Shown here in pieces: positions 1 through 64,000 of a stretch of 64,000 nt of DNA (positions are counted from its first letter, which is position 1; every line of letters begins with the position of its first letter). The stretch covers positions 83,176 through 147,175 of the forward strand of contig JBKBPM010000002.1 of assembly GCA_046293175.1 (NCBI GenBank), written 5' to 3'. The position numbers and the translations under genes are program-made. This stretch comes from Minisyncoccia bacterium. Lineage in GTDB: Bacteria > Patescibacteriota > Minisyncoccia > Phycocordibacterales > UBA918. The notes under the pieces were generated by a model, which ran no database searches, had not been told where the DNA came from, and was given only the letters and a program-made list of their open reading frames with translations.

Positions 1-1119
1 GCCGTCACGTCCCCACAAAAATACCGGACGTTTGTATTCTTCAGCCAGCTTGTTGGCGGTCAGTCCTACGAGAGCCGGACGCCAGAGGGGATTTCCCATT
101 ACCAACACCGCAGGTATATCAGTCATCTCCTTAAGTCGACTATGCACCTCGCGTGTCATCACCGCGACCGCACCCTTGCGCTCGTTATTGAGATGCTCAA
201 GGCGCTCTACGTACCCACCAGCTTCACCCTCGTCTTTGGTTGTGAGAAGATGAAACGCATGTTCTGGTGCATCCATGCGTGAGGCCGCATTCACTCGTGG
301 ACCAATAGTGAAACCAATATCCTCTTCAGTGAGATACTGCTGGGGGACACGAGCCGCTTTGAGTAATTGCTGGAGTCCTGGCCGACGAGACTTACGGAGG
401 ACTCTCAGTCCGTAATGAGCAAAGATTCGATTCTCACCAATAAGTGGCACCATGTCTGCAATAGTGGCAATACCAACCATATCAAGCCACCATTTTTCCT
501 GTCCTGGCAAGATTCCAAAATCACCGGTGTTAATGAGGGCCTGCACTAACTTAAACACTACTCCAGCACCACAAAGATGGGGGAATGGGTAGTCACCGAG
601 TTTTGGATTAACTATCGCCACAGCTGCAGGTAATGTTTCACCCGGTTCGTGATGGTCAGTCACAATTACATCAACGCCAAGTTTGGCAGCGCGGGTAATC
701 GCGGCGATATCGTTTGTACCACAATCAATCGTAATGATTAATTTGGCTCCCGTTTTGGCGATAGTTTCAACCGCACTGACACTCAGACCAAACCCTTCAT
801 AGTGACGATGCGGGATGACGTTCGAAAAATGTGGGTACGCAATTGCCACAAAAAAATCGTGGAGTACTACCGCACCCGGAATCCCATCACAATCATAATC
901 ACTAAAGATAACGATTGGTTCCTCGGCTGTTATGGCCGCTTTAATTCGTGCCACCGCCGCACCCATGGTATGCATAAGTTCGGGTGGATGGAGAGTGGTG
1001 TAGTCTGGTTGTAAAAAGGCAGCTTGATCTGATAGGGTAGTGAGGCCACGGTGCCTAAGGAGTGACTCACGAAGCGTATCAAGCGAACCATCATGAAGGA
1101 GCGTGAACGGAAGAGTCAT
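1..1119 (-). CDS. recJ: Single-stranded-DNA-specific exonuclease RecJ, N-terminal part (the gene runs off the window start)
   Basis: My own reverse-strand translation starting at ATG (revcomp of cat 1117-1119) gives MTLPFTLLHDGSL...IFSDYDCDGIPGAVVL...DHHEPGE..., with DHH phosphoesterase motifs typical of RecJ. It is absent from the ORF track because no stop lies inside the window. Confidence 0.7.
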   Translation of the reverse strand, partial: MTLPFTLLHDGSLDTLRESLLRHRGLTTLSDQAAFLQPDYTTLHPPELMHTMGAAVARIKAAITAEEPIVIFSDYDCDGIPGAVVLHDFFVAIAYPHFSNVIPHRHYEGFGLSVSAVETIAKTGAKLIITIDCGTNDIAAITRAAKLGVDVIVTDHHEPGETLPAAVAIVNPKLGDYPFPHLCGAGVVFKLVQALINTGDFGILPGQEKWWLDMVGIATIADMVPLIGENRIFAHYGLRVLRKSRRPGLQQLLKAARVPQQYLTEEDIGFTIGPRVNAASRMDAPEHAFHLLTTKDEGEAGGYVERLEHLNNERKGAVAVMTREVHSRLKEMTDIPAVLVMGNPLWRPALVGLTANKLAEEYKRPVFLWGRDG

Positions 1120-1270
1120 AAGCTACAACTACACTCAAAATAAACTATATTTAGATACCGCTTCGCTTGACTTTTCATTGAGGATTATTTCGACTGCAAA
1201 ACATCTGCACGTTTTTAATGATCATTGTTCACTGCAAACTCCACCTCGCTTTTCGCACGAATAATCCGCA

Positions 1271-1723
1271 ATGCCTAAACCATTTATTTTGAGCGGTGTT
1301 CATCTATGGTACCATAAAATGCATATGTCGACCGAACCATCAATTTTCACCCGCATTATCAACCGTGAAATCCCGGCGGAAATTATTTATGAAGATGAAT
1401 ATTGTGTGGTAATTCCAGATAAGTTTCCCAGCCAAGTGGGGCAGCTCCTCGTAATTCCTAAAGTGCAGATTGCCTATATTGCTGATCTCGATGAAACTAC
1501 CTACCAACACACCATGGCTGTAGTGAAACGGTGCATGAAAGCCTTAGACCGAGCACTTGGGACAATTCGTACCTGTGTGGTGATTGAAGGTTTTGAAGTT
1601 CCTCATGTTCATGTACGTCTCTATCCTTGCCAGACTGCCGAGCTTAACCTCGATGATCGCCAAGAAGCCAGTGATGCAGACTTAGCAGCTCTCGCTGCTG
1701 CGCTGCGGCCACATCTCTCTTAA
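1271..1723 (+). CDS. HIT-family (histidine triad) nucleotide hydrolase
   Basis: IINREIPAEIIYEDEYCVVIPD and the HVHVRLYP histidine-triad motif. The true start may be the internal Met (MSTEPSIF, about 1327). Confidence 0.75.
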   Translation: MPKPFILSGVHLWYHKMHMSTEPSIFTRIINREIPAEIIYEDEYCVVIPDKFPSQVGQLLVIPKVQIAYIADLDETTYQHTMAVVKRCMKALDRALGTIRTCVVIEGFEVPHVHVRLYPCQTAELNLDDRQEASDADLAALAAALRPHLS

Positions 1724-1727
1724 AACA

Positions 1728-1770
1728 ATAAAACACCTAGGGCCAAAAGCCCAGGTGTTTTATTGTTTTA
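1728..1770. terminator. Bidirectional rho-independent terminator between the convergent HIT gene and pgk
   Basis: aaaacacctagggcc-aaaa-gcccaggtgtttt perfect hairpin flanked by A and T runs. Confidence 0.6.
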
Positions 1771-2895
1771 TCCTTCGTAGCCTAAGGCTTTTAGTGCTGG
1801 GGTATTCCCTTCCTCAAGGAGAGTCAGCATTGCACCGCCACCAATTGAGACAAAACCAAACTTGTCATTGAGTCCAAGTTCTTCTACCGCAGCAACAGTG
1901 TCGCCACCACCAAGGACACTCATAGCACCACTAGTGGCAATGAGCTTTGCTACCGCCTGGGTACTCCCTGGCACACCATTTTCGTAGAGCCCAAGGGGGC
2001 CATTCCAGAGAATGGTTTTTGCCGCTTGTATCTCTGGTGCTAGCTGCGCCACGGTCGCCGGACCCATATCAGTGATTTTTTCATCCGCTTGCACATCGTC
2101 AACTCGTGCGACTCGTACCCCCCTCACACTTTCGACAATGAGATCAACTGGACGAATCAACTTTGGGTTAGTAAGAAATGGCGCACCGACAAGTGAGACT
2201 TCAGATACCAGTGACGTACCTACCTCAAGTCCATCAGCGAGCATAATGTCATTGGCGAGTGCACCGGATACAAAGACTTTGTCATATGAGACCAAGTATT
2301 TTTCAACGAGTGGCATCTTCGTTTCAAACTTTGCTCCGCCGATGATGAAGAGAGATGGATGCTCTGGCTGCATCACCTGCTCAATGTGAGTCACTTCTTC
2401 GAGCAAGGTAATTCCCGCATACGCTGGAAGGAGAGTTGGAAGAGTTACCATCGACGCATGGTTACGGTGAATATTATCAAAGGCATCGTTTACATAAATA
2501 TCACCCAGTTTCGCGAGCTCCGCTGCAAAGACACCATCATTGGCAGACTCACCCTCGTGCTGACGAAGATTTTCAAGAATCAAAATGTCACCAGGCGCCA
2601 TCGCTGCCCGTGCGGTCTCAAGTTCAGAGCTCAGAAGACTACCACCCCACGTACACGGGATAAGGGTGTTCAACGCTTCAAACACTGGCTTTAAGGTATC
2701 AGTTTCATCACGACCAATATGGGCAATCAAAATTACTTTTGCTCCTGCTTCGTGCAGATAAGTCAAGGTAGGGAGAGCTCGCTTGAGGCGGTACATGTTC
2801 CCGACGACACCATCAATCAAGGGTACGTTGCATGATGAGCGAACAATCACATACCGTCCTTGCACATCCCCTACCTCTGTAATTGATCGCATCAT
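1768..2895 (-). CDS. pgk: Phosphoglycerate kinase
   Basis: 375 aa; the GGGDTVAAVEELGL...GGGAMLTLLEEG C-terminal region and overall PGK architecture. Confidence 0.9.
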   Translation of the reverse strand: MMRSITEVGDVQGRYVIVRSSCNVPLIDGVVGNMYRLKRALPTLTYLHEAGAKVILIAHIGRDETDTLKPVFEALNTLIPCTWGGSLLSSELETARAAMAPGDILILENLRQHEGESANDGVFAAELAKLGDIYVNDAFDNIHRNHASMVTLPTLLPAYAGITLLEEVTHIEQVMQPEHPSLFIIGGAKFETKMPLVEKYLVSYDKVFVSGALANDIMLADGLEVGTSLVSEVSLVGAPFLTNPKLIRPVDLIVESVRGVRVARVDDVQADEKITDMGPATVAQLAPEIQAAKTILWNGPLGLYENGVPGSTQAVAKLIATSGAMSVLGGGDTVAAVEELGLNDKFGFVSIGGGAMLTLLEEGNTPALKALGYEG

Positions 2896-2910
2896 ATGAA
2901 CTAGGTTTAT

Positions 2911-3669
2911 TTAAATACACGCGGAAATAATTTTTTGAAACTCAATGGGCTTCAGGCTCGCGCCGCCGACAAGGAACCCACCTACTGCGCTCTCCTTATA
3001 CAACTGTGGTGCTGTGTCCCCATTAACTGACCCACCATAGAGGATAGTGACGGCACTCGCTCCACTACGACCACCAATTTTGGTGAGGATCTTTTGGATA
3101 AAAAGTTTCATCTCAAGTACATCAGCCGGCGTCGCTGTCGCACCAGTACCAATCGCCCAGATAGGTTCATAAGCAATGACGATTTCTTTGTAGCGGGTAA
3201 CCGGCACGGTCGCTAGCGCCTTTGTTATCTGCGTTTCAATCTCAGCATAAAAATTCGCCTGCGCATCACGCACGCGTTCCCCCACACAAATCACCGGTCG
3301 CATGCGCTGCTTAAGGAGCATCAGGACCGCAGCGTTCACCATATTATCCGTTTCGCCACGAGCTCGACTTTCAGAGTGGCCAACAATCGCATAGTCTACC
3401 CCGTATTCTCGGCATTGGGCTGGCGAGACCATACCAGTAAACGCGCCGACCGGACCAGGGTGTACCTGCTGCACACCGAGATGCAGGTTTGATTTTTTTA
3501 CCACCTTGGCAACCGCACCCGTAAACAGCGTAGGGGGCGCAATCACCACCGTGACACCAGTACTCTTTTTGGTAGCGGTAACAACCGCTTTGGCGAGCGC
3601 TACCGCTTCACTTTCCTTCTGTGGGTTCATCTTCCAGTTGCCGATAACTAATGGGTGTTTTTGTGCCAT
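2911..3669 (-). CDS. tpiA: Triosephosphate isomerase
   Basis: 252 aa; VIGNWKMN, AYEPIWAIGTG and GGASLK motifs. Confidence 0.9.
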   Translation of the reverse strand: MAQKHPLVIGNWKMNPQKESEAVALAKAVVTATKKSTGVTVVIAPPTLFTGAVAKVVKKSNLHLGVQQVHPGPVGAFTGMVSPAQCREYGVDYAIVGHSESRARGETDNMVNAAVLMLLKQRMRPVICVGERVRDAQANFYAEIETQITKALATVPVTRYKEIVIAYEPIWAIGTGATATPADVLEMKLFIQKILTKIGGRSGASAVTILYGGSVNGDTAPQLYKESAVGGFLVGGASLKPIEFQKIISACI

Positions 3670-3841
3670 AACCTAATAAGTGTAGCATATTGAGCAATTA
3701 TATATTCTGTCCCTTTTCTTAGAAGCCGCTAAATCGAGTCAGATTCGAGGCGTTCGAGAAAAATATTTCGAGCCGTACTTTTTGTACGGTGAGGAATATT
3801 TTATCGATGAACAACAAAGAAGCTGGCCGATTTAACGGCTT

Positions 3842-5266
3842 CTAATTGGAGTCGCGCCAATCTCGATATTCATAAACATCCGACGTTTCCGGAATAAACG
3901 GCGGTGGACTTTCTACCAAATTGCGGTCGTACGAAGTGTAGCGGTCAACAAAGCCGGAAGTGGTAACCCCACCACTCGTCCATTGTGTACCCACTCGACC
4001 ATTGGAAACGATAGTTCCGTTGTGGGTTTCAGAATTGCGAATCACAAAAGGATCAAAGGCGCCGGGCAAACCACGATTAACTCCCCCTGAAATACAATTG
4101 GCACAGTAGTGATTTCGACCATACCGACCATTTTGAGCAATAAAGATGCCGTTCAAAACCATATCATCAGGCACATTTAGACCAATAAGTACATCTTGTT
4201 CGGCAATAGCTAGCAGTCCCGAGGTGGTCGGCGAGGTGTAGGTAATATTATTTGCCAAGATAATTGATGGATTGATGGTTGTTGAAGTAGCAAAACTGGC
4301 AGCCAATGTAATTTTTTGCGGAATTGTCCCCTGCAACCAGACCTTGTCTTGCACGACTATGAGCGGACAGCTGTTTGAAATAGCGTACGTACCAACCGAA
4401 CTAGTGGCGTTAATTACATTTTGTTCGGTCTGCCAACCATTTTCAGTTGTGTACCCCCAATAGGTATGAACACTCGTCACCCGATTGACGGTGACGGTGT
4501 TGTTACTATTAAAGCGAATCTGGTACCCAAAGTTGCCGGCTGGTAATTTATCAAGAAAAATACCGTTACTCCGGGCTTTTGTTTCCATTTCGGCCAAATC
4601 TACGGTGATACCACCAAAACTAACTGGCGCAGACGGATAATCAAAGAGGCCAGCATTGGCATTTGCGGTGGTGGTAAAGACACCGTTACGGGTAGTGGTT
4701 GGGTTACATCCAAAACTCGGTGTACATGACCACGTCGCTTGTCCACTCGTGACGCTCGAGTTGTTTGTACCATCCATACGTACTCCACCATTACTGTGAT
4801 AGGGACCATTAATAATGCGGTCACTACCGGCCCATACATTACTGTTAATAATGAAGGAGTATTCTGCCACATTTGGTCGTGAGTACCGAGCGGATAGCGT
4901 TCTGACTATTGCTGGATTTTTGTAGGTATAGCCACGCGAGGTGATTTGTCTCGACATAACAGTCCCACAGAAAGTAGTACTAGCGAGGGTGAGTTGGTAT
5001 TCTCCGATTGGACCAAGCTCTGGGTCGCTGTACACTCCAGTTATCGCGGTTGAAGTACTATTTGGATAGTGAGCCAAATACCAACGATAGTAATCAAGAC
5101 CAGCTTCAGCAATTTGACCTGCTTGCTCAAATTGCATACGCTGCTCAATGAGACGACTCTGGGTCACAATAAACGTCACGAATGACGTGAGAATCACCAT
5201 AAACACACTCGCAAAAATAAGCACGTAGACCATCAGGAATCCTCGTTGTGCTTGTCGATGTTTCAT
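3842..5266 (-). CDS. PilX-like type IV pilus-associated protein (N-terminal TM anchor, large Ser/Thr-rich ectodomain)
   Basis: N-terminus QRGFLMVYVLIFASVFMVILTSF resembles the PilX_N hydrophobic segment. It is the last gene of the pilB-pilC-pilin operon, and its start overlaps the upstream gene. Confidence 0.5.
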   Translation of the reverse strand: MKHRQAQRGFLMVYVLIFASVFMVILTSFVTFIVTQSRLIEQRMQFEQAGQIAEAGLDYYRWYLAHYPNSTSTAITGVYSDPELGPIGEYQLTLASTTFCGTVMSRQITSRGYTYKNPAIVRTLSARYSRPNVAEYSFIINSNVWAGSDRIINGPYHSNGGVRMDGTNNSSVTSGQATWSCTPSFGCNPTTTRNGVFTTTANANAGLFDYPSAPVSFGGITVDLAEMETKARSNGIFLDKLPAGNFGYQIRFNSNNTVTVNRVTSVHTYWGYTTENGWQTEQNVINATSSVGTYAISNSCPLIVVQDKVWLQGTIPQKITLAASFATSTTINPSIILANNITYTSPTTSGLLAIAEQDVLIGLNVPDDMVLNGIFIAQNGRYGRNHYCANCISGGVNRGLPGAFDPFVIRNSETHNGTIVSNGRVGTQWTSGGVTTSGFVDRYTSYDRNLVESPPPFIPETSDVYEYRDWRDSN

Positions 5267-5268
5267 AA

Positions 5269-5901
5269 TTATAGGTTCTCTTTCAAGTTTCGTGGTGTGG
5301 CACTCCCCTGCAACATAAATTCTCCTGGCGAGCGAGCGGGATCGATGTTCACAATAAGATTAATTCGCAGGTAACGAATGTCCGAAATCATCGCGCTTGA
5401 TGAAGCAATCAAGGAACCAGCCTCATTATAATACCTGAAGGTGGTTTGGCCTTGTGAGAGGTTCTGTACATACTGTGACAGTATCTCAGTGCGAGTTGGT
5501 GTAGTAGTACTGTAGACTGGCGGATTGCCTGTTGCTTCATAGGTATCTTTATAGAGTGTCGTGGTGGAAAGTCGATACTCGACATATTCAACACTAAAAT
5601 CTTTGTCGATATCACTATAAAAACCCATCCGATGGCTTTCTGCTCGGGCGAGAGCAAAGGCACCATTGGCACCTGAAGTCATTTCTCGCGCATCTCGTAC
5701 CCAAGTCAAAAGACCTCGTCTCGCTACCTCAATCTCGTTGGCTTGTTCTAAGGTGACACTATTGTATTTGTAGATCTGCGTCACTGCATTCATGATTGCA
5801 AAGAGGAGTATCGTAAAGAGCGCAATAACAATCAAGGTTTCAACGAGCGTAAACCCTCTCCTTGCAAAACGCAGTTTCATACTCCTCGTATTATAGCGCA
5901 A
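5269..5901 (-). CDS. Prepilin-type (type IV) minor pilin / pseudopilin
   Basis: Class III signal MKLRFARRG|FTLVETLIVIALFTILLFAI (G/F cleavage site, Glu+5). The likely start is the internal Met. Confidence 0.7.
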   Translation of the reverse strand: MRYNTRSMKLRFARRGFTLVETLIVIALFTILLFAIMNAVTQIYKYNSVTLEQANEIEVARRGLLTWVRDAREMTSGANGAFALARAESHRMGFYSDIDKDFSVEYVEYRLSTTTLYKDTYEATGNPPVYSTTTPTRTEILSQYVQNLSQGQTTFRYYNEAGSLIASSSAMISDIRYLRINLIVNIDPARSPGEFMLQGSATPRNLKENL

Positions 5902-7648
5902 CCTCTACCACGGTATCCCCTGATATTAATACAGGATCAATAGTAGCTGTTGTGTACCCAGAAGCTGATACGCTGAGTTGATAATCAGCGGCACTCGTGA
6001 GTCCGTCAAAAAATACCTGGCCGCAACCACCGGTTGTTTCAACATCACTACTACCACGAGTTAATGTGACCGTAGCATTACGCAGTGGCATGCCTCCAGC
6101 CGTCACTACAACACGAAGACTGTGTGCACTATCAGGGGTAGTTATAAGGGTTAGGGTATTACTGGTATTTGGTGCGACCGCCAAAGGATGAGTGGTGCAG
6201 GCTTCTTCAATATCATAACCAGCAATCGTAACTTGGTAGGTGTCCCATTCGACGTTATTGAGAAGTCGCTCACCGTCAGTATCAGTAGTCGTAGAATAAT
6301 CGTGTTTATAGATAGGAGAAAAATCCAGCTGTGAACCAATTACTTTAGTCCCTCGCCAATTAAACGTGGTGGAAAGTGGGGTCTCGCTCTCTGTGTAGTA
6401 GAGTGTGACCGCATCAACTTGCGGAGTTACTGCAGTATTAGAAGTTTCTAGCGACACCCCAATCGTGAGACTGGGATAGGTAGTCGTATCAAGCTGACTA
6501 ATATCGATAGTATTCCCGACAAAACCAGCACTATTACCTGGCAGATCAGTGTCAGGAATTAAAGAATCTGGTGTCGTACTGGCATACACACGAATGAGTC
6601 GTGCGGTCTGAGCCGGAATTGATTCTTGGACTGTAATAGTCTCATAGCGCGCCAGTGAGGACGGGGCTACAGCAGTGAGCATCCCTACCCCATTTGTTTG
6701 GTACACTCCAGCGCTTGAAGCCAATTCAAGATTGCCGGCTACTACAGCAACGTTGGTTGATGATGCCAATTCAGAACTCGAGGCAAACGAACGACTGCTT
6801 GAGGCCTCAGTGCGATCAGACAGCAATCGCAGCGCAACCGTGCTAAGAGCATCGATCTGTACGTTCACTGTTGAAATATCTGCCGCCAAAAGTGAAATCG
6901 GCTGTAAGACTGGATTTGGGATTGAAGTAGTTGCGACATAGGTTTGTTCAGAGGAATAGCCCGCTCGGGTCACAAACACCTGATACCCCGAACCAGCTGG
7001 AGCACCACCAAATAATACCGATCCCGTACTGTCAGTGAGTTTTGTGACATCAACAGTTGTTGTTCCCGTTGTATTTAACAGTCGCACTGACGCTCCACCA
7101 ACCGGCGCCACATTTGCATCGGTGACATTCACCCGAATCGTACCACCACCAACATTAGTCTCGATAGAGCGAGGCACTATGGTCGTCACCAAAACCAAAC
7201 TTTCTGTCTCTTCATGCATAGTCCAAGTGATTTCAATTTTTGCACGTTTGTAATCTGTCGTAATTGAATTACTGTCACTAGCACCAAGACCATCAGCAGG
7301 GTCATCAATGTATTCAATCAAGGTACGTTCAGTAAATTGAAATCCATTAAGGGTCGAGGTACTCACTTGCGGGATATTCCCAGCTGGCAAACCACTAATA
7401 GTTCCAACCGCATCATAGGAAAGTGAACGAATATACTCGAGGCGGTCATTAGCCACCGACAAGGCAGACATCCGGGCTCGACTCTCCGCCACAAGCTTAA
7501 GCGATGTCTGGATCGTTACAAAGAGTCCACCAATAAAAAGCGCCATAATCGCTGCTACAACCAAAAGTTCAATAAGTGAAAAGCCGCGCAAACGAGAAGT
7601 CCGCATGAGTTTATTTAATACTATCACCAATCGAATAAATCGGCGCAA
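5891..7648 (-). CDS. Large (585 aa) prepilin-type N-terminal cleavage/methylation domain protein, a pilin-like T-rich surface protein
   Basis: RLRG|FSLIELLVVAAIMALFIGGLF prepilin motif followed by an approximately 550-aa Thr/Ser-rich domain. It overlaps its neighbours by 11 and 38 nt, which is typical of operon coupling. Confidence 0.65.
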   Translation of the reverse strand: MRRFIRLVIVLNKLMRTSRLRGFSLIELLVVAAIMALFIGGLFVTIQTSLKLVAESRARMSALSVANDRLEYIRSLSYDAVGTISGLPAGNIPQVSTSTLNGFQFTERTLIEYIDDPADGLGASDSNSITTDYKRAKIEITWTMHEETESLVLVTTIVPRSIETNVGGGTIRVNVTDANVAPVGGASVRLLNTTGTTTVDVTKLTDSTGSVLFGGAPAGSGYQVFVTRAGYSSEQTYVATTSIPNPVLQPISLLAADISTVNVQIDALSTVALRLLSDRTEASSSRSFASSSELASSTNVAVVAGNLELASSAGVYQTNGVGMLTAVAPSSLARYETITVQESIPAQTARLIRVYASTTPDSLIPDTDLPGNSAGFVGNTIDISQLDTTTYPSLTIGVSLETSNTAVTPQVDAVTLYYTESETPLSTTFNWRGTKVIGSQLDFSPIYKHDYSTTTDTDGERLLNNVEWDTYQVTIAGYDIEEACTTHPLAVAPNTSNTLTLITTPDSAHSLRVVVTAGGMPLRNATVTLTRGSSDVETTGGCGQVFFDGLTSAADYQLSVSASGYTTATIDPVLISGDTVVEVAL

Positions 7649-8843
7649 TGAGGGCTAGCGCAAAGAAACCAACTCCGGTACCAATCACGACCATGAGGAG
7701 TGGCTCGATAATCGTTGAGAGATCTTTGGTTTTTCTTTCCACCTCAATCTCATAAAACTGTGCCAGTTCACCAAGCATCTTAGCAATCGAACCAGTCTCT
7801 TCACCAACAAGAATCATTTCACCCACCAGAATCGGATACAAATCGTTGCGTTCAATAAATGTTTCAGATAAGGCAGTTCCCTTCTCAACCCGTTGCGCCG
7901 CCTCACGAATAATCTTTTTATAAAAATGATTTTGCACCACTTCTTCAGTAATGGAAAGCGCTTGGATAACATCAACCCCAGAATTGAGGAGCGAGGAGAG
8001 AGTGCGAGCAGTACGAGCGGCATTCGTTTCTTTAGCCATCGTACCAATCACTGGAAGCCTGGTCACGAGCCACGAGGTTGCTATCTTACCAGGTTTAGAG
8101 CGAATCATATACAGGAGCGCGGTCACAAACCCAATAATTCCCGTTAATGCAAAGACAGTATTCTCTACCATAAAATCACTCGCTGAAATGAGGAATTGAG
8201 TGGTCGCAGGTAGCTCAGTCCCCATCTGCTTAAAGATTCCTGTGATTGACGGCAACACAAAAATCATCATGAGAATTGCGATAATAACCATCACTGTAAT
8301 CACAATTGATGGATAAATCATAGCGCCTTTGATTTTCTTTTTGAGACTCGTGGAGCGCTCCATTTGAATAGCGAGAGTATGAAGTGACTCAGCAAGATTT
8401 CCTGCCTCTTCACCGGCTTTAATCATCGCCACATAAAGATCATCAAATACCTTTGGGTGATTATGCAAGGCTTCAAAAAACTGCCCGCCTTTATTGATGC
8501 GATCAATAATATCATGCACCGTAGCTTTCAGTTTGGCGTTTTTGGTTTGTCGTTCTATCACCGACAGCGCCCGCGTAACGGTAAGCCCGGCATCAAGCAT
8601 CGACCCGAGGTTGCGCGTCACCATCACAAGCTCATCTTGCTTCACTTTACCGAGCCAGGCATTAATCTTCTCTATATCAAAACCGCCAAGACCCAATGAA
8701 AGACCGCCGGCTTCGGTAACACTCGAGACAGTGTGGCCATTAGTACGTGCAACATCGTACACAGCGTACCGATCGGTCGCAGTAACTATCTCGCGAACTT
8801 TCTTGCCGCTACTGTCTTCTCCCTCGTAAATAAACTTACCCAT
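7611..8843 (-). CDS. pilC: Type IV pilus assembly platform protein PilC (GspF family)
   Basis: 410 aa, polytopic, two T2SS_F-like repeats, located immediately downstream of pilB. Confidence 0.85.
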   Translation of the reverse strand: MGKFIYEGEDSSGKKVREIVTATDRYAVYDVARTNGHTVSSVTEAGGLSLGLGGFDIEKINAWLGKVKQDELVMVTRNLGSMLDAGLTVTRALSVIERQTKNAKLKATVHDIIDRINKGGQFFEALHNHPKVFDDLYVAMIKAGEEAGNLAESLHTLAIQMERSTSLKKKIKGAMIYPSIVITVMVIIAILMMIFVLPSITGIFKQMGTELPATTQFLISASDFMVENTVFALTGIIGFVTALLYMIRSKPGKIATSWLVTRLPVIGTMAKETNAARTARTLSSLLNSGVDVIQALSITEEVVQNHFYKKIIREAAQRVEKGTALSETFIERNDLYPILVGEMILVGEETGSIAKMLGELAQFYEIEVERKTKDLSTIIEPLLMVVIGTGVGFFALALIAPIYSIGDSIK

Positions 8844-8851
8844 AGATAGAG

Positions 8852-10630
8852 CTATTCACTAATCACGCGAAGCACTTCTTCAACACTGGTGAGGCCTTTG
8901 GCGGCTTTATAAATTCCATCTTCCAGCATAGTGAGCATGCCTTCCTTACGCGCTTGCATCTCAAGCTCATCACTTGTCTTATGGTTCATCACCATATCTT
9001 TGATAGCTGGAGACATCTCGAGCACTTCATGAATACCCATACGGCCGTGATACCCGTCTGGGGTAATGCCGTTTTCATGTGGGTGATAAAACGAAATATC
9101 ATTCCAGGTAGCACCCTCACCCACCACTTTTTCTTCTTTAAGGGTCGCAAGTACCTTGTCGAGGTCAGCATATTTACCAATATCTTCTCGCTCAGCCTTT
9201 GAGAGAATGTACGGGACTTTATCATCACAGAGCTTACGAACGAGACGCTGACCAATCGCTACTCGTAGCGTTGATACCAGGAGGAAGGCTTCTGAACCCA
9301 TATCAATCAATCGTGCAATGGTACCAGCCGCACTGTTGGTGTGGACAGTCGCGAGCACGAGGTGACCGGTCAAAGCCGCATTAATGGCCAAGGAGACTGT
9401 CTCTTCATCACGAATTTCCCCTACCATAATGATATCAGGGTCCTGACGCATGAGGGAGCGCAGTCCCGCCGCAAAGGTAAAGCCAATCTCCGGTTTGACC
9501 TGGGTTTGGTTCACTCTTGCCATCTGGTATTCAATTGGGTCTTCAATCGTGGAGATGTTTACCTCCGGTGTATTGAGAAGGTCGAGAACCGTGTAAAGCG
9601 TCGTTGATTTACCCGAACCAGTAGGACCAGTGACGAGGATAATACCAGTAGTAGCGCGAGTGGCGCGGTGAATACGCTCAAGCGTTGAACCGTGAAAACC
9701 AATTCCTTCGAGCGAAAAACCGGTGCGATTCTCGCGCAAAAGACGCATGACGATCTTCTCACCGTAAAATACCGGCAATATCGATACACGAAAAGCTACT
9801 TTCTGCCCATCCATCTCCATCTTAAAGCGACCATCTTGGGGAAGACGCTTTTGATCGAGTTTGAGGTTCGAGAGCACCTTGATACGAGCAACGATAGTCC
9901 CTGAAGCGATCTTCGGTAGCTTCATGGCGTCGTTTAAGATACCGTCGATACGGTAACGGACGAGCACCTCATTCTCCATTGGTTCAATATGGATATCAGA
10001 CGCGCCCTGAATAATAGCGTGTCGTAAAAGGGTATCGACAATACGTACAACCGGCAAATCTTCGGCCATCTTTTTGAGGTCTGCTTCAGATACCTCTTCC
10101 CCATCTACTTCACTAACGACCGTTAGAGACGACGCGTCTTTCATGATGAGGTCACCAAACTCGTCTTTGAGGGTCTTTTGGTACTGGCGGAGTGCCCCCC
10201 GCATTGATTCGGTATCGGTGAGGCGTGGAAGAATCTTTAATCCTACCTTCTTTTTGATGAAGTCAATCGCTGGCAGGTCAGCGGTATCAAGCATCGCGAC
10301 TTCAAGCGCAGTTGCCGTCTTTTTGTAGGCAATAATATTATGGGTACGAGCTACCGGTTCAGGAATTAAAGAGAGGATGTCAAACTCGATTTTAAGGTCT
10401 TTGAGTGACACAAACGGCACCCCGAGGATGTATGACTCCACGCGACGCATGTCGTCTTCGGTCAGGTACCCACCCGCAATCAGGGTGTGGGCCAAGGGTT
10501 TGTCTTCAGAGCGGGCAGCTTTTTCGGCCGCACTCATATCAGCCTTCGAAACTAAGTTCGAATCGAGGATGAAGCGTTTGAGCTGGTCATCTAAAATACG
10601 CATATATAAGAAACCACACGAAACGAGCAC
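8852..10630 (-). CDS. pilB: Type IV pilus assembly ATPase PilB (GspE family)
   Basis: Walker A LVTGPTGSGKSTTLY, Asp/His boxes and an N-terminal GSPII_E_N-like domain; 592 aa. Confidence 0.9.
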   Translation of the reverse strand: MLVSCGFLYMRILDDQLKRFILDSNLVSKADMSAAEKAARSEDKPLAHTLIAGGYLTEDDMRRVESYILGVPFVSLKDLKIEFDILSLIPEPVARTHNIIAYKKTATALEVAMLDTADLPAIDFIKKKVGLKILPRLTDTESMRGALRQYQKTLKDEFGDLIMKDASSLTVVSEVDGEEVSEADLKKMAEDLPVVRIVDTLLRHAIIQGASDIHIEPMENEVLVRYRIDGILNDAMKLPKIASGTIVARIKVLSNLKLDQKRLPQDGRFKMEMDGQKVAFRVSILPVFYGEKIVMRLLRENRTGFSLEGIGFHGSTLERIHRATRATTGIILVTGPTGSGKSTTLYTVLDLLNTPEVNISTIEDPIEYQMARVNQTQVKPEIGFTFAAGLRSLMRQDPDIIMVGEIRDEETVSLAINAALTGHLVLATVHTNSAAGTIARLIDMGSEAFLLVSTLRVAIGQRLVRKLCDDKVPYILSKAEREDIGKYADLDKVLATLKEEKVVGEGATWNDISFYHPHENGITPDGYHGRMGIHEVLEMSPAIKDMVMNHKTSDELEMQARKEGMLTMLEDGIYKAAKGLTSVEEVLRVISE

Positions 10631-10707
10631 AAAGAGCTTTTCGTTTCTTCATTATACACGCCACGCACCCACTCTTGCCGCGCCTGTCCACGTCTTTACC
10701 CACCACT

Positions 10708-10736
10708 TTGACACCCTAACTATCTTCCGCTATAGT
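10708..10736 (+). promoter_or_regulatory. Near-consensus sigma70 promoter TTGACA-N17-TATAGT
   Basis: TTGACA at 10708-10713, a 17-nt spacer, TATAGT at 10731-10736. It lies in the divergent pilB/nusA intergenic region. Confidence 0.45.
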
Positions 10737-10742
10737 AGTTGG

Positions 10743-10812
10743 GACTTATGCGCGGGCCTTTGGCAAAAAGCGTAAGACAAAAGCACCAAAGTTGGTGCTT
10801 TTGTAGCTTTTT
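10743..10812 (+). ncRNA. Candidate small RNA of about 70 nt (between the promoter at 10708 and the terminator at 10777-10812)
   Basis: Transcript predicted from the promoter above. It ends at the hairpin acaaaagcacca-aagt-tggtgcttttgt followed by agcttttt. Confidence 0.3.
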
Positions 10813-10863
10813 GAGCCAGAGCGATGTTTTTCTTTTCATAAGAAAGAAAAACCGCGAGGCCGG

Positions 10864-10919
10864 GGAGGAAGTTCTTACTAGAATTGGAGCTTGCGAACAA
10901 TTATAGTTAGAAACTTGAC
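10864..10919 (+). promoter_or_regulatory. Conserved 55-bp upstream element ending in a -35-like TTGAC (copy 1, upstream of nusA)
   Basis: GGAGGAAGTTCTTACTAGAATTGGAGC..GAACAATTATAGTTAGAAACTTGAC is about 90% identical to 17487-17543 upstream of rny. Confidence 0.5.
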
Positions 10920-10992
10920 CCCGCGCTTCTTGTCACCTGTTACAGATTAATTCATTGTTAACTGGGGAATACCCCACCACAACTACATATAT

Positions 10993-12375
10993 ATGTTTGA
11001 CCTTAAAGTAATTCACAGCGTGCTCGGTGAGCTCGAAGAAGAACGTGGCATTCCACGTGAAAAAATGATTGATGCTATTGAACAAGCCCTTGCTACCGCC
11101 TACAAAAAAGAGTTTGGTAAGCGTGGCCAGATTGTGACCTGTCGGTTTGATCTCGCTTCAGGTGATACTATCTTTAACCAAGTAAAAATCGTCGTTGACG
11201 AAAGTATGATCCGTACCGACGAACCAGTCGAAGGTGAGGAGGAAGCAGACGGAGATATCATTGTTGATGGTGAAATCAAGAAAGTGCGTTTTGATGAAGA
11301 AAAGCACATCATGATTGATACCGCCCGTATGATTAAGCGTGACGTTAAACTCGGTGAAGAACTCGTCTTCCCACTTGAATCAAAGGATGACTTTGGTCGT
11401 ATAGCTGCCCAAACTGCCAAGCAAGTGATTGTCCAGAAAATTCGTGAAGCTGAAAAGGAATCAGCCTTGGCTGAATTTGGTCAGAAGGCTGGTGACATCG
11501 TCATGGGGCATGTCCAGCGTTTTGAACGCGGCAACCTCTACATCGACCTTGGTCGCATTACTGCGGTGATGCCATACGATGAGCAGATTCCTGGTGAACG
11601 TTTCAAACCAGGAGAGCGTATTCGTGCTCTCCTCCTCGCTGTTGAAGAAACTCCACGTGGTATCTTCCTCAAGCTCTCACGAGCGCATGGTGATTTCCTT
11701 GCGGGACTCTTTGCGATTGAAGTACCAGAGCTCCAGAGTGGCGCTGTCGAAGTAAAGTCGATCGCTCGTGAAGCCGGTGCACGTTCAAAGATTGCGGTAT
11801 ATGCGACAGATAGTCATATTGACCCGGTTGGTTCAATGGTTGGTCAGCGTGGAGCCCGCGTCTCAACCGTAATGAGTGAACTTGGTGGCGAAAAAATCGA
11901 CATCATCGAGTGGTCAGCAGATGCCGCCACCTTCATCGAAGATGCGCTCTCACCAGCCCGTGTCATGAACGTCAGTATTATTGCTGAACCAAATGCTGAA
12001 ACCGGTGACCGTGGACACGCGGTGGTTGAAGTAGCTGGCGACCAGCAGTCTCTCGCGATTGGTCGCGGTGGACAAAACGTACGTTTGGCAGCCAAGCTCA
12101 CAGGTTGGAAAATTGATATTGTCTCTGCCCAGAGTGGTGAAGCTTTGGCTGAAGCCAACGATAAGGGTGAAACAGTAATCGAAGCCCCAGCCACCGAACC
12201 AGCTGGTCTTGAGGTAGATGACCTCGAAGCTGAAGACGGTATGACAAATGAACCGCTTGGCGTCGAAGATGATGCCGCTACTGGTGACCGCGACGTGGTA
12301 ACTACTGATGATGAGGCAGACGAAGTAGATACACCCGAAGAAGCGGAAGCTACTATTGAAGGAGAGATTAAATAA
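10993..12375 (+). CDS. nusA: Transcription termination/antitermination factor NusA
   Basis: N-terminal NusA domain, S1 and tandem KH domains (GRGGQNVRLAAKLTGWKIDIVS), acidic C-terminal tail. Confidence 0.85.
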   Translation: MFDLKVIHSVLGELEEERGIPREKMIDAIEQALATAYKKEFGKRGQIVTCRFDLASGDTIFNQVKIVVDESMIRTDEPVEGEEEADGDIIVDGEIKKVRFDEEKHIMIDTARMIKRDVKLGEELVFPLESKDDFGRIAAQTAKQVIVQKIREAEKESALAEFGQKAGDIVMGHVQRFERGNLYIDLGRITAVMPYDEQIPGERFKPGERIRALLLAVEETPRGIFLKLSRAHGDFLAGLFAIEVPELQSGAVEVKSIAREAGARSKIAVYATDSHIDPVGSMVGQRGARVSTVMSELGGEKIDIIEWSADAATFIEDALSPARVMNVSIIAEPNAETGDRGHAVVEVAGDQQSLAIGRGGQNVRLAAKLTGWKIDIVSAQSGEALAEANDKGETVIEAPATEPAGLEVDDLEAEDGMTNEPLGVEDDAATGDRDVVTTDDEADEVDTPEEAEATIEGEIK

Positions 12376-12387
12376 AAGATGGAACCT

Positions 12388-12424
12388 AAAAACTCCTCGG
12401 GCTCATGAGCCCGAGGAGTTTTTA
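12388..12424 (+). terminator. Rho-independent terminator of nusA
   Basis: aaaaactcctcgggctc-atg-agcccgaggagttttt. Confidence 0.7.
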
Positions 12425-12488
12425 CTTCTTGCATCCTACGCTGCCCTAGTCTACACTACAATTCTTAATCAATAACCATTTTTACTTT

Positions 12489-13409
12489 ATGGTACACGTA
12501 TTTGGACATCTCTCACCAGACACTGACGCAACGTGTTCGGCATTAATTTGGGCCTGGTATTTGAACACGCACACGGCGACTCCAGCTACCCCATTTGTGC
12601 TTGGCGAGCTTAATAGTGAAACGAGTTTTGTACTCAATCGCTTTGGGATTACTACCCCTGAACTCCTCCCTACTCTCAGTGCCGGCACTGAAGTGGTTGT
12701 GGTGGACACCAATAACCCACAGGAACTCCCCGAGAACATTAATGAGCTTACCCTCCTTGGACTTATTGATCATCACAAGCTTGTTGGTGGGCTTGAGACA
12801 AGTGCCCCAACTCATATCACTATCCGTCCGCTCGCCTGTACCGCGACTGTTATGTACGACCTCATCACCGCCGAAGGTCATACGATTCCGGCAGATATCG
12901 CTGGCCTTATGCTCTCGGCTATTCTCTCAGATACGCTAGGCTTTCGCTCACCAACCACTACCCCACACGATAAGGATGTAGCGGAAAAGCTCGCAGCAAT
13001 TCTCGACATCGATATGTATACCCACGCTGACGAAATGTTCGCGGCCAAGTCTGATATTTCAGGCTTTAGTGATAGTGGTCTTGTAAAACTTGATAGTAAG
13101 AAGTACGAAGTTGGTGATAAGAACTTCCGCGTCTCAGTAGTCGAGACCACGAACCCAGCGACCGTCCTTGCTCGTCAGGCGGGTATTATTGAAGCTATCA
13201 AATCCTGTATTACCGAAGAAGGTGATATTGATGATGTACTCTTCTTTATCGTCGATATCCTCAAAGAAGAAGCGACCGTCCTCACCTATAGCGACCTGAC
13301 AAAGCAGGTCATCGCTGCCTCATTTGGTGTCGCTACTACAGGAGATACCGAAGTGCTTCCGGGGGTGGTGTCGCGGAAGAAGCAGATACTCCCTGCTCTC
13401 AAACTCTAA
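12489..13409 (+). CDS. ppaC: Manganese-dependent inorganic pyrophosphatase (family II, DHH-DHHA2)
   Basis: VFGHLSPDTDATCSA and DHHKL motifs, about 306 aa, DHHA2 C-terminal domain. Confidence 0.8.
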   Translation: MVHVFGHLSPDTDATCSALIWAWYLNTHTATPATPFVLGELNSETSFVLNRFGITTPELLPTLSAGTEVVVVDTNNPQELPENINELTLLGLIDHHKLVGGLETSAPTHITIRPLACTATVMYDLITAEGHTIPADIAGLMLSAILSDTLGFRSPTTTPHDKDVAEKLAAILDIDMYTHADEMFAAKSDISGFSDSGLVKLDSKKYEVGDKNFRVSVVETTNPATVLARQAGIIEAIKSCITEEGDIDDVLFFIVDILKEEATVLTYSDLTKQVIAASFGVATTGDTEVLPGVVSRKKQILPALKL

Positions 13410-13424
13410 TACACTAAATATGTG

Positions 13425-13461
13425 TATAGCCCCGCGGCGTCATAGACGCCGCGGGGCTATA
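13425..13461 (+). terminator. Rho-independent terminator of ppaC
   Basis: tatagccccgcggcg-tcataga-cgccgcggggctata. Confidence 0.7.
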
Positions 13462-13474
13462 CTTAGCCTATCTA

Positions 13475-14055
13475 TGAAATATGTATTGTTCATCTGCAGC
13501 TTTTTAACAGTGGTTGGTCTACTGCCGAGTCAGATCTTGGCACAAAGTACCTCCACCGCGACCAGCAGTGCTTCTGGTACAACACCCGTAGTAGAAACCC
13601 CGGCACCAACTAATCGACTAGTGATTGAACCCCGTGCTCTAAATGCGGCGGCCCAAACCCGCCTCACCAATCTCGCTGCGAACGTCAGTAATCGTCTTGA
13701 TGCCTACGTCCGTCGCATCACCAATGTAACCGACCGACTCGAGTCACGAGCTAACAAGATGGCCGAAAACGGTCTTGATGTGACAGCTGCCCGAGCCAAA
13801 ATTGCCGAAGCGAGAACCGAACTAGAAAAAGCGCGTCAGAGTCTCATAAATATTGATTCCGCAGTGAATAATTTTGTCAGAAGTGAAAACCCTCGCACCT
13901 ACTGGCAGCAAGTAAAAGCCACCTACATAAATGCTCGCGATGCCATCAAAGCCGCCCACCGCGCTACCGTGGGAACCCTTCTCTTACTCAAGACTGCTTC
14001 CACTCCGGCACCCACAGCCTCGAGCACCACATCAAGCACTAATGACGTAGAATAA
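13475..14055 (+). CDS. Secreted hypothetical protein (signal peptide plus coiled-coil region)
   Basis: MKYVLFICSFLTVVGLLPSQILAQ signal. The upstream part of the listed ORF (13324-) overlaps ppaC and its terminator, so I used the internal ATG at 13475. Confidence 0.5.
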
Positions 14056-14061
14056 TCGTAT

Positions 14062-14499
14062 ATGAATCCAACAACTAACAATCAACCAGTCAACGAGCCA
14101 AACTTCGAAGGTGAGGAGATGAAAATCCCTCCTTCAATGAAGGCAGTTACCCCTGAACAGAACAACACATCTTTAGTTAGCGGCCCAATTTTGATTTTAC
14201 TCTTTGCGATTTTACTCGCGCTCCTTGGTGGTATCTATTACTGGTACACCATTCTCATGAGTGAGCCGATTGCAATCCCCGCCACCAGACCAACGGCCGA
14301 AATGAACAATGAACCCGAGAGTACCACGGCTGAAGCTCGTACTAGTGCCACCGATGTCGTGAGTACTTCAGACGAACTTGATGCTATCCAAGCCGATATC
14401 GAAAGTACTCGGTTTGATGATATTGATGATGGTTTCACTGCCGTCGAAAATGAACTGGGTGGCGCCCTTGAAGCAACCGACACCCAACCCGCACAATAA
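14062..14499 (+). CDS. Hypothetical single-pass membrane protein, acidic C-terminus
   Basis: 145 aa, TM helix ILILLFAILLALLGGIYYWY, ends directly before the terminator. Confidence 0.45.
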   Translation: MNPTTNNQPVNEPNFEGEEMKIPPSMKAVTPEQNNTSLVSGPILILLFAILLALLGGIYYWYTILMSEPIAIPATRPTAEMNNEPESTTAEARTSATDVVSTSDELDAIQADIESTRFDDIDDGFTAVENELGGALEATDTQPAQ

Positions 14500-14511
14500 G
14501 ATCTCGAAGAC

Positions 14512-14549
14512 CAAACCGCGACAGCCCCAGCTGCCGCGGTTGTCTTTTA
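14512..14549 (+). terminator. Rho-independent terminator
   Basis: aaccgcgacagc-cccagctgccgcggtt followed by gtctttt. Confidence 0.55.
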
Positions 14550-14575
14550 CCTCCTCTTATTCTACAATCAAGACT

Positions 14576-14800
14576 GTAGCCCCCTGAGGCTACGCCAATG
14601 AGGGAGACGCCTATGCTGGGTCACGTCGCTTTCGCCGCCGGTCACTGAGCGCGGCCGTCCGCTCGCCAACACCGGCATCCCCCGTCGCGAGCACCCCAAA
14701 GCTCCGACTAATTTTCCTCTAACCGAGAGACCTCCTTATGCCAGCGGCATGACAGGGTCTCTCACCCAACCCACTGTGTCCAATCTGGATGCAGTTTTTT
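14576..14800 (+). ncRNA. Candidate GC-rich structured small RNA of about 225 nt, with its own promoter (TTGTCT-N18-TACAAT at 14540-14569) and terminator (14773-14800); identity unknown
   Basis: No ORF of 60 aa or more in any frame. Local GC is about 62-65% (68% across the 14.61-14.70 kb core) against a 49% background. Nested hairpins (gagagacc..ggtctctc; atgcc-agc-ggcat; gctcgc..gcgagc). It ends in the hairpin ctgtgtcca-atc-tggatgcag followed by tttttt. Confidence 0.35.
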
Positions 14801-14864
14801 ATTTGCAATAACACATTTTCACCAGCTTGCTTTTTGGCCTAAGACGGGTACACTAGCGCGTACT

Positions 14865-15998
14865 ATGGCACACACACATCACCATCATAATATTGATTTT
14901 AAAAAGGCTTTTACCGTGACCACCGAAGCTGGTAGTCAGGTCACTATTGCGGGCGAAATCCCCTGGGAAGAGCTGGTCGCTGAACGCAGTGAAGCGATTA
15001 AAAAGCTTGGTGCAAACGTTGTTATCGACGGCTTTCGCCCTGGCCACGTACCTGAAGCCATGCTCGTAAAGCGTATTGGTGAAATGAATATTCTCATGGA
15101 AATGGCCGAACGTGTCATTGCCCACATGTACCCACATATCGTCGAAGCACACAAGCTTGAGGTTATTGGCTACCCAAAGATTGATATTACAAAAATTGCT
15201 CCGGAGAACCCACTTGGTTTTACCGCCACTGTCGCTGTCCTCCCGGCCATCACCCTCCCGGATTACCACTCAATTGCCAAGGAAGCAAATAGTAAAAAAG
15301 AATCAGCCGACGTAACTGACGCTGATGTCGACAAGCAGATCGAGGACATCCTTCGCCAAAAAGCCGCCTACGAACGACTCCAAGCTAAAGCGGTAGCGAA
15401 GGCCGACGGTGACCTCCCGACTCCAGAGACAGTTGACCCAATTGAAACTGAAGAAGACCTCAAGAAGCTCCCGATTCCAGAACTCACCGACGAAGTAGTC
15501 GCCGGACTTGGACAACCAGGTCAATTCACCAGTGTCGCAGACTTCAAGGCCAAGGTTCGTGAACATCTCGAAATTGAAAAGAAGCGTGAGGTCGAAGCGA
15601 AGCATCGTGCTCTCATCACCGACACCATCATTGCTGGTACTGAGATGGAACTGCCAGCAGTCCTCCTCGAAAGCGAAATCAATCAGATGTTTGCCCAGAT
15701 GAGTGAAGACCTCGAGCGAGCCAATCTCAACATGGACGATTACCTGGCTCATATCAAGAAGACCAAAGAAGATCTGAAGGCCGAGTGGACTCCAGCGGCC
15801 GAAAAGCGGGCGAAGCTCCAACTGGTGCTGAACGAAATCGCCAAAAAAGAAAACATCACGCCAGACAAGGATCAACTCAAGAGTCAGGTGGACCAGCTTG
15901 CCGCCCAGTATAAAGAGGCTGACCCACACCGCATTGCCGTGTATGTAGCGTCTATTATGCAGAATGAGGCTGTAATGAAAATGTTAGAGAACGTCTAA
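14865..15998 (+). CDS. tig: Trigger factor (short form, 377 aa)
   Basis: N-terminal ribosome-binding motif IDGFRPGHVPEAMLVKRIG, and the conserved tig-clpP synteny. Confidence 0.8.
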   Translation: MAHTHHHHNIDFKKAFTVTTEAGSQVTIAGEIPWEELVAERSEAIKKLGANVVIDGFRPGHVPEAMLVKRIGEMNILMEMAERVIAHMYPHIVEAHKLEVIGYPKIDITKIAPENPLGFTATVAVLPAITLPDYHSIAKEANSKKESADVTDADVDKQIEDILRQKAAYERLQAKAVAKADGDLPTPETVDPIETEEDLKKLPIPELTDEVVAGLGQPGQFTSVADFKAKVREHLEIEKKREVEAKHRALITDTIIAGTEMELPAVLLESEINQMFAQMSEDLERANLNMDDYLAHIKKTKEDLKAEWTPAAEKRAKLQLVLNEIAKKENITPDKDQLKSQVDQLAAQYKEADPHRIAVYVASIMQNEAVMKMLENV

Positions 15999-16011
15999 AA
16001 GCAACCAATCT

Positions 16012-16078
16012 ACTTTGTTAAAAATAAAAATAGGCCCTCAAAGTACACCTCGTACATCTCGGGCTTATTTTTATTTTT
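16012..16078. terminator. Long hairpin / bidirectional terminator after tig
   Basis: aaaaataaaaataggccc ... gggcttatttttattttt forms an approximately 18-bp stem with an inner hairpin gtacacctcgtac. Confidence 0.55.
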
Positions 16079-16626
16079 GCCTTGTATCTCGGTCACTTTT
16101 AGACGTCCTTGTACATCGTTATAAACTGCGAAAATGAGTAACTCTCCACTCGTAGCAAAGGCCCCAAGCGGGGCCTTTCTGCGTTCAAAATGCGAGCATA
16201 AACCAGATAATACCGAGCAGTATCCACCCCCAGAAGAGCGCTGACACCAGTTCACTTTCACTACAGATAATCAAGAATCGCTCAGTAACACCAGCCCGCA
16301 CATACTGCACATTACCGCGCTGTGTCCACCATATTTCATGATGAAGACTGCAGTGATACACCATGACATTCCCTACCATAAGCTGGCAAAGGATTAGAAA
16401 TACAATCATCAGTTTTCCTCCGCTATCTGGCTGATAGTATACCAAGTAGTCAAAATTAGGCAATGAATGAGCCGGTGTCGCATAAGGGGGAGTGAAGCCG
16501 ATTTTGGTCGGACACTCTTTGAAGTAGTCGTAGCGAATTAGCGCTAGTGCCTGACACCATAACGAGATTCCAGGTGCATAAAAAGTGCCAAGCTAGCGTC
16601 TATGGGCTTCGCAAAAATTCCTCCAG

Positions 16627-16668
16627 GAAGAGAGCGATTGCTTCGGTGCCGCTCTTTCTTATTTCCCT
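16627..16668 (+). terminator. Rho-independent terminator or attenuator about 40 nt upstream of clpP
   Basis: gaagagagcg-attgcttcggtgc-cgctctttc followed by ttatttccc. Confidence 0.5.
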
Positions 16669-16702
16669 ACCTTTTGCTAGGATGTGAGAGCGCAGCCAGT
16701 TA

Positions 16703-17338
16703 TTGTCCAAACGCGCCAAACTAGCCTTATATTCTATGAAATCTGAAATAAATCCAATTCAAAACAACCTTGTCCCGATGGTGATCGAAAAAACCCAAGG
16801 GGGTGAACGAGCGTTTGATATTTTCTCACGTCTCCTTAAGGAACGCATCATCTTCATTACCGGTGGTATTGAAGACCACATGGCGAACCTCGTCGTAGCC
16901 CAGCTCCTCTTCCTTGAAGCTGAAGATCCAAAGAAAGACATCTTCCTCTACATCAACTCACCAGGCGGTAGTGTAACCGCCGGTCTCTCGATTATCGACA
17001 CCATGCACCATATCAAGCCTGACGTAGCAACAGTTTGTGTGGGTATGGCCGCTTCGATGGGTTCACTCATTCTCTCACAAGGTGCCAAGGGTAAGCGAGC
17101 GATTCTCCCGAACGCCGAAGTAATGATCCACCAGCCATCAGGTGGTGCATACGGTCAGGCGTCAGACATTGATATAACCGCAAAGCATATCATGAAGACC
17201 CGTGACCGCCTCAACAAGATGCTTGCCCGCGCCACTGGTCAGAAGCTCCAGCAGATTGAAAAGGACGTAGACCGCGACTACTTCATGGATGCGGAGGAGG
17301 CGATGAAATATGGCATCGTTGACAAAGTTTTTAAATAA
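16703..17338 (+). CDS. clpP: ATP-dependent Clp protease proteolytic subunit
   Basis: [32 protein letters not shown] aligns to the mature ClpP N-terminus. Catalytic Ser sits in GMAASMG and His in MIHQPSGG. The true start may be the internal MKSEINP (about 16736). Confidence 0.9.
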
Positions 17339-17352
17339 ACTTTGTCAACGAT
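17306..17352 (+). terminator. Terminator of clpP (perfect 17-bp hairpin overlapping the stop codon)
   Basis: catcgttgacaaagttt-ttaaataa-actttgtcaacgatg. Confidence 0.7.
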
Positions 17353-17486
17353 GAGGCGCAGCGATGTGAGAAACCCCTTTCCTAGGGTGACGAACCAGCG
17401 AGCCCGGGGTGAGAAATGGGATGGGACCCATTTCGCAAGACCTTTTGAGAAATCTTTGATTTCCAAAAGGTATACTGCTCCTGTAA

Positions 17487-17543
17487 GGAGGAAGTCCTTA
17501 CTAGAATTGGAGCGAAGTGAACAGTTATAGTTAAAAACTTGAC
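17487..17543 (+). promoter_or_regulatory. Conserved upstream element, copy 2, in front of the rny promoter (TTGACT-N18-TTATAA)
   Basis: GGAGGAAGTCCTTACTAGAATTGGAGC...GAACAGTTATAGTTAAAAACTTGAC, homologous to 10864-10919. Confidence 0.5.
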
Positions 17544-17716
17544 TCTTGTAGATAAAGTTTTCTTATAAACTTTATCTACTTGGAGTAGTAAAAGCGGGAG
17601 CGACCATTAGTCGTTCCCACTTTACGTTCCAACATTTTTCTGGTACTGTAAAGACACGACCGCACCGCTAGATTTGACCGCCTCACCACCCTTTTACTGA
17701 ACTTAGTCCCCGAAAT

Positions 17717-19246
17717 ATGCCATTAATAACTCTGATTCTGGCCATTGCTGCTGGAGTCGTTGTTGGCGCCGCAGCTGGATATTATCTCCGTTACCTAGTC
17801 GCCTTAGGAAAAAAAACTTCGATAGAGCTCTCCATCAAAGAAAAGCTTGTCGAAGCTGAAGAAAAAGCTCTTAAGATAGTCGAAAAAGCTGAAGCCAAAG
17901 CTGAAGCACTGATTGCCGAAGCAAAAGCTGAAGAAAAAGCTACCGAAGAAAAACTCGATCAAAAAGAATCCCACCTCCAAAAGCGTGAGGAGCTTTTGGA
18001 TAGTCGGCAGATTGAAATTGATTCGCAAAAAGAATCCTTACGTGCCAAGGTGGAAGAAATTAAGGCAATCAAAACTCGCCTTGATGAACGTAAAGACGAA
18101 CTTGATGAGCGTCTTGAGAGTATTGCCGGCATTACACGCGAAGAAGCCTTCTTACAAATTGTTGAAAAAGTAGAAAAAGAACGAGCGGCCGACCTTGTCA
18201 CCCGCCTCCGTAAGATTGAGATGTTCAATAATGAACAATTTGAGGCAAAGGCACAGAATCTCCTCCTCGCCGCCATCCACCGAGTTGGTAACAATATGCC
18301 AACGAGTGTCATGACCGCTCACGTAGAGATTCCATCAGATGACATCAAAGGTAAGGTAATTGGTAAGGAGGGTCGCAATGTTCGTGCTTTTGAACGAGCC
18401 ACCGGGGTGGATGTGCTCGTTGATGAGACACCAGGCTACGTCGTCCTCTCTTCTTTTGATCCAATTCGTCGCGAGATTGCCCGTGTGGCGATGGAAGCAC
18501 TCGTAAAAGACGGGCGTATCCAGCCTGCGAAGATTGAAGAATGTGTTGAGACTGCACGCAAAGAAGTCTCACAAACCGTCCGTAAGATGGGTGAGAAGGC
18601 CTGCTATGATGCCGGGGTACCCAACCTCCATCCTGACCTCGTCGCCATCCTCGGTCGCCTCCACTTCCGTACCAGTTATGGCCAGAATGTCTTGTGGCAT
18701 TCGGTCGAGATGGCTAATATGGCTGCGATAATCGCTGAGGAAGTAGGTGCTGATGTGGCGGTCGCTCGCGCGGGTGCACTCCTCCATGATATCGGCAAGA
18801 CCGTTAGTCACGAAGTGGCTGGTACCCACGTCGAAATCGGTATCCGTATCTTACAGAAGTACGGCGTGGATGAGGCAGTTATCCTCGCGATGCGCGCCCA
18901 CCACGAGGAATATCCATACGAAACGCCCGAATCTATCATTGTGCAGGTCTGTGATGCCGTATCAGGTGCTCGTCCCGGTGCGCGTCGAGATTCAATCGAA
19001 AATTACATTAAGCGTCTCGCTGACCTCGAAGCCATTGCCACCACACTTGAGGGCGTGGACAAAGCTTTTGCCATTGCCGCTGGTCGAGAGATTCGTGTCC
19101 TCGTGAATCCAACCACGCTGAATGATTTTCAAACCCATGCGCTCGCGCGCACGATTGCGACCACTATTGAAGCGAAGCTCCGCTATCCGGGTGAGATTAA
19201 GGTCCACGTCATCCGTGAGACACGCGTCGTCTCCTACGCTCGCTAA
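17717..19246 (+). CDS. rny: Ribonuclease Y
   Basis: N-terminal TM helix, KE-rich coiled coil, KH domain (GKVIGKEGRNVRAFERATGVDV) and HD domain (LLHDIGK). Confidence 0.85.
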   Translation: MPLITLILAIAAGVVVGAAAGYYLRYLVALGKKTSIELSIKEKLVEAEEKALKIVEKAEAKAEALIAEAKAEEKATEEKLDQKESHLQKREELLDSRQIEIDSQKESLRAKVEEIKAIKTRLDERKDELDERLESIAGITREEAFLQIVEKVEKERAADLVTRLRKIEMFNNEQFEAKAQNLLLAAIHRVGNNMPTSVMTAHVEIPSDDIKGKVIGKEGRNVRAFERATGVDVLVDETPGYVVLSSFDPIRREIARVAMEALVKDGRIQPAKIEECVETARKEVSQTVRKMGEKACYDAGVPNLHPDLVAILGRLHFRTSYGQNVLWHSVEMANMAAIIAEEVGADVAVARAGALLHDIGKTVSHEVAGTHVEIGIRILQKYGVDEAVILAMRAHHEEYPYETPESIIVQVCDAVSGARPGARRDSIENYIKRLADLEAIATTLEGVDKAFAIAAGREIRVLVNPTTLNDFQTHALARTIATTIEAKLRYPGEIKVHVIRETRVVSYAR

Positions 19247-19249
19247 ATC

Positions 19250-19286
19250 ACATAAGCTGCCCAGCCTTTTGGTAAGGCAGCTTATG
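19250..19286 (+). terminator. Terminator of rny
   Basis: cataagctgcc-cagccttttggtaa-ggcagcttatg. Confidence 0.7.
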
Positions 19287-19352
19287 TTATACCCACCTCC
19301 CTATCGCAGTGTGATTAAAACAGGCGTACGCTAAATGCAGGAGGAGATGTTC

Positions 19353-19505
19353 ATGAATCTCGGAAGACTAATGCTCGATTGGACTTTGTTCTACGAGAAA
19401 CAGATGGAAGGTCTTGGACTGCTCTCGCTAGTCCAAGACACAACCATCTGGTGGAAGCTTGGTGCGATGACGCTCGAACGCACCCTACGGCCACAGAGCA
19501 ACTGA
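19353..19505 (+). CDS. Possible small protein (50 aa), below the ORF-track size cutoff
   Basis: Consensus RBS AGGAGG 7 nt upstream of ATG; MNLGRLMLDWTLFYEKQMEGLGLLSLVQDTTIWWKLGAMTLERTLRPQSN. It is followed by the hairpin gccggcgg-tacaccaa-ccgccggc and a T-rich tract. Confidence 0.3.
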   Translation: MNLGRLMLDWTLFYEKQMEGLGLLSLVQDTTIWWKLGAMTLERTLRPQSN

Positions 19506-19539
19506 TGCCGGCGGTACACCAACCGCCGGCTTCGCCATT

Positions 19540-20109
19540 TTATTTGTCGATTGATTCAGCCACCAAAAAGGTAGTTTTGTTTATTTGCGCGTCTTGAATT
19601 GATGATGCGAGTATAGAAAGTCCATAGACATCTCCCGCACGACGAGACGCAATCACGGCGGTGGTTTTTGACAGCACGCCACTTGCGAGATCAGCTGCCG
19701 CCGCTGCCGTGTCTTTGTACGGCATTACCTCAGCTTCTATCCATTCTCGCTCGAGATATCCCCGACATTGCTTGAGGGCCTGATCGTGAGAAACGATAGT
19801 CGTCACCATATCTTTAGTAACGCCCTCTGCCACCAAGAGCATATGATGAATATCAATAGCAAAAATTGTTTCAATTACACATTGGTATTTAGCGAGTGCA
19901 TGCATCGCTTCGATGACGAGCCCGCCGTTATTATTCATCACCGGAAATATGGCTTTATCAATAGCTTTTTCGGCTAGTGCACCAAGTACGGCGTCGGCGG
20001 TCACGAGTGGCACAATCGTACTATCGAACAACCCTTCCTGATTACGATAATGCTCTCCGGCCTGTTCCGAAAAGCTCCCCACCGCTCCCATGACACCAAT
20101 TTTTATCAT
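19540..20109 (-). CDS. pheA: Prephenate dehydratase domain protein (lacks an ACT regulatory domain)
   Basis: IGVMGAVGSFSEQA N-terminus and the VSHDQALKQC signature (compare SHPQALAQC); 189 aa. Confidence 0.7.
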   Translation of the reverse strand: MIKIGVMGAVGSFSEQAGEHYRNQEGLFDSTIVPLVTADAVLGALAEKAIDKAIFPVMNNNGGLVIEAMHALAKYQCVIETIFAIDIHHMLLVAEGVTKDMVTTIVSHDQALKQCRGYLEREWIEAEVMPYKDTAAAAADLASGVLSKTTAVIASRRAGDVYGLSILASSIQDAQINKTTFLVAESIDK

Positions 20110-20288
20110 CTTGGTATGGTACCACAGGCAGTTTGGTGACCAATATTAGAACACACTTTTGCCTCAAGAGAAGTGTTGGCGCAAAAATATCCTTACTATA
20201 TAATGATGGTAAGCCAACATTTCGGCAGCGCGGCTCGGCGTCAACATGAGCAGACAAATATTACACGTACAAAATAATTTTCCGTACT

Positions 20289-20561
20289 ATGAACAAAGCA
20301 GATATCATCGCAAAGGTGCACGAAGTTCTCGGTTCTACTAAGGCCGACGCAGAACGTGCAGTAGACACTGTTTTTGGCAGTATCGAGGCTGCTCTTAAGG
20401 ATGGTGATCAGGTATCAGTTGCTGGTTTCGGTATTTTCGAAGCAAAGAAGCGTGCTGCCCGCGAAGCACGTAACCCACGCACTGGTGAAACCGTAAAGGT
20501 TCCAGCTATGCGCGCTCCAAAGTTCCGCGCTGCCAAGGCTCTCAAGGATTCTGTAAAGTAA
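20289..20561 (+). CDS. hup: DNA-binding protein HU
   Basis: 90 aa; the GFGIFEAKKRAAREARNPRTGETVKVPA arm motif. Confidence 0.9.
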   Translation: MNKADIIAKVHEVLGSTKADAERAVDTVFGSIEAALKDGDQVSVAGFGIFEAKKRAAREARNPRTGETVKVPAMRAPKFRAAKALKDSVK

Positions 20562-20571
20562 TCAAAGAGTC

Positions 20572-20610
20572 AAAAAAAAATCGCATCACGTAGTGATGCG
20601 ATTTTTGTTT
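20572..20610 (+). terminator. Terminator of hup
   Basis: aaaaaaatcgcatcac-gtag-tgatgcgatttttgtttt. Confidence 0.75.
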
Positions 20611-20756
20611 TACCCATAGTTATGAAGATGTCTATCCCCCACTAATCCCCATACATATCCTCTCGCGTCAATATTTACTCTATGATAAAATATTTGTGTA
20701 GCGGAGGTAATAACGCTATGGAAGTAGTAAAAGAGTGGATCTTCACTATTTCCCAT

Positions 20757-20799
20757 CACAAAACAAAAACGCCCTTCAGCCGGGCGTTTTTGTTTTGTG
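20757..20799. terminator. Second, bidirectional terminator hairpin about 150 bp after hup
   Basis: cacaaaacaaaaacgccc-ttcagcc-gggcgtttttgttttgtg. Between the two terminators lies a 36-aa ORF with a GGAGGT RBS (MEVVKEWIFTISHHKTK...). Confidence 0.6.
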
Positions 20800-21306
20800 C
20801 TAGAATACACACCTATGGCTCACAATAATTACTATTTAGATCTTTGCGTTGATACCTTTGTAGTTAATGATAATGCCGTTTTACTTCGACTTCACGATAA
20901 ATACCATCATTGGAATGCTCCTGGAGGCCATGTTGATGCGAACGAAGATCTTAATGAAGCAGCAAAACGTGAAGTCCTAGAAGAAGTAGGTCTTGAAGTA
21001 GAACTAGTACCGCCACATGGATGGATAAAAATGGATACTGATTTTAATCAGGACTTAGTACCACCTCATTTTATAAACCGTCACCGTATTAACGATGTCC
21101 ATGAACATTCCGCTTGTGTGTTTTTTGCGGTATCTAAATCTCGAGATATTGACCCCCAATCTGAAGAAGATAAATTGAGTCAATCTCCATGCGTTTGGGT
21201 AACACTATCCGAATTAGAAGAAATGCACAAAAATGATGGTCGACTCCGATACGATACATATCGGTATGCTAAAGCAGCCCTTTTACTAATTGGAGATGGA
21301 AGTTAA
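20797..21306 (+). CDS. NUDIX hydrolase
   Basis: Nudix box GGHVDANEDLNEAAKREVLEEVGLEV. Confidence 0.75.
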   Translation: MLEYTPMAHNNYYLDLCVDTFVVNDNAVLLRLHDKYHHWNAPGGHVDANEDLNEAAKREVLEEVGLEVELVPPHGWIKMDTDFNQDLVPPHFINRHRINDVHEHSACVFFAVSKSRDIDPQSEEDKLSQSPCVWVTLSELEEMHKNDGRLRYDTYRYAKAALLLIGDGS

Positions 21307-21319
21307 TACCCGTATTCCG

Positions 21320-21770
21320 AATACATCACATCTTTAAGGTAATTTTGTAAAGCAACTTGAACATAATCCACCATATTTGCTGGTAAATTATCCAATGGAA
21401 ACCAGCTAGGGGGTCATCACATTAAATCAGCAAAATCTTTTTTCTTTTCTACCCTAACTGATTCTGCATCCTTAATTGCATTTGCTGTAATTCCTTGAGC
21501 TTTGCATAGTTACCAAAAAAATCGTATGTAACCATCGTGAGTGTATGAATTGAGACTGGGTCAGAATCTCTAAAATATATAAATGTATTGCAGCCTCAAG
21601 TTGCCTTTTCGCAGCATCGATTTTAGAAATAAAAATGATTGGTGCTCCTTTAGGCGTTTCCATATTTTTATTATAACTGGATGAGAAGAATCGGTCACTC
21701 TCATGGCTCTATTATTCGCAAGCTCATAATCTAGCTCATTCGCTCGGTTCTTACAGAACCTGTCCACTCA
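21320..21770 (-). pseudogene. Degraded, frameshifted remnant of an unidentified gene
   Basis: Several short overlapping minus-strand ORFs (21472-21663, 21570-21767) plus an in-frame C-terminal fragment ...PLDNLPANMVDYVQVALQNYLKDVMYSEYGY* read across frames. Confidence 0.35.
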
Positions 21771-22200
21771 TTCGCTTATTTGTTTCGCATGGCTCACAAA
21801 TATGCTGAATGAGTCTTGCGAAATGGGTCCCAGCCCATTTCTCACCCCACTCGCGTCACCCAATCCTCATTTCATTCCGGTCGGGTCCCCGACGCTTCGG
21901 TTCGATTCTTCACGAAAAGTGTCCCACACCTTTCTTCACTCCGCACAGCAATGTTGTCCGGGGATCCAAGTCCTTTTTCTGCCGCACCTCCCACTAGGTT
22001 GGCACACCGTCCATTCACTATGGGTGCTAGGGGAGAGCTGACGATCTGACCGGCTGATGGAGCCGTTCTAACATGCAGCACGTTACGGGGAACTTGCAGG
22101 CAGCACTACGGTGCGTGAGTCCTTCCCCCAACAGGGCCGTTCGCTCACGCGAACGGCTTATTACTTTGTCTGGGCGAGAAGAATCGGTCAGGAGTCGACT
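21684..22200. repeat. Cluster of degenerate tRNA-like fragments and dispersed AATCGGTCAC-type repeats
   Basis: gagaagaatcggtcactctcatggctc (21690) and gggcgagaagaatcggtcaggagtcgac (22165); cggttcgattcttcacg (21885). These are related to copies at 29690-29800 and to the 126-bp tandem repeat. Confidence 0.45.
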
Positions 22201-22297
22201 ATTTTTATACTCGTTTCACTCGTTAAAAATATGTCGCTCACGACCCTGCCTCGCCTCTCTCTTTTTCCGCTTCGCTCCAAAATTCACATGAGGCTCC

Positions 22298-22369
22298 GGC
22301 TTTCGATTCTTCTCACCCGCTACAAACGGCAACGGCCTAGAAACTTTCGTTTCTGGGCCGGCCGATTTG
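22298..22369. repeat. Extended inverted repeat / terminator downstream of tRNA-Gly(TCC); it contains a mirror pseudo-copy of the tRNA 3' half
   Basis: ggctttcgattcttctcacccgc + acaaacggcaacggcc-[loop]-ggccggccgatttgt, then the tRNA 3' end gcgggcgagaagaatcgaa. Confidence 0.6.
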
Positions 22370-22440
22370 TGCGGGCGAGAAGAATCGAACTCCCATCTAC
22401 TGGTTGGAAGCCAGTCATTTTACCACTAAACTACGCCCGC
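22370..22440 (-). tRNA. tRNA-Gly (anticodon TCC), no encoded CCA
   Basis: Revcomp gcgggcgtagtttagtggtaaaatgactggCTTCCAAccagtagatgggagttcgattcttctcgcccgc: 7-bp acceptor, D arm, anticodon stem actgg/ccagt with a 7-nt loop, T arm ttcgatt. Confidence 0.8.
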
Positions 22441-22446
22441 AATATT

Positions 22447-22548
22447 TTGTTGTTTTGTTTTAAAAGAGGTTTGGTGTCTGGCTTTATTTTGGAAGCCAGT
22501 TTTTCGGAAGTATCCAATACTTCCTCAATACCACTAAACTACGCCCGC
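22447..22548 (-). pseudogene. Truncated duplicate of the tRNA-Gly(TCC) 5' half (acceptor 5' strand, D arm, anticodon arm with an expanded loop; no T arm)
   Basis: Revcomp gcgggcgtagtttagtggta-[ttgaggaagtattggatacttccgaaaaa]-ctggcttccaaaataaagccag... Confidence 0.45.
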
Positions 22549-22605
22549 TTTTAAATTGTCATTCTTTTGCTACGTCAGGCAGTATACAGAATTTAGACCA
22601 TAATA

Positions 22606-23259
22606 TCAACCTAGTAACAGATCCATATAAGCTGTGATTTTCCTCGAAAGCGCTGTGCCAAAAGCACTATTCCCCTTTGCTCCAACCGTCAGATGGAGCG
22701 TTCCCCACTCATGTGTGCCGGCTCGTTTTTTGTCTTTTCCCTGCCTTCTATCGATACAAGGTGGTTGAAATTGGCCGGCCGGTATGTGGGTATGATTCGA
22801 CCAATATTCTTGGGCTTTTTTGAAGTCCGTCGTAGGATACGCATGGATTCTTGCTTTGACATGAGACAAAGGAACACCAATAACTTCTAACCACCGCAAA
22901 AATAAACCAATTACCCGCTCATCACTGTTTACCAACCGCACGATATTTTGAGTTTTACTTCCCTCACCAACATACAGAGCTATACCAGCCATAAAAATAT
23001 CTCGCTTAGATAGTTTGCCAATTTCTTTTTGAGCAATTTGTTTGGCAGTGTTGATTCTTGAAACCTTTTGCCGGTGTTTGGTCTCGGCTGATTTTCGTTG
23101 CGCTTGTTTCTTTTCCTTTTGCGTGTAGACATTTGGAGTATATGGCACAGTAGCAAGATGATACGACAACGTACTTTTGGCCAATCCGGTCTTCTCGTGA
23201 ATATACCGATAGGAATACCCTGCTTGCCGTAACTCAATAGCTTTTTGCTTAGCGTTCAT
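22606..23259 (-). CDS. HTH DNA-binding protein with a C-terminal LAGLIDADG-like / endonuclease-like region (paralog A), immediately upstream of tRNA-Gly(TCC)
   Basis: N-terminal HTH LRQAGYSYRYIHEKTGLAKSTLSYHL; FMAGIALYVGEGSK motif; clear homology across the full length to 30084-30764. Confidence 0.55.
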   Translation of the reverse strand: MNAKQKAIELRQAGYSYRYIHEKTGLAKSTLSYHLATVPYTPNVYTQKEKKQAQRKSAETKHRQKVSRINTAKQIAQKEIGKLSKRDIFMAGIALYVGEGSKTQNIVRLVNSDERVIGLFLRWLEVIGVPLSHVKARIHAYPTTDFKKAQEYWSNHTHIPAGQFQPPCIDRRQGKDKKRAGTHEWGTLHLTVGAKGNSAFGTALSRKITAYMDLLLG

Positions 23260-23331
23260 ATCGATATTATATCATGTGCAATCCATCATATTTTGTATGT
23301 TCTATTTAGAGCATGATGGTATACTACCCCT

Positions 23332-24435
23332 ATGCAGTTCATTATTGATATTTTGGTGGCCGGACTCATGGCCTACCTCTCTTTTACTAACTATCTCGCG
23401 GTCGGTATCGAGAAGCTTTTTAGTACCGACGAACCAAAGCCAGCCAAATCCGCACCAGTAGAAGAAGCCAAGACCGACACCGTCAGCACCGAACCAACAC
23501 GGCTTGAATCCATCTTTGCCCGTATCCCGGACATCCTCAAGCGTAGTGCCGAGTACCAACAGGCTACTGTCATTGAAAGCACTACCGTTGCCCCCACCCC
23601 AACCACTAATCCCGAAGCGGCAATCGTGAACATCTACTGTACCTTCGTGACCGAACGGACTATCCGTACCACCACTGGTACCGGCTTTATGGTCAGTGAA
23701 GACGGTATCATCCTCACCAATGCGCACGTCGCACAATTCCTCCTCCTTGAAGCCTCTGGTGCACTAGGCGAAAGTACCTGTACCATCCGTACCGGATCGC
23801 CAGCCTCTCCACGCTACGTGGCCGAGCTCCTCTATATTCCACCGGCATGGGTTGCGGAGCACGCATCTTTGATCGATGCCGCTTCACCCAGTGGTACTGG
23901 CGAACGAGACTACGCTCTCTTGCATATCACCAAATCAGTTGATGGTGCACCACTTCCCGCCAAGTTCACCGCCCTCCCCCTCTACGATGGCCAGCTCACT
24001 CAGCGATCGATTCGTGGTGAGGTCATTGCGGCCGGCTACCCGGCTGTCTATGCCGCCGGTGACACCGATACAAACCTGCGTACCCGCAGTGCTACCACCT
24101 CAGTCTCTGAGCTCTTCACCTTTGGTAAGCAGGATGTGGATGTACTGGCACTCCGCGGTAGTAGTATGGGGCAACAAGGTTCCTCAGGTGGACCAGTGGT
24201 TAATGCCGATGGCTACGTAATTGGGATGATTGCTACACGTGGTAATGATGAGAAGGATGGTCCCGGCAGTCTCCGCGCTATCACGATTGATCACATCAAC
24301 CGGACGATTACCGAAGAAACCAATGCGTCGTTAAACCAACACCTCAGTGGCGATATTACCTCCCGTGCCCGCATCTTTGCAACCACAATGACCCCGTTCC
24401 TCACTGAGCTACTGATAGAAGAAATCGGTCAGTAA
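23332..24435 (+). CDS. Trypsin-like (S1/HtrA-like) serine protease, membrane-anchored, no PDZ domain
   Basis: GTGFMVSEDGIILTNAHV (His), GSSGGPVVNADGYVIGMI (Ser), N-terminal TM segment. Confidence 0.75.
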   Translation: MQFIIDILVAGLMAYLSFTNYLAVGIEKLFSTDEPKPAKSAPVEEAKTDTVSTEPTRLESIFARIPDILKRSAEYQQATVIESTTVAPTPTTNPEAAIVNIYCTFVTERTIRTTTGTGFMVSEDGIILTNAHVAQFLLLEASGALGESTCTIRTGSPASPRYVAELLYIPPAWVAEHASLIDAASPSGTGERDYALLHITKSVDGAPLPAKFTALPLYDGQLTQRSIRGEVIAAGYPAVYAAGDTDTNLRTRSATTSVSELFTFGKQDVDVLALRGSSMGQQGSSGGPVVNADGYVIGMIATRGNDEKDGPGSLRAITIDHINRTITEETNASLNQHLSGDITSRARIFATTMTPFLTELLIEEIGQ

Positions 24436-24448
24436 TTGACATAACCAT

Positions 24449-24489
24449 ATACAAAAGCGGCTGATCTATAGACCAGCCGCTTTTGTATT
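24449..24489. terminator. Bidirectional terminator between the protease and the anti-sigma-like gene
   Basis: atacaaaagcggctg-atctatagac-cagccgcttttgtat. Confidence 0.7.
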
Positions 24490-24498
24490 GACTAAGTA

Positions 24499-25866
24499 TT
24501 ATTCACTAAGGGGAGTATCGATAATCACGTCTCGTGTACCGGTTGCACTATTGATTAAACCATCGGTTGTCGTCGCAGTACTTGAAGCATCAACATCGAG
24601 TGTCATCATCGCAGTATCAGGATTGAGATTCGTGAATGAAGCGAGACTCATAATTGAACGAGTGTAATCACGGGCTTCAAAAGCTGAAGCTTTGGCCACC
24701 TCTACATCGGTATCAAGTGAAGTTGAGGCCGTGAGGAGAAGGGTCTTGATTTGTGGGATAGTCAGGGTGACCTTATCACTAATACCCACATCAGTAACCG
24801 CTGGGAGAGTCTCTTCAATCTTTGTAAGGGCCGTCTCTGCTTCATTGTACGCATTAATCGCCAGAGCTCGCTCTTCTTCTGGGGTGAGCACTATTGGGAC
24901 GAAGCTTTCAATTGCGAGTGATGAACGAACATCAATATCAGTCATGAACGTAATCACTACCTGCATATCACGCCAGGTTTGGGTCAGGAATTCCTGTCCA
25001 CGAACTGCATCTTCGGTATACATAATGGTACCTTGAACAATCTTCCGCTCCACATCACCAATACGACGTTCGAGATCGGCATATTCCTGTTCGTTGACAT
25101 TGTCTTTGATACTAAGGAGGAGCTCACGACCCCGAGTAGTCTCTTGTTCAAGCTTGGCGACGAGGCGTTCGTAGGATACACCATCTGATGAAACCTGCTC
25201 AACATGCGCCTGCGCTTCATCAAGAGCCATCGCAATAGCGACGGTAGACATACCTTTGGTGGTACTGGCAGTATCACCAGCGCGGAGCGCGGCTGATTGG
25301 ACATCAAGAACTGAAACAAGGGTAAGTTCCGCAAGAGCAGCGGCATCAGCATCGATACTTCGCAGGGTAGCAATTTGACCAGCGGCTGCTACTTGATGTT
25401 CGTTTACCGCCGCAATCACACCCGCTTCAATTTCTGGCGTAAGCTTCCCTTCTTTGGCCAAGAGCCGAGCTTCGGAGATGCGACGTTCGAGTCGCTTCGT
25501 TTCCCAAGCCACTTTTTCATAACCACCAGAGGTGAGACTAGCGCGCACTTCCTCATTTACGCGCACCTTCATCGGATAGAGGACATCACCAGGCACGGCA
25601 CGTTCAGCGAGGGCTGGTACACCAACAAACACCAGCGCAAAACAACCAAGCACAAGCTGGCGATAGAGACGGGTTGGCATCGCCCACTCAATAAATGGTT
25701 CGGTAAACATCGCTCGACGAGATGATGTGGCGGTCTTTGGAGCTGGAGTCGTAATAGGGTGGTACGCCATATACGCAGTGAGTCGATCACGAAGTACGTC
25801 CTTCTCCGCCGCTGAAAGACGGATATTGGATGCTTGTTTCTTAAACTGTTCGCTAAATCGTTTCAT
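24499..25866 (-). CDS. Membrane-anchored coiled-coil protein co-transcribed with the ECF sigma factor (putative anti-sigma or regulatory partner)
   Basis: Its start lies 9 nt after the sigma gene; TM helix LVLGCFALVFVGVPALA; 455 aa. Confidence 0.4.
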   Translation of the reverse strand: MKRFSEQFKKQASNIRLSAAEKDVLRDRLTAYMAYHPITTPAPKTATSSRRAMFTEPFIEWAMPTRLYRQLVLGCFALVFVGVPALAERAVPGDVLYPMKVRVNEEVRASLTSGGYEKVAWETKRLERRISEARLLAKEGKLTPEIEAGVIAAVNEHQVAAAGQIATLRSIDADAAALAELTLVSVLDVQSAALRAGDTASTTKGMSTVAIAMALDEAQAHVEQVSSDGVSYERLVAKLEQETTRGRELLLSIKDNVNEQEYADLERRIGDVERKIVQGTIMYTEDAVRGQEFLTQTWRDMQVVITFMTDIDVRSSLAIESFVPIVLTPEEERALAINAYNEAETALTKIEETLPAVTDVGISDKVTLTIPQIKTLLLTASTSLDTDVEVAKASAFEARDYTRSIMSLASFTNLNPDTAMMTLDVDASSTATTTDGLINSATGTRDVIIDTPLSE

Positions 25867-25874
25867 TGTGTATA

Positions 25875-26456
25875 TTATTTCTTTTTCTTCTTGATTGCCA
25901 TATCGGGATTATTCCGATTTTCAATCATGTCGCGTAAGAGCTTCAGTCCTCGATGAATGCGGACCGAGACCACGTTTTCACTTTCTTCCACCAGCTCACT
26001 GATTTCTTTTGGTCCAAGCCCATCCACAAACCGGAAAAGGAGTACCTCACGGTACACATCAGGCAGGGTCGATACCAGGGTAAACGCCTGCTTCCCATCG
26101 AGGGTAGCGGCGAGCGCCTCAGTAGTATCTTCTACCAGATCAGAAAATGAGCCTTCGGTCACCCCCTCTTGGGCCAAAAGGGTATCAAGTGATTGTTCCC
26201 GCTGCTTTCGGTACTCATCAATAATGAGATTGTTGAGTACTTTGTACAAAAAAGGGCGGTACTGCTCCACTTCGTGACCATTTTTTATGTATGTCCACAC
26301 TTTTGTAAACGTGTCGTGAACCAGGTCAATAGCCCGTTCACGGTCGCTTATACGGAGTGCAGCGTGACGAAAAAGAGCGTCGTTGTATTCAGAAAACGCT
26401 TCTAAAAAGCGCTCCTCTTGGCTTCCGCTTGTCGATGTGGTTTTTGAACCCGCCAT
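25875..26456 (-). CDS. ECF-family RNA polymerase sigma-70 factor
   Basis: Region 2 (ALFRHAALRISDRERAIDLVHDTFTKVW) and region 4 (VLLFRFVDGLGPKEISELV), 193 aa. Confidence 0.8.
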   Translation of the reverse strand: MAGSKTTSTSGSQEERFLEAFSEYNDALFRHAALRISDRERAIDLVHDTFTKVWTYIKNGHEVEQYRPFLYKVLNNLIIDEYRKQREQSLDTLLAQEGVTEGSFSDLVEDTTEALAATLDGKQAFTLVSTLPDVYREVLLFRFVDGLGPKEISELVEESENVVSVRIHRGLKLLRDMIENRNNPDMAIKKKKK

Positions 26457-26581
26457 GTGGAAACCATTATATATGTAGACGGCGTCCCTGCCTAATACTT
26501 ACGGGGAACTAGTGAGTTTTCCACAGGTTCCACATTCAACCACAATGATTGAAATTTGCAAGTATTTTTCGTCTACATTCC

Positions 26582-27514
26582 TTAAAACCACCCTTTCTTC
26601 TGGAAAAACCACACCAAAACAGCGAGGATAACCCCATTGGCCGCCAAGATATAGAAAAAGGCAAACGGCGAATCCTGAAGCGGCAAGTTGATGTTCATTC
26701 CGTAAAACGACGCAATCACCAGCGGTACAGTAAGGAGAATGGTAAGGACGGTGAGAATACTCAAAGAATTATTAAGCCGACTGGTCATAATCGCCTCAAT
26801 GCCCCCGCGCATATTTTGAATAGTCTTGAGGATAGATCGCGCCTGTTCCACCACCTGATTGTTCGCAATGATAATGTCCTCCATATCATCAATATCATCG
26901 GCAAAAAGTTGCATGTAGTTTCCTTTTGGTACCTGCTGGAGCCAGGCGTTGGTGGGCACTAGAGCATCCACCATACTATTAAGCCTCGATTCGTATTGCA
27001 CGAGACGTTCAATCCCCTTCATTCCAATCTTCGTGAGGCGTACGCGCTCCTTTTGCACCGCTTTACGCAGTTTAATCAGTTCACTATCGTAGGCCTGGGT
27101 CAGTGCTTCCACCATCAAAATAAATAATTTGGCTTTCTGGGTAGTCACCACCGCCTCTTTACCACACAAAAATCGCTCGAGGAACGGGACGGGACGGAGT
27201 GCCATCGTGAGTACAAACGATTCCCCCATGATAATGAGGAGTGGCGCAGTTTCACTATCTTCTTTAATCTCCCGATAAGGGTAGCGGGTAAAGAAATACG
27301 TGCCACCATCAGATTTTTCAAGGCGCGGCACCTCAAAGAAGTCCTCAGCATCTTCCATAATATCCTCATCAAGCCCAAAATCAGCCTGCAATTTCTTGAT
27401 CTCTTCAGTTGTTGGCGATTCAGCATGAACCCACACTCCCGTCCGCACGGCGTCGAGCTTCTTTAGTTCAGTGTCTTTAATCGTGCGAAAATAGTACGTA
27501 ATCATCACCATCAC
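26582..27514 (-). CDS. corA: CorA-family Mg2+/Co2+ transporter
   Basis: The YGMNINLP signature (GMN motif) and two C-terminal TM helices. Confidence 0.8.
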   Translation of the reverse strand: MMVMITYYFRTIKDTELKKLDAVRTGVWVHAESPTTEEIKKLQADFGLDEDIMEDAEDFFEVPRLEKSDGGTYFFTRYPYREIKEDSETAPLLIIMGESFVLTMALRPVPFLERFLCGKEAVVTTQKAKLFILMVEALTQAYDSELIKLRKAVQKERVRLTKIGMKGIERLVQYESRLNSMVDALVPTNAWLQQVPKGNYMQLFADDIDDMEDIIIANNQVVEQARSILKTIQNMRGGIEAIMTSRLNNSLSILTVLTILLTVPLVIASFYGMNINLPLQDSPFAFFYILAANGVILAVLVWFFQKKGWF

Positions 27515-27640
27515 AATACCCTACTCAACCATTTTTTGAAAGTATATATTTAGCGTATCTCGGTATTCAGGAAATAAGTTTAGATCTTCAACTTGATCAG
27601 CATAAATCCACCGCGCTTCACAAACCTCTCCATCATTAAA

Positions 27641-27892
27641 CTACATCTCTGTTTCCTTTGGAATAGTCACTTCGTAGGCAATCATTAGAGCATTCTTCTG
27701 TTCACTTCCTTGAAGAAATTGAGTGAGGTGTATAACATTTCCGACAACACCAATAACACCGAGCTCTTCATTAATTTCTCTTACTAAACCTTGCTTCGGA
27801 TTTTCACCAACATTTAACCTTCCGCCAGGAATTTCCCAAATTTCACGCTTTTCACGAGGATCTCTTACCACCAATACTTTGCCATCACGCAA
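27641..27892 (-). CDS. Short NUDIX-box protein (83 aa, TTG start), possibly an N-terminally truncated NUDIX hydrolase
   Basis: Nudix box GGRLNVGENPKQGLVREINEELGV. An in-frame TAA lies directly upstream, so the usual N-terminal beta strands are absent. Confidence 0.45.
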   Translation of the reverse strand: MRDGKVLVVRDPREKREIWEIPGGRLNVGENPKQGLVREINEELGVIGVVGNVIHLTQFLQGSEQKNALMIAYEVTIPKETEM

Positions 27893-27941
27893 AATAACTG
27901 CTTTTTATGCCACTTTGCCCTCAAAGTGAACTTCTTTCATG

Positions 27942-28012
27942 TCGGGGAGCCGAGAATCGAACTCGGACCATTCGGTCCCAAACCGAACACACTACCACTA
28001 TGCTACACCCCG
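27942..28012 (-). tRNA. tRNA-Pro (anticodon TGG), no encoded CCA
   Basis: Revcomp cggggtgtagcatagtggtagtgtgttcggTTTGGGAccgaatggtccgagttcgattctcggctccccga. Anticodon stem ttcgg/ccgaa; T arm ccgag-ttcgatt-ctcgg; one T-T mismatch in the acceptor stem. Confidence 0.7.
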
Positions 28013-28397
28013 ATAGTGGCCAATACTATAGCATATCAATAATAAAATGCGAGGGGTATTATCCGTGGAGTTCGATAAGTACCGCATCAATATTTTTTTC
28101 CATTGAGTTGCCGAATGGTAATGAAACATAGCCTCGGGAATCTCATCGGCTAAGGCAAATATTTTTGGTTTACCGTCTTTCTGGGCCAATGTAAGCGCTG
28201 CGCCTAGCTCAGCAAACAGCCCAGCCGTCATAATGTGCGAGAAAAATACAAACATCTGCCGCAGTAATACCTTTTAATTGTAGCTCAGCATACTTTCCTG
28301 CCTCATGAGGGTGTTCATGGTAAGACTTCACCATAGGAAGAACAGTCCGGTCATGAGTTATTTCGTGCCCGCGGTCACGCAAACAACTGCGTAACAC
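27998..28397 (-). pseudogene. Frameshifted gene remnant (two overlapping ORFs, 28209-28397 and 27998-28255) of unknown function
   Basis: The adjacent fragments ...KGITAADVCIF and FSHIMTAGLFAELGAALTLAQKDGKPKIF read as one protein split by a frameshift. Confidence 0.35.
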
Positions 28398-28486
28398 GGA
28401 CTATCTCAGTAAAATTTGAGGACCGACCAGAAACAAAACATTTCATATCACTAATCTAACATACATGTTACATGTGAAACTAATTA

Positions 28487-28997
28487 TTATGGCACCAAAG
28501 CCATCTTTAGTACCTCAAGACAACTTGTAACGGTCTTAAAACGACCATTAGCTACCTCACTTCCCTTTGCGCCCGGCCGTGCTATGCGAATCGCCTGGCC
28601 AGTGGTTATCTCCGCTACAAAAGCTTTCAAATGCTCAATGGTGACATCAATAAATACCACCTTTTCACATGAAACGCCCAAATCAAGGTAATTCTTAATG
28701 GTTTTGGCCTTACTTCCCTGTTCCACGTAGAACGTTTGATCAAAATAAGGCTCTAAACCAGAGAGTTTAAACTTACATTCCTGGACACTCCGACAACCAA
28801 ACGTCACTAAGTAGCAATTAAAACCCGCTTCTCGGACGTTCCATATGAAACTAAGTAGATCAGGATAGAGAAACCGCGAGAAGTCAGCACCGATATTCCC
28901 CCGCCATAATGCCTTGTATATAAGTCAGTTCCAAAGAATTATAAAATCGTTCGGTATCAAACAGTGTCCGATCAAAATCCAGGAAGATATGCTTCAT
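28487..28997 (-). pseudogene. HAD-superfamily hydrolase pseudogene (N-terminal fragment interrupted by a stop, then a C-terminal ORF)
   Basis: MKHIFLDFDRTLFDTERFYNSLE (HAD motif I DxDxT), then stop codons, then the ORF 28487-28807. Confidence 0.4.
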
Positions 28998-29041
28998 TTC
29001 CCATTAAAACTGGGAAAACGATCCGAATGTTGCACATGAAA

Positions 29042-29500
29042 CTACGCAACAATGATATTCTCAATGATTTTTATGGTCGAAAATGTTTCACGTGGTACAA
29101 CTCGGACCGCTACTACATCAATTTGCCAGTCTCCATCGTACTTTTGCTCCATAAGCCAGCTTTCTATAGCTCGTGATAGTTTCTTGAGCTTAAACGGATG
29201 AACATTCTCCTCTGGCCGCCAAGTTCCATATGAAACGGCGTTTTTTAGATCCTGCTTTGTTCGGTATGAAACGGTTTTGACCTCAACAAAGTGAACTTTG
29301 TTGTTTTTACTCACAACTACGTCAATTTCACCCCATTTCTTGCGGTAGTTGCGCGCTACTAAGGAAAAACCACGATTAATGAGGTACTGGGCAGCTAATT
29401 TTTCACCAATTTGACCGGTTTCTATATGTTCTGGCGTAATTTTGGCTTTTTGTGCCATAGTAGCTATAGTATAACAGGCTAGAATGCTTAAATTGCCCAA
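29042..29500 (-). CDS. YraN/UPF0102-family endonuclease
   Basis: GEKLAAQYLINRGFSLVARNYRKKWGEIDVVVSKNNKVHFVEVKT; the likely start is MAQKAK (about 29458). Confidence 0.7.
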   Translation of the reverse strand: MGNLSILACYTIATMAQKAKITPEHIETGQIGEKLAAQYLINRGFSLVARNYRKKWGEIDVVVSKNNKVHFVEVKTVSYRTKQDLKNAVSYGTWRPEENVHPFKLKKLSRAIESWLMEQKYDGDWQIDVVAVRVVPRETFSTIKIIENIIVA

Positions 29501-29535
29501 TTATGCATGTTCTACGTGTAACAGGTGCAAAGTGT

Positions 29536-29549
29536 GCCACGTGGCACAT
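29536..29549. promoter_or_regulatory. Perfect 14-bp palindrome GTGCCACGTGGCAC
   Basis: Seen directly in the sequence; a candidate dimeric-regulator operator. Confidence 0.3.
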
Positions 29550-29689
29550 GTATTTTTTATAAGATATCCACGGCTTTAAGATTATGGCTATATTTTACAA
29601 GGGTTTTTGTAAAAGAATCCTGTCTTTGAGACATGTCCTTTATGCACATATTCACGTGGTTATACACTGTTTGAGGAGGGAGGTTGGTG

Positions 29690-29930
29690 TGCAGAATCGG
29701 TCACGAGTCACTAGGCATAATCTTTCGCTTTGCTTAGTGTGGCCAGAGAGAATCGGTCCTTACAGGACCAGTTTTCATGAGTCGGTCACTCTCGTGGCTG
29801 GATTATGAATCGTCCTGACGGTCACCATGCTAGATTATTTCACTGTGTTCATAATCTAGCAGGTGCCGCGGGACACGCCTCACTTGTTTTGGCATTAGGA
29901 ATAGCCAAAACATCGTTCCGGCGTTCGATT
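29690..29930. repeat. Cluster of degenerate tRNA-3'-end-like repeats (AATCGGTCAC family) and T-arm-like fragments
   Basis: gcagaatcggtcacgagtcac, ggccagagagaatcggtccttacaggacc, gagtcggtcactctcgtggctgg, ggcgttcgattctctacgc; also one ATGTCCTTTAT site at 29636. Confidence 0.45.
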
Positions 29931-29957
29931 CTCTACGCAAAGCATACTAATACTTTG

Positions 29958-30019
29958 CTCTGGCCGCACATATGAAAAAAGACCCAGGGAAGGGTCTTTT
30001 TTCATATGTGCGGCCAGAG
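29958..30019. repeat. 28-bp-arm inverted repeat / terminator overlapping the tRNA-Gly(GCC) 3' end
   Basis: ctctggccgcacatatgaaaaaagaccc-aggga-agggtcttttttcatatgtgcggccagag. Confidence 0.65.
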
Positions 30020-30079
30020 AGAATCGAACTCTCGACTAAACCTTGGCAAGGTCTCATTATACCACTTAACCATGGCCGC
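30009..30079 (-). tRNA. tRNA-Gly (anticodon GCC), no encoded CCA
   Basis: Revcomp gcggccatggttaagtggtataatgagaccTTGCCAAggtttagtcgagagttcgattctctctggccgc. Confidence 0.8.
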
Positions 30080-30083
30080 AATA

Positions 30084-30764
30084 TTAATTTTTCAGCTCTT
30101 TCTCAAGCAAAGTAACCCAGTGACTAAGCTTCTTCTTGAGTAAAGTACTGGCGATTATAGTATTTCCGACGCCAAAATGCAACGTCTCTTTCCCAGCTCG
30201 ACCGGTAATAACCTGGTTTTTGTAGAATTGAGCAGGGGAGAGGGTAGTTTTTTGGCACCAGTGCTTCATACAAGCCACTTCATCAAGATCAGGGTAGAGA
30301 AGGAGCCAAAAGCGGATAGAACTCTTGGGTACGCCAAGATAGCCCGTGAGGAAGCGTATAAAGAGCTTGTGGAGTTGTGGGCGACTACCCGAGAGGCGAA
30401 TGAGGCGCGGGTTCTCTTGGTCTCCAGCGGTCATGTAGAGGGTGAGCCCAGCGACAAATAGTGGGGAAAAACGGTAGTTTTTGAATTCGACCTCAGCTAA
30501 GCGGGTGATTTCGGAGTATTGGTGCTTTCGTTCAGCCACTCGCGCTTTATTGATGAGGGCAAGACGCTTGGTGTTCTGTGCTACCGCTTGTTTCTTATTG
30601 TCTTTGGCCACCGCTTTGGAGAATGGTTCGTTCTTCAGCCAATTACTCACGGTGCCACGCGAAACACTACAGATCTTCGCGATTTCGGTATAGGTAAAGC
30701 CACGCCGGCGAAAGACGAGGGCTTGTTCATAGGCTTCAGGCTTGTACGAACGTACTTTTGACAT
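30084..30764 (-). CDS. HTH DNA-binding / LAGLIDADG-like protein (paralog B); stop codon 4 nt from the tRNA-Gly(GCC) 5' end
   Basis: HTH FRRRGFTYTEIAKICSVSRGTVSNWL; FVAGLTLYMTAGDQ motif; homologous along the full length to 22606-23259. Confidence 0.55.
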   Translation of the reverse strand: MSKVRSYKPEAYEQALVFRRRGFTYTEIAKICSVSRGTVSNWLKNEPFSKAVAKDNKKQAVAQNTKRLALINKARVAERKHQYSEITRLAEVEFKNYRFSPLFVAGLTLYMTAGDQENPRLIRLSGSRPQLHKLFIRFLTGYLGVPKSSIRFWLLLYPDLDEVACMKHWCQKTTLSPAQFYKNQVITGRAGKETLHFGVGNTIIASTLLKKKLSHWVTLLEKELKN

Positions 30765-30904
30765 TATAAAAGTTGTCTATAGTATACTGTAGCCAGTGTT
30801 CATTTCTAGCGCAAAACAATACCGGCAGGGGATACCGGTTGTGTTTACTCCTTTGATCTTAAGAATCGCCGTCGATTTCTTCTTTCTTACAGAAACAGTC
30901 CACT

Positions 30905-31262
30905 CATTGGGTATTTTATTTCGTTCCTCATAAAATATCTCATTCGCCCGACCCGGACTGTTCCGGCCCTAAAGGGAACCCCGGAACAGTCTTTCGAGTC
31001 CCTCCGGGGGCGACATGGACTCGGTCACGCTCATGGATATTTTATTTCGTTCCTCATAAAATATCTCATTCGCCCGACCCGGACTGTTCCGGCCCTAAAG
31101 GGAACCCCGGAACAGTCTTTCGAGTCCCTCCGGGGGCGACATGGACTCGGTCACGCTCATGGATATTTTATTTCGTTCCTCATAAAATATCTCATTCGCC
31201 CGACCCGGACTGTTCCGGCCCTAAAGGGAACCCCGGAACAGTCTTTCGAGTCCCTCCGGGGG
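30905..31262. repeat. 126-bp tandem repeat, about 2.8 near-identical copies, each carrying a plus-orientation pseudo-copy of the tRNA-Arg 3' half
   Basis: Unit ggatattttatttcgttcctcataaaatatctcattcgcccgacccggactgttccggccctaaagggaaccccggaacagtctttcgagtccctccgggggcgacatggactcggtcacgctcat; copies start at 30909, 31035 and 31161. Confidence 0.85.
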
Positions 31263-31264
31263 CG

Positions 31265-31311
31265 ACAAACGGCAACGGCCCAAATGCTTGCGCATTTGGG
31301 CCGGCCGTTTG
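31265..31311. terminator. Hairpin terminator downstream of tRNA-Arg, same scaffold as at 22322-22369
   Basis: acaaacggcaacggcccaaatgc-ttgc-gcatttgggccggccgtttgt. Together with 31245-31260 and 31316-31331 it forms an inverted repeat of about 40 bp per arm. Confidence 0.6.
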
Positions 31312-31383
31312 TGCACCCGGAGGGACTCGAACCCCCGACGACTGTTCCGAAGACAGTAATGATATCCACTTCACCACGGGTGC
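31312..31383 (-). tRNA. tRNA-Arg (anticodon TCG), no encoded CCA
   Basis: Revcomp gcacccgtggtgaagtggatatcattactgtCTTCGGAacagtcgtcgggggttcgagtccctccgggtgca. Confidence 0.75.
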
Positions 31384-31422
31384 AATGACTGGCAGTGTAC
31401 TACTCTTTGACCCAAAACTCAA

Positions 31423-32028
31423 TTAGCGAAGATTGAAATGCTTTAAGATGGCATTAAAGACGATGAGTCCGTCGCTTTCGCTATGGTATTTCTCTAGGTG
31501 AAAGATGGTGCCAATTTGTGGCTTACTTTCGTGGCCAAACATCAGGATACCGCGCGCAGAAGGGATGATGGGGTAAAGTGGTGACGCCACCGCTTCAATA
31601 ATCCACTGATGGCCTTCGTAAAGGCAAAGGAGCGGCGGTAAACCAAAAGAGTTTTCTGGTACGACATTGGCGAAAAAGCCTTTCTGTTTATTTTCGGGAC
31701 CTAGATGATGGAGTTTACCACCATACGCCTCCACAATCAGTTCAGCGCCATAACAAATACCAAGAATTGGCTTAGTCTGCTCAGGTATCCAGGCGAGGAT
31801 AGCTTCTAATTCAGTGCGAAAGTAGGGGATGGGGTGATGGTTGCTGCCGGTGAGCACAATGAGATCATGGGTGGCTTGCGGATAGAGCTCGGCTACTGTT
31901 GTAAAGGGCACCACCTCAACAGCATCGTCAGTGAACAATGCCACGACATTCTTTGGATATCGAACACCGTTATTAATGATAAGCACGCGCATAGGGAGTT
32001 CCCTGCAGTATACCGCGCAAGAGGGCAA
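31423..32028 (-). CDS. Type-1 glutamine amidotransferase-like protein
   Basis: GICYGAELI nucleophile elbow and a downstream His; the start is probably MRVLIINNG (31992). Confidence 0.6.
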   Translation of the reverse strand: MPSCAVYCRELPMRVLIINNGVRYPKNVVALFTDDAVEVVPFTTVAELYPQATHDLIVLTGSNHHPIPYFRTELEAILAWIPEQTKPILGICYGAELIVEAYGGKLHHLGPENKQKGFFANVVPENSFGLPPLLCLYEGHQWIIEAVASPLYPIIPSARGILMFGHESKPQIGTIFHLEKYHSESDGLIVFNAILKHFNLR

Positions 32029-32060
32029 ATGGGAGACTTTCTGCTACAATAGCCCTATCT

Positions 32061-33530
32061 ATGATTCAGTCGACTGATATTCCACTTGAGGTCCGCGCGG
32101 TCGCTGACAGACTCCGAAGTGCTGGCTATGACGCCTACCTCGTGGGTGGTTGTGTGCGTGATCTTCTCCTCGGGAAGAACCCAAAGGACTGGGATTTTAC
32201 GACCGATGCCGTGCCAGAGGCAATTATCGCTATATTTCCTGATAGTTTTTGTAACAATGACTACGGGACCGTGGGAGTAAAGACTGGCAGTGAAGACCCG
32301 CGCCTCTCAGTAGTCGAAGTCACCCCATACCGCAGTGAAGGGGAATATAGCGACGCCAGACGACCTGATTCTGTCACCTTTGGGGTATCGCTCGAAGAAG
32401 ACTTGGCCCGCCGGGACTTTACGGTCAATGCCATCGCACTACGGCCGCATGATGTAGCAATTATTGATATCTATGGCGGACTAGAGGATCTCCGCGCCAA
32501 GCGTCTCAAAGCGGTCGGGGAACCGGGTGAACGGTTTGCTGAAGATGCGCTCCGTATGATGCGAGCGGTACGACTGGCCGCTGAACTTGATTTCACTATT
32601 GATAGTGAAACGATGCAGGGAATTTTTGCCAACCGCGAGCGTCTGGGGCAAATTGCCATCGAACGTATCAGTACCGAGTTTCAAAAGCTTTTGTTGTCTG
32701 CCACCCCGATGCAAGGTATTGGTTTCTTAGAAAAACTTGGCCTATTGCCGTATGTTCTCCCCGAAATTGAACCAGCCATTGGCTGCGAGCAGGGAGGTAT
32801 TCATGAGTATGATGTCTACGAACACCTCTTGCGCACGCTGCAGGCGGCGGCTGATAAGGGCTACGGTATTGAAATGCGTCTCGCAGCACTGCTGCATGAT
32901 ATCGGGAAGCCAGCGACTAGACGAACTGGTGGTAAAAATAAGCTCTACACCTTCTTTGGCCACGAGGTAGTGGGTGCTCGGATGACCAAAGCGATACTAG
33001 AACGCCTGAAGATGCCACGCGATATCATCGATACGGTCGAAAATCTTGTGCGTTGGCATATGTTTTTTGCGGACACCGAAGAAATCACTCTGTCAGCCGT
33101 CCGTCGCACCATTACCCGAGTAGGGGAAGATCAAATTGAAAATCTCCTTAATCTCCGTGTCTGTGACCGGATTGGTACCGGACGTCCTAAGGAACAGCCG
33201 TTTCGCTTCCGTAAATACAAAGCCATGGTGGACGAAGCGTTGCGTGACCCAATATCGGTGAAAATGCTTAAAATGGACGGAACCCGGATTATGGCTTTAA
33301 CTGGGGAAAAGCCGGGGAAAAGGCTCGGATATATACTGCATGCACTACTGGAAGAAGTGTTGGTAGACCCTAGTAAAAACCGTGAAGAATACCTGGATAA
33401 CCGCGTAAAAGATTTGATTTTACTTGATGAAACAGCCCTTAAGGCCCTCGGGGACGCTGGTAAAGACAAACTGGCCGAAGAAGAGGCAGCGGCCCTCAAA
33501 GAAATCGCCCGCGAGCATAAGGTTGGTTAA
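32061..33530 (+). CDS. cca: CCA-adding tRNA nucleotidyltransferase with a C-terminal HD domain
   Basis: GGCVRDLLLGKNPKDWDFTTDA (pol-beta-like head), RDFTVNAIA, the HD motif LLHDIGKP. Confidence 0.8.
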   Translation: MIQSTDIPLEVRAVADRLRSAGYDAYLVGGCVRDLLLGKNPKDWDFTTDAVPEAIIAIFPDSFCNNDYGTVGVKTGSEDPRLSVVEVTPYRSEGEYSDARRPDSVTFGVSLEEDLARRDFTVNAIALRPHDVAIIDIYGGLEDLRAKRLKAVGEPGERFAEDALRMMRAVRLAAELDFTIDSETMQGIFANRERLGQIAIERISTEFQKLLLSATPMQGIGFLEKLGLLPYVLPEIEPAIGCEQGGIHEYDVYEHLLRTLQAAADKGYGIEMRLAALLHDIGKPATRRTGGKNKLYTFFGHEVVGARMTKAILERLKMPRDIIDTVENLVRWHMFFADTEEITLSAVRRTITRVGEDQIENLLNLRVCDRIGTGRPKEQPFRFRKYKAMVDEALRDPISVKMLKMDGTRIMALTGEKPGKRLGYILHALLEEVLVDPSKNREEYLDNRVKDLILLDETALKALGDAGKDKLAEEEAAALKEIAREHKVG

Positions 33531-33549
33531 ACCAAAACATACTAAAATG

Positions 33550-33580
33550 GGAAAGGCCGGGGTTTCACTCCCGGCCTTTT
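33550..33580 (+). terminator. Terminator of cca
   Basis: gaaaggccggg-gtttcactc-ccggccttttc. Confidence 0.7.
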
Positions 33581-34136
33581 CTAAACAAAAAGCAAACGGT
33601 AGCTTCGGAATTTTGAGGTTATTTTCAAAGCCAGGCGAAGGAAAATGCTATTTTTACGACGGAGGTGTATGTAAACGTTATTTTGGCTCAGGATTTTTGT
33701 AGGCAGAAACGAGAGCTGGACTGAAAGGATATTTCGAGCGGGATATGGACATCCAGCGAGAAATATACTGAGGGAAGCACCGTTTCTGGCACAAAAAGAC
33801 CAGCCAAAATAGAAAAAGGCCTTGGGAGATCGTAAGTCGAAGGAATAGTTTCAACTGCCGATGTCCCAAGGCCTTTCGTCGAGCTTTGTTTGTTTGAGAC
33901 TAGGTCTCTGTTTGGAGTTACATAGGTGTAATCTGACCAAAAATTAAGCTCTTGTAAAGTGAGAAATCAATGTTACTTGCATATACCAGCGTAAGTCCAT
34001 CTCAGCCGACCTTCGCTAATCATGTAAGAAGATTTCTCTTTGGTTGGATCTTCTTTTTGTGCGTTAGAATTTTTTTGGAGGTAATTCTTTATTTACAATG
34101 TACTCTTTAAGGGGTACCTCCAGGGTTCGAATCGTA

Positions 34137-34275
34137 ATGTCCTTTATGAACCGAACTCTGGAGATTCCTGCTCGCCCTCTCTGGGCCTACATGTATAGTA
34201 TGTCCTTTATAGATAGTCGTAAAGGACACCATAGTGGATATCTGTGGATTGTGTAAAAAAAATATGTCCTTTATA
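34137..34275. promoter_or_regulatory. Three direct copies of ATGTCCTTTAT about 64 bp apart; the middle copy is part of the palindrome TGTCCTTTAT-N9-TAAAGGACA
   Basis: aatgtcctttatgaa (34137), tatgtcctttatagatagtcgtaaaggaca (34201), atatgtcctttataaaag (34265). Confidence 0.4.
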
Positions 34276-34295
34276 AAAGATATTCACTTTGTATA

Positions 34296-34333
34296 CTAAA
34301 ATTACCCTTATAAAACAAGGGTAATTTTAGTAC
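34296..34333 (-). terminator. Terminator of xthA (14-bp perfect stem)
   Basis: ctaaaattaccctt-ataaaaca-agggtaattttag. Confidence 0.55.
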
Positions 34334-34377
34334 TTCAATGATATTATTGACAATCTTCTGTTATGTATTCTTATTTT

Positions 34378-35196
34378 CTACTCATTTGACAAGGGTAAGT
34401 TGAGCTCAACCGAGACCGGGCAGTGGTCGGAGCCAAATACTAATGGATGAATCTGTGCCCGCTTGAGGAAGGGGAGGAGTTCGGGAGATACCATCACGTA
34501 GTCAATCCGCCAACCGACGTTGCGCTCGCGGGCGTCACCCCAGTGTGACCACCAGGTGTAGTGCCCGGTCTCACCTGGATGGAGGTGGCGGAAAGTATCG
34601 ACAAAGCCGGCCGCGGTCATAGCTTCAAAACCCGCTCGCTCTTCCTTCGTGAAGCCCTTCTTGCCATCGTTTTCCTTCGGACGGGCGAGGTCAAGCTCGG
34701 TGTGTGCCACATTAAAGTCGCCGCAGTAGATAACGGGCTTTTCTGCCGCCAACCGTTTCATGTACATAAGAAAGGCTGGGTCCCAGGCTTGGCGCATCGG
34801 GATACGCGAGAGGTCATCTTTGGCGTTTGGAGTGTAGACGGTACTAACAAAAAAGCCTTCAAATTCAAGGGTTACTACCCGCCCTTCGGTGGTCGTGTCG
34901 CCATAAGAGTCCGACAAGGCAAACTGTGCTGCAATATCAGTCGGCAAACCATAAAACACCGAAACCGGACTTACTTTTGTGAAGATAGCGGTGCCAGAAT
35001 AGCCTTTCTTTTCAGCACTGTACCAGTATTCCTCATATTCCCCGAGGTCGATGTCGGCCTGTTCGCGCTGTGCCTTGGTTTCCTGCAGGCAAAGAATATC
35101 GGGGTCATGTTCAGTCAAAAACCTTTGTAAATCACCTTTTTTGTGAACTGCTCGAATACCATTAACGTTCCAGGAATAGAGTTTCATACGCCCCAT
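34378..35196 (-). CDS. xthA: Exodeoxyribonuclease III (AP endonuclease)
   Basis: MKLYSWNVNGIRAV...LCLQETK... and the C-terminal SDHCPV motif. Confidence 0.85.
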   Translation of the reverse strand: MGRMKLYSWNVNGIRAVHKKGDLQRFLTEHDPDILCLQETKAQREQADIDLGEYEEYWYSAEKKGYSGTAIFTKVSPVSVFYGLPTDIAAQFALSDSYGDTTTEGRVVTLEFEGFFVSTVYTPNAKDDLSRIPMRQAWDPAFLMYMKRLAAEKPVIYCGDFNVAHTELDLARPKENDGKKGFTKEERAGFEAMTAAGFVDTFRHLHPGETGHYTWWSHWGDARERNVGWRIDYVMVSPELLPFLKRAQIHPLVFGSDHCPVSVELNLPLSNE

Positions 35197-35249
35197 AGTA
35201 GCACTAATTCAAAACCAGTCATTAGGCGAATATATGTTACTATTTTTGT

Positions 35250-35471
35250 ATGAAACGACACAAGCATGGGATTGATTATTTTATTAAAAACTTAGGCACT
35301 ATAGTTGGTATTGTCTTGATATGGCGGGGTATTTGGCACGTTTTAGACCAGATTGACATAGCTATAATTGGTGATGAAACACATCTTATTACCGCAATTG
35401 GGGGTATTGTTATTGGTTTCCTCATTTTGTACATCCCTGACCGAGATCTAAAAGAAATTGAAAAGCTCTAA
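35250..35471 (+). CDS. Small hypothetical membrane protein (73 aa)
   Basis: Two predicted TM segments; divergent from xthA. Confidence 0.35.
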   Translation: MKRHKHGIDYFIKNLGTIVGIVLIWRGIWHVLDQIDIAIIGDETHLITAIGGIVIGFLILYIPDRDLKEIEKL

Positions 35472-35593
35472 AAGACTTGTATTTATCTATACATGTGCTT
35501 TAATAGCCATAGCGAAACAAATACCTCCTTGAGGCAAGGACAACGTTGATCAGGTGTAGTGATGTTTTGTTTTAAACAAAAATAAAAAATAAT

Positions 35594-35791
35594 ATGACAG
35601 GTTCAATTGTACGTAAGACTGATAAAGGCTTCGGCTTTATCAAGCCTGACGACGGTGGAAAAGATGTATTCTTCCACGCACAAAATGTAGTAGACGGATT
35701 GTTTGACGAACTCGCAGAAGGTGAAAAGGTTACCTTCGAAATCGAGCAGGGTCCAAAAGGTCCAGCTGCCAAAGACGTTCGCCGCGCATAA
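35594..35791 (+). CDS. cspA: Cold-shock protein (CspA family)
   Basis: The KGFGFI and VFFH RNP motifs, 65 aa. Confidence 0.9.
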   Translation: MTGSIVRKTDKGFGFIKPDDGGKDVFFHAQNVVDGLFDELAEGEKVTFEIEQGPKGPAAKDVRRA

Positions 35792-35805
35792 GCCACGCGT
35801 CACTC

Positions 35806-35843
35806 ACAAAAAGCCGCAGGCCATGGCCTGCGGCTTTTTGTGC
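35806..35843 (+). terminator. Terminator of the cold-shock gene
   Basis: cacaaaaagccgcagg-ccatgg-cctgcggctttttgtg. Confidence 0.75.
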
Positions 35844-35888
35844 ATACAGTACATATATAGGTATAGGCTTACGGTATACTGGTGAGGT

Positions 35889-36278
35889 ATGTTCTTCGGA
35901 CTCTTTTTTGAGTACACGCGTTGGCATTATAGTCGTGCGCTCATTAGCTATGTCCGGATACTCAAAAATTTTTGGTGGTTTACGGTGGCTTACTTTTCGA
36001 TGCCACTTCTTTTTAAAACCCTCTTTGTACCCTACAAGCGTATGACTGAGACACCAGAACGAACGATTAGTTCTTGGCTTGAAGCGCAGGTTATCAATAC
36101 TTTGTCTCGACTCGTCGGATTCTGTGTCCGACTCTTTCTCCTCGCTTGCGGATTTTTGGCGCTATGCTTTTTGACGATAGGCGGGATTCTAGGCTATGCC
36201 GTCTGGTTGATTGCTCCAATTCTTTCAACGCTCCTCGCTACCTACGGCGGCCTCCTTATCATTGCCAATCTTTTTTAG
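35889..36278 (+). CDS. Hypothetical polytopic membrane protein (129 aa)
   Basis: Three to four hydrophobic helices. Its stop at 36276-36278 is coupled to the start of the next gene at 36280. Confidence 0.4.
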   Translation: MFFGLFFEYTRWHYSRALISYVRILKNFWWFTVAYFSMPLLFKTLFVPYKRMTETPERTISSWLEAQVINTLSRLVGFCVRLFLLACGFLALCFLTIGGILGYAVWLIAPILSTLLATYGGLLIIANLF

Positions 36279-36279
36279 T

Positions 36280-38676
36280 ATGTCAGTCAACATCAGTAAA
36301 CACCATGCGGCCGTCATAGAATTTGAGCGCTACTTTTCTCGCCGAAAACAAGACTATTGGCGGGGGAGTGCCTTACTTCTTTTGACCCTAGGTATTGGTC
36401 TCTTGTTTGTTGACGGCACCGTGACTGACATTGTTGATGAACAAATTCTCATTGGTGTACTCTGCTTGGTACTCGCCACCTATGTAGATCTATTGGTTCT
36501 TCGACTCTTTTCCAATGCCACATATTATGCCGGTTTGTTCTCCACTACTGGTAGCGGCAACTATCAAGAGCATGGCCTTACCTATGATGCAATGGTAGTG
36601 CTGAGCGCTGGACAGCACGATCTCACCAAAGCGTTTCTCGAATCTTCGTTTGGACAACATATATATGTACGCGCAGAGCTAAGTGAAGAGGTGGTGAAAG
36701 CATGGCTTATAAGTGAGCGCTATCCGGTCAAAGCAGCGGTAGTGAGTCTCTCAGCTGGACGGGCGACTTCACTCATTGATATTGTTCAGGCCATCCTTGC
36801 TCACGATATTGCATTTTCGCGCTTTCTAGAACGCCATGGAGTCACCCACGATACTTTACTTGGAGCGGCACACCTGGTGCTTGGTCACTACTACCAAACA
36901 AAGCGCCTTGAACGGTGGTGGAGTCGGGATCAACTCAGTCGCCGTGGTTCACTGGGACGTGAATTAACCCTTGGGGCCTGGCGGGAATATGTTCCGTATA
37001 CTGAACCGGTCGCTATCAATACCGAAACGCCTAACGAGTTTGAGCAGCATTATCTCAATTTTCTTCAAACCATTTTACAATCACGCAGGGATAGCAACAT
37101 TCTCCTCGTTGCCCCTGATCGTGATTGGAACCGTGTACTCATCGAAAAGCTTCAGCATACATTTGTAACAGGCACCGCCCTTGGCTCTATCAATACTATG
37201 AGTGTCATGACGATCAATCATGATTCTCTATTGTTTGAAAATACCACAACAGTGAGCGTTGAGGCAGCCTTACGCAGTATCCTGACTGAAGCCAGTCTGG
37301 CCGGCAATATGATACTCGTGCTTCCTGACCTAGAACAAGTAGCGGCACGCTACGCTTCTAAGGGAGTACTATTTACGCACATCCTCGAAGAATTCCTCAC
37401 GGCCGACCGACTCCATGTCATCATTACAAGCACAACTGAAGCATATCCAGTTATTAAGCGCACCGAGCTTGCCCTCGTTAAGCGTTGCGAGGAAGTAGTG
37501 GTCGAGGCGCTAACCGAAGAAACACTTTTGCGTTACCTCACGCATCATATATATAGTATCGAAGCTAAAAACAAAACCGTCTTTAGCTATCACGCGTTGA
37601 CCGCTATTGCTAAAACGGTTTATACCTATGATGTCCCTCTCGGTGCCCGAGTACAAGAAATAGCCGCTACTATTGCAAAAGAATATTTTGGTCAAGCGCT
37701 TATCACTCATGATATGGCAGAACGAAGCCTTGGTACACTCCTCGATTTACCCGTTGGACCACTGACTCAAAACGAACGGGACATTTTGCTTTCCATTGAA
37801 CGCATTATGCAACAAGAAGTCGTTGGGCAAGACCGAGCAATTCATGCTGTCGGCATTGCACTGCGCCGGATGCGGGCAGCGCTGGTTGATACCAAACGAC
37901 CACTCGCCTCATTTTTATTCTTAGGTCCAAGTGGCGTCGGAAAAACGGAGACTGCCAAGACGCTGGCCAAAGTATATTTTGGAAATGCTGACGCACTACT
38001 ACGATTCGATATGTCTGAATTCGCAGACGGTGAAGGATTACCACGACTCATTGGTAGCGAAACAACCTCGAGCCTCCTTGAAGATAAACTCCTTCAGCAT
38101 CCGCGCGGTCTCATACTCCTTGATGAATTTGAAAAATCTCATCCGGATGTACAAGAATTATTTTTGCAAATTCTTGACGAGGGTCAGGTACACACCCACA
38201 GCGGTACAGTCCTCCATTTCCGCCAATACATCATCATTGCCACCAGTAATGCGGGGAGTCAACTCATCGCACGCACCAAAGACAAACGTGCGGAGAGTCC
38301 AACCCTTGATAGTGATGTCATAGCCCATATTATTCAGACTCGTGCACTTGCTCCGGAACTCATTGGTCGCTTTGGTGATGTTATCCTTTTTGATGCACTC
38401 ACTTTTGCTGATGAAGTCACCATCGCCAATCAACTGATTGCTACACTTGGACACCGCATTTTGGAGCGAGGTTTTATACTCGCCGTACAAGATGGGGTAA
38501 GCGAAACTATTGTTGAGCAATACCATAACAGTCAATTCGGCGCTCGACCAATTCGGCATGCTATCGAACATATTCTTGAGGACATTATTGCAACCCGAAT
38601 TATTCGAGGGGATGCAAAACCAGGTGACACTATCACTATCTCCTGCGAAGATTTACCGCACAGCACTCGCAACTAA
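36280..38676 (+). CDS. Membrane-anchored ClpB/ClpC-like AAA+ ATPase with a degenerate first nucleotide-binding domain
   Basis: The D2 domain is intact: VVGQDRAIHAVGIALRRMRAAL, Walker A FLGPSGVGKTETAKTLA, LLDEFEKSHPDVQELFLQILDEG. In D1 the Walker A position reads LLVAPDRDWNRVLIEKL. N-terminal TM helix. I used the internal start MSVNISK. Confidence 0.65.
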   Translation: MSVNISKHHAAVIEFERYFSRRKQDYWRGSALLLLTLGIGLLFVDGTVTDIVDEQILIGVLCLVLATYVDLLVLRLFSNATYYAGLFSTTGSGNYQEHGLTYDAMVVLSAGQHDLTKAFLESSFGQHIYVRAELSEEVVKAWLISERYPVKAAVVSLSAGRATSLIDIVQAILAHDIAFSRFLERHGVTHDTLLGAAHLVLGHYYQTKRLERWWSRDQLSRRGSLGRELTLGAWREYVPYTEPVAINTETPNEFEQHYLNFLQTILQSRRDSNILLVAPDRDWNRVLIEKLQHTFVTGTALGSINTMSVMTINHDSLLFENTTTVSVEAALRSILTEASLAGNMILVLPDLEQVAARYASKGVLFTHILEEFLTADRLHVIITSTTEAYPVIKRTELALVKRCEEVVVEALTEETLLRYLTHHIYSIEAKNKTVFSYHALTAIAKTVYTYDVPLGARVQEIAATIAKEYFGQALITHDMAERSLGTLLDLPVGPLTQNERDILLSIERIMQQEVVGQDRAIHAVGIALRRMRAALVDTKRPLASFLFLGPSGVGKTETAKTLAKVYFGNADALLRFDMSEFADGEGLPRLIGSETTSSLLEDKLLQHPRGLILLDEFEKSHPDVQELFLQILDEGQVHTHSGTVLHFRQYIIIATSNAGSQLIARTKDKRAESPTLDSDVIAHIIQTRALAPELIGRFGDVILFDALTFADEVTIANQLIATLGHRILERGFILAVQDGVSETIVEQYHNSQFGARPIRHAIEHILEDIIATRIIRGDAKPGDTITISCEDLPHSTRN

Positions 38677-38735
38677 CAACCGTCCGTACTATACTTATAT
38701 AGTGATCAGCATGTGTTAGTCTGGTCGCGTAATAA

Positions 38736-39119
38736 TTGTATATGCCACCTACTCAATCAACTCCGACACCAGCTGAAACAGTTCCTGCGACAGGGACACC
38801 AACTGGCGGGGATAATAGTGCACTCCTTGGAATCCTTGCATACCTTGGACCACTAGTCATCGTGTCATACCTCATGGGGAAAGATAATCCCTTTGTGGTC
38901 TTCCATACCAAACAAGGGATGGTGCTCTTTGCCATCGAACTCGCTATTTATATATTATCGAGTTTTATGTTTTATGGATTCTTCTTTCTAGCCCCACTGC
39001 TTGCTTTAGTGAATCTTGGATGCTTCGTTCTTTCTATTGTAGGAATTATCCATGTTGTGCAAAAAGAACAAAAACCGTTACCGGTTGTGGGCGGTCTCTC
39101 AAAACACATACCCTTTTAG
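38736..39119 (+). CDS. DUF4870-like small membrane protein
   Basis: The HTKQGMVLFAIELAIYIL motif region and three TM helices. Confidence 0.5.
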   Translation: MYMPPTQSTPTPAETVPATGTPTGGDNSALLGILAYLGPLVIVSYLMGKDNPFVVFHTKQGMVLFAIELAIYILSSFMFYGFFFLAPLLALVNLGCFVLSIVGIIHVVQKEQKPLPVVGGLSKHIPF

Positions 39120-39130
39120 GAGGGAACACT

Positions 39131-39166
39131 TGCAAAAAACACCTCACCAGATGAGGTGTTTTTTGC
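39131..39166 (+). terminator. Rho-independent terminator
   Basis: gcaaaaaacacctca-ccag-atgaggtgttttttgc. Confidence 0.7.
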
Positions 39167-39213
39167 ACGCTACGTATGTCTAAAAATTAGACATAGGGTG
39201 TATACTTAGAGTT

Positions 39214-39912
39214 ATGAAAACGACATCTTATGCGAAGCTCTTGCGCTTCCTTCGGACCGAACGCAATCTCTCACAAATTACGGTAGCTAAACAGCTCGGA
39301 CTATCTCGTGCCTCATACCTGGCACTTGAGCATGGAAGTCGCGAACTTTCACTCCGCGAAGCTATCAAAGTAACAACCCTCTATGGGATTCGTATTGATG
39401 ATCTTATCCTCAACCACAAACCCGATTTTGAAAAATACAAAATGATGGTTTTGGCACTCCTGCGAGCTGCCAAAGAAGAATCAGTGGTTCTGAAGAAAAC
39501 AAAGCTATCACTCCTCCTCTACCTTGCCGATATGCGCAACTACTACGAAACTAAAGAAAGTATGAGTGGCATGACGTATCGCAAACAGAGCTATGGCCCA
39601 GTCTCTGATGTATTCCACCGCTTAATTGATGAAATGGAACGCGACGGATCACTGACCATCACCCAGATACTCCGCGATGACTACCACATGTACGAAATCA
39701 AAGAGAGTCGAGGCAGTGCACGCACAAAACTTTTGCATCTTAGCCCCAAAGAGCAAAAGCGTCTCTACGAACTTTGCCGGGCATGGGGGACTACACCAAC
39801 CGCCGAACTCCAGCAATTCATCATGGCTGGGCGTCCTATTAGTGAAACGGCCGAGGGATGTGATATCGACTACGCGCTCATAAGTGACGAAGAGCCGCAT
39901 CTCGTCTCCTAA
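39214..39912 (+). CDS. XRE-family HTH fused to a Panacea/SocA-like (DUF4065) domain, an antitoxin-like protein
   Basis: HTH RNLSQITVAKQLGLSRASYLALEHG; DUF4065-like core KLSLLLYLADMRNYYETKESMSGMTYRKQSYGPV. Confidence 0.6.
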   Translation: MKTTSYAKLLRFLRTERNLSQITVAKQLGLSRASYLALEHGSRELSLREAIKVTTLYGIRIDDLILNHKPDFEKYKMMVLALLRAAKEESVVLKKTKLSLLLYLADMRNYYETKESMSGMTYRKQSYGPVSDVFHRLIDEMERDGSLTITQILRDDYHMYEIKESRGSARTKLLHLSPKEQKRLYELCRAWGTTPTAELQQFIMAGRPISETAEGCDIDYALISDEEPHLVS

Positions 39913-40180
39913 CAGCACCCTTCCCCAAAGAGCAAGTATCACCCTTTCTAACCGCGTGCTTTCGGTGTCATCAGTTTTACCCAGCAAAACACCACAGAAG
40001 CTCGACACTATTTGGCACACCAGTAGTTAATTACCAGGTTGCCACGCCAGCAAGACACGGAACGTGGGGGGGAAAAGGAGCCTACAAGAGACAAATGTAA
40101 TAACTTGCATTTTTAATAGATTATGCTATAATTTAAGCATCCTTCGCAGGTTATAACGGTGAGGCAAACGACAAGGAAAC

Positions 40181-40489
40181 TTGGGTATCTACGCTTTGTT
40201 TCACCATCACATACATCATTTTATGTTAAGTAAGCGAGTAAAAGAAAATGTCTTGAAGGGCGTCAAACGTCACGATACTGATACTGGATCACCAGAAGCA
40301 CAAGTAGCTCTCCTCACTCGTCAGATTGAAGAGCTCTCGACGCACCTCCGCAAGCACAAGAAAGATTTTCACTCACGTCGTGGTCTCTTGCAGCTCGTGG
40401 CAGACCGTCGCAAGCACCTCAAGTACCTGGAACGCAAAGACACAAAGGCCTACCAGGCACTCATTGAGAAGCTCGGACTTAAGCGCTAA
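40181..40489 (+). CDS. rpsO: 30S ribosomal protein S15
   Basis: TGSPEAQVALLTRQIEELSTHLRKHKKDFHSRRGLLQLVADRRKHLKYL. Confidence 0.9.
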   Translation: MGIYALFHHHIHHFMLSKRVKENVLKGVKRHDTDTGSPEAQVALLTRQIEELSTHLRKHKKDFHSRRGLLQLVADRRKHLKYLERKDTKAYQALIEKLGLKR

Positions 40490-40493
40490 CATT

Positions 40494-40529
40494 TTGCTCC
40501 AGTACGGAGCATTTTGTTTTTTTTCAAAG
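40494..40529 (+). terminator. Terminator after rpsO
   Basis: tgctcc-agtac-ggagca followed by a T8 run. Confidence 0.5.
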
Positions 40530-40539
40530 AGGCGTATAG

Positions 40540-41154
40540 TTGAGGGGTGCGAAAGCATTAAAATATTTTTATATGGGAATCATAAGACATCCAGACCAGC
40601 GCGTCGCTGTTTTGATCGACACGCAAAACCTCTACCACAGTGCAAAGAACTTATACAAAGCGAAAGTAAATTTCGGCAATGTTGTGAAAGCTGCAGTTGG
40701 TGATCGTAAACTTATCCGCGCCCTATCGTATGTGGTAAATACCGAAAGCGGGGAAGAGACACCATTTTTTGAAGCCCTTGAAAAGGTCGGTATCGAAATT
40801 AAAACTAAAGACCTGCAAATATTTTTTGGTGGTGCAAAAAAAGCTGACTGGGATGTTGGTCTTGCTATCGATGCAATTAAGCTTGCACATAAGGTCGATG
40901 CCATAGTCCTGGCCAGTGGCGACGGCGATTTTATCCCGCTCGTGGAATACGTCAAAAGTCAGGGTTGTCAAGTTGAGGTCATTACATTTGGTCGCTCAGC
41001 TTCTGGTCGTTTGCGAGAAGTTGTTGATGACTTTATTGACCTTGATGAAGCTCCTCAGGATTTTTTGATTGGCTATCGCAATCATCGCGGCAAAGGCAAT
41101 GGATCACGCAAGCAAATGAAACACATCGTTGGTACTGACACTGACAATTTATAA
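40540..41154 (+). CDS. NYN-domain (LabA-like, PIN-fold) protein
   Basis: VAVLIDTQNLYHS and IVLASGDGDFIPLVEYVKSQGCQVEVI. Confidence 0.7.
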   Translation: MRGAKALKYFYMGIIRHPDQRVAVLIDTQNLYHSAKNLYKAKVNFGNVVKAAVGDRKLIRALSYVVNTESGEETPFFEALEKVGIEIKTKDLQIFFGGAKKADWDVGLAIDAIKLAHKVDAIVLASGDGDFIPLVEYVKSQGCQVEVITFGRSASGRLREVVDDFIDLDEAPQDFLIGYRNHRGKGNGSRKQMKHIVGTDTDNL

Positions 41155-41172
41155 CGCAACACGCTACAACAA

Positions 41173-41211
41173 CCACCTTGCACACATTGAGCGTGCAAGG
41201 TGGTTTTGATA
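41173..41211 (+). terminator. Terminator after the NYN gene
   Basis: ccaccttgcac-acattgagc-gtgcaaggtgg followed by ttttgat. Confidence 0.65.
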
Positions 41212-41300
41212 TGCTTGGAGTGACGCTTACCAGTAAGTGGGGAGGTAAGTAGATTTCAAAGATTGAAATCTAAAACTTCCCCATTTCAAAATGATAATTC

Positions 41301-43427
41301 ATGTACAAAAAAACTTACGAGATGCAGTTAGGAGGAAAGTTACTCATTGCCGAATTTAATGATCTCACCCCCAAAGCACATGGTTCAGTTATGATGCGCT
41401 ACGGAGAAACTGTGGTACTGGTCACTGCCGTCATGGGTGAAAAGGAACAGCCAGACCTACCGTACTTTCCACTCTCTGTTGAGTACGAAGAGAAGTTTTA
41501 TGCAGCCGGTGCCATTCTTGGGAGTCGTTACGGACGTCGTGAGGGACGACCGAGCGATGAGGCCATCCTCAGTGCGCGGATTGTTGACCGCACCATTCGT
41601 CCACTTTTTAACCACGCACTTCGTCGTGACGTGCAGGTAGTTGTAACGGTACTCGCTATTGGGGATGAGGACCCAGACGTACTCTCGGTCATTGGTGCAG
41701 GACTTGCATTAGGGGTTTCACCAATCCCTTGGGATGGTCCGATTGGTGCCGTACGTATTGTGAAACGACAGGATACTGGAGCAGTTATTATTAACCCGAC
41801 ATTTAGCGATCGCGCTTCAACACCATTTGCTTTTGAGGTGTTGGCGTGTGGGAAGGATGGCAGTATTAATATGATTGAGACTGCTGCGGATGAGGTCAGT
41901 GAAACAGATATCATCGCAGTACTCGAAGCAGCTACTGTTCTCCATAGCGATATTGTTTCTTTTGCCCGAACAATTATTGCTGAGCGCGGTAGTAAAAAGT
42001 ATGACCTCCCAGCCACCCCTGACATGAGTGCACTCGAAACGCTATTCACAAATGACTTTGCGAATCGACTCGGACAAACGTTATTTAGTAACCAGCCAGG
42101 CAAAGCTCACCTCTATGCACTAAAAAATGACTGGCTCGCAGCTGTTGCGCTACTCCCCACACCGGTCAGTCGGGTACTGGCCGATAGTTTCTTTGAGGAA
42201 ATGATAAACGAAGCAATCCATGTCGGCGCAGTTGAGTTTGGGAAACGGGCTGACGGACGAGGACTTGATGAAGTACGTCCCCTCTATGCACAAGCTGGTG
42301 GTGTTTCACCAGTCCTTCATGGCAGCGGTATCTTCTACCGGGGAGACACGCATATCTTTAGTGCACTTACCCTTGGTGGACCTGAAGCGGCACAGCTCAT
42401 TGATACGATTGAAGACCAATCAACCAGTAAGCGCTTTATGCACCACTATAACTTTCCGCCGTTTTCAGTCGGTGAAACTGGTCGGGTCGGAGGATTTAAT
42501 CGTCGTATGATTGGCCACGGTGCACTTGCCGAAAAAGCGCTCCTCCCTGTCATTCCCGATAAAGAGTCATTCCCATACACCATTCGTCTCGTTTCGGAGA
42601 CCTTCTCGAGTAACGGCTCGAGTTCCATGGGATCAGTATGCGCTAGCACGCTGGCCCTCATGGATGGTGGTGTCCCGATTAAGAAACCAGTGGCGGGGAT
42701 AGCCTCAGGGGTGATGATTCAAGGCGACCGCCACGCGCTTCTCACTGACATCCAGGGACCAGAAGATGAACATGGTGACATGGACTTTAAAGTGGCCGGA
42801 ACCAGAGACGGCATTACTGCAATCCAGATGGATGTCAAAGTCGGTGGTATCTCACTGTCGATACTCGAAGAAGCACTTGAGAAAGCCCGTCTTGCACGCC
42901 TCCATATATTAGATACCATCACCAACACTATCAGCGCACCACGACCTACCATCTCACCACGAGCGCCAGAAATTATTACCCTCACTATTTTGCCTGAGCA
43001 GATTGGTCTAGTGATCGGTAGTGGCGGCAAAACCATCAACAAGATCAAAGATGAGTCTGGTGTCGCTGACATCACCATAGAAGATGACGGGACTGTCTAT
43101 ATTACTGGCAAAGATGGCACAGCAGGTATCGCTGCCGCTACAATTAAAAGTCTAACTCGAACTTACCAAGTGGGAGAGAAGGCGACTGCAACGGTCACTA
43201 AAATCACTGCCTTTGGTGCCTTTGCAAAATTGGATGACTTTCATGAAGGATTGATTCACATCTCCGAAATCGCCCCTTTCAGACTCGACGATTTGACCAG
43301 TGTTCTCACCGAAGGGGAAACCGTGTCGGTAGTGGTATGTAAGGTTGAAGACGGCAAGATTGGTCTATCAATTAAACAAATTGACCCTGAGTTTGCTACA
43401 CGCAAAGGTATTATTGCCCAAAAATAA
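41301..43427 (+). CDS. pnp: Polyribonucleotide nucleotidyltransferase (PNPase)
   Basis: 708 aa; two RNase PH domains plus KH (GSGGKTINKIKDESG) and S1 domains. Confidence 0.95.
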   Translation: MYKKTYEMQLGGKLLIAEFNDLTPKAHGSVMMRYGETVVLVTAVMGEKEQPDLPYFPLSVEYEEKFYAAGAILGSRYGRREGRPSDEAILSARIVDRTIRPLFNHALRRDVQVVVTVLAIGDEDPDVLSVIGAGLALGVSPIPWDGPIGAVRIVKRQDTGAVIINPTFSDRASTPFAFEVLACGKDGSINMIETAADEVSETDIIAVLEAATVLHSDIVSFARTIIAERGSKKYDLPATPDMSALETLFTNDFANRLGQTLFSNQPGKAHLYALKNDWLAAVALLPTPVSRVLADSFFEEMINEAIHVGAVEFGKRADGRGLDEVRPLYAQAGGVSPVLHGSGIFYRGDTHIFSALTLGGPEAAQLIDTIEDQSTSKRFMHHYNFPPFSVGETGRVGGFNRRMIGHGALAEKALLPVIPDKESFPYTIRLVSETFSSNGSSSMGSVCASTLALMDGGVPIKKPVAGIASGVMIQGDRHALLTDIQGPEDEHGDMDFKVAGTRDGITAIQMDVKVGGISLSILEEALEKARLARLHILDTITNTISAPRPTISPRAPEIITLTILPEQIGLVIGSGGKTINKIKDESGVADITIEDDGTVYITGKDGTAGIAAATIKSLTRTYQVGEKATATVTKITAFGAFAKLDDFHEGLIHISEIAPFRLDDLTSVLTEGETVSVVVCKVEDGKIGLSIKQIDPEFATRKGIIAQK

Positions 43428-43439
43428 TTGAGCACGCGA

Positions 43440-43472
43440 AGAAATGCCCACAACTACCTGTGTGGGCATTTC
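43440..43472 (+). terminator. Hairpin after pnp
   Basis: agaaatgcccaca-actacc-tgtgggcatttct. Confidence 0.45.
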
Positions 43473-43530
43473 TCTATACCCACGAAAAAGTCTTTCTGAC
43501 ACTTCACCAATATGAGATACTATAGTCATA

Positions 43531-45249
43531 ATGTCTACTCCTGTTCTTAAAAAAGTTCACACCTTTGCTGATGACCTAAACCTCGTTCGAAGCGAGCGTG
43601 GTATCACGACTAAAAAATCTGCGCCTGTAGCACAAAAAATGCCGACACCGGTTACTAGAGATCAAGTCACCGTTGCGACAGCTAGTGCCACTGGTCCGAA
43701 AAAGATCATCACGAATTCAAGTGCCACACTCAAACCTTCAGCGAATGATCTCCCGGCTACCATCATCACTGATCAGCGAAGTAAGCGCTTCAATTTGACT
43801 TCTGAAATGAGTTCTGCCATTGGTGAGTGGTGGAATAAAAAAGTGCAGTCAGTTAAAAAAACAAAGAAGAAGAACCTATACGGTCTCCCTGCCGCTGAGC
43901 GACGGAAAGGTGTCGTGACTGCTGCCACCACACACACCGGTCGTCACGTCGCCAGTGATTATCATGCGGTCGTAGAACGAGTAAAAACAAAACCAGAACC
44001 AGAACCCACAACTGTTGTTGAACGAGTTATGCCACCGCCAACAACCACCCCTTCAGTTGAGCCAGCTAGTGGTTGGGAGACGGCGAATGAAGCCGCTTTA
44101 AATACAGTATTGTCGATCCAAACCACAACAGAAACCTCAGGGTTTGTATCTCAAATGGAAGAGCCCCAAACCACAGGTGTAGTGGTAACAGATATAACCT
44201 ACCGCCAACCACGGATTGAACCAACTATACCTGAATATCCAATAGAGGAATCAAAACCCGAAGAGGAAGAACTATTGCAACCTACCATTGATGAAACAAA
44301 GTCAGTCATTTTTACAGAATTTCAAGAACCGGCAGTAACACCGATTACACCAACACCTCGTTCGTTTGAAAAAATTACTCCAACTTTACCAACCATAGCA
44401 ACCACCACTTCTACTTCGCCGAATGCCTTCACCATGATGAGTGAGGTACCAGCTCCAGTACTCCAGAACAAACCTGACTATGTAAAGACAACAATAGCGG
44501 CTCGTAAAGAAGCACTAGCCAGTACACCAACGACAACACCATCAAGACTGTTCACGCTTGCGCCTTATTTGGCAGGTGGAACTTTTGTATTTGTCACCGT
44601 TGGAACGATTGCTTATTTCATGATTGCAGGGACGAGTAGTGCTCCTGAAGTCATAACAGGGGACACCACCTTGCCAATCAATACGTTTGGCAACTCGGGT
44701 GATCAACTCCCCCTCACTACCACAGGTGGTGTCGTGACTGCTACTCTCGATGCACCAAACAAATCATCGCTCTACAAAGCAATATCTGAAACAGCAAATC
44801 AAGGTGAAGGTTTACAAATTGTCACACCACTTGCGCACGACTCCATTTTGCCACTCGGTAGTCGCGAAATCCTTAGCCTCCTCAACCGGCAATTTTCACC
44901 ATCCTTTATTGGCAGTGTCATACAAGTAAAACTCGGTATGTACCGAAACGAACCAGTTATAATTCTTTCGGTGAGTGACGGGGCAACTGCACGAGGGAGC
45001 ATGTTCTTGTGGGAGAACAGCATGAGTCAAGACCTCAGTCCTTGGTTTGGTATACCATTTACCAATAATGCATCCGGATCTAGTTCTCAATTCAAAGACA
45101 GTCAGATTGCTGGTTATGATGTACGCATCCTTAAAGATGATATCGGCACCGAACGAATTACGTATGGTATCATCGGACAATCAACTATCTTGATTACCAC
45201 TACCAGCACAGCTTTTCTTAACATCACTGAAAATTACAATCTGTTCTAG
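43531..45249 (+). CDS. Hypothetical Thr/Pro-rich membrane-anchored protein (572 aa)
   Basis: Central TM helix LAPYLAGGTFVFVTVGTIAYFMIAG; low-complexity T/P-rich N-terminal half. Confidence 0.45.
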   Translation: MSTPVLKKVHTFADDLNLVRSERGITTKKSAPVAQKMPTPVTRDQVTVATASATGPKKIITNSSATLKPSANDLPATIITDQRSKRFNLTSEMSSAIGEWWNKKVQSVKKTKKKNLYGLPAAERRKGVVTAATTHTGRHVASDYHAVVERVKTKPEPEPTTVVERVMPPPTTTPSVEPASGWETANEAALNTVLSIQTTTETSGFVSQMEEPQTTGVVVTDITYRQPRIEPTIPEYPIEESKPEEEELLQPTIDETKSVIFTEFQEPAVTPITPTPRSFEKITPTLPTIATTTSTSPNAFTMMSEVPAPVLQNKPDYVKTTIAARKEALASTPTTTPSRLFTLAPYLAGGTFVFVTVGTIAYFMIAGTSSAPEVITGDTTLPINTFGNSGDQLPLTTTGGVVTATLDAPNKSSLYKAISETANQGEGLQIVTPLAHDSILPLGSREILSLLNRQFSPSFIGSVIQVKLGMYRNEPVIILSVSDGATARGSMFLWENSMSQDLSPWFGIPFTNNASGSSSQFKDSQIAGYDVRILKDDIGTERITYGIIGQSTILITTTSTAFLNITENYNLF

Positions 45250-45258
45250 TTCCCGAGA

Positions 45259-45645
45259 GTGATATACAATGGAGGTATGCACGAAACAGAAAAAACCTTG
45301 CTTGAAGCACAGCTTGAAGCAGTAACCGCCGAACTTACAACATTGGCTGTGCTCCATAAAGAAACAGGAGATTGGGAAATTCGTTTTGATAACGATCCTC
45401 GTAGTGAAGCTGATGAAGATATCATTAGTGATAATGCTGAAGCAGCTGAAGAAGCGATTGCAACATTGGCACTCTTGGAAACACGCTACCGTAATATAAA
45501 TCGTGCGCTCACTAAAATAGCTGATGGTACATACGGTGCCTGTGAAATCTGTGGTGAACCAATAGAAGCAGACCGACTTAGTGCCAATCCCGCCGCCCGT
45601 ACGTGTAAGTCACACCTCAATGACGAAGTGGACTTAGCCCTCTAA
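45259..45645 (+). CDS. DksA/TraR-family C4 zinc-finger protein
   Basis: CEICGEPIEADRLSANPAARTCKSH zinc finger, N-terminal coiled coil. Confidence 0.7.
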   Translation: MIYNGGMHETEKTLLEAQLEAVTAELTTLAVLHKETGDWEIRFDNDPRSEADEDIISDNAEAAEEAIATLALLETRYRNINRALTKIADGTYGACEICGEPIEADRLSANPAARTCKSHLNDEVDLAL

Positions 45646-45657
45646 GTACAACCAACT

Positions 45658-47181
45658 ATGTCTATCGCGCGCCTCTATACGGTTCAACCAACAGTGACCG
45701 GTGGGCATGTGATTTCTATTGAAGCTGATATTTCCCGTGGTCTCCATGCATTTTCAATCGTTGGACTAGCTGGGAAAGCAATAGAAGAAGCAAAAGATCG
45801 TGTTTCTGCTGCTATCAAATATAGTGGGTATCCGGCACCAAAATCACAAAATCACAAAATTGTGATGTCCTTAGCACCAGCCGACCTTAAGAAAGAAGGG
45901 CCACTGTTTGACCTCCCATTAGCACTGGCGTACCTCATTGCCCTTGATGAGATACTCATGGATGACACACGGCGTATTTTTGTTGGTGAACTTGGTCTTG
46001 ATGGGAGCCTTAAACCCATTCGTGGCGTCATTAATATGGTAAGTGCGGCCAAAGCAGCCGGTTTTAGTGAAATATTTGTACCGGCAGAAAATGCCCGTGA
46101 AGCGGCGTGTATTTCAGGAATCACCGTCTTTGGAGCTACGGACTTGGCGGCTGTTATTAGTCATGTAAATATCAAAAGTACCGAACGACACTATCTCACC
46201 GCAAAGCCACTCTCCACACTCGATGAGTCATGGACAGATACAGCGGTAAAACTTGAAGATATTAAAGGGCAAGAAAGTGCAAAGCGTGCCCTCCTCATTG
46301 CTGCCGCTGGGCGACATAATGTCATTATGGTTGGACCACCAGGAACTGGTAAAACCATGTTGGCACGAGCGTTTCAAAGTATTCTCCCACCACTCACCAG
46401 AGAAGAAGCTTTGGCAGTTGCCATGATTCGTTCGATTGCCGGCGAAACAACTGACCTTCTCACCACAAAGCCTCCGTTTCGTACCCCACACCATACCGCC
46501 TCACATACCGCGCTGGTTGGTGGTGGTACTAATCCGCGACCAGGAGAAGTAACCTTAGCCCATTTGGGCGTATTGTTTATGGATGAGTTTCCAGAATTCG
46601 ATCGACGGAGTATTGATGCACTACGTCAGCCACTTGAGGATCGGGTAGTAAGTATTTCTCGGGTGCAGGGTACCGCACTCTTTCCAGCTGATATCATACT
46701 CATAGCCGCTATGAACCCGTATCGAGGTAGTGAGGATGGAACTACCGATCTCGCACGGGCGATGCAGCAAACTTACAAAGATAAAATCTCTGGCCCGATC
46801 CTTGATCGTATTGATCTCTGGATTGAAGTACCCCATGTATCATACGAGACACTGGCAGGCAAAACACGTCACGACCACGAAACCAGAGATGCTCGTAGAC
46901 TCATCAAAGCAGCTCGCCTCCGGCAGGCCAATCGTCTGTCTGAGCGAGGTATTTCTACTAACGCCAGTATGACCAGTCGAGATATTGAAGATACAATTAC
47001 ATTAAATAGTGAGGTTGAGACATTACTCAAATCATCGGCCACCAAACTTAACCTGTCACCACGGAGTTACCATCGCTTGATTAAAGTGGCGCAAACTATT
47101 GCTGATATCGAAGGGGTGGAAACCATCAGTACAGATCATCTCCTTGAGGCATTGCAATACCGGGTCCGTCTAAGCATATAA
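45658..47181 (+). CDS. comM: YifB/ComM-family Mg-chelatase-like AAA+ ATPase
   Basis: Walker A VIMVGPPGTGKTM, Walker B LFMDEFPEF, an N-terminal Lon-like domain, 507 aa. Confidence 0.85.
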   Translation: MSIARLYTVQPTVTGGHVISIEADISRGLHAFSIVGLAGKAIEEAKDRVSAAIKYSGYPAPKSQNHKIVMSLAPADLKKEGPLFDLPLALAYLIALDEILMDDTRRIFVGELGLDGSLKPIRGVINMVSAAKAAGFSEIFVPAENAREAACISGITVFGATDLAAVISHVNIKSTERHYLTAKPLSTLDESWTDTAVKLEDIKGQESAKRALLIAAAGRHNVIMVGPPGTGKTMLARAFQSILPPLTREEALAVAMIRSIAGETTDLLTTKPPFRTPHHTASHTALVGGGTNPRPGEVTLAHLGVLFMDEFPEFDRRSIDALRQPLEDRVVSISRVQGTALFPADIILIAAMNPYRGSEDGTTDLARAMQQTYKDKISGPILDRIDLWIEVPHVSYETLAGKTRHDHETRDARRLIKAARLRQANRLSERGISTNASMTSRDIEDTITLNSEVETLLKSSATKLNLSPRSYHRLIKVAQTIADIEGVETISTDHLLEALQYRVRLSI

Positions 47182-47322
47182 CAGGCTCTATTACACCCTG
47201 AGCAAATCACGTATTGAACAACCTTTACCCGAAAGTGAGGGGTTTGCTCACAAAGGTTTTTTAATTCAAATAGATATGAAGACAAGCAAAGCCACTACAG
47301 TATTGTGTTTTATGGCTTGAGA

Positions 47323-48369
47323 TTAAAATGGATTGCGTCCTCCACGCACCTCAAAGTGTAAGTGTGGACCGGTTGATTTTCCGGTGTTTCCAAGTGCACC
47401 AATGGTTTCACCAGTGGCCACAACATCACCAACACCAACGGCATTACTTGAAAGGTGTGCGTAGAATGTTTGTGTACCGTTAGCATGTTTGATAACCACA
47501 TATTGACCATACCCACCATTCCAACCTGAACTCTTTGAGACAATTACCTCTCCACCTAAAGCTGCACGAACCGGAGAACCAACTGAACCACCGAAGTCAA
47601 CACCGTTATATCCATGAATACCCTGAGTTTTAATAGTGCCTGGTGCAGGATGTACGAAACTGCCTGTACCCTTACTGCCGCCACCTTTACTACTGATTGT
47701 TGGTTTCTTGGCTACAGTAGCATGAAGGGCGCCACCAGGCACAATAATAGTTTCACCAACAGTTAACACTGAACCTTTCTCAAGTTGATTGTATGAAGCC
47801 ACTTCATCAGTATTGGCTTCATACTTCTTGGCAATTGAGGCGATAGTGTCGCCTGACTTCACGACGTGACGAACGCCAGCAATCGGAAGAATAATCAGCG
47901 TGTCACCTGGTTTAATTGCTTTAGCGTTTGGCAAGTCATTAGCCCATAAAATAGTGTTAGCAGTTACATCGAACATCTCAGCAATCATTGAGAGAGAATC
48001 TCCTTCACGAACAGTATAGACACTGATTTCACCACTACTTTGCTTCTTTTCACTCAGTTCATCTTTACCAATCGGTCCTGAAGAAACTAAAGTTCCTTCA
48101 CTGACTATCACATCGGCACCACCTCGTGAGCTACTTGGATCTGGATTAGTGGCTGCAGCCAAAAGCGGGGTATCAAGCACTGTCGTCATAGTCACCACTT
48201 CTGGGGTGGATAGGGTACTGGTGGCATCAGTACCACCAAAAAACGGAAAAACACCTGCCTGAACAGAAAAAGGCACCACCACAATAAGGAGACCAACGAG
48301 TATTTCAAGCGAACGGCCAAGGGCCGATGGAGTATAGTATGACGTCACCGAACGGGCTACAGTTTGCAC
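47323..48369 (-). CDS. LysM-domain M23 family peptidoglycan metalloendopeptidase
   Basis: Two LysM repeats (YTVREGDSLSMIA..., VVKSGDTIASIAKKY...) and the M23 core GYGQYVVIKHANGTQTFYAHL...GPHLHFEV. Confidence 0.8.
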   Translation of the reverse strand: MQTVARSVTSYYTPSALGRSLEILVGLLIVVVPFSVQAGVFPFFGGTDATSTLSTPEVVTMTTVLDTPLLAAATNPDPSSSRGGADVIVSEGTLVSSGPIGKDELSEKKQSSGEISVYTVREGDSLSMIAEMFDVTANTILWANDLPNAKAIKPGDTLIILPIAGVRHVVKSGDTIASIAKKYEANTDEVASYNQLEKGSVLTVGETIIVPGGALHATVAKKPTISSKGGGSKGTGSFVHPAPGTIKTQGIHGYNGVDFGGSVGSPVRAALGGEVIVSKSSGWNGGYGQYVVIKHANGTQTFYAHLSSNAVGVGDVVATGETIGALGNTGKSTGPHLHFEVRGGRNPF

Positions 48370-48685
48370 TCGTACCGATGAGTTTTTAATAAAACGTTGA
48401 ATAAGGTAATGCTTATGGACTCGCCGCCTTGTTACTACTATTACGGAAAAACTGAAATCCTGGGAAGTCTTAACCAGACTTCAGGATAGGGCACCAAGCA
48501 AACAGGTGCACGTGAGGATTATTTTACTAGATCGAGAAAAAGGGGCAATTGACTGTGTCAGGTTTCTGGGGTATCGGACAGAAGAAAGTAAACGACAACT
48601 GAATATATAGCTATTTTTTGACTAGACAATCATAATTATTTATTATGTATTACGTAATGAGGGTCTATGGTATAGTACTCGCACT

Positions 48686-50647
48686 ATGGAATCACGACCG
48701 TATCTGGAAACATTAAACAACGCTCAAAAAAATGCCGTTACGCACATAGCAGGACCACTATTGGTGCTGGCAGGCGCCGGATCAGGTAAAACCCGGGTAA
48801 TTACCCACCGCATCGTGCATCTCATCCACGAGGGAGTACGACCAAATAACATCTTAGCAGTAACCTTTACAAACAAGGCCGCAAAGGAGATGTGGGAACG
48901 CGTCATGGCACTGATGAATGAATATAGTCCGTCAGCGAGAGCCTCAGCTGACGCTCTCCCGACCGTCACCACCTTCCACTCGTTTGGGGTACGAGTTCTA
49001 CGAGAGTTCCACGATGTCCTTGGATTACGTCGTCACTTCACTATCTATGATCGTAGCGATAGTGTCCGCGCAGTGAAGATGGCAATTGAACGGGCTAACT
49101 ATAACCCGAAAGAATTTGAGCCACGTACCATTCTCGGAAAAATTTCTCGTGCCAAAGGGGACGCTGTAAGTGTGCAGAGTTTTAAAGATAACGCGAACTC
49201 CTATCCCGACCGGGTAGCAGCAGAGGTATGGGTAAAGTATGAAGAAATTCTCACCACTGAAGACGCACTTGATTTTGATGACCTACTCGTGAAGACCTTA
49301 ATACTCTTGCGCGATTACACACCCGTGCGCGAATCACTTATCTCGCGCTATCACTACATCCATATCGATGAATACCAAGATACTAATCGGGTGCAATTTG
49401 AGATTGCCCGACTGTTAGCTGGTGATACGGGGCACATTTGCGCTGTAGGGGATATTGATCAGAACATCTATTCTTGGCGCGGTGCGGACATTAAAAACGT
49501 TTTACAGTTTGAACGCTTTTTCCCAAAAGCTGAGACCATCCTCCTTGAAGAAAATTATCGTTCGACCAAAAATATCATTGGCGCCGCCAATGATATCATC
49601 ACTAAAAATAAAAACCGCATCGAAAAAAATGTGTTTACCACCAATGAAGAGGGTGAAAAAATCACACTATACGCAGCTATGAATGGAGGGGACGAGGCTG
49701 AATATATTGCACGAACAGCCAACAAATTAATCGGTGAGGGAGTCTCACCAAGTAGTATTGCGGTGTTGTACCGAACAAACTTTCAGTCACGCGCCCTTGA
49801 AGAAGCGTTTTTGAATTATGGGGTGAGCTACCAGCTCTTGGGTACCAAGTTTTATGAACGTAAAGAAATCAAAGATGTCCTCTCGTACCTTCGCCTCGCC
49901 ATGAACCCCGGAAGTACGGCCGATTTGGCGCGGATTATTAATGAACCAGCCCGTGGGATTGGTAAAGTAACCATGCTCAAGGTGATTGAAGGGAGACGGA
50001 GTGACCTCACCGGCGCAGCTTTAGAGAAAGTGACTCGCTTTGATGATATGATGATGGATATTGCAGCTGAGGCTAAGACTAAAAAACTTTCGTCAACACT
50101 CAAATTTATTATTGCTCGTACTGGTATGGAAACCGAATTCAAAAAGAGCGGTACGGACGAAGATCTCTCCCGTCTTGAGAACCTTCGTGAACTCGTCTCC
50201 ATCGCTACTCGTTATGATGATATGGACAACGAAGCCGGCATCGAAGCATTTATTGAAACGGTTGCTCTCCAGAGTGACCAGGACGAACTGAAAGACAAAA
50301 GTGAACAAGACGCGGTGCGACTCATGACGGTACATGCCGCGAAAGGTCTAGAGTTCCCGTACGTATTTATAGCCGGGCTTGAAGAGGGGCTCTTCCCACA
50401 TGAGCGCCTCGATGATAGTGGAATTGACCACGAGGAGGAACGACGTCTGTTTTATGTCGCTCTCACACGGGCGGAAAAAAAGATTTACCTTACCTACGCC
50501 CATATGCGAACGATATACGGTAGCCAACGAATTAATGTTCCCTCGAATTTCCTCAATGATATTAGTCGGGAATATGTTGAGAGCGCTAACCCGAAGGGTT
50601 GGGGGAGTAGTTCATCGGGTTACGAAACCACCATTTTCCTTGACTAA
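48686..50647 (+). CDS. uvrD: ATP-dependent DNA helicase UvrD/PcrA
   Basis: Walker A LAGAGSGKTRVITHR, motifs II-VI, 653 aa. Confidence 0.9.
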   Translation: MESRPYLETLNNAQKNAVTHIAGPLLVLAGAGSGKTRVITHRIVHLIHEGVRPNNILAVTFTNKAAKEMWERVMALMNEYSPSARASADALPTVTTFHSFGVRVLREFHDVLGLRRHFTIYDRSDSVRAVKMAIERANYNPKEFEPRTILGKISRAKGDAVSVQSFKDNANSYPDRVAAEVWVKYEEILTTEDALDFDDLLVKTLILLRDYTPVRESLISRYHYIHIDEYQDTNRVQFEIARLLAGDTGHICAVGDIDQNIYSWRGADIKNVLQFERFFPKAETILLEENYRSTKNIIGAANDIITKNKNRIEKNVFTTNEEGEKITLYAAMNGGDEAEYIARTANKLIGEGVSPSSIAVLYRTNFQSRALEEAFLNYGVSYQLLGTKFYERKEIKDVLSYLRLAMNPGSTADLARIINEPARGIGKVTMLKVIEGRRSDLTGAALEKVTRFDDMMMDIAAEAKTKKLSSTLKFIIARTGMETEFKKSGTDEDLSRLENLRELVSIATRYDDMDNEAGIEAFIETVALQSDQDELKDKSEQDAVRLMTVHAAKGLEFPYVFIAGLEEGLFPHERLDDSGIDHEEERRLFYVALTRAEKKIYLTYAHMRTIYGSQRINVPSNFLNDISREYVESANPKGWGSSSSGYETTIFLD

Positions 50648-50807
50648 AAACACAATATTTGACCCCATCTTCTTTGTTGTCTTCGTCAAAGAACCGTTCA
50701 ACGTACAAGTAGTACGCCTCACGCTTCTTTAACTCGACGCCGAGAATCTGGGGCCATCTATTGCGTTTTAGTAACTCAAATTATTGTAAATAAATATTTA
50801 TCTTTTC

Positions 50808-51680
50808 TTGGATAATTTAAGGTTGCGAAACCTAAGTTTTACCGCTATGCTCACGGTAATGACTACTCGAGATGACGAGACTAAAGAAGGTTTTGCGCAC
50901 AAAAAGTCCTTGGGGCAGAATTTTTTGACGACCCCGGTGGTTCCGAATTGGATGTGTGAAGCCGGCGGGGTGACAGCAGGGGACATAATCATTGAAATTG
51001 GCCCCGGGACTGGTGCATTGACCCGGGCCTTGCTGCAACGTGGCGCTACTGTCTACGCTATTGAGACCGATGAACGGGCGGTGGCGGTTCTCAAAGAGAC
51101 ATTTGAGTCTGAAATTAGAGCCAGACAGCTATATCTTATATATGATGATGTGCGGACATTTGATTTTGGAACCCTCGGGGTAACTACAAAACCCTATAAA
51201 ATAGTGGCCAATATCCCATATTACCTCTCGGGTTTTCTCCTGCGACATTGTCTTGAACTACCAAAACCACCAACCACCCTGGTATTTTTGATGCAAAAAG
51301 AGGTGGTTGAACGTATTACGAGAGATAAAAAGAGCTCATTATTATCTTTGTCGGTTCTCGTCTACGGCATACCAAAGTATTTTAAGACCGTCTCTCGCGG
51401 CCATTTTAAGCCTGCACCAAACGTCGATTCAGCGATTCTCGCTATTCATAACATTTCTCATGTTGAACTACCGACAAAGTCTGATCGTGAAGCTTTTTTT
51501 ACCCTTCTCCATGCCGGCCTCGGGCAGCGCCGCAAGCAACTCCTTGGGACACTCACCAATCTTTATCCGCGTGACATCCTTGAACGTATCTTTACCGAAC
51601 TTAAGTTACCACTTACTGTTCGTGGTGAAGACTTACCAATCAAGACCTGGCTTGCCCTATTTCGTACACTACAACAGTAG
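50808..51680 (+). CDS. rsmA: 16S rRNA (adenine1518/1519-N6)-dimethyltransferase
   Basis: KSLGQNFL and IIEIGPGTGALTRAL (SAM motif I). Confidence 0.85.
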   Translation: MDNLRLRNLSFTAMLTVMTTRDDETKEGFAHKKSLGQNFLTTPVVPNWMCEAGGVTAGDIIIEIGPGTGALTRALLQRGATVYAIETDERAVAVLKETFESEIRARQLYLIYDDVRTFDFGTLGVTTKPYKIVANIPYYLSGFLLRHCLELPKPPTTLVFLMQKEVVERITRDKKSSLLSLSVLVYGIPKYFKTVSRGHFKPAPNVDSAILAIHNISHVELPTKSDREAFFTLLHAGLGQRRKQLLGTLTNLYPRDILERIFTELKLPLTVRGEDLPIKTWLALFRTLQQ

Positions 51681-51751
51681 CAAAAGTATGCCCCATACAC
51701 AGGGAAGGGGATCGAAGTATCAAATCTGTTGCTATACTGTATTTGTAGTCT

Positions 51752-52651
51752 ATGGAACGATTCCATATTAATAAAAAAGTATTAGGCGCCACGCTAGTCG
51801 GTGGAGCTTTGGTGTGTGGTGCATTTGTTCTTAATAACCTACGCACCAGTCAAGAACCAATTGCCGCTGCAGTAGAACCGGTACAACAGATTGACACCAC
51901 CTTGGGTGACCGCACCTTCATCCCCGTGAGTGACACAAACAATGACGGAGTGGAAGATTGGCGAGAAGAATTCGTAGTACAAGCACCCATTGAATTACCT
52001 GCCACAGGGACCCCGGTTGCTTTTACTATGCCGACCACGATCACTGACCAAGTTGGTATCCAAGTATTTGAGTCATTACTTAAAAACAAAGCTAGTGTTC
52101 AATTCACTCAATCAAACGAAGAAATTGTTAGTCGTACTACCGACAAAGTAAAGAGCCTAGCCAAAGATACACTGTATACGCGCGAGAGTATTACGGTCGT
52201 ACCAACTGAACCGGTTGCCATTCGCCGCTACGCCAATATGATGGGACAAAGTCTCATCACCAATAATGTCACAGGTTCAGAAGGGGAACTGGAGATTGTG
52301 TATACTGCGCTCCAAACCAATCGACAAGAAGATCTCAAAAAACTCGTGCCTTTGGCCGAAATGTATAAGAAGCTCCGTGATGATGCGCTTGCTGCCCCTG
52401 TCCCTGAACGTTTTGCCGAAGACCACCTCAATCTTATCAATGCGTATCATGCCATGTACCGCAATATTAGTGATTTCCAACTTATTTTTGACGATCCGCT
52501 CGTTGCCCTGTTACGCATCAAACGCTACCAGGATGACGCGACCGCGCTCGCTCTCATCCTCAACGCTATGTATCGTAACGCGGCACCATTTCAGTCACTC
52601 TTTACTGAGGATGATCCTGCCACGGTATTTTTAGCCTTTAGTATTAATTAA
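51752..52651 (+). CDS. Hypothetical membrane-anchored / secreted protein
   Basis: Signal-anchor VLGATLVGGALVCGAFVL, 299 aa. Confidence 0.4.
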   Translation: MERFHINKKVLGATLVGGALVCGAFVLNNLRTSQEPIAAAVEPVQQIDTTLGDRTFIPVSDTNNDGVEDWREEFVVQAPIELPATGTPVAFTMPTTITDQVGIQVFESLLKNKASVQFTQSNEEIVSRTTDKVKSLAKDTLYTRESITVVPTEPVAIRRYANMMGQSLITNNVTGSEGELEIVYTALQTNRQEDLKKLVPLAEMYKKLRDDALAAPVPERFAEDHLNLINAYHAMYRNISDFQLIFDDPLVALLRIKRYQDDATALALILNAMYRNAAPFQSLFTEDDPATVFLAFSIN

Positions 52652-52661
52652 TAGTATCACC

Positions 52662-54170
52662 ATGTCACTGTTACTTGCCAAAGCACGTTCACTTCTCATA
52701 GTCATTTTGATTGTGAGTATTGCCACTGTTGCCGTTCCCTATGATGATGCCCTCGCTGGAGGCGGTCTTAGTGGCGACTACTCAGAACGCACCGGTCAAC
52801 GCGCCTTACAACAACAACGAATTACAGCGGTACAAGGGACAGTGACTGCCGCGAATACCGGAGCAACCGCCTTGGCTACCGGGAACCTCTTCGTAAAGGA
52901 AAACCTCCTTGATGGTATCGCTTGGGCGGTCGCGAAGCAGATGGTGAGTAACATCACTCGCAGTCTCATCAATTGGATCAACTCTGGCTTCCAGGGTAGC
53001 CCTGCTTTTGTGACCGACTTCAAGCAGATGCTGCTTGATGCCCTTGATCAAGTAGCTGGTGAATATATTCGCAGCCTCGGTGGACTCGGAGAATTCATTT
53101 GTTCACCCTTCCAACTCGATGTCCAGGCCGCCCTGTCTATCAACTATGCCCAGGCCCGCAGCGGTAATCCGTCTGGTCCAAATGAAAACCTTTGTACCCT
53201 CACCGGTATTGCCTCGAATATTGAAAACTTCCTCTCCGGTACGGCCGACAACTGGGGGCAGTGGCTTGATGTGACGGCCAATCCGCAGAATACGCCATAT
53301 GGTGCCTACATTGCTGCTGAAGCTGCGCTTAACATCCGTCTTAGGAACGAAGCTGGGCAAGAAATTGAAGTGGCAAGGTGGGGTGACGGATTCCTCTCAA
53401 AAAAAGTCTGTCAGGCGATTGAAGGTACAACTCGTGAAGACTGTAAAATCACCACTCCTGGTCAAGTCATTAGTGAAGCACTAACCTTCCAGCTTTCAAC
53501 CGGTCCGCGCACCCTGATTGAAGCCGATGAAATAAACGAACTTATCGGGGCCCTCCTTAATCAATTAGTGTTACAAGTAGTCCAAGGACTCAATGGTCTG
53601 CTTGGTCTTAGTGAAAGTGGCTATGGCGGCGGTAGTGGGTCGTTCCTCGATGCGGTAGTAGACGAAGGCGCTAATTTAGTTGATTACACCCCGTACAAGC
53701 GTGAGATGGATGAAGCGCTCGCCCGTGAAATCAGCATGCTCACTTTAATTGATCGCGCCCTTGATTCTGCCTCAACTAGTGCTACAAGCACCTTATCGGC
53801 AGAGGAACAACGTGTTCTTAATGAAGCCACCAGTATTGTGAACCGCGTTTCAAATAACCTAGCGCAGCTTACCGTGCTGATTAACCGCTACAACGGCGCC
53901 TCAACCACGGCCGCAGCCCGAATCGCTTCTTCATCAGCTACCGCCACTACTACCGACAATCGTCCAACTAATGTACTTGGAAACCGCATCAGCACAGGTA
54001 CCGGAGGGGGCGGCAACCTCAATGCCGAAATCAATCGCATCCGCCAAGAAGTCGTCCTCGATTACCTAGCTCTCAAGAGTAGTGGTACCCTCACAACCCA
54101 AGCGTTTATTAATCAAAAGCGAACCGAGTGGCAAGCGGTTATATACCCATACGGAGAAGGACAGTTGTAG
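52662..54170 (+). CDS. Secreted hypothetical protein; first gene of the T4SS-like cluster
   Basis: Signal peptide LLIVILIVSIATVAVP, 502 aa, its start is 10 nt after the previous stop. Confidence 0.4.
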   Translation: MSLLLAKARSLLIVILIVSIATVAVPYDDALAGGGLSGDYSERTGQRALQQQRITAVQGTVTAANTGATALATGNLFVKENLLDGIAWAVAKQMVSNITRSLINWINSGFQGSPAFVTDFKQMLLDALDQVAGEYIRSLGGLGEFICSPFQLDVQAALSINYAQARSGNPSGPNENLCTLTGIASNIENFLSGTADNWGQWLDVTANPQNTPYGAYIAAEAALNIRLRNEAGQEIEVARWGDGFLSKKVCQAIEGTTREDCKITTPGQVISEALTFQLSTGPRTLIEADEINELIGALLNQLVLQVVQGLNGLLGLSESGYGGGSGSFLDAVVDEGANLVDYTPYKREMDEALAREISMLTLIDRALDSASTSATSTLSAEEQRVLNEATSIVNRVSNNLAQLTVLINRYNGASTTAAARIASSSATATTTDNRPTNVLGNRISTGTGGGGNLNAEINRIRQEVVLDYLALKSSGTLTTQAFINQKRTEWQAVIYPYGEGQL

Positions 54171-54324
54171 TTCTGTAGCATCACTCGCTACCGAGATCTA
54201 AAAATCGACAACACATCCGCGCCTACAGCGCGGATGTGTTGTAGTGTTTATTTGATTTAATTAATCACCACATTTTTGGTTTTTTCAAAAGACAGAGTGA
54301 ACACGACAATGGTATGATAGCGGT

Positions 54325-56652
54325 ATGTTGGAGGGAATGGTCCCGTGTTTCAGACGTGCGCTTGTGGTCGCGCTCATTCTCTGTGCCTTTTTTGTAACTA
54401 TACAATATGCACAAGCACAAGCAGTTACCCCCTCGCCAGTTGATGGGGAGGGAGGAGGGCTTAGTGGCGGTGGAGGTGGTGGAAGTATTCCAATCACTGG
54501 AGGACCATTTAATGGTCCTGGACCTGTCCCAAATGGTTCGATTAACCCGGTGACCGGCGCACCCATTAGTGGCAATGGTGCTAGTGGGGGAGGTGGAAAT
54601 GATGCTGGTGGATTTAATAATCCCGGGCAACAAACTACCCAAACCGTGGAAACTCCACCTATTATCGTCCAAGACGGCGCTAGTTGTTGGAGTTCACCAC
54701 AAGGTTTTTTCCACTGTATTGCCACAGCCTTTTTTGGAACATTTGTCGCTATTGCAGGTTATGCCTTTGATTGGTCAATTCAATTATTTATTACCCAGTT
54801 TGGGCAGATGTACCTTACCTACGGTGTCGGGGCAGTAGTTGAGGGAACTTGGGGTACGGTCCGTGATATCTTCAACCTAACCTTTATCTTTGGGCTCGTT
54901 TATATCGGATTCCAAATTATTCTTGGCGTAAACGAAAGTAGTGCTAAGCGCACCATTCCACTTCTCATTGTAGCCGCACTGCTCGTCAACTTCAGTCTTT
55001 TTATTGTGAAGTTTGTAGTTGATTTTGCCAACTTGGCTGCACTTCAAATTTATAACCTCTTTAGCGCTGCTAACACCCTCAATGCTGGTGGTGGACAAGC
55101 AAGTCCAGGCACCATTGTGGACATTTTAGGTGGTGATACACCGAGTATTGCTCTTGCATTTATCAATACTATAGGAGTCACCAGTCTTCTTAGTCATAAC
55201 CCAAGTGCCGGAGTGGCCGATGGCGTACCTCTCTTCTACACCTTTGGGATGATTGTGGTCTTTTTGGTCCTTATCTACGTATTTTTTGCGGCAGCTATCC
55301 TTATTACCATCCGCTTTGCGGCCCTGACGTTCTACATGATCTTTTCACCCATCATGTTCCTGGGGTGGGTCTTCCCGGGTATGAAGTCCTACAGTGACAA
55401 GTTCTGGAGCGGTCTTTTTGGACAAGCGTTTTTTGCTCCGGCCCTCCTTTTCATGTTGTATATCACATACCAACTCTCGGCTGGTTTGGCGGGTCCAAAT
55501 CGCGTTGACGGACGAGTATTCGAAAACCAAGCCAACGCCCTTGGCTTTGCCCAGTTCATTCCGTACCTAGTTCTCATTGTTGTCTTCCTCATGGCCTCAC
55601 TTATCGTCGCCAAAAAGATGGCGAACCAAGGTGCCAGTATGGTAGGGAAGGTCAATGACTGGGCAGTCAGCAAGGCTGGACTGGCCGCCGGTGGTATGAC
55701 TGCTGGACTTATGGCCCGAGCGGGACGAAATACTATCGGGGCTGCAGCCTACGGGATACAAAATAGTGAAGGTTTTAAAGAATTTGCAGCACGCAATGGT
55801 AGATTTGGTAAAATGATGTATTCCGGAGTTGGTAAAGTAGCTGACAGTAGCTTTGATGCGAGGAAAGTCGGTGGTGCTGGTAAATTAATGGGTGTTGGTG
55901 AGGGACGTAAAGGGGGAATTGCTACCATCACCAAGGACAACAAGGAATCTGATGAAAAATTTCTTAAAGCCATCGGTACGCGGGAGTGGACTAAGGGTAA
56001 GTTTGAGGATAGCGATGAAGGCATTAGGTTAAAATCAAACATTACGGCCATCGAACAAAGTATGGCAGGTGTTACAGACCAACAGAAACTTGACCAGATG
56101 AAAAGCGAACTGGTGGCCGCTACAAAAGCGTACGTTGCTGGTAGCAAAAAATGGGATTCAGAGGAATCACAACACATATATGGTCGTCAGCTTAGCTATA
56201 TTGAAAATATGGAACGCTGGCAAAAAGTCTATGGTGCTACTGCAAAAGCAGCTGGTGTAGCTAGTGCTGGTATTATTGCTGGTGTAGCCACTGGTGGATT
56301 AGGTTGGGCAGCAGCTGCTGGTGCTGGTGTAGCCGCTGGAGGCAGCACCTATGCAGCAGGTAAAAGTACTTGGTATAAATCTCGAAATGAAGCGGCTGCA
56401 CTTCGTAAAGATTATGGTGCTGATGGAAGTAAGAAGAAGAAAGCTGATCAAAAGAAAAAGGCTCAAGAAGAAGCTGCCGCAGCCCTTGGGCTTAAAAAGG
56501 AAGAAGAAGATCATGGTAAAAAAGATAAGGTGAAGGAGGATCATGGTAAAAAAGATGATCATCACTCAACACCTAAAGCAGCTGCTTCAGCACCAAAAGC
56601 GGCACCAAGTGGTGGTGGAGGCGGTCATAATAATCATGGTGGTGGCCATTAA
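54325..56652 (+). CDS. VirB6/TrbL-like polytopic T4SS membrane protein (putative)
   Basis: Signal peptide, Gly-rich linker, six or more TM helices, lysine-rich low-complexity C-terminal tail; sits next to the PrgI-like and VirB4 genes. Confidence 0.45.
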   Translation: MLEGMVPCFRRALVVALILCAFFVTIQYAQAQAVTPSPVDGEGGGLSGGGGGGSIPITGGPFNGPGPVPNGSINPVTGAPISGNGASGGGGNDAGGFNNPGQQTTQTVETPPIIVQDGASCWSSPQGFFHCIATAFFGTFVAIAGYAFDWSIQLFITQFGQMYLTYGVGAVVEGTWGTVRDIFNLTFIFGLVYIGFQIILGVNESSAKRTIPLLIVAALLVNFSLFIVKFVVDFANLAALQIYNLFSAANTLNAGGGQASPGTIVDILGGDTPSIALAFINTIGVTSLLSHNPSAGVADGVPLFYTFGMIVVFLVLIYVFFAAAILITIRFAALTFYMIFSPIMFLGWVFPGMKSYSDKFWSGLFGQAFFAPALLFMLYITYQLSAGLAGPNRVDGRVFENQANALGFAQFIPYLVLIVVFLMASLIVAKKMANQGASMVGKVNDWAVSKAGLAAGGMTAGLMARAGRNTIGAAAYGIQNSEGFKEFAARNGRFGKMMYSGVGKVADSSFDARKVGGAGKLMGVGEGRKGGIATITKDNKESDEKFLKAIGTREWTKGKFEDSDEGIRLKSNITAIEQSMAGVTDQQKLDQMKSELVAATKAYVAGSKKWDSEESQHIYGRQLSYIENMERWQKVYGATAKAAGVASAGIIAGVATGGLGWAAAAGAGVAAGGSTYAAGKSTWYKSRNEAAALRKDYGADGSKKKKADQKKKAQEEAAAALGLKKEEEDHGKKDKVKEDHGKKDDHHSTPKAAASAPKAAPSGGGGGHNNHGGGH

Positions 56653-56657
56653 AAAAT

Positions 56658-57614
56658 ATGTCGATAGAACTCATCAACAACCGCATAACATCGTTTACTC
56701 CTGAATACCGTGATTTTGTCATGAGTGACTTTAGTGATGTGGTTGCAGCGAAGATTGCTCAGAAAGAAAGCTTCGACGAAGATACCGAAACCGCCATCGC
56801 TAACATGATCTTTTTGTACACCATTCTGATCTTGAGTGACTACGAACTCACCGAAGCACTAGTGGCTGACTGCGGACTTGGGATGAATGAAGCCCTTCGT
56901 ATCACCAAGTCAATCCTCTCGACGATGCCGCCGGAGATGCTCGAAGCACAGCGTGATGCCTATGCCGAACTTATGAAAAGCGACAATCCGATTGATGAAA
57001 AGATCCGTCGCGATATTATTGCTGCCCAACCAGAACGACAAAAGCTTGTCTACCTATATACCAAAACCAATCCTCACCTCCGAGTACTTCTTGAACAATT
57101 TGCACTACCGGAAGAACAGGTAGAAGCCGGTATCATGCTCCTTGGTGATATCATCCTCGGTTTTTATCGAACTGAAGATACCGTACCACTCCTCCAGCAA
57201 GAACTCGGACTTGATCCAAAGACGGCAGCACTACTAGGAGCTGAAGTGCTCGAATTTTTGACGAGTATCACCGACCCCAACTGGCAACCACCGACTGATG
57301 CCCCTCGGATACAAGAAACACCCACTAATCAAGTACCCCTTAAAGCACCAGCCGGATTTACCACACCTACTCCTCTGGTCGTTGAACCATCTGCGGTTGT
57401 TGAACCAACTCCCGTCTACCAGCCAGCTCCAGTAGGGTATATGAGTACACCGACTCCTAATCCAACTCCTATTTACCAATCCACCCAACCAACACCGGCT
57501 CCAGTTCCACTCTCAACTATTCCAAGCTACACCCCAGCGCCAACCCCACCGACTCCTCCAGCACCAGCTCCGGCTCCGGCTCCCGATCGACCACGATGGA
57601 GCACGGAAATTTAA
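56658..57614 (+). CDS. Hypothetical protein with a Pro/Thr-rich C-terminus
   Basis: 318 aa, tightly coupled (5-nt gap) to the upstream gene. Confidence 0.4.
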   Translation: MSIELINNRITSFTPEYRDFVMSDFSDVVAAKIAQKESFDEDTETAIANMIFLYTILILSDYELTEALVADCGLGMNEALRITKSILSTMPPEMLEAQRDAYAELMKSDNPIDEKIRRDIIAAQPERQKLVYLYTKTNPHLRVLLEQFALPEEQVEAGIMLLGDIILGFYRTEDTVPLLQQELGLDPKTAALLGAEVLEFLTSITDPNWQPPTDAPRIQETPTNQVPLKAPAGFTTPTPLVVEPSAVVEPTPVYQPAPVGYMSTPTPNPTPIYQSTQPTPAPVPLSTIPSYTPAPTPPTPPAPAPAPAPDRPRWSTEI

Positions 57615-57728
57615 CCCATGAGAAGTTGCTGAGAAACAGCTAATACCAACTTTAGTATGAGTAATACCATCTATAGTTGTACAACTTTTGGTGTGACTTC
57701 TAACGGGGTGAATGTATAATAGACAGGT

Positions 57729-58142
57729 ATGCAGTTTGAAGTCCCACAGTTTATTGAAATCGAGGACAAAATCTTTGGTCCACTCACCTGGCGACAATTT
57801 CTCTATGTTGGTGGGGGAGGACTGATGGCTGTCGTACTCTTTTTAACCACACCCATCTTTGTCTTCTTGCTCCTTGGACTCCCAATTGGGATTGTCGCTT
57901 TTCTCCTCGCGTTTTATCCAGTGAATAACCGACCATTTTCACACCTCCTTGAAGCTATGTGGACATTTCTCACTCGTTCACGGGTGTACCATTGGCAGCG
58001 GAAGCAGGAAGTGATATATAAAGACGCACAACCAGTTTACGATGGTAGTGACAACCCCGCGCTTAGTGACACTCTCATGGGCAAAAAAGATATTGCCTCC
58101 TTAGCGCGGCGCCTCGAACTCGACGCAATGCAAAAAAAGTAA
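57729..58142 (+). CDS. PrgI-family (VirB3-like) T4SS membrane protein
   Basis: IEIEDKIFGPLTWRQFLYVGGGGLMAVVLFL followed by a second TM helix; about 137 aa. Confidence 0.55.
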   Translation: MQFEVPQFIEIEDKIFGPLTWRQFLYVGGGGLMAVVLFLTTPIFVFLLLGLPIGIVAFLLAFYPVNNRPFSHLLEAMWTFLTRSRVYHWQRKQEVIYKDAQPVYDGSDNPALSDTLMGKKDIASLARRLELDAMQKK

Positions 58143-58145
58143 TCC

Positions 58146-58769
58146 ATGGCTTCTTCTACTTCATCAACCCAAGATTTCGTACCAATCCGTGACGTCAAAA
58201 ACGGCGTGGTTTTTTTGAAAAATGGGCAACTGTGCAAAATCCTCCTCGCATCGTCTATCAACTTTGCGCTTAAATCCCGCGACGAGCAGCAAGCGATTCT
58301 GTTCCAGTTCCAAAACTTCCTTAATACGCTTGATTTTTCTCTCCAAATCTATGTGCAGTCACGTCGCCTTAATATCGAGCCATACCTTGCCACCTTGAAG
58401 TCTCTCGAGAGTATCCAGTACAGCGACCTTATGCGTGTACAGCTCCGCGAATACATCGAATTCATTCGCACCTTCACGACTGAAGTAGACGTGATGAGTA
58501 AAAACTTCTTTGTCGTGATTCCATACACCCCGCCAAAACTCGATTTTAAGAAGAGCTTCACCACTATCCTCTCCCAAGGGCGGGCGGTTGAAACCAATAC
58601 CCAAGACGAGCAACGACTCCAGCTCGAGCAGCGTCAGACTGTGGTGGAGCAGGGACTTAACCGTATTGGTGTGCGTACAATCGCACTGCAGGATGAAGAA
58701 CTGGTCGAATTATTTTATCACATTTATAATCCAAGTGATGTCACGGGCAGTGCACCAATGCGCCAATAA
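58146..58769 (+). CDS. VirB4/TrbE-family ATPase, N-terminal domain, encoded as a separate ORF
   Basis: DFVPIRDVKNGVVFLKNGQLCKILLAS... ; the stop TAA lies 2 nt before the next ATG (TAATTATG). Confidence 0.55.
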   Translation: MASSTSSTQDFVPIRDVKNGVVFLKNGQLCKILLASSINFALKSRDEQQAILFQFQNFLNTLDFSLQIYVQSRRLNIEPYLATLKSLESIQYSDLMRVQLREYIEFIRTFTTEVDVMSKNFFVVIPYTPPKLDFKKSFTTILSQGRAVETNTQDEQRLQLEQRQTVVEQGLNRIGVRTIALQDEELVELFYHIYNPSDVTGSAPMRQ

Positions 58770-58771
58770 TT

Positions 58772-60565
58772 ATGGGTATTTTTGATAACTTCAAACCAAA
58801 AAAAGAAGAAAACAATGTCGATATGAGCGACAGCCTGTTAACTCTAACCGACGTCGTTGCACCATCAGCCATTTCAATTACGCCTCGAAGCATTAATATC
58901 AGTGGTACGATGGCTCGAGTTTTTTATGCGGTGTCCTATCCGCGATACCTCACCGATGGGTGGCTCGAACCGGTTCTTAATATGGAGAAGGAGCTTGATG
59001 TATCTATCGTCATCCATCCAATTAACACTGCCGAAACACTCAAAAAATTCCAAAAGAAAGTGGCTGAAGTGCAAAGCCAAATCAACATGCGGGCTTCACG
59101 TGGGGAAGTACGTGACCCTCAACTTGAAGCGGCGTACCGAAACCTCGAGGATCTCCGTGACAAGCTTCAGCAGGCTGAAGAAAAGCTTTTTGATGTGGGA
59201 CTCTACGTGGCAATCTACGGAGAAAATGAAACCGTCCTCAACAAAGTAGAGAATGAAATCAAAGGTAGTCTTGATTCGCGTCTCATTTATATCAAACCAG
59301 CCCTCTTTAAACAGGAGCAGGGGATTCACAGTATTGTACCAACCGCCACTGACGAGCTCCTTGTCCATAGCAAGTTTAATTCCTCACCACTCTCTAGTTT
59401 CTTTCCGTTTACCTCCTTTGACCTTACTTCAGACAACGGTATCCTCTATGGTATCAACCGCCACAATTCGTCTTTGGTGCTCTTTGACCGCTTTAGTCTC
59501 ACGAACTACAACTCAGTAACTTTTGCTACCTCCGGGGCAGGGAAGTCCTACAGTATCAAACTTGAAATTCTTCGTTCACTGATGTTTGGATCAGAAGTAA
59601 TTGTGATCGACCCGGAGCGTGAGTATGAGTATTTGGCCGAAGCTACCGGTGGTCGGTTTTTCAATATCTCACTCTCCTCAAACCACCACATTAACCCGTT
59701 TGACCTCCCACCACCAGGGGCGGACGAGAACCCAGCTGATGTACTACGGTCCCAGGTAGTGCACCTCATCGGCTTATTCCGGTTAATGCTCGGAGGGTTG
59801 TCTCCTGAAGAGGAAACGATTATTGACCTCGCCATCCGAGAGACCTACGCCCTTAAGGACATCACTGAGCAAATCAACTTTGCTGACCTCGAACCACCAC
59901 TCTTGTCTGACTTTGAGATGGTGCTGGCTGGTATGAATGGCTCAGCATCACTGATTGCTCGTCTCCAGAAGTATACCTCTGGTACCTGGTCTGGCTTCAT
60001 GAACCAGCCGACCAACGTCGATATCAACCAAAAGTTCATTGTGTTTAGTCTCCGTGACATGGAAGATGAACTCAAGACCATCGCGATGTTCATCATCACG
60101 AACTTTATTTGGTCAGCGATTCGTCGTCGTCTCGTGAAGCGCCTTCTCGTTATCGACGAAGCTTGGTGGATGATGAAAAGTGAAGATACGGCCTCCTTCC
60201 TCTTTAGTCTCGCAAAGCGCGGACGAAAATACTACCTCGGTATTGCAACGATTACCCAAGACGTAGACGACTTCCTTCGCTCACCGTACGGCGTCCCAAT
60301 GATTACGAACTCATCGCTACAATTTTTGATGAAGCAATCACCAACCGCTATCGATAACATTCAGCGGACCTTTAACCTCACTGACGAAGAAAAGTACCTC
60401 CTCCTTGAGTCAGACGTCGGGGAAGGGCTCTTCTTCGTAGGTCTCAAACATGTCGCTATTAAAGTGATTGCCTCGTACACTGAAGACCAAATCATTACCT
60501 CTGATCCGTCACAGATTTTGAAAATTCAAAATGCAAAACGTGAGCTCGCAGATCGTGAGTTGTAA
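58772..60565 (+). CDS. VirB4/TrbE/CagE-family T4SS ATPase (C-terminal ATPase domain)
   Basis: Walker A ATSGAGKSYS, Walker B LLVIDEAWWMM, 597 aa. Confidence 0.85.
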   Translation: MGIFDNFKPKKEENNVDMSDSLLTLTDVVAPSAISITPRSINISGTMARVFYAVSYPRYLTDGWLEPVLNMEKELDVSIVIHPINTAETLKKFQKKVAEVQSQINMRASRGEVRDPQLEAAYRNLEDLRDKLQQAEEKLFDVGLYVAIYGENETVLNKVENEIKGSLDSRLIYIKPALFKQEQGIHSIVPTATDELLVHSKFNSSPLSSFFPFTSFDLTSDNGILYGINRHNSSLVLFDRFSLTNYNSVTFATSGAGKSYSIKLEILRSLMFGSEVIVIDPEREYEYLAEATGGRFFNISLSSNHHINPFDLPPPGADENPADVLRSQVVHLIGLFRLMLGGLSPEEETIIDLAIRETYALKDITEQINFADLEPPLLSDFEMVLAGMNGSASLIARLQKYTSGTWSGFMNQPTNVDINQKFIVFSLRDMEDELKTIAMFIITNFIWSAIRRRLVKRLLVIDEAWWMMKSEDTASFLFSLAKRGRKYYLGIATITQDVDDFLRSPYGVPMITNSSLQFLMKQSPTAIDNIQRTFNLTDEEKYLLLESDVGEGLFFVGLKHVAIKVIASYTEDQIITSDPSQILKIQNAKRELADREL

Positions 60566-60591
60566 TTCACGGATTGTAGTATACTGTCCGT

Positions 60592-61368
60592 ATGGCGACT
60601 AAAGGCTACACCGACTACGAGCCAGTAAATGGTGCATATCCGGGTGTTTCCGGTGATTTCATAAATGAACAGCATAGCCGCCGGGGTTTTGGTGTGCAAA
60701 ACGTCAAAGCTGTAGCTAATGAAGCTACTCGCACATCAACCTCCAAGACTCTTCGCTATGTTGGTGATCGAGCCCAATCATATGGTAGATACCTCCAAGA
60801 CCGTAGTGACGAGCTCGAAGAACTACCTGTTGCCGGTAAAACAATGGCAAAAGCCAGGCGGCAAGCGGGACGGTTTATTGAACGAAGTGGCAAAGCCTCA
60901 AAGTTGACCTCTCGCTCACTCCTCACCGGCCGAGGGCGTACTGTCAGCACCGCCACCGGACGGGTTCAGGTTACCTTTGCGATGGGTTGGACGGGACTTC
61001 TGAACATTCTTTCACTTCCAGTTGGTATCATGGCACTTGCTGCTTTTGGTGGCGCCGCATTGGTAGCCGACACAACCGTTGGAGATATTGTTACTCTAGT
61101 AGTGTATTGGATGCTTGGACTTGAGTATTTTAATGTGTGGGTACTTGGTATTGGTCTCTATGTCCTCCATGCTTTTCTTATTATTACGATGTTTGCGGGG
61201 TCTTACATGCAACTAAAGTTGGGTGGGCTTGAACCCCTTGGTGGGCAAGCTACAGTAGCCAAAAATCTTACGTTTATTGGTGCTTTTGTTGTCTCCGCCA
61301 TACCTGGAACCACCTTTGTGCCCTGGATTTTTGCTTGGCTACTGATTGTCTGGTTATATCCCAACTAA
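60592..61368 (+). CDS. Hypothetical polytopic membrane protein
   Basis: Four C-terminal TM helices. Confidence 0.4.
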   Translation: MATKGYTDYEPVNGAYPGVSGDFINEQHSRRGFGVQNVKAVANEATRTSTSKTLRYVGDRAQSYGRYLQDRSDELEELPVAGKTMAKARRQAGRFIERSGKASKLTSRSLLTGRGRTVSTATGRVQVTFAMGWTGLLNILSLPVGIMALAAFGGAALVADTTVGDIVTLVVYWMLGLEYFNVWVLGIGLYVLHAFLIITMFAGSYMQLKLGGLEPLGGQATVAKNLTFIGAFVVSAIPGTTFVPWIFAWLLIVWLYPN

Positions 61369-61407
61369 TCTCTAAGTAGTAGGAGAGCATCTGATACAAT
61401 ATCTAGT

Positions 61408-62382
61408 ATGAAGTATCTCGTCTTCGTTACTCTCTTTTTTGTGAGTATTGTCGGGCAGGCAAACGCTCAATTTGATACAGGTTTTGTTGACCAAACCAGT
61501 GGTATCTCTGTGAGTCTTAGTCCCACTTACCCGGCACCAGGGGAGCGTGTGACAGCCACACTCGATGACTACGCAATTGGATCAGCGTTTAGCACTATTA
61601 CCTGGTTTCTCAATGGTACCGAAGTATCCGTTGCAAAAAATAGCCGTATGATGACTTTTGTGGCCCCAGCATTGGGTGAAAAACTCACCATTACTGTCAA
61701 ACTTACCTTACCGAGCGGCCTAACTATCGAAGCTAGTCAGTCAATTACTCCACTCTACACCGATGTTATTGTCGAACCACAGACCTACATACCGCGACAG
61801 TACCAGGGTCGCGCTCTTCCGAGTATTGGTAGTCTCGTACGAGCCACCGCGTTGGTGCAAGACGAGAATGGCTTTATCAATCCAGCTCTCCACTCGTATG
61901 TATGGAAACTTAATGGGACTGCGGTTGGTGGTGGCGGTCGCAATAACGGATTTCAAGTTGAATACGTTGTTCCCTACGGCCGCAACCACACCCTCACAGT
62001 TGAAGTGTACGACCGTACTGGACAGATGCTGACCCGCCGCGGCACGAACATTCAAACTGAGGATGTCGATTTGGTTTTGTATGAGGTCAATCCATTGTAT
62101 GGCAAGAGCAATATCGCAATTGGTGGACAACTCCAGTTCTTGTCTAACACACTTCAATTGCGCGCAGTACCTTACAACCTTGACCTTAGGTCGACTCCGC
62201 AAAATACCTTCTCGGAATGGCGTCTTGGTAATCGTGCCGTCGCTAGTGATACCACTAGTCCATTTGACCTAACACTTGAACGGACTGGCCAAGGTAAAAT
62301 ACCGGTCAATTTCAAGCTCCGTAATCGCGACGCTCTCCTCCAGGGCGGGGAAGTAAGTACTAGTCTCAATTTTGGTCTATGA
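61408..62382 (+). CDS. Secreted hypothetical protein
   Basis: Signal peptide MKYLVFVTLFFVSIVGQANAQ; its TGA stop overlaps the next start (ATGA). Confidence 0.4.
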   Translation: MKYLVFVTLFFVSIVGQANAQFDTGFVDQTSGISVSLSPTYPAPGERVTATLDDYAIGSAFSTITWFLNGTEVSVAKNSRMMTFVAPALGEKLTITVKLTLPSGLTIEASQSITPLYTDVIVEPQTYIPRQYQGRALPSIGSLVRATALVQDENGFINPALHSYVWKLNGTAVGGGGRNNGFQVEYVVPYGRNHTLTVEVYDRTGQMLTRRGTNIQTEDVDLVLYEVNPLYGKSNIAIGGQLQFLSNTLQLRAVPYNLDLRSTPQNTFSEWRLGNRAVASDTTSPFDLTLERTGQGKIPVNFKLRNRDALLQGGEVSTSLNFGL

Positions 62383-63539
62383 AACGTACGTATTTTTTCA
62401 TCGCTGGAGGAGTAATTATTTGTATACTCGTTGGTTTTTGGGTGTATAGCTTTTTATACGGGTCTCCAACGAATGATGGCTCAATTTTCACCAACCTTGG
62501 TATCTTTGGTCAAAATAACACCGAAGAAATCTACACCCCACCAGTGTCTGACGAACTTCCTACTGTTGATGTAAACACCGAAAAACTGCGTCAATTGACC
62601 ACCAAGCCCGTGATTGGAGCAAGGATTTTGGAAAAAAACGGGGTATTCCTCATCCGGTATGTTGAAGCTGGTACAGGGCACGTTTTTGATATTGACCTCG
62701 TGTCAGGTCAAGAGGTACGCGTCTCCCAAATCTCCGTGCCAGCAGCTGAAAAGGCAGCGGTTAGTCCAAACGGGAGCTATGTCGCAATTCGATCAGGATT
62801 GGGAAATGAAGGTCTTGTAACACTAATAAATCTCTCTGATACTACTAATCCGTCGAGTACAAATTTACCAAATCAAATGCGCACTTTTGCTTTTGGGTAT
62901 AACAATGAACTTCTTTTTACCGAAACTTCACTTGGACAAACAGAAGGGAAGGGCTATCTCCCGAGTACCGCCACAACCAGACGTCTCTTCACCGCTCCTT
63001 TTGTAGCCCACGAAATGGCTTGGAGTGAAAGTAGTACCACCAACCACATCATCTATACAAAGCCAGCAGCAAGTCAGATTGGCTACGCGTATGAGGTATC
63101 CGCCAGTGGCCTCAAACGTTTTCCATACAGTGGTTTTGGGATGACCATTAGCCAAAGTGGGGGAGTACGTTTTGTTGGTCGTATTATGGATGATGGTTAT
63201 CGGGCTGTTGTGATTAATGGAGCAGGCCAAATGAGTGAATCACCAGCCGCTTTAATTCCTGAAAAATGTGTCGCCGGTAATACCGGACGTGTAAGTCAAT
63301 TCTGTGCTAGTCCGTTTGAGCTCACAGAGCGTAATTTCCCTGATGCGTGGTACAAGGGGCAGTTTGTGAGTAATGATAATATTTGGGAAATTAATGGTAG
63401 CACGGCCACACTACTCGCTTTTCCAAGTCGCACAGTAGGAAGAAATCTCGACATTATTGATCTTCGTCTCAGTCAAGATGGGCGGATGATATACTTTATA
63501 AACCGTATTGATAACACACTCTGGCTTTATGAAATATAG
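62379..63539 (+). CDS. Membrane-anchored hypothetical protein (possible beta-propeller ectodomain)
   Basis: N-terminal TM helix FFIAGGVIICILVGFWVYSFL. Confidence 0.4.
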   Translation: MKRTYFFIAGGVIICILVGFWVYSFLYGSPTNDGSIFTNLGIFGQNNTEEIYTPPVSDELPTVDVNTEKLRQLTTKPVIGARILEKNGVFLIRYVEAGTGHVFDIDLVSGQEVRVSQISVPAAEKAAVSPNGSYVAIRSGLGNEGLVTLINLSDTTNPSSTNLPNQMRTFAFGYNNELLFTETSLGQTEGKGYLPSTATTRRLFTAPFVAHEMAWSESSTTNHIIYTKPAASQIGYAYEVSASGLKRFPYSGFGMTISQSGGVRFVGRIMDDGYRAVVINGAGQMSESPAALIPEKCVAGNTGRVSQFCASPFELTERNFPDAWYKGQFVSNDNIWEINGSTATLLAFPSRTVGRNLDIIDLRLSQDGRMIYFINRIDNTLWLYEI

Positions 63540-64000
63540 TCTCCTAGCAATTCTTTCGCTCTTGACCCTACCAGTAATTGCTTTGGCTGGAGGTAGTGAA
63601 GGTTATGTTCCACTGGTTGGTATTCCTGGCCTTACTGGTCAACCCAGATTTGATGATTATATTGATGCTCTGTATGCACTCGCTATCAGTGTGGCCGCAC
63701 TTATTGCGGTGATTCAAATTGTGATTGGTGGAGCGCAGTACATGATGGATGACCTCATTACAAGTAAAAGTGCTGCTAAAGAACGTATCAAAAACGCCCT
63801 CATTGGTCTCCTCATCATCATTGCCGCGGCTCTTATCCTTACGACTATTAATAGTGACCTGACTCGACTTGAAATCAGTGCACCGGTGATTGAAGTTGAT
63901 AATAGTAGACCAGACCCAGTTGAGGCTATCAATCGTGCAGAACAAGCAATCACTCGTAACACACAATGGGTTGAGAGTAATTGTCCATCATATGGAGGTG
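63528..64000 (+). CDS. VirB2/TrbC-like pilin-like protein, partial (runs off the window end)
   Basis: My own translation: MKYSLLAILSLLTLPVIALAGG...ALYALAISVAALIAVIQIVIGGAQYMM...IKNALIGLLIIIAAALILTTI, a signal peptide plus two hydrophobic helices. Confidence 0.4.

Follow-up and report, generated by a model that had tools for sequence, protein, structure and literature searches.

Between the gene for a hypothetical membrane protein and the trigger-factor gene (tig) lies an unannotated element of ~225 nt, and the question it raises is whether this is a non-coding RNA, a leader of tig, or a small gene in its own right. The element occupies positions 14540-14800 on the + strand of the stretch of DNA that was analysed (the window, 64,000 nucleotides). 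The initial annotation described it as a GC-rich structured RNA with its own promoter and terminator and an 11-codon upstream ORF, possibly 6S-like, novel, or an attenuator leader. As a whole this observation was confirmed at these positions, with four corrections.

Layout and boundaries of the element

The element consists of a promoter-like site, a 5' hairpin, a Shine-Dalgarno (SD) sequence with an 11-codon ORF (the sORF), three further hairpins and an intrinsic terminator. Its features and those of its borders are as follows.

14516-14548, +: intrinsic terminator of the upstream hypothetical membrane-protein gene; stem 14516-14525/14530-14539, then TTGTCTTTT
14540-14568, +: promoter-like site; -35 box TTGTCT (14540-14545), 17-nt spacer, -10 box TACAAT (14563-14568)
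14575-14594, +: HP1, hairpin of 7 bp where the transcript is predicted to begin, pairing kept in relatives
14600-14606, +: SD sequence GAGGGAG, 6 nt upstream of the ATG
14613-14648, +: sORF, 11 codons and TGA, MLGHVAFAAGH (ATG at 14613, TGA at 14646-14648)
14637-14676, +: HP2, hairpin holding the last two codons and the stop; outer stem GCCGGU/ACCGGC, inner stem GAGCG/CGCUC
14684-14708, +: HP3, 8-bp hairpin with a bulge, covarying, with the conserved C-rich apical loop ACCCCAAA (14693-14700)
14709-14724, +: CU-rich single-stranded linker UAAUUUUCCUCUAACC, whose UUCCUC (14714-14719) is the predicted partner of the SD in helix P2
14725-14763, +: HP4, 16-bp two-tier hairpin with a 2x2 internal loop, GAGAGACCU..UUAUGCC-AGC-GGCAUGA..GGGUCUCUC
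14773-14800, +: intrinsic terminator of the element; hairpin 14773-14795 (10-bp stem with two G-U pairs, 3-nt loop), T-run to 14800
14827-14867, +: putative tig promoter, the right boundary; TTGCTT, 16 nt, TACACT, ending 10 nt before the ATG

The segment is the GC extreme of the window, whose mean is 0.47 and not 0.49 as had been given. GC content is 0.61 over 14576-14800, 0.64 over 14576-14772 and 0.71 over 14600-14699. The 100-nt GC maximum of the entire 64 kb falls inside the element, about four standard deviations above the mean, and 14576-14800 ranks 13th of 12,755 windows in GC content, the ones above it appearing to overlap this locus as well. GC skew is negative, the RNA being markedly rich in C. 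As initially reported, no ORF of 60 aa or more lies inside the region: there is only a mechanical 69-aa ORF that ends at 14587, and a 43-aa minus-strand ORF (14568-14699), which was considered and rejected. Neither is conserved in relatives.

On the left, the element is bounded by the terminator of the upstream gene, which is kept in relatives with and without the element and whose T-tract overlaps the -35 box. Both boxes of the proposed promoter are present, with a spacer of 17 nt rather than the 18 first counted. The layout TTGnnn-N17-TA(C/G)A(A/C)T is retained in eight relatives whose spacers have diverged (L062, L066, L072, L075, L079, L001, L002 and L059), and mean pairwise identity over the site is 0.91 in the close group. 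In L005, TTGCAC and TATGCT stand at about the same spacing. The terminal hairpin and T-run reported at 14773-14800 are also borne out: this terminator (helix 3) covaries among relatives, L066 having a perfectly paired version, ACUGCAUCC/GGAUGCAGU. The proposal of a unit with its own promoter and terminator therefore holds as far as these conserved signals go, and the element looks self-contained.

To the right, the putative tig promoter region is near-identical in all relatives, including those that lack the element, where it directly follows the terminator of the upstream gene. The tig ATG is at 14865 and has no SD; since the putative promoter ends 10 nt before it, tig appears to have a leaderless-type mRNA. 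Its product starts with the His-rich sequence MAHTHHHH. In several relatives, gene callers artificially extend tig into the element.

Homologues in related Patescibacteria

Assemblies of related Patescibacteria yielded eleven distinct homologous copies, each of them flanked by the same two genes. At this locus the site is cleanly empty in eight sister lineages, one of which (L063) is nested inside the clade that carries the element. Such patchy presence shows that the gene is dispensable.

Where the element is present, it is better conserved than neutral sites nearby. Identity at 4-fold sites of the flanking genes is 0.36-0.61 between the window and L001, and 0.41-0.48 between the window and L002. 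The 5' module is 79-83% identical to those of L001 and L002, above this neutral level. The 3' domain of the window type (type A) can be aligned with relatives whose tig 4-fold sites are saturated. This domain exists in two conserved, interchangeable versions, type B being also conserved and having the same topology as type A. If L005 is included there are three types of 3' domain, and the sORF is the only part common to all of them. The modules have been reassorted in L060, a mosaic of the 5' part of L062 and the 3' part of L059, and in L005 the element has undergone tandem amplification. No terminal repeats, target-site duplication or mobility gene accompany it.

Searches for further copies returned none, either in the 64 kb window (BLAST) or in 478 kb of related loci. 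Over the same 478 kb, a covariance model built on the type-A 3' domain recovered the known copies only; two weak matches in L038 proved to be ordinary terminators. No other GH-type sORF was found by regular-expression search, and pattern scans of viral contigs gave 0 matches. The scan of metagenomes, whose pattern covered the 11-codon allele type only and would have missed GHGH alleles, gave one true match, L058, identical in sequence to L002, and one chance match, L057. As judged from these sequence searches, the element is restricted to one narrow clade of Patescibacteria (Paceibacteria/Parcubacteria-like).

A conserved ORF of 10 to 12 codons

The SD sequence, the ATG and the peptide MLGHVAFAAGH described at 14613-14648 are found as claimed, and the sORF is the only ORF common to all homologues. 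The 11 distinct copies used for the statistics represent seven alleles: MLGHVAFAAGH, MLGHVAYTAGH, MMGHHPFTTGH, MSKSGHGHEAGH, MLGHGHEAGH, MNGHGHEAGH and MNGHGHSAGH. All seven, whether of 10, 11 or 12 codons, retain the SD, the ATG, the frame and the GH-TGA end, and their differences in length are whole codons. Every homologue has an SD core (GGAG, GGGAG or GGAGG) at a distance of 6-9 nt before the ATG. With an identity of 0.96, versus 0.66-0.70 in the flanking hairpins, the sORF is the least variable segment of the element.

Substitutions within the GHGH group of alleles follow a coding pattern. All six single-base differences are at the third base of a Gly, His or Ala codon, pN is 0.14 versus a pS of 0.79-0.97 (pN/pS about 0.15), and six out of seven inferred substitution events are synonymous (binomial P = 0.0013); these statistics are indicative only, because the sample is small and the copies are related by descent. 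The middle of the peptide is free to vary (VAFA versus GHE), and between the window and L005 pN is about equal to pS. At the level of sequence comparison, the substitution pattern shows that the amino-acid sequence, and not the nucleotides alone, is under purifying selection, and we infer that the sORF is translated. The 11-codon frame had been noted as an upstream ORF; it is instead the most constrained segment of the element, and it changes the way a protein-coding sequence does.

Part of the conservation of the GH codons could nevertheless act at the RNA level, since the first and last of them join predicted pairings: GACC/GGUC around the AUG for the first GH, and HP2 for the last. The first GH is encoded by GGT CAC in all seven alleles, though CAC and CAT are about equally used genome-wide. 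That the GGTCAC direct repeats might be a protein-binding site at the DNA level was also considered, and rejected once variants with GGC, GGA, GGG and CAT appeared.

The peptides, of 10-12 aa, are polar and rich in Gly and His, with no hydrophobic segment. Each allele has two to three His codons, non-adjacent and each following Gly, so that there is no cluster of regulatory codons. In the window allele there are just two His and the HEXXH motif is missing; three alleles end in HEAGH, which is of the HEXXH type. Our best guess, held with low confidence, is that the peptide may bind a divalent metal (Zn, Ni or Cu) through its X-Gly-His units. We know of few precedents for peptides of 10-12 aa as free functional products.

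Other readings of the frame were discarded. Frames beyond the TGA are inconsistent, with a 2-nt deletion and a 1-nt insertion in L002, and read-through of the UGA or its recoding as selenocysteine (bacterial SECIS) was rejected on these grounds. The frame across HP3 likewise differs between L066 and the window. An upstream in-frame ATG (MRETPMLGH...) falls inside the SD and is missing from L059. An origin of the peptide from the HEAGH motif of a nearby ftsH was also rejected, as the window has no ftsH.

A structured, putative transcript of the + strand

The + strand folds better than shuffled sequences (z = -4.7, 0/200 shuffles as good), and the - strand does so more weakly (z = -2.9). Minimum free energy (MFE) and consensus folds consist of five or six separate hairpins in a row, together with a single short helix between distant segments. 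The analysis of covariation in relatives that had been suggested bears this out: the hairpins flanking the sORF keep their pairing through compensatory changes, and they do so on the + strand. In HP1, 17 of 21 columns vary in close relatives while pairing is retained, with stems such as GUAGCC/GGCUAC, CCGUC/GACGG, CGCAGUC/GAUUGCG and UGCACCC/GGGUGUA, among others, and with G-U pairs that are valid on the + strand only. HP1 is likely to serve as a stabiliser of the 5' end.

The inner stem of HP2 starts at the GA of the UGA and has compensatory variants GAGCG/CGCUC, GAGGC/GCCUC and GAGUC/GGCUC; in L072, L075 and L079, GUCAYUGA(GC) pairs with a downstream complement. This stretch is non-coding, as the 2-nt indel in L002 and inconsistent frames in L066 show.

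Over the 3' domain as a whole, 89% of cells pair, versus 30-43% with slid partners, 13 pairs are changed on both sides, and the covariation score was reached by 0/500 shuffles. If read from the - strand, about 21 cells with G-U pairs would turn into mismatches. In HP3 (helix 1) the stem covaries, with double changes from G-C to A-U and from A-U to G-C, and the loop sequence is conserved. In HP4 (helix 2) 99% of cells are paired, versus about 40% in slid controls, with changes on both sides in 7 of the 16 pairs. Among the stems proposed initially, gagagacc/ggtctctc and atgcc-agc-ggcat form this one covarying two-tier hairpin. The third, gctcgc/gcgagc, is unsupported, as GCGAGC belongs to a different, covarying hairpin (14684-14708). 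Taken together, covariation in these alignments shows the predicted transcript to be a compact multi-hairpin RNA.

The long-range helix P2 would mask the SD. The SD pairs with the CU-rich linker in the MFE folds of 7 out of 9 homologues, and P2 is recovered in the RNAalifold consensus of a codon-aware alignment; it has no covariation support, both sides being nearly invariant. The predicted probability of being unpaired is 0.11-0.45 for the SD (0.19 in the window copy) versus 0.70-1.00 for the AUG. A 'CCUCC' inside HP4 was considered as a free anti-SD, and rejected because it is mostly base-paired.

Search for known RNA families

Rfam was searched, as had been advised. At the gathering threshold, the whole window yielded four tRNAs only and nothing at the element. 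At E<=10, a single chance snoRNA match was obtained over 14400-14950, outside the element, and six relatives searched at E<=1 gave nothing at it. The element therefore belongs to no Rfam family. No tRNA or tmRNA was found at the element, and the absence of tmRNA noted at the outset extends to the whole window with both ARAGORN and Rfam; a tmRNA was rejected for this reason, and because the ORF has an SD and an AUG. Nor did RsaE/RoxS (RF01820) have a covariance-model match in the window or in the six relatives.

The 6S-like suggestion did not hold up. There was no match to RF00013 at E<=10, the fold consists of several hairpins where 6S RNA has a rod with a central bubble, and the element is missing at this locus from eight sister lineages. 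Literature searches on sRNAs, small ORFs and His-rich leader peptides of the candidate phyla radiation (CPR) found nothing relevant.

Discussion

We favour, with a probability of roughly 0.6, the reading that the element is a lineage-specific, independently transcribed, structured small mRNA that encodes a Gly-His micropeptide, and that it is possibly also a dual-function sRNA. Judging from the conserved signals, transcription would be driven by a sigma-70-type promoter some 7 nt ahead of a protective 5' hairpin and would end about 225 nt later at the intrinsic terminator. The core of this RNA would be a translated ORF of 10-12 codons with the consensus M-x-G-H-...-[A/T]-G-H. According to the folding models, initiation is probably throttled: the SD would pair with the CU-rich linker, which lies about 100 nt further downstream, a small loop would expose the AUG, and HP2 would clamp the last codons and the UGA. 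The 3' domain would follow in the order HP3 with its C-rich loop, CU-rich linker, HP4 and terminator. It probably does more than terminate transcription, as it is conserved and exists in two interchangeable versions: it may control the stability or the translation of the sORF, or it may base-pair in trans as a C-rich sRNA, in which case the RNA would be a dual-function one. On the comparative data, the element is best read as a small gene that stands by itself and has escaped annotation pipelines.

Several other explanations bear on the same observations. In one, the sORF would be translated as a sensor and the released peptide would have no role of its own. Progress of the ribosome through the Gly-His codons, or termination at His-UGA beside HP2, would depend on the charging of His-tRNA or on a small molecule sensed by the nascent chain; P2 and HP2 would open, freeing the CU-rich linker and the C-rich loop, and the stability or the trans-activity of the RNA would change. 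This accounts for the embedding of the sORF in the predicted structure, with the SD paired to the linker, the AUG in a loop and the stop inside HP2, for the invariance of the His codons and of the GH-UGA end around a variable middle, and for 3' RNA domains that are conserved in their own right. We consider it rather unlikely nonetheless. A His-tRNA sensor needs no Gly, and Gly is kept across codons read by different tRNAs (GGT/GGC versus GGA/GGG); the His codons are just two or three and non-consecutive; no alternative conserved pairing tied to the position of the ribosome was found; and to our knowledge regulation of His biosynthesis is not expected in Patescibacteria, which counts against such a sensor. 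If translation is dispensed with altogether, the element becomes a purely non-coding sRNA acting in trans in the manner of RsaE/RoxS, its ACCCCAAA loop and CU-rich linker pairing with G-rich ribosome-binding sites, and the SD and mini-ORF being merely a ribosome-loading 5' stabiliser, or fortuitous. Strong covariation of the structured domains and conserved unpaired C-rich and CU-rich motifs in a C-rich RNA are what such an sRNA should have, and two alternative 3' domains could reflect different sets of targets. Third-position changes, indels of whole codons and an ATG and TGA in 7/7 alleles are not expected of it, however; the sORF is more conserved than any hairpin and is the sole part common to the three 3'-domain types, and neither RsaE nor any other sRNA family was matched in Rfam. 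We regard this explanation as improbable.

Two further possibilities seem to us very remote. The first, a cis-acting leader of tig-clpP, would have translation of a leader peptide decide read-through of the terminator at 14773-14800, and it draws on a position directly upstream of tig on the same strand, on a very small ORF that contains His codons and precedes hairpins and a terminator, and on the His-rich start of tig itself. This attenuator reading, like the 6S-like one, is unsupported because tig has a conserved putative promoter of its own and there is no conserved antiterminator. With or without the element, tig keeps that putative promoter, and in eight lineages lacking the element the promoter-like region comes right after the upstream terminator. 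No conserved segment pairs with, and so competes for, the 5' arm of the terminator, the best duplexes being weaker and at inconsistent positions. Moreover, two independent hairpins of great stability and about 125 nt lie between the sORF and the terminator, the tig -35 box follows the terminator at a distance that ranges from about 8 to 45 nt, and Rfam has no matching leader. Just as remote, an accessory or conflict-type locus, such as a module resembling type I toxin-antitoxin systems or what is left of a small mobile insertion, would explain the patchy presence with a clean empty site nested in the carrier clade (L063), the mosaic of 5' and 3' modules (L060), the two 3' alleles, the tandem amplification (L005) and a predicted long-range masking of the SD like that of type I toxin mRNAs. 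Against it, a polar Gly/His-rich peptide of 10-12 aa does not qualify as a membrane toxin, the - strand of 14540-14800 has no promoter-like site from which an antisense RNA could start, the chromosomal site is fixed with no sign of mobility (terminal repeats, target-site duplication or mobility gene), and neither the window nor the 478 kb of related loci holds extra copies.

The reading as a small mRNA can be extended, at the price of being doubtful, to a new type of CPR riboregulatory module: a decapeptide gene set in a structured RNA, its SD masked by a distal anti-SD, in which translation of the Gly-His frame, or metal binding by the HEXXH-like peptide, would be coupled to the activity of one of two exchangeable 3' effector domains. 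It would then be among the smallest protein-coding genes under demonstrable purifying selection and, to judge from our literature searches, no dual-function RNA would have been characterised in Patescibacteria before it. If it is merely a lineage-specific gene of minor effect, its value is limited to a correction of annotation and an RNA model for the clade.

The Patescibacteria/CPR have tiny genomes and are uncultivated, and our literature searches gave no regulatory RNAs or micropeptides described in them. Here comparative data alone define a complete small gene that annotation pipelines missed. The coding signal comes from a frame of only 10-12 codons, and the peptide, if made, would lie near the smallest size at which gene products come under selection. 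Its Gly-His/HEAGH chemistry makes metal binding testable with a synthetic peptide. The predicted masked SD, the stop inside a hairpin and the two exchangeable 3' domains offer a tractable case of modular RNA evolution, and the presence/absence polymorphism in near-identical genomes provides natural knock-outs for metagenomic association.

Comparison with known systems

Dual-function sRNAs, which include SgrS/SgrT, RNAIII/delta-haemolysin, SR1/SR1P, Spot 42/SpfP and AzuCR/AzuC, are structured RNAs of roughly 200-500 nt with a small ORF. The element resembles them in this, in its own putative promoter and intrinsic terminator, and in conserved unpaired motifs that are predicted to be able to pair with targets. 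It differs in the size of the ORF (10-12 aa versus about 15-45 aa), in the absence of homology in sequence or structure (no Rfam match), in its two interchangeable conserved 3' domains, and in its host, a member of the Patescibacteria, for which the literature searches gave no described sRNAs.

Amino-acid leader attenuators such as the his leader (RF00514) likewise have a very short ORF with His codons, hairpins, a terminator and a gene downstream on the same strand. Unlike the his leader, however, the element has no run of regulatory codons and no antiterminator/terminator alternative, selection acts on Gly as well as His, and the downstream gene has a conserved putative promoter of its own that is unchanged in genomes lacking the element. 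With RsaE/RoxS of Firmicutes it shares compact hairpins and a terminator, and an unpaired CCCC loop and CCUCU linker able to pair with G-rich SDs; it departs from them in matching no RsaE/RoxS model, in having a conserved ORF, and in that the obvious partner of the CU-rich motif is its own SD.

The mRNAs of type I toxins (hok, tisB, aapA1, ibs) also combine a small ORF, a structured transcript, predicted long-range masking of the SD and a patchy distribution, but the peptide here is polar and too short, no antisense promoter was detected, and the locus is single-copy and fixed. 6S RNA (RF00013) is comparable in being about 200 nt long, GC-rich and structured, with a putative promoter and terminator of its own, and it differs from the element in the multi-hairpin fold of the latter, in its conserved coding frame and in its absence from sister genomes at this locus. 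At the level of the peptide, the nearest likeness is to X-Gly-His (ATCUN-like) sites and to HEXXH motifs, HEAGH being the active-site motif of FtsH: the peptides consist largely of X-Gly-His units and three alleles end in H-E-A-G-H, although this is not a canonical ATCUN site, as the His is at position 4 and not 3 from the N-terminus.

Layout of the element

The element, a candidate structured sRNA gene with a small ORF (sORF), lies on the + strand at 14540-14800, between a hypothetical gene and tig. Its parts and surroundings are listed below (HP1 to HP4, successive hairpins of the RNA; SD, Shine-Dalgarno).

to 14499: upstream gene, 145-aa hypothetical membrane protein
14516-14525 and 14530-14539: stems of the terminator of this gene, then TTGTCTTTT
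14540 to 14563-14568: promoter-like site, TTGTCT at 14540, 17-nt spacer, TACAAT
14575-14594: HP1, 7-bp hairpin
14600-14606: SD, GAGGGAG
14613 to 14646-14648: sORF, ATG to TGA, product MLGHVAFAAGH
14637-14676: HP2, containing the final sORF codons and the stop
14684-14708: HP3, loop ACCCCAAA
14709-14724: CU-rich linker, 3' of HP3
14725-14763: HP4, 16-bp two-tier hairpin
14773-14800: terminator of the element
3' end 10 nt upstream of the tig ATG (14865): putative, conserved tig promoter, TTGCTT-N16-TACACT

GC content rises from 0.61 for 14576-14800 as a whole to 0.71 for 14600-14699, and the 100-nt maximum of the entire 64 kb falls at the element. The predicted fold of the + strand reaches -89.8 kcal/mol (z = -4.7; - strand, z = -2.9). 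The structured, GC-rich unit described at 14540-14800 in the initial annotation is thus borne out by the sequence, small details apart: the promoter spacer is 17 nt and not 18, the GC of the window is 0.47 and not 49%, and two of the three stems named are upheld, gctcgc/gcgagc being unsupported. The second most GC-rich 100-nt spot of the window (31241-31350) probably owes its composition to tRNA-Arg (31311-31383, minus strand), which it adjoins and overlaps.

Distribution among relatives

From many related assemblies, we fetched the stretch that separates the hypothetical gene from tig, with tig and the upstream 145-aa protein as anchors (loci are numbered L). This comparison, proposed with the initial annotation, found the element conserved between the same two genes in 11 distinct sequences: the window, L062, L059/61, L060, L001, L002 (= L058), L066-71, L072/73, L075, L079 and L005. 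In these, the two genes lie 314-392 nt apart where measured. Eight lineages are without it (L003, L004, L063-65, L074, L076-78, L080/81, L082/83, L084/85); there, the same tig promoter stands about 10-40 nt past the upstream terminator, in an intergenic region of about 100-110 nt. The distribution is patchy, L063 being nested among element carriers in the tig tree, and both sORF and RNA domain are absent from more distant tig loci (L006-L055). All tig-based relatives are Patescibacteria MAGs, labelled Paceibacteria, Parcubacteria, Kaiserbacteria or Nomurabacteria. The sole other metagenome match to the sORF pattern (L057 2993-3028, encoding MAGHILFCAGH) has AT-rich, eukaryote-like surroundings with neither SD nor hairpins, and was judged to be due to chance.

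The sORF is the core of the element

One ORF only, the sORF, is common to all copies. Its seven alleles, MLGHVAFAAGH, MLGHVAYTAGH, MMGHHPFTTGH, MSKSGHGHEAGH, MLGHGHEAGH, MNGHGHEAGH and MNGHGHSAGH, have 10, 11 or 12 codons and differ in length by whole codons; all have an SD core 6-9 nt 5' of the ATG and end in Gly-His-TGA, the middle portion of the peptide being variable. In the GHGH group of alleles, all single-base differences are at third positions (GGT/GGA/GGG/GGC, CAC/CAT, GCC/GCT), with pS of 0.79-0.97 and pN of 0.14; we count six synonymous changes among seven inferred events (P = 0.0013), a coding substitution pattern. No segment varies less than the sORF in a set of six close relatives (mean identity 0.96; HP1, 0.66; HP2, 0.70), the four variable sORF columns all being due to L002, and 4-fold sites of the flanking genes are 36-61% identical at that distance. 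At the sequence level, conservation above neutral is established, and the sORF is the core of the element. Part of the nucleotide-level constraint overlaps the coding constraint, since in several copies the first GGUC of the sORF is predicted to pair with a GACC immediately 5' of the AUG, and HP2 engages its last codons. The frame ends at the TGA, because 3' of it indels break the triplet phase and the copies disagree in frame; read-through or Sec recoding was excluded, no consistent downstream frame being found.

Covariation and known RNA families

In HP1, 17 of 21 positions have changed among relatives, with pairing always kept, and the promoter layout TTGnnn-N17-TAcAaT is preserved despite diverged spacers. 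The 3' RNA domain exists in two alternative conserved versions, A and B, the window having type A. When the predicted stems were checked on six type-A sequences, covariation was strong: 89% of cells are paired, versus 30-43% with partners slid, changes on both sides occur in 13 pairs, and none of 500 shuffles reaches the observed score. HP4 is 99% paired, with 7 of its 16 pairs doubly changed. About 21 G-U cells of this domain would become A-C mismatches on the other strand. The compared sequences show a genuine RNA structure, assigned to the + strand.

The initial annotation had found no RNase P, SRP or tmRNA signature motif, and the searches agree: Rfam 15 matched four tRNAs only across the window, the element region gave nothing at E<=10 and its counterparts in six relatives nothing at E<=1, and ARAGORN found no tmRNA. 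It had also suggested a 6S-like RNA or an attenuator leader. The fold is not the rod of 6S RNA and sister genomes are without the element, so that the former was rejected. A tig attenuator fails on the tig promoter region, conserved independently, with and without the element, and on the element terminator, for which no conserved antiterminator was found.

The 3' domain is exchangeable

The type-A 3' half is common to the window, L062, L066-71, L072, L075 and L079. A different, equally conserved half (type B) is found in L001, L002 and L059-61, with the same topology of hairpin, CU-rich linker, long hairpin and terminator, and L005 has a third, shorter kind. L060 is a chimera: it matches L062 exactly between the upstream gene's end and HP1, HP1 included, and L059 exactly in HP2 and the 3' domain, which places the crossover in the invariant sORF; its sequence shows within-population recombination. 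The shared sORF, the differing 3' halves and L060 therefore designate the sORF as constant and the RNA 3' domain as an exchangeable module. At L005 2284-2770, a sORF unit of about 101 nt, made up of -10 box, SD, MMGHHPFTTGH and hairpin, occurs in tandem, as two or more complete copies and a partial third around an assembly gap of ~99 N: either a real micropeptide-cistron array or a repeat collapse in assembly.

Gene neighbourhood

Nearby genes are nusA, a DHH/DHHA2 phosphoesterase, two hypothetical genes, tig, clpP, RNase Y and type IV pilus/T2SS genes. The trigger factor (377 aa, 14865-15998) has N- and C-terminal domains only (Trigger_N and Trigger_C matched), the FKBP/PPIase domain being absent. 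At all tig loci (window 14827-14890; also, e.g., L003 2960-3020 and L063 2800-2870), the gene looks leaderless in type: it has no SD, and the conserved TTGCTT-N16-TACACT stops 10 nt short of its ATG. The protein has a His-rich, CA-rich start (MAHTHHHH in the window, MSHSHSHHHH in L066, MTHEHHHH in L005), and the His run may simply follow from a CA-rich translation enhancer downstream of the ATG. Public gene calls lengthen tig upstream from its true ~377 aa (L059 3141-4460, 439 aa; L066 3233-4450, 405; L069, 404; L072 1563-2747, 394; L063 2807-3982, 391). The calls of 394-439 aa reach into the GC-rich element, and that of L063, where the element is absent, extends no further than the short intergenic space. 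All of them are artefacts of annotation.

Between tig and clpP, about 700 nt (15999-16702) are without a long ORF; an 83-aa - strand ORF there (16010-16261) has matching gene calls of 82-87 aa in L059 (4480-4728), L074 (3932-4180) and L075 (4076-4336). A 775-aa multi-pass membrane protein without Pfam match (54325-56652) has a Gly-rich N-terminal region and a charged C-terminal tail, ...EDHGKKDDHH...GGGGGHNNHGGGH, also ending in Gly-His, probably by coincidence. The window also encodes, at 19540-20109, a stand-alone protein with a prephenate dehydratase (PDT) domain; genomes of this type usually lack amino-acid biosynthesis.

A proposed small mRNA for a Gly-His micropeptide

Minimum free energy folds pair the SD with the CU-rich linker, about 100 nt 3' of it, in seven of nine homologues; for the window copy, GAGGGAG is predicted to pair with UUCCUC at 14714-14719. 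The predicted unpaired probability is 0.11-0.45 for the SD versus 0.70-1.00 for the AUG. This helix is present in the RNAalifold consensus of a codon-aware alignment, and neither of its strands varies enough for covariation to support it. From these models, we infer that the linker may mask the SD.

The element would be transcribed independently, as a structured small mRNA whose translation, probably restrained, would give a Gly-His micropeptide. The conserved 3' domain would probably have an extra role in stability, translational control or trans base-pairing, the last using the C-rich HP3 loop and the CU-rich linker. X-Gly-His units and HEAGH are metal-binding motifs. The micropeptide contains the former, and three alleles the latter, hence the idea, drawn only from this chemistry, that it may bind metal; the allele of the window, MLGHVAFAAGH, has two His only. 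Judged by comparison of sequences, the element is a true small gene that had escaped annotation and is restricted to its lineage. It is of a known general kind, the structured sRNA bearing a sORF, with unusual features.

What the first reader, a model, noticed from the sequence alone, without database searches (positions are those of the whole stretch)
21300..30770. Paralogous HTH / endonuclease-like genes directly upstream of two tRNA-Gly genes, with truncated tRNA copies and tRNA-like debris: a candidate tRNA-targeting selfish module
Two homologous proteins (22606-23259 and 30084-30764) share an N-terminal HTH and a LAGLIDADG-reminiscent block (FMAGIALYVGEGS / FVAGLTLYMTAGD). Each lies on the same strand immediately upstream of a tRNA-Gly (TCC at 22370-22440; GCC at 30009-30079, only 4 nt away). 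Next to copy A sits a truncated duplicate of the tRNA 5' half with an expanded anticodon loop (22447-22548). Both loci carry the same family of degenerate tRNA-3'-end-like repeats and adjoining pseudogenes. The repeated gene-plus-tRNA-Gly architecture, duplicated tRNA parts and local gene decay point to a homing-type or integrative element that uses tRNA-Gly genes. I do not recognise this arrangement as a described system.
Basis: partly seen in the sequence, partly recalled or inferred. Interest (0 to 1): 0.75.

Follow-up and report, generated by a model that had tools for sequence, protein, structure and literature searches.

The report
tRNA-flanking HTH–LAGLIDADG genes plus tRNA-tail repeats
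Two old, well-conserved genes for homing-endonuclease-like DNA-binding proteins each sit just upstream of a glycine tRNA gene, as members of a large unnamed family that sat beside a tRNA gene in every case sampled, and the "tRNA debris" downstream is a separate folded repeat that marks a hot spot for inserted DNA.

Summary
Proteins A (22606-23259) and B (30084-30764) are paralogs: an N-terminal HTH, a long helix and one LAGLIDADG-fold domain. Each lies 5' of a tRNA-Gly on the same strand. The truncated tRNA 5' copy and the tRNA-3'-end repeats are real.

The "currently mobile selfish module" reading is only partly right.
- A and B are syntenic orthologs in all relatives examined; B is followed by tRNA-Gly(GCC) in 43 of 45 species.
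- They diverge at the pace of their housekeeping neighbours, with dN/dS 0.05-0.15.
- The window's B has lost the catalytic Glu. A keeps it.

The family is large (about 7,900 clusters at 50% identity) and has no Pfam model for its C-terminal domain. Every sampled member abuts the 5' side of a tRNA gene: Gly, Arg or Gln, in Patescibacteria and in Actinomadura. Two further paralog clades (C and Arg) are variably present. This fits free-standing homing endonucleases that colonised tRNA 5' flanks and then became fixed.

The "debris" is a distinct repeat with covarying stems that carries a copy of the local tRNA's 3' tail. It occurs 3' of many tRNA types and at the junctions of strain-variable islands, independently of the protein genes.

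I rate this a new variant of a known kind, of moderate to high interest.

The parts
22606..23259 (-). Paralog A: HTH plus long helix plus a single LAGLIDADG-fold domain, 217 aa. The motif is FMAGIALYVGEGSK and the catalytic-position Glu99 is retained.
   Evidence: orthologs upstream of tRNA-Gly(TCC) in L002, L003, L005, L006-L011, L186, L188
22581..22609 (-). Sigma-70-like promoter TTGATA-N17-TATACT. It overlaps the stop codon of A and would drive tRNA-Gly(TCC).
   Evidence: 10 of 12 positions match. The TTGATA...TATACT arrangement is conserved in L002, L003 and L005. That it is functional is inferred.
22447..22548 (-). Partial duplicate of the tRNA-Gly(TCC) 5' half (acceptor 5' strand, D arm and anticodon arm, with two inserted hairpin segments). 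It lies in the tRNA leader, downstream of the promoter.
   Evidence: D3: 20 nt exact; D7: 12 nt exact; present only in the window and its 95%-identity relatives
22369..22440 (-). tRNA-Gly(TCC). It is 100% identical across relatives whose A proteins are only 57-60% identical.
22168..22330 (-). tRNA-tail element, unit 1 at locus A. It has an inverted copy of the tRNA 3' end (22302-22330), a core, and a direct copy of the tail (22165-22186).
   Evidence: (I1, D1)
21672..21960 (-). tRNA-tail element, unit 2 at locus A. It has an inverted T-loop copy (21900-21914), a type II core (21743-21814) and a degenerate direct tail copy (21672-21693).
   Evidence: covariance model R1, 46 bits, E 1.6e-11
21300..21671 (-). 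Stretch with broken reading frames. It may be a pseudogene, but it is unidentified.
   Evidence: no family match
30084..30764 (-). Paralog B: HTH_23 plus long helix plus a LAGLIDADG-fold domain, 226 aa. The motif is FVAGLTLYMTAGD, with Ala113 at the catalytic-acid position and Asp115 two residues later.
   Evidence: followed by tRNA-Gly(GCC) in 43 of 45 species representatives
30008..30079 (-). tRNA-Gly(GCC), 4 nt after the stop codon of B.
29958..30019 (.). Perfect 28-nt-arm palindrome. It comprises the tRNA acceptor 3' strand, a bidirectional terminator hairpin and the inverted copy of the acceptor strand.
   Evidence: read from the sequence; same layout in relatives
29685..29957 (-). tRNA-tail elements at locus B. 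There is a type I core (about 29815-29932), a type II 3' part with a direct tail copy (29737-29812), and a further degenerate tail copy (29685-29710).
   Evidence: R1, E 1.4e-7; 93% identical in relative L012
30864..31300 (-).
17339..17510 (+).
   Evidence: (E 5.9e-8)

Best explanation
A and B are two anciently diverged members of a large family without a family-level annotation. Family members have an N-terminal helix-turn-helix, a long helix and one LAGLIDADG-fold domain, which is the fold of homing endonucleases. In every case I sampled, the gene lies immediately 5' of a tRNA gene on the same strand.

Most likely history (inferred). Free-standing LAGLIDADG homing-endonuclease genes colonised the 5' flank of tRNA genes. 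The conserved tRNA sequence provides a stable recognition half-site, and the insertion leaves the tRNA intact. Different clades became tied to different tRNA loci: B and C to Gly-GCC, A to Gly-TCC, one clade to Arg-TCG, others to Gln-TTG.

State in this lineage (shown). A and B are fixed, vertically inherited and under purifying selection. The 3' ends of the A and C genes overlap or abut a promoter-like site in front of the tRNA. A keeps the catalytic Glu, so it may still cut DNA. The window's B has Ala at that position, so it probably only binds DNA, as WhiA does.

What the proteins do today at the tRNA locus is not shown. Cutting variant or empty alleles, or regulating the tRNA promoter, are both possible.

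The sequences 3' of the tRNAs are a second, independent component. They are copies of a folded repeat of about 100-200 nt. Each copy carries a direct copy, and often also an inverted copy, of the last roughly 24 nt of the neighbouring tRNA. The repeat sits at the junctions of strain-variable islands. These copies are best read as attachment-site-type elements left by, or used for, insertions into the tRNA 3' end. In this window the island next to tRNA-Gly(TCC) is almost empty.
For: Fold and homology.
- The family profile hits I-DmoI domain 2 at E 5e-5, aligning FlaGlalYlgeGskt with FIKG--LYVAEGDKT.
- Only HTH Pfam models match.

Family size. 7,919 clusters at 50% identity reach E<=1e-3, and 936 reach E<=1e-30.

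tRNA adjacency.
- B is followed by tRNA-Gly(GCC) in 43 of 45 species representatives.
- A is followed by tRNA-Gly(TCC) in L002, L003, L005, L006-L008, L180, L186 and L188.
- A C paralog lies between B and the tRNA in 6 loci, and an Arg paralog lies directly upstream of tRNA-Arg in L014, L025, L028, L037, L184 and L185.
- P0156 is followed by tRNA-Gln.
- Proteins with two or three tandem modules in Actinomadura and Allonocardiopsis are followed by tRNA-Gln(TTG).

Vertical inheritance and selection.
- Synteny is conserved.
- Divergence resembles the neighbours'.
- dN/dS is 0.05-0.15.
- The four clades are deep, and the C tree mirrors the B tree.

Catalytic acid. It is kept in 36/36 of the A clade, 120/120 of the Arg clade and 140/150 of the superfamily representatives, but in only 61/120 of the B clade. 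The window's B has Ala.

Promoters.

The element.
- Covariation: 19 of 22 pairs have compensatory changes, with 91% of cells paired against 65% in shuffles and 34-49% when the partners are slid. Type I has 13 of 22 pairs with compensatory changes.
- 39/41 type I and 42/51 type II copies lie within 700 nt 3' of a same-strand tRNA, across nine anticodon types.
- Elements occur 3' of Pro and other tRNAs that have no family gene upstream.
- Cargo between HU and tRNA-Gly(TCC) varies among strains. Tail copies bracket a 4.6-kb cargo in L188, and one sits inside islands that carry phage-like genes.
Against: - No cleavage site or DNA target is known, and nuclease activity is untested.
- Classical homing-endonuclease genes decay after fixation. 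Long-term purifying selection on a retained catalytic Glu needs either continued homing among close strains, which I could not resolve, or a host function.
- I found no true empty-site allele for A or B. For C and Arg, the presence/absence pattern fits loss as well as gain; the C tree mirrors the B tree.
- The sample of distant family members with readable context is small (about 10 outside the A, B, C and Arg clades of this lineage). It is also biased towards proteins close to the query profile.
- No integrase was found next to the elements, so their att-site role is inferred.
- One element copy (17339-17510) is not next to a tRNA.
Confidence: 0.55

Rival explanations
1. The proteins are host transcription factors, a 'mini-WhiA' type. 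They would be LAGLIDADG-derived DNA-binding proteins, each regulating the promoter of the tRNA gene it abuts, with no selfish or nuclease role today.
For: - B is fixed in 45 of 45 species and is conserved even where the catalytic Glu is lost.
- The A and C gene ends overlap promoter-like sites for the tRNA.
- dN/dS is low.
Against: - The catalytic acid is kept in 93-100% of the non-B clades, which a pure DNA binder would not need. WhiA lacks it (my own knowledge).
- The C and Arg paralogs are dispensable in many genomes.
- Distribution in Actinomycetota looks sporadic: only the three genera that turned up.
- Only a few tRNAs per genome have such a gene.
Confidence: 0.2
2. One reading: one selfish, currently mobile module in which the endonuclease-like gene, the tRNA copies and the 3' repeats move together and use tRNA-Gly genes as targets.
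For: - The gene-plus-tRNA architecture is repeated in the window.
- A duplicated tRNA 5' half lies next to A.
- tRNA-tail repeats occur at both loci.
- The flank 3' of tRNA-Gly(TCC) varies between strains.
- Precedent: the phage homing endonuclease SegB in a tRNA cluster drives segmental amplification (abstract of PMC13096335, listed).
Against: - A and B are syntenic, fixed and selected.
- The repeats occur 3' of Pro, Thr, Phe, Gln and Asp tRNAs without an upstream family gene. Among tRNA-Arg loci the two features coincide only in L037.
- The arrangement is not specific to tRNA-Gly.
- The window's B lacks the catalytic residue.
Confidence: 0.07
3. The proteins act on RNA. In this view the LAGLIDADG domain works as a maturase-like chaperone or processing factor for the adjacent, possibly co-transcribed, tRNA precursor.
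For: - The gene lies 4-50 nt from the tRNA on the same strand, which makes co-transcription plausible for B.
- Some LAGLIDADG proteins are RNA maturases (my own knowledge).
Against: - tRNA-Gly(TCC), and tRNA-Gly(GCC) where C is present, have their own promoter-like sites.
- The N-terminal domain resembles DNA-binding HTH domains of transposases and resolvases.
- Most tRNAs in the same genomes lack such a partner.
Confidence: 0.08

Closest known systems
LAGLIDADG homing endonucleases (I-DmoI, I-CeuI, I-CreI, I-Tsp061I)
   Different: None of the 25 aligned members matches a Pfam LAGLIDADG model. The proteins have an extra N-terminal HTH and a helix of about 50 residues. They are free-standing, not in an intron or intein. 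A and B are fixed and selected rather than sporadic. The window's B lacks the acid. Activity is untested.
WhiA (LAGLIDADG-derived transcription regulator of Gram-positive bacteria)
   Different: WhiA has two LAGLIDADG domains followed by a C-terminal HTH and no catalytic residues (my own knowledge). Here there is one domain with an N-terminal HTH, the catalytic Glu is kept in most clades, and the genes are tied to tRNA loci. None of the 25 aligned members matched a WhiA model in Pfam.
Free-standing homing endonucleases in phage tRNA gene clusters (T-even SegB)
   Same: An endonuclease gene lies beside tRNA genes. SegB promotes segmental amplification of its tRNA locus (abstract of PMC13096335, listed). 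That is a precedent for the partial tRNA duplication next to A.
   Different: SegB is a GIY-YIG enzyme of a phage (my own knowledge). Here the genes are chromosomal and of LAGLIDADG type, and they are stably inherited across a bacterial class.
tRNA-targeted genomic islands and prophages, with direct repeats of the tRNA 3' end as att sites and tandem accretion
   Same: Direct copies of the tRNA tail lie 3' of the tRNA. Cargo differs between strains, tail copies sit at cargo junctions, and units occur in tandem.
   Different: No integrase was found in the loci examined. The repeat also carries an inverted tail copy and a conserved core with covarying stems. That is not expected of plain att scars.
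Folded single-stranded recombination sites (CTXphi attP(+), integron attC)
   Same: The inverted and direct tail copies can pair to re-create a duplex of the target site. Stems are conserved through compensatory changes, and G-U pairs outnumber A-C mismatches on one strand, 28 against 13.
   Different: This is an analogy only. No recombinase, single-stranded replicon or circular form has been identified, and the element may equally be a transcribed RNA.

Membership tests
LAGLIDADG homing endonuclease superfamily | alpha-beta-beta-alpha-beta-beta-alpha core fold with the motif helix at the N-terminus of the domain | tested here: met
LAGLIDADG homing endonuclease superfamily | Sequence homology to known members | tested here: met
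   The A1 profile hits I-DmoI at E 5e-5. The single sequence gives E 0.03. The PADLOC 'HEase' model gives E 0.003. Pfam LAGLIDADG_1/2/3 models give no hit.
LAGLIDADG homing endonuclease superfamily | Conserved acidic residue at the end of the motif (metal binding and catalysis) | tested here: inconclusive
   A has Glu99, kept in 36/36 of its clade. The window's B has Ala113, and the B clade keeps Glu in only 61/120. The Arg clade keeps it in 120/120 and the superfamily representatives in 140/150.
LAGLIDADG homing endonuclease superfamily | Site-specific double-strand DNA cleavage | not testable with these tools
   This needs purified protein and substrate DNA.
Mobile homing-endonuclease gene (selfish element) | Presence/absence polymorphism among related genomes, with empty target sites | tested here: not met
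   The criterion is not met for A and B. B is present in 45 of 45 species loci, and A is present in all relatives with the syntenic region. The C paralog is present in 6 of 45 loci and the Arg paralog in 4 of about 29 tRNA-Arg loci in that set (plus L184 and L185), but the trees fit loss.
WhiA family | Two degenerate LAGLIDADG domains followed by a C-terminal HTH | tested here: not met
   The protein has one LAGLIDADG domain and an N-terminal HTH. None of the 25 aligned members matched a WhiA Pfam model.
tRNA-targeted integrative element (att sites) | Direct repeats of the tRNA 3' end bracketing variable cargo | tested here: met
   Window copies are at 22373, 22172 and 21679. In L188, tail copies at 13438 and 8785 bracket 4.6 kb. 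Cargo differs among L006, L186, L187, L188 and the window.
tRNA-targeted integrative element (att sites) | Integrase or recombinase gene next to an att site | tested here: not met
   No integrase or recombinase Pfam family appears in the gene tables of L006, L186-L191 or in the unknown genes scanned. The search was not exhaustive, and the window as a whole was not scanned.
Any Rfam RNA family (for the tRNA-tail element) | Match to a curated covariance model | tested here: not met
   Only tRNA passes the gathering threshold. In the E-value scans, all other matches fell far below their families' gathering scores; those lying on the 29958-30019 palindrome are probably chance hairpin matches.

The most novel reading that the evidence does not exclude
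The two components work together as an undescribed tRNA-locus system. The HTH-LAGLIDADG nucleases would cut at or near 'their' tRNA gene in variant alleles. The folded tRNA-tail elements would act as single-stranded (DNA or RNA) mimics of the tRNA gene's 3' end and serve as integrase-independent recombination sites. Together they would drive the exchange of the strain-variable islands next to tRNA genes in Patescibacteria.
Probability: 0.1. Interest if true: 0.9.

Novelty: new variant of a known kind. Interest (0 to 1): 0.62.

Why it matters
If this holds, a family with thousands of sequence clusters, currently annotated only as 'HTH domain protein' or 'hypothetical', becomes a recognisable class. 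Its members are homing-endonuclease-type proteins anchored to the 5' flank of tRNA genes in Patescibacteria and in some Actinomycetota.

That offers a natural series from likely active enzymes (the A, C and Arg clades) to domesticated ones (the B clade). Such a series is useful for studying how selfish nucleases become host genes. It is also a possible source of new sequence-specific DNA binders.

It would also improve annotation of candidate-phyla genomes.

The tRNA-tail repeat gives a concrete, searchable marker of insertion hot spots in these genomes, where integrases and mobile elements are poorly known. Its covarying structure suggests a mechanism not yet described.

Tried and rejected
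- Pfam, NCBIfam, PHROGs and PADLOC scans of A and B gave only HTH hits and one weak 'HEase' hit. There is no named family for the C-terminal domain.
- Rfam scans at the gathering threshold and by E-value gave nothing but tRNA.
- A viral-contig scan for the type I core found 0 hits.
- A metagenome scan for the same core returned mostly chance matches. Only 5 of the 80 loci returned are true elements, so the pattern was too short for that collection.
- I looked for an empty site in the closest species (L012). It carries the same element at 93% identity, so it is not an empty site.
- Group I intron, hammerhead and other small ribozymes: no Rfam match, and the core is too small for a group I intron. 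Rejected.
- Primer-binding site for a retroelement: the inverted copy matches the genomic trailer (..GCA-CA), not a CCA end. Rejected.
- TnpB/IscB guide RNA or IS110 bridge RNA: the 'scaffold plus tRNA-tail' layout is reminiscent, but no such gene lies nearby and the tail copy also occurs in the intact tRNA. Not supported.
- Split or permuted tRNA built from the 5' pseudo-half and the 3' tail copies: there is no complementary leader or BHB-like arrangement, and the pseudo-half is restricted to one shallow lineage. Rejected.
- Dependence of the tRNA on the promoter of the upstream gene ('promoter capture'): A and C have a promoter-like site between gene and tRNA. It remains open only for B.
- Identity of the broken ORFs at 21300-21690 and of the unknown proteins next to island junctions: no matches.
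- Literature searches found no description of this protein family or of the element.

Full report
**1. What is in the window**

The window holds four tRNA genes, all on the minus strand: Gly(TCC) 22369-22440, Pro(TGG) 27941-28012, Gly(GCC) 30008-30079 and Arg(TCG) 31311-31383.

ORF A (22606-23259, 217 aa) ends 165 nt before tRNA-Gly(TCC). ORF B (30084-30764, 226 aa) ends 4 nt before tRNA-Gly(GCC). A and B align over their full length at 25% identity, E 2e-17.

**2. What the proteins are**

Pfam, NCBIfam and PHROGs recognise only an N-terminal helix-turn-helix (HTH_23, E 3e-7 in B). They find nothing for the C-terminal two thirds.

Several lines show that the C-terminal domain has a LAGLIDADG fold.
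- A profile of both paralog groups matches the second LAGLIDADG domain of I-DmoI at E 5e-5. It aligns FlaGlalYlgeGskt...irlvnsdp with FIKG--LYVAEGDKT...LRIWNKNK.
- The AF2 model of B has pLDDT 92. It shows a three-helix HTH (residues 9-42), a helix of about 50 residues, and an alpha/beta domain.
- The separately modelled C-terminal domain of A has pLDDT 91.

**3. Are A and B variable or conserved?**

They are conserved.
- Close and distant relatives keep the same gene order: B, UPF0102, NUDIX, CorA, sigma-70, DUF5667, trypsin-like protease, A, a variable stretch, HU.
- In 45 species-representative genomes that encode a B ortholog (45-95% identity), 43 have tRNA-Gly(GCC) downstream on the same strand. 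One locus is cut by the contig end, and one has no tRNA call.
- A is followed by tRNA-Gly(TCC) in every relative that has it.
- A and B diverge at the pace of their neighbours. Against L002 and L003, B is 75% and 69% identical, sigma-70 85% and 73%, CorA 57% and 73%, A 60% and 57%, and the protease 65% and 56%.
- dN/dS is 0.05-0.15.

**4. The family and its rule**

The joint profile finds 7,919 clusters (50% identity) at E<=1e-3, and 936 at E<=1e-30. Most are about 220 aa. Some are 400-576 aa with two or three tandem modules.

Scanning all fetched loci with the profile revealed two more clades in this lineage.
- 'C' lies between B and tRNA-Gly(GCC) in L003, L013, L014, L015, L028 and L050.
- 'Arg' lies directly upstream of tRNA-Arg(TCG) in L014, L025, L028, L037, L184 and L185.

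The four clades are 21-31% identical to each other and 54-66% identical within a clade. The C tree mirrors the B tree. This points to vertical descent with losses: L013, whose B is 92% identical to the window's, has C, and the window does not.

More distant members follow the same rule.
- P0151 is 4 nt upstream of tRNA-Gly(TCC), and P0156 is 4 nt upstream of tRNA-Gln(TTG).
- The multi-module proteins of Actinomadura atramentaria, A. parmotrematis and Allonocardiopsis opalescens lie 40-80 nt upstream of tRNA-Gln(TTG).

Every member whose context I could read abuts the 5' side of a tRNA gene on the same strand. I found no description of this in the literature searches.

**5. Catalytic residue**

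At the position of the catalytic acid (G-E-G):
- the A clade has Glu or Asp in 36/36;
- the Arg clade has it in 120/120;
- the superfamily representatives have it in 140/150;
- the B clade has it in only 61/120.

The window's B has Ala113, with a conserved Asp two residues later. A is therefore a candidate active enzyme. The window's B probably is not.

**6. Promoters and the truncated tRNA copy**

A sigma-70-like site, TTGATA-N17-TATACT, overlaps the stop codon of A. It is conserved in the relatives with 57-60% identity. The 3' end of the C gene carries TTGACC-N17-TATTAA about 30 nt before tRNA-Gly(GCC). The gene ends and the promoter-like sites in front of the tRNAs are thus interlocked.

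The truncated tRNA copy has a 20-nt and a 12-nt exact block. It lies between that promoter and the real tRNA, in the leader. It exists only in the window and its 95%-identity relatives. It is a young, lineage-specific partial duplication.

A nuclease-induced break repaired with duplication is a plausible cause. The phage endonuclease SegB provides a precedent for segmental amplification of a tRNA locus (abstract of PMC13096335, listed). This cause is inferred, not shown.

**7. The 'tRNA-like debris'**

The tail repeats are far above chance, but they are not random debris. In the window and in many relatives the same layout follows the tRNA:
1. the tRNA tail;
2. a bidirectional terminator;
3. 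an inverted copy of the acceptor 3' strand;
4. a variable hairpin;
5. an inverted copy of the T-loop and T-stem;
6. a conserved core, of which there are two types;
7. a direct copy of the last roughly 24 nt of that same tRNA;
8. a second terminator.

The tail copies match each species' own tRNA sequence.

*Evidence for structure*
- In the type II alignment (16 sequences), 19 of 22 pairs show compensatory changes. 91% of cells are paired, against 65% in shuffles and 34-49% when the partners are slid.
- In type I, 13 of 22 pairs show compensatory changes.
- On the tRNA-sense strand, G-U pairs outnumber A-C mismatches 28 to 13 (my count). This is modest evidence that this strand is the one that folds.

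*Distribution*
- 39/41 type I and 42/51 type II copies lie within 700 nt 3' of a same-strand tRNA. The tRNAs are Gly(GCC), Gly(TCC), Pro, Arg(TCG), Arg(CCT), Gln, Thr, Phe and Asp.
- Most of those tRNAs have no HTH-LAGLIDADG gene upstream. Among tRNA-Arg loci the gene and the element coincide only in L037. The two components are therefore independent in cis.
- No Rfam family matches.

*Copies in the window*
- The covariance model finds copies at both Gly loci.
- A triple tandem array lies 3' of tRNA-Arg (30864-31300).
- One copy lies after clpP (17339-17510), with no tRNA nearby.

**8. A hot spot for insertion**

Homology between the window and its 95%-identity relative L006 stops exactly at the 3' end of tRNA-Gly(TCC).

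Strains with an identical HU protein carry completely different cargo between HU and this tRNA:
- metal and thiol-redox genes in L006;
- ABC and SEC-C proteins in L186;
- oxidases in L188;
- methyltransferases and a small-terminase-like gene in L187 and L189-L191.

In L188, tail copies bracket a 4.6-kb cargo. In L187 and L189-L191, a tail element sits inside the island, next to unknown genes. I found no integrase.

The window's 21300-22369 stretch is thus an almost empty island site. It holds two decayed element units and an unidentified broken ORF.

**9. Synthesis**

*Shown*
- The fold, the paralogy, the conservation and the selection on A and B.
- The family-wide adjacency to tRNA genes.
- The loss of the catalytic Glu in the window's B.
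- The structured tRNA-tail repeat and its independence from the protein genes.
- The strain-variable flank 3' of tRNA-Gly(TCC).

*Inferred*
- The family descends from free-standing homing endonucleases that target tRNA 5' flanks.
- A still cuts DNA.
- B acts as a DNA binder.
- The repeats act as attachment-type sites.

*Open*
- The present function of the proteins.
- Whether the element works as RNA or as DNA.

The single mobile, tRNA-Gly-specific module does not hold.

Noticed in passing
window 30864-31300 (- strand), downstream of tRNA-Arg(TCG) 31311-31383: Three nearly identical tandem units of about 126 nt of the tRNA-tail element. Each unit has an inverted tRNA-Arg tail, a hairpin, an ATATTTTATGAGGAACGAAATAAAATAT hairpin and a degenerate direct tail. 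The array ends in a type II 3' part.
   Followed up: partly
window 17339-17510 (+ strand), right after the clpP-like ORF 16703-17338: A copy of the same element family (R1, E 5.9e-8) with no tRNA nearby. It shares the GTGAGAAATGGG..CCCATTTCGCAAG module with the second unit at locus A (about 21815-21860).
   Followed up: partly
L003:855-1529, L013:688-1386, L014:3695-4366, L015:3705-4379, L028:3674-4381, L050:3629-4342: A third paralog clade ('C', motif GEGDK) lies in tandem between B and tRNA-Gly(GCC). It carries a TTGACC-N17-TATTAA promoter-like site in its 3' coding end. It is absent from the window although present in a relative whose B is 92% identical.
   Followed up: yes
L184:2501-3178, L185:2501-3175, L037:1320-2063, L025:1382-2056, L028:1092-1919: A fourth clade lies directly upstream of tRNA-Arg(TCG). 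The homolog search returned 741 hits at E<=1e-3, the best 120 of which are 52-100% identical. The likely ancestral order is CCA-adding enzyme, Arg paralog, tRNA-Arg, B, tRNA-Gly(GCC). In the window an unrelated 201-aa ORF (31423-32028) takes the place of the Arg paralog.
   Followed up: partly
L058:4001-5683 (Actinomadura atramentaria), L059:3001-4599 (A. parmotrematis), L183:2001-3515 (Allonocardiopsis opalescens): Proteins of 500-560 aa made of two or three tandem HTH-LAGLIDADG modules lie upstream of tRNA-Gln(TTG) and glmU-prs. This shows the family, and its link to tRNA genes, outside Patescibacteria.
   Followed up: partly
L006:5388-15149; L186:10274-14740; L187:10274-16747; L188:7178-13433: The stretch between HU and tRNA-Gly(TCC) carries entirely different gene sets in strains with an identical HU protein. 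The cargo includes metal and thiol-redox genes, oxidases, and DNA methyltransferases with a small-terminase-like gene. No integrase was seen.
   Followed up: partly
L003 (tRNA-Pro, - strand; element at about 17337-17511 in reverse-complement coordinates) and L016 (about 546-721 in reverse-complement coordinates): One type II element appears to be nested inside the P3 hairpin of another. This suggests the repeat can insert into copies of itself.
   Followed up: no
L034:3001-3900: A B ortholog with no tRNA-Gly detected downstream. A type II element hit at 3799-3886 suggests a disrupted or atypical tRNA there.
   Followed up: no
window 22134-22159 and the apical loops of many element hairpins: GCGAAGC-type mini-hairpins and UGA...GAAA internal loops recur at the tips of the element's long hairpin. 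These resemble tandem G-A or k-turn-like motifs, but their significance is unknown.
   Followed up: no

Follow-up and report, generated by a model that had tools for sequence, protein, structure and literature searches.

What is a short tandem array carrying pieces of a tRNA in inverted orientation doing directly behind the tRNA gene that it resembles, and how did it arise? In the 64,000-nucleotide stretch of DNA analyzed here (the window), Tandem Repeats Finder delimits such an array at 30903-31267, with a period of 126, 2.9 copies and 99% matches, on the 3′ side of tRNA-Arg(TCG) at a spacing of 43 nt. When the three units are compared in register, they are identical over 108 nt with the sole exception of position 30911, the only base specific to unit 1, and a 35-mer from the unit occurs at three places only within the window, all of them in the array (0 expected). 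Each unit contains TTCGAGTCCCTCCGGGGGC, 19 nt that are 95% complementary to the T-loop/acceptor region of tRNA-Arg, and CGGAACAGTC, which matches the 3′ part of the anticodon loop/stem at 10 of 10 positions. Relative to the gene, both matches are in reverse orientation but colinear, except for a deletion of 7–8 nt that corresponds to the variable loop and the 5′ strand of the T-stem. In addition, all units carry the 11-nt inverted arms GACTGTTCCGG/CCGGAACAGTC, referred to below as hairpin hp2. The observation of a 126-bp array is confirmed, and with it several points of the first-pass annotation: a tandem repeat next to tRNA-Arg, an inverted tRNA-like segment, an 11-bp internal inverted repeat, and the exclusion of a CRISPR array, since the units are contiguous and identical, with no unique spacers between them. 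Between tRNA-Arg and the array, a search for a canonical terminator gave none.

Contigs from a public short-read sample (SRR31360863), possibly but not necessarily independent of the source of the window, bear on the copy number. Two of them hold the unique flanks of the array: L001 ends ~30 nt, one k-mer, inside unit 1, and L039 begins ~30 nt, again one k-mer, before the end of unit 3. Such ends are the behavior of a de Bruijn assembly at a true repeat with two different continuations, here GCGACA/TGGACTCG and GCGACA/AACGGC on the right-hand side (a slash marks the junction). Because the contig ends require a repeat of this kind, the sample holds at least two real copies; the exact number of three is the count in the window's assembly alone. 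The inter-unit junctions are identical, which points to a single junction that formed and was copied afterward; an iterated att-site duplication, one of the origins that had been suggested, does not account for the array. Furthermore, a relative (L033/L004) has a single copy at its orthologous tRNA-Arg(TCG) locus, one against three, and the array is therefore a recent tandem amplification, as its near-identical units had led the first reading to propose.

Read on the tRNA strand, the locus comprises the tRNA, a trailer hairpin (H), an anti-tag (S′, complementary to the tRNA between T-loop and acceptor end), two conserved hairpins with invariant joining strands, and a tag, which is a direct copy of the last 18 nt of the tRNA beginning inside the T-loop (Table 1). 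In the units of the window, the direct tag is cut down to GGACTCG (7–8 nt). H is bordered on both sides by CAAAC/GTTTG, and its base sequence, CTACAAACGGCAACGRCC, is conserved at other loci and occurs again at 22320-22337, behind tRNA-Gly(TCC). The palindrome that H forms with the two flanking tRNA ends has arms of ~43 nt, in which 39 of 43 aligned positions match. What stays constant between loci is the base of H and, in the anti-tag, its ‘CTA’ tip, while the intervening tRNA-matching stretch is variable; a simple local duplication is therefore not a sufficient explanation.

Table 1. Coordinates of the array, its surroundings and the other module loci of the window.
Feature	Position	Strand	Evidence or boundary
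tRNA-Gly(TCC) locus (third module locus), trailer of tRNA-Gly(TCC) 22369-22440	21686-22368	.	
Family G module, tRNA-Gly(TCC) locus	22186-22309		
H-type hairpin, tRNA-Gly(TCC) locus	22320-22368		
tRNA-Gly(GCC) locus (second module locus), trailer of tRNA-Gly(GCC) 30008-30079	29690-30007	.	bounded by ...GAATCG/GTC...
Family E module, tRNA-Gly(GCC) locus	29814-29935		
Left flank common to L003: cupin 3′-end remnant and start of resident related module	30859-30910	.	
Start of resident related module, GTCCACTCATTGG	30898-30910		
Unit 1, 5′ end hybrid	30898-31023	.	nhmmer family-A match 30907-30997
Unit 2, complete 126 bp	31024-31149	.	repeat register and family alignment
Unit 2 junction strand GTCACGCTCATGG	31024-31036		
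Unit 2 AT hairpin hp1	31036-31065		
Unit 2 junction strand CTCATTCGCCCGACCCG	31065-31081		
Unit 2 hairpin hp2	31082-31117		
Unit 2 T-loop-like TTCGAGT	31119-31125		
Unit 2 inverted copy of tRNA-Arg T-stem/acceptor	31126-31141		
Unit 2 direct T-loop remnant GGACTCG	31143-31149		
Unit 3: core and inverted tRNA-Arg 3′-end copy, continuing into trailer hairpin	31150-31267	.	
Large palindrome: unit 3 inverted tRNA 3′ end, H, real tRNA-Arg 3′ end	31245-31331		
Trailer hairpin H, AACGGC-AA-CGGCCCAAATGC / TTGC / GCATTTGGGCCG-GCCGTT	31268-31310	.	
tRNA-Arg, anticodon TCG, no encoded CCA	31311-31383	minus	ARAGORN and Rfam

Searching other genomes for the unit gave a divided answer: JGI metagenomes and GTDB representative genomes do not contain the exact 23-mer across the unit junction, GGAACAGTCTTTCGAGTCCCTCC, but a homologous core is present in metagenomes and GTDB genomes. 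This family (family A) was recovered solely through two patterns, a hairpin-arm pattern with the loop left free, which hits 28 metagenome contigs (12 of them clear whole-core homologues), and a core 24-mer pattern, which hits five loci in three GTDB genomes. Parcubacteria metagenomes supply at least 15 distinct copies of the core, which spans ~105 nt and is 88–100% conserved among them. Aligned over ~105 nt, 15 distinct copies have a mean column identity of 88% and share the invariant strands GGTCACGCTCATGG, CTCATTCGCCCGACCCG and GTCTTTC. Every family-A copy for which sequence is available lies 3′ of a tRNA and in constant orientation relative to it. Seven tRNA species precede the core, namely Arg(TCG), Arg(TCT), Arg(GCG), Ala(GGC), Leu(TAA), Gln(CTG) and Phe(GAA), and the same species carry the module again in different genomes.

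The core is conserved behind all seven tRNA species, while the tag and anti-tag follow the local tRNA. Specifically, only the ~20 nt after the core, from T-loop to acceptor end, track the local tRNA, and mismatches of the anti-tag concentrate at the acceptor tip, often as ‘CTA’. The 7 nt to the left of the core are GGAATCG, GGACTCG or GGACTTG and co-vary with the T-loop on the right; they are the remnant of a direct copy of the tRNA end. The boundaries of the module fall at a constant T-loop position, ...TCG/GTCAC and GTCTT/TCGA. In one locus (L013), a perfect 18-nt direct repeat, CGATTCCAAGCCGGGGCA (C56 to A73), is found in the tRNA and again after the module, the insert being ~190 bp long and non-coding, and a canonical terminator lies beyond the second copy of the repeat. 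Elsewhere in the family, 7–13 contiguous nt of the direct tag are kept.

These comparisons do not support the view that the unit derives from this tRNA-Arg: the core, hp2 and the arm that had been read as anticodon-stem-like are conserved beside Gln, Phe, Ala, Leu and other Arg tRNAs. The orthologous tRNA-Arg(TCG) in L033 has a different anticodon stem and the same hp2. Because hp2 is conserved across loci behind different tRNAs, the 11-bp inverted repeat is a feature of the family. The first-pass annotation had also named the outcome that would undo its own reading, a widespread generic REP-like element unrelated to tRNA-Arg, and this describes the family in part: the element is widespread and not Arg-specific, but it is specifically linked to tRNAs and is not REP-like. 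Likewise, ‘structured RNA array’ and ‘att-like duplication’ each catch a part of the anatomy.

Two further readings of the core were considered and rejected. A direct tRNA ‘pseudo-half’ inside it does not extend past the hairpin arm any better than shuffled sequences do (1646/5000), and a hammerhead reading of GAAA-hairpin-GUC fails on inspection by eye, the CUGAUGA box and the A15.1-U16.1 pair being absent. At the gathering threshold, Rfam gave no match to the modules, either in the window or in L013, L033 and L035, and a permissive Rfam scan (E ≤ 10) of 30780-31420 returned tRNA only.

Modules occupy three tRNA trailers within the window; tRNA-Pro has no trailer and no module. In the sister families, a common layout runs from GGTCAC through an AT hairpin, whose loop is TTTCG...CTC, to the motif CGACCC, another hairpin and TTCGA. 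At the tRNA-Gly(GCC) locus, a perfect palindrome is formed with the tRNA 3′ end, with arms of 28 nt, and because it includes unique trailer sequence, at least the inverted copy there was made locally. The tRNA-matching stretch of family E is split into T-stem and acceptor parts by an element-specific hairpin. The tRNA-Gly(TCC) locus contains an inverted tRNA-Gly end and shares the hairpin base CTACAAACGGCAACGGCC with the Arg locus. Outside the window, units of a sister family stand in tandem in L012, and in L002, a close relative, the tRNA-Arg is not followed by a module. Three relatives differ in what follows their tRNA-Arg(TCT), with A in one, E-like plus F in another and F plus A in the third, so that module content turns over.

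Both hairpins keep their pairing despite sequence change, hp1 within family A and hp2 in one hybrid copy read by eye. In hp1, four pairs show compensatory change; 95.8% of cells are paired, a level that 0 of 500 shuffles reach. The hybrid copy (L022) has a different hp2 stem with the same apical loop, GGCCCTAAGGGGACC. The complete L013 module (3903-4043 of that locus) is predicted to fold into a three-way junction, closed by a 12-bp helix of anti-tag and tag, with an energy of −64.9 kcal/mol (z −6.7) for the tRNA strand, against −55.7 kcal/mol (z −6.3) for the opposite one. The folding energy thus favors the tRNA strand, in contrast to the wobble pairs, of which two U·G pairs in hp2 and a G·U pair at the base of hp1 favor the strand opposite the tRNA.

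We consider it probable that the array is a recent tandem triplication of family A, one of the dispersed ~105-nt structured modules that occupy tRNA trailers in Parcubacteria/Paceibacteria (CPR), and that these modules are a sequence-unrelated counterpart of the tRNA-linked repeats (TLR/RtT) of E. coli. Short direct and inverted repeats of the tRNA end may drive replication slippage, unequal crossing-over and loss of palindrome centers. At this locus, slippage or unequal exchange between two copies of the tRNA end that contain GGACTCG would have produced a first duplication; the unstable center of the palindrome would then have been deleted, leaving the junction GCGACA/TGGACTCG; and the resulting 126-bp unit would have been duplicated once more. 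To judge by the E. coli TLRs, transcription probably reaches the modules as read-through from the tRNA, and the tag/anti-tag helix, a copy of acceptor/T-stem sequence of the tRNA, would allow tRNA-processing enzymes to release them. Single-step insertion by a serine/tyrosine recombinase, IS200/IS605-like insertion, rejoining after a restriction cut and ODIRA-like triplication could not, on reasoning alone, be reconciled with all junctions, and none of them is proposed here.

The array lies between tRNA-Arg and the gene for a conserved 226-aa HTH protein (30084-30764). The names given to homologues of the neighboring protein place the window in a Patescibacteria (Parcubacteria/Paceibacteria) genome. 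In relatives, this interval holds a cupin gene (L002, L003) or beta-lactamase, lactamase_B and cupin genes (L004), and the window retains only the last ~50 nt of it. The cupin gene is intact at this place in both L002 and L003. In L003, the 3′ end of the cupin gene has a related module within it, and the remnant in the window ends in the start of such a module, with the crossover into the family-A core at ~30905-30911. Because unit 1 shows the same hybrid 5′ end as the L003-like remnant, the array is placed at a deletion junction. The deletion would most simply have occurred through recombination between two related modules: the module of this locus may have recombined with a relative of it that lay upstream of the HTH gene, with loss of the cupin and lactamase genes that relatives keep. 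Modules would then matter as sites of gene loss, as in the cupin and lactamase deletion here, and they break short-read assemblies at tRNA loci.

A serious rival holds that the modules are selfish, non-autonomous, MITE-like DNA, inserted at the tRNA T-loop by an unseen enzyme acting in trans that duplicates the 18 bp from C56 to A73 and copies the target end in inverted orientation, the array being a by-product. It overlaps with the preferred explanation, the main difference being whether an RNA function exists. In its favor, cores are near-identical between genomes whose neighboring protein is only ~77% identical, and the boundaries are always at one position of the T-loop; the L013 insert is bounded by an 18-bp direct repeat with the original terminator pushed outward, arrays look nested and chronological, content varies among relatives, and the related module of L003 lies within a cupin gene. 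However, Pfam annotates only housekeeping, pilus, T4SS-like and unknown proteins among the ~50 ORFs of the window, with no integrase, transposase or reverse-transcriptase domain, and the precomputed Pfam annotations of called genes in L001–L004 and L039 likewise include no integrase, transposase or reverse transcriptase. Three core patterns have 0 matches among 2.9 million viral contigs, on which ground a phage or plasmid origin was rejected, and only 2 matches were found per GTDB genome. The recurrence of the same tRNA species across genomes fits old vertical inheritance as well, and DNA that is simply carried along cannot on its own explain a tRNA-specific stretch between conserved sequences. 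Inverted repeats of the form GGA(A/C)T(C/T)G ... C(G/A)A(T/G)TCC flank the module, but they change together with the T-loop of the local tRNA and are therefore derived from the target and not borne by the element; element-borne terminal inverted repeats, as in a MITE, were not found. We regard this rival as possible, though rather unlikely.

It is very unlikely that the modules are attL/attR scars, left when islands encoding an integrase repeatedly integrated at and excised from tRNA genes and lost their interiors. The direct repeat in L013, which starts in the T-loop and covers the tRNA 3′ end, is what such scars would show, and in relatives the interval from tRNA-Arg to the HTH gene does hold additional genes (beta-lactamase, lactamase_B, cupin). 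Nevertheless, the same ~105-nt core with the same internal joins recurs at seven tRNA species, so that the modules are not a set of independent scars, and one attP cannot hold seven different tRNA ends. The inverted copy and the palindrome are not products of integration, the ~190-bp non-coding insert is no kilobase-scale cargo, and the scans for integrases and viral matches described above were as empty for this reading as for the previous one.

A further alternative is that each unit is an independent small-RNA gene on the strand opposite the tRNA, with its own promoter in hp1, H as a terminator shared with the tRNA in both directions and a product that imitates the tRNA 3′ end in its own 3′ part. 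The wobble pairs are compatible only with this strand. On the plus strand, units 2 and 3 do contain a sigma-70-like match, TGGATA-17-TAAAAT, and H has CAAAC/GTTTG on both of its sides. Yet this promoter-like match is part of the AT hairpin, decays elsewhere (TAAAAC in L034) and was not found in the sister modules of the window, for which reasons an internal promoter was rejected. In addition, the fold is ~9 kcal/mol weaker than on the tRNA strand, and RtT of E. coli lies on the tRNA strand. We therefore judge an opposite-strand gene highly improbable. Finally, that mis-assembly inflated a single unit is scarcely credible: with 100% identity over 108 nt, the units are beyond what short-read assemblies can count, but the SRR31360863 contigs, ending one k-mer into the repeat from both flanks, require at least two copies in that sample, and tandem multiplicity is also seen in the L012 sister family.

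A recent triplication of family-A modules, our preferred explanation, can be set against several known systems. BIMEs/REP of enterobacteria and BOX of Streptococcus pneumoniae resemble the modules in being short, hairpin-rich, modular, dispersed and non-coding, with variable tandem number. They have, however, no link to tRNA genes and contain no copy of a neighboring gene's end, and no RAYT-like transposase, as for REP, was seen here. Integrases that target tRNA genes leave a classic mark, a direct repeat of the tRNA 3′ end starting in the T-loop, and as at an att site, such a repeat bounds the insert and the tRNA is regenerated; the modules differ in their ~190-bp insert with no integrase found, the same core at seven tRNAs and the extra inverted copy of the tRNA end. 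Template switching at hairpins generally yields quasi-palindromes and inverted duplications, and the perfect palindrome at tRNA-Gly(GCC), with its 28-nt arms, extends a terminator hairpin into unique flank in just this way, but the process leaves the conserved core and the conserved asymmetric base of H unexplained. 3′ETS-leuZ is a tRNA 3′ external transcribed spacer that acts as a small RNA (PMC8144298). It is similar in that a functional RNA may come from the trailer of a tRNA precursor, as predicted on the CPR side, and different in having no repeat family and no tRNA-end tag.

The closest counterpart is found behind tRNA genes of E. coli. A 178-bp repeat, present 3.14 times distal to tyrT/tyrV, was reportedly described by Egan & Landy in 1978 and Rudd in 1999. 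When re-examined, K-12 tyrV shows a 178-bp tandem repeat of 3.1 copies that overlaps the last 19 nt of tyrV, and each unit combines a 22-nt, 86% inverted copy of the T-arm with a direct 19-nt tag, the two being able to pair over 10 bp. As a positive control, the E. coli locus L038 gave four RtT matches on the tRNA strand at 133–138 bits. [quoted passage not shown] The function and origin of most are unknown; the examples rrA/rrB/rrF give the processed small RNAs RrA, RrB and RrF (PMC8144298).

The CPR modules share much of this architecture. Both lie directly 3′ of a tRNA gene; both occur in few copies at several different tRNAs (1–5 per locus in E. coli; 2.9 copies here and seven tRNA species in the family); and both contain an inverted T-arm/acceptor copy able to pair with the tag. 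The identity to the tRNA end is 18/18 in L013, 7–13 nt in other copies and 7–8 nt in the units of the window, so that the feature which defines TLRs is complete in relatives only; because the CPR tRNA genes have no encoded CCA, the tag ends at the discriminator. The modules differ in host phylum (CPR), in having several sister families with interchangeable cores, and in an anti-tag that is joined to the real tRNA end by a conserved hairpin, giving the palindrome with ~43-nt arms. They have no sequence similarity to TLRs, and the Rfam RtT covariance model (RF00391) finds no match in 30780-31420, even at E ≤ 10. Since the hallmarks are shared and the sequence is not, we file the CPR modules as a sequence-unrelated kind of TLR and not as members of RtT.

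That the same hallmarks appear in a very distant, genome-reduced lineage with no shared sequence points to a general mechanism that makes or maintains this architecture, rather than to an enterobacterial accident. A bolder conjecture, which we think unlikely, is that the CPR modules and the E. coli TLRs are two independent cases of one unrecognized process, in which a conserved structured core would be placed into tRNA genes at the T-loop, with the target's 3′ end copied as direct tag and inverted anti-tag, the tRNA-matching stretch serving as a targeting guide or as a minihelix handle for RNase P, RNase Z or the CCA-adding enzyme (whose gene lies at 32061-33530 of the window). If true, the modules would be mobile or processed RNA elements that are programmable and templated by tRNA. 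The CPR family offers informative variants, with interchangeable cores, intact and collapsed palindromes, and one against three copies, which makes the question of origin approachable through comparative genomics and metatranscriptomics. We found nothing relevant on CPR tRNA-linked repeats in the literature. The CPR modules are new in sequence, in host and in their palindromic link to the tRNA, and belong to a kind already known from E. coli.

Tandem duplication is found in a sister family, D, behind tRNA-Arg(GCG) (L012, also L013 and L037). Specifically, each family D unit terminates in an inverted tRNA end followed by a truncated trailer hairpin. The duplication and its unit ends together indicate, therefore, that tandem amplification with a collapsed palindrome recurs in the module family.

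Within the window, modules also lie behind two tRNA-Gly genes (see table). In the tRNA-Gly(GCC) trailer, every module is delimited by ...GAATCG|GTC..., and the module at 29814-29935 closely resembles a copy located behind tRNA-Phe in another genome (L035; nhmmer E 9e-32). In both of these copies, an element-specific hairpin (ACGCAA...TTGC) interrupts the inverted tRNA end, separating its T-stem part from its acceptor part. The GC-rich stretch of the tRNA-Gly(TCC) trailer spans ~270 nt (about 21900-22170) and includes a strong hairpin at 22134-22159. It contains no ORF and has no match in Rfam, and it may be another structured RNA.

Features discussed, with coordinates in the window unless a locus is named
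Feature	Location	Strand	Description
tRNA-Gly(TCC) trailer	21686-22368		several modules and a GC-rich stretch
tRNA-Gly(GCC) trailer	29690-30007		four or five related modules, occupying the whole trailer
Conserved 226-aa protein	30084-30764	minus	HTH_23 domain at N-terminus
Sister family D	L012 1320-1621 (also L013, L037)		tandem duplication behind tRNA-Arg(GCG), ~178-bp spacing
Inverted tRNA-Tyr copy	L038 (E. coli K-12 NC_000913 1286300-1288000), 864-885 and its repeats

The modules are not strictly limited to tRNA trailers, since in the relative L003 a related module is inserted within the 3′ end of the cupin ORF. Between the trigger-factor and clpP genes lies a stretch (16080-16175) that starts with TCGGTCAC and carries both a CTCTCCACTCG motif and a GC hairpin; it may be a degenerate module that does not adjoin a tRNA. 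The cupin, lactamase_B and beta-lactamase genes located between tRNA-Arg and the HTH gene have been lost in the window genome (30859-30910, compared with L002, L003 and L004).

The tRNA-Arg(TCG) genes of relatives (31311-31383 in the window, compared with L002 and L033) have acceptor and T arms in common, while their D and anticodon arms are strongly different. Furthermore, one base pair of the anticodon stem is flipped between the window and L002, so that the window stem matches hp2, the 11-bp hairpin of the module core, at 10/10 positions.

In the conserved HTH protein, the N-terminal HTH_23 domain is accompanied by a helix of ~50 residues and by an unassigned C-terminal domain of alpha/beta type. 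Its homologues number 531, the best 120 of which are 64-96% identical, and in relatives tRNA-Gly(GCC) always follows the HTH gene within a few nucleotides. Its AF2 model (pLDDT 83) has no significant match in the PDB. By visual impression only, the protein carries a LAGLIDADG-like motif (FVAGLTLYMTAGD).

Elsewhere in the window are a type IV secretion-like cluster (57729-60565), with PrgI-like and TraG/VirB4-like genes amid many ORFs that lack a Pfam match, and a type IV pilus/T2SS-like cluster (5269-10630), with T2SSE, T2SSF and prepilin-type N-terminal methylation motifs.

An architectural counterpart of the modules is RtT, the tRNA-linked repeat of E. coli. Each 178-bp unit distal to tyrT/tyrV contains an inverted copy of the tRNA-Tyr T-arm and acceptor (22 nt, 86%), and 10 bp of pairing are possible between this "anti-tag" and the direct 19-nt tag.
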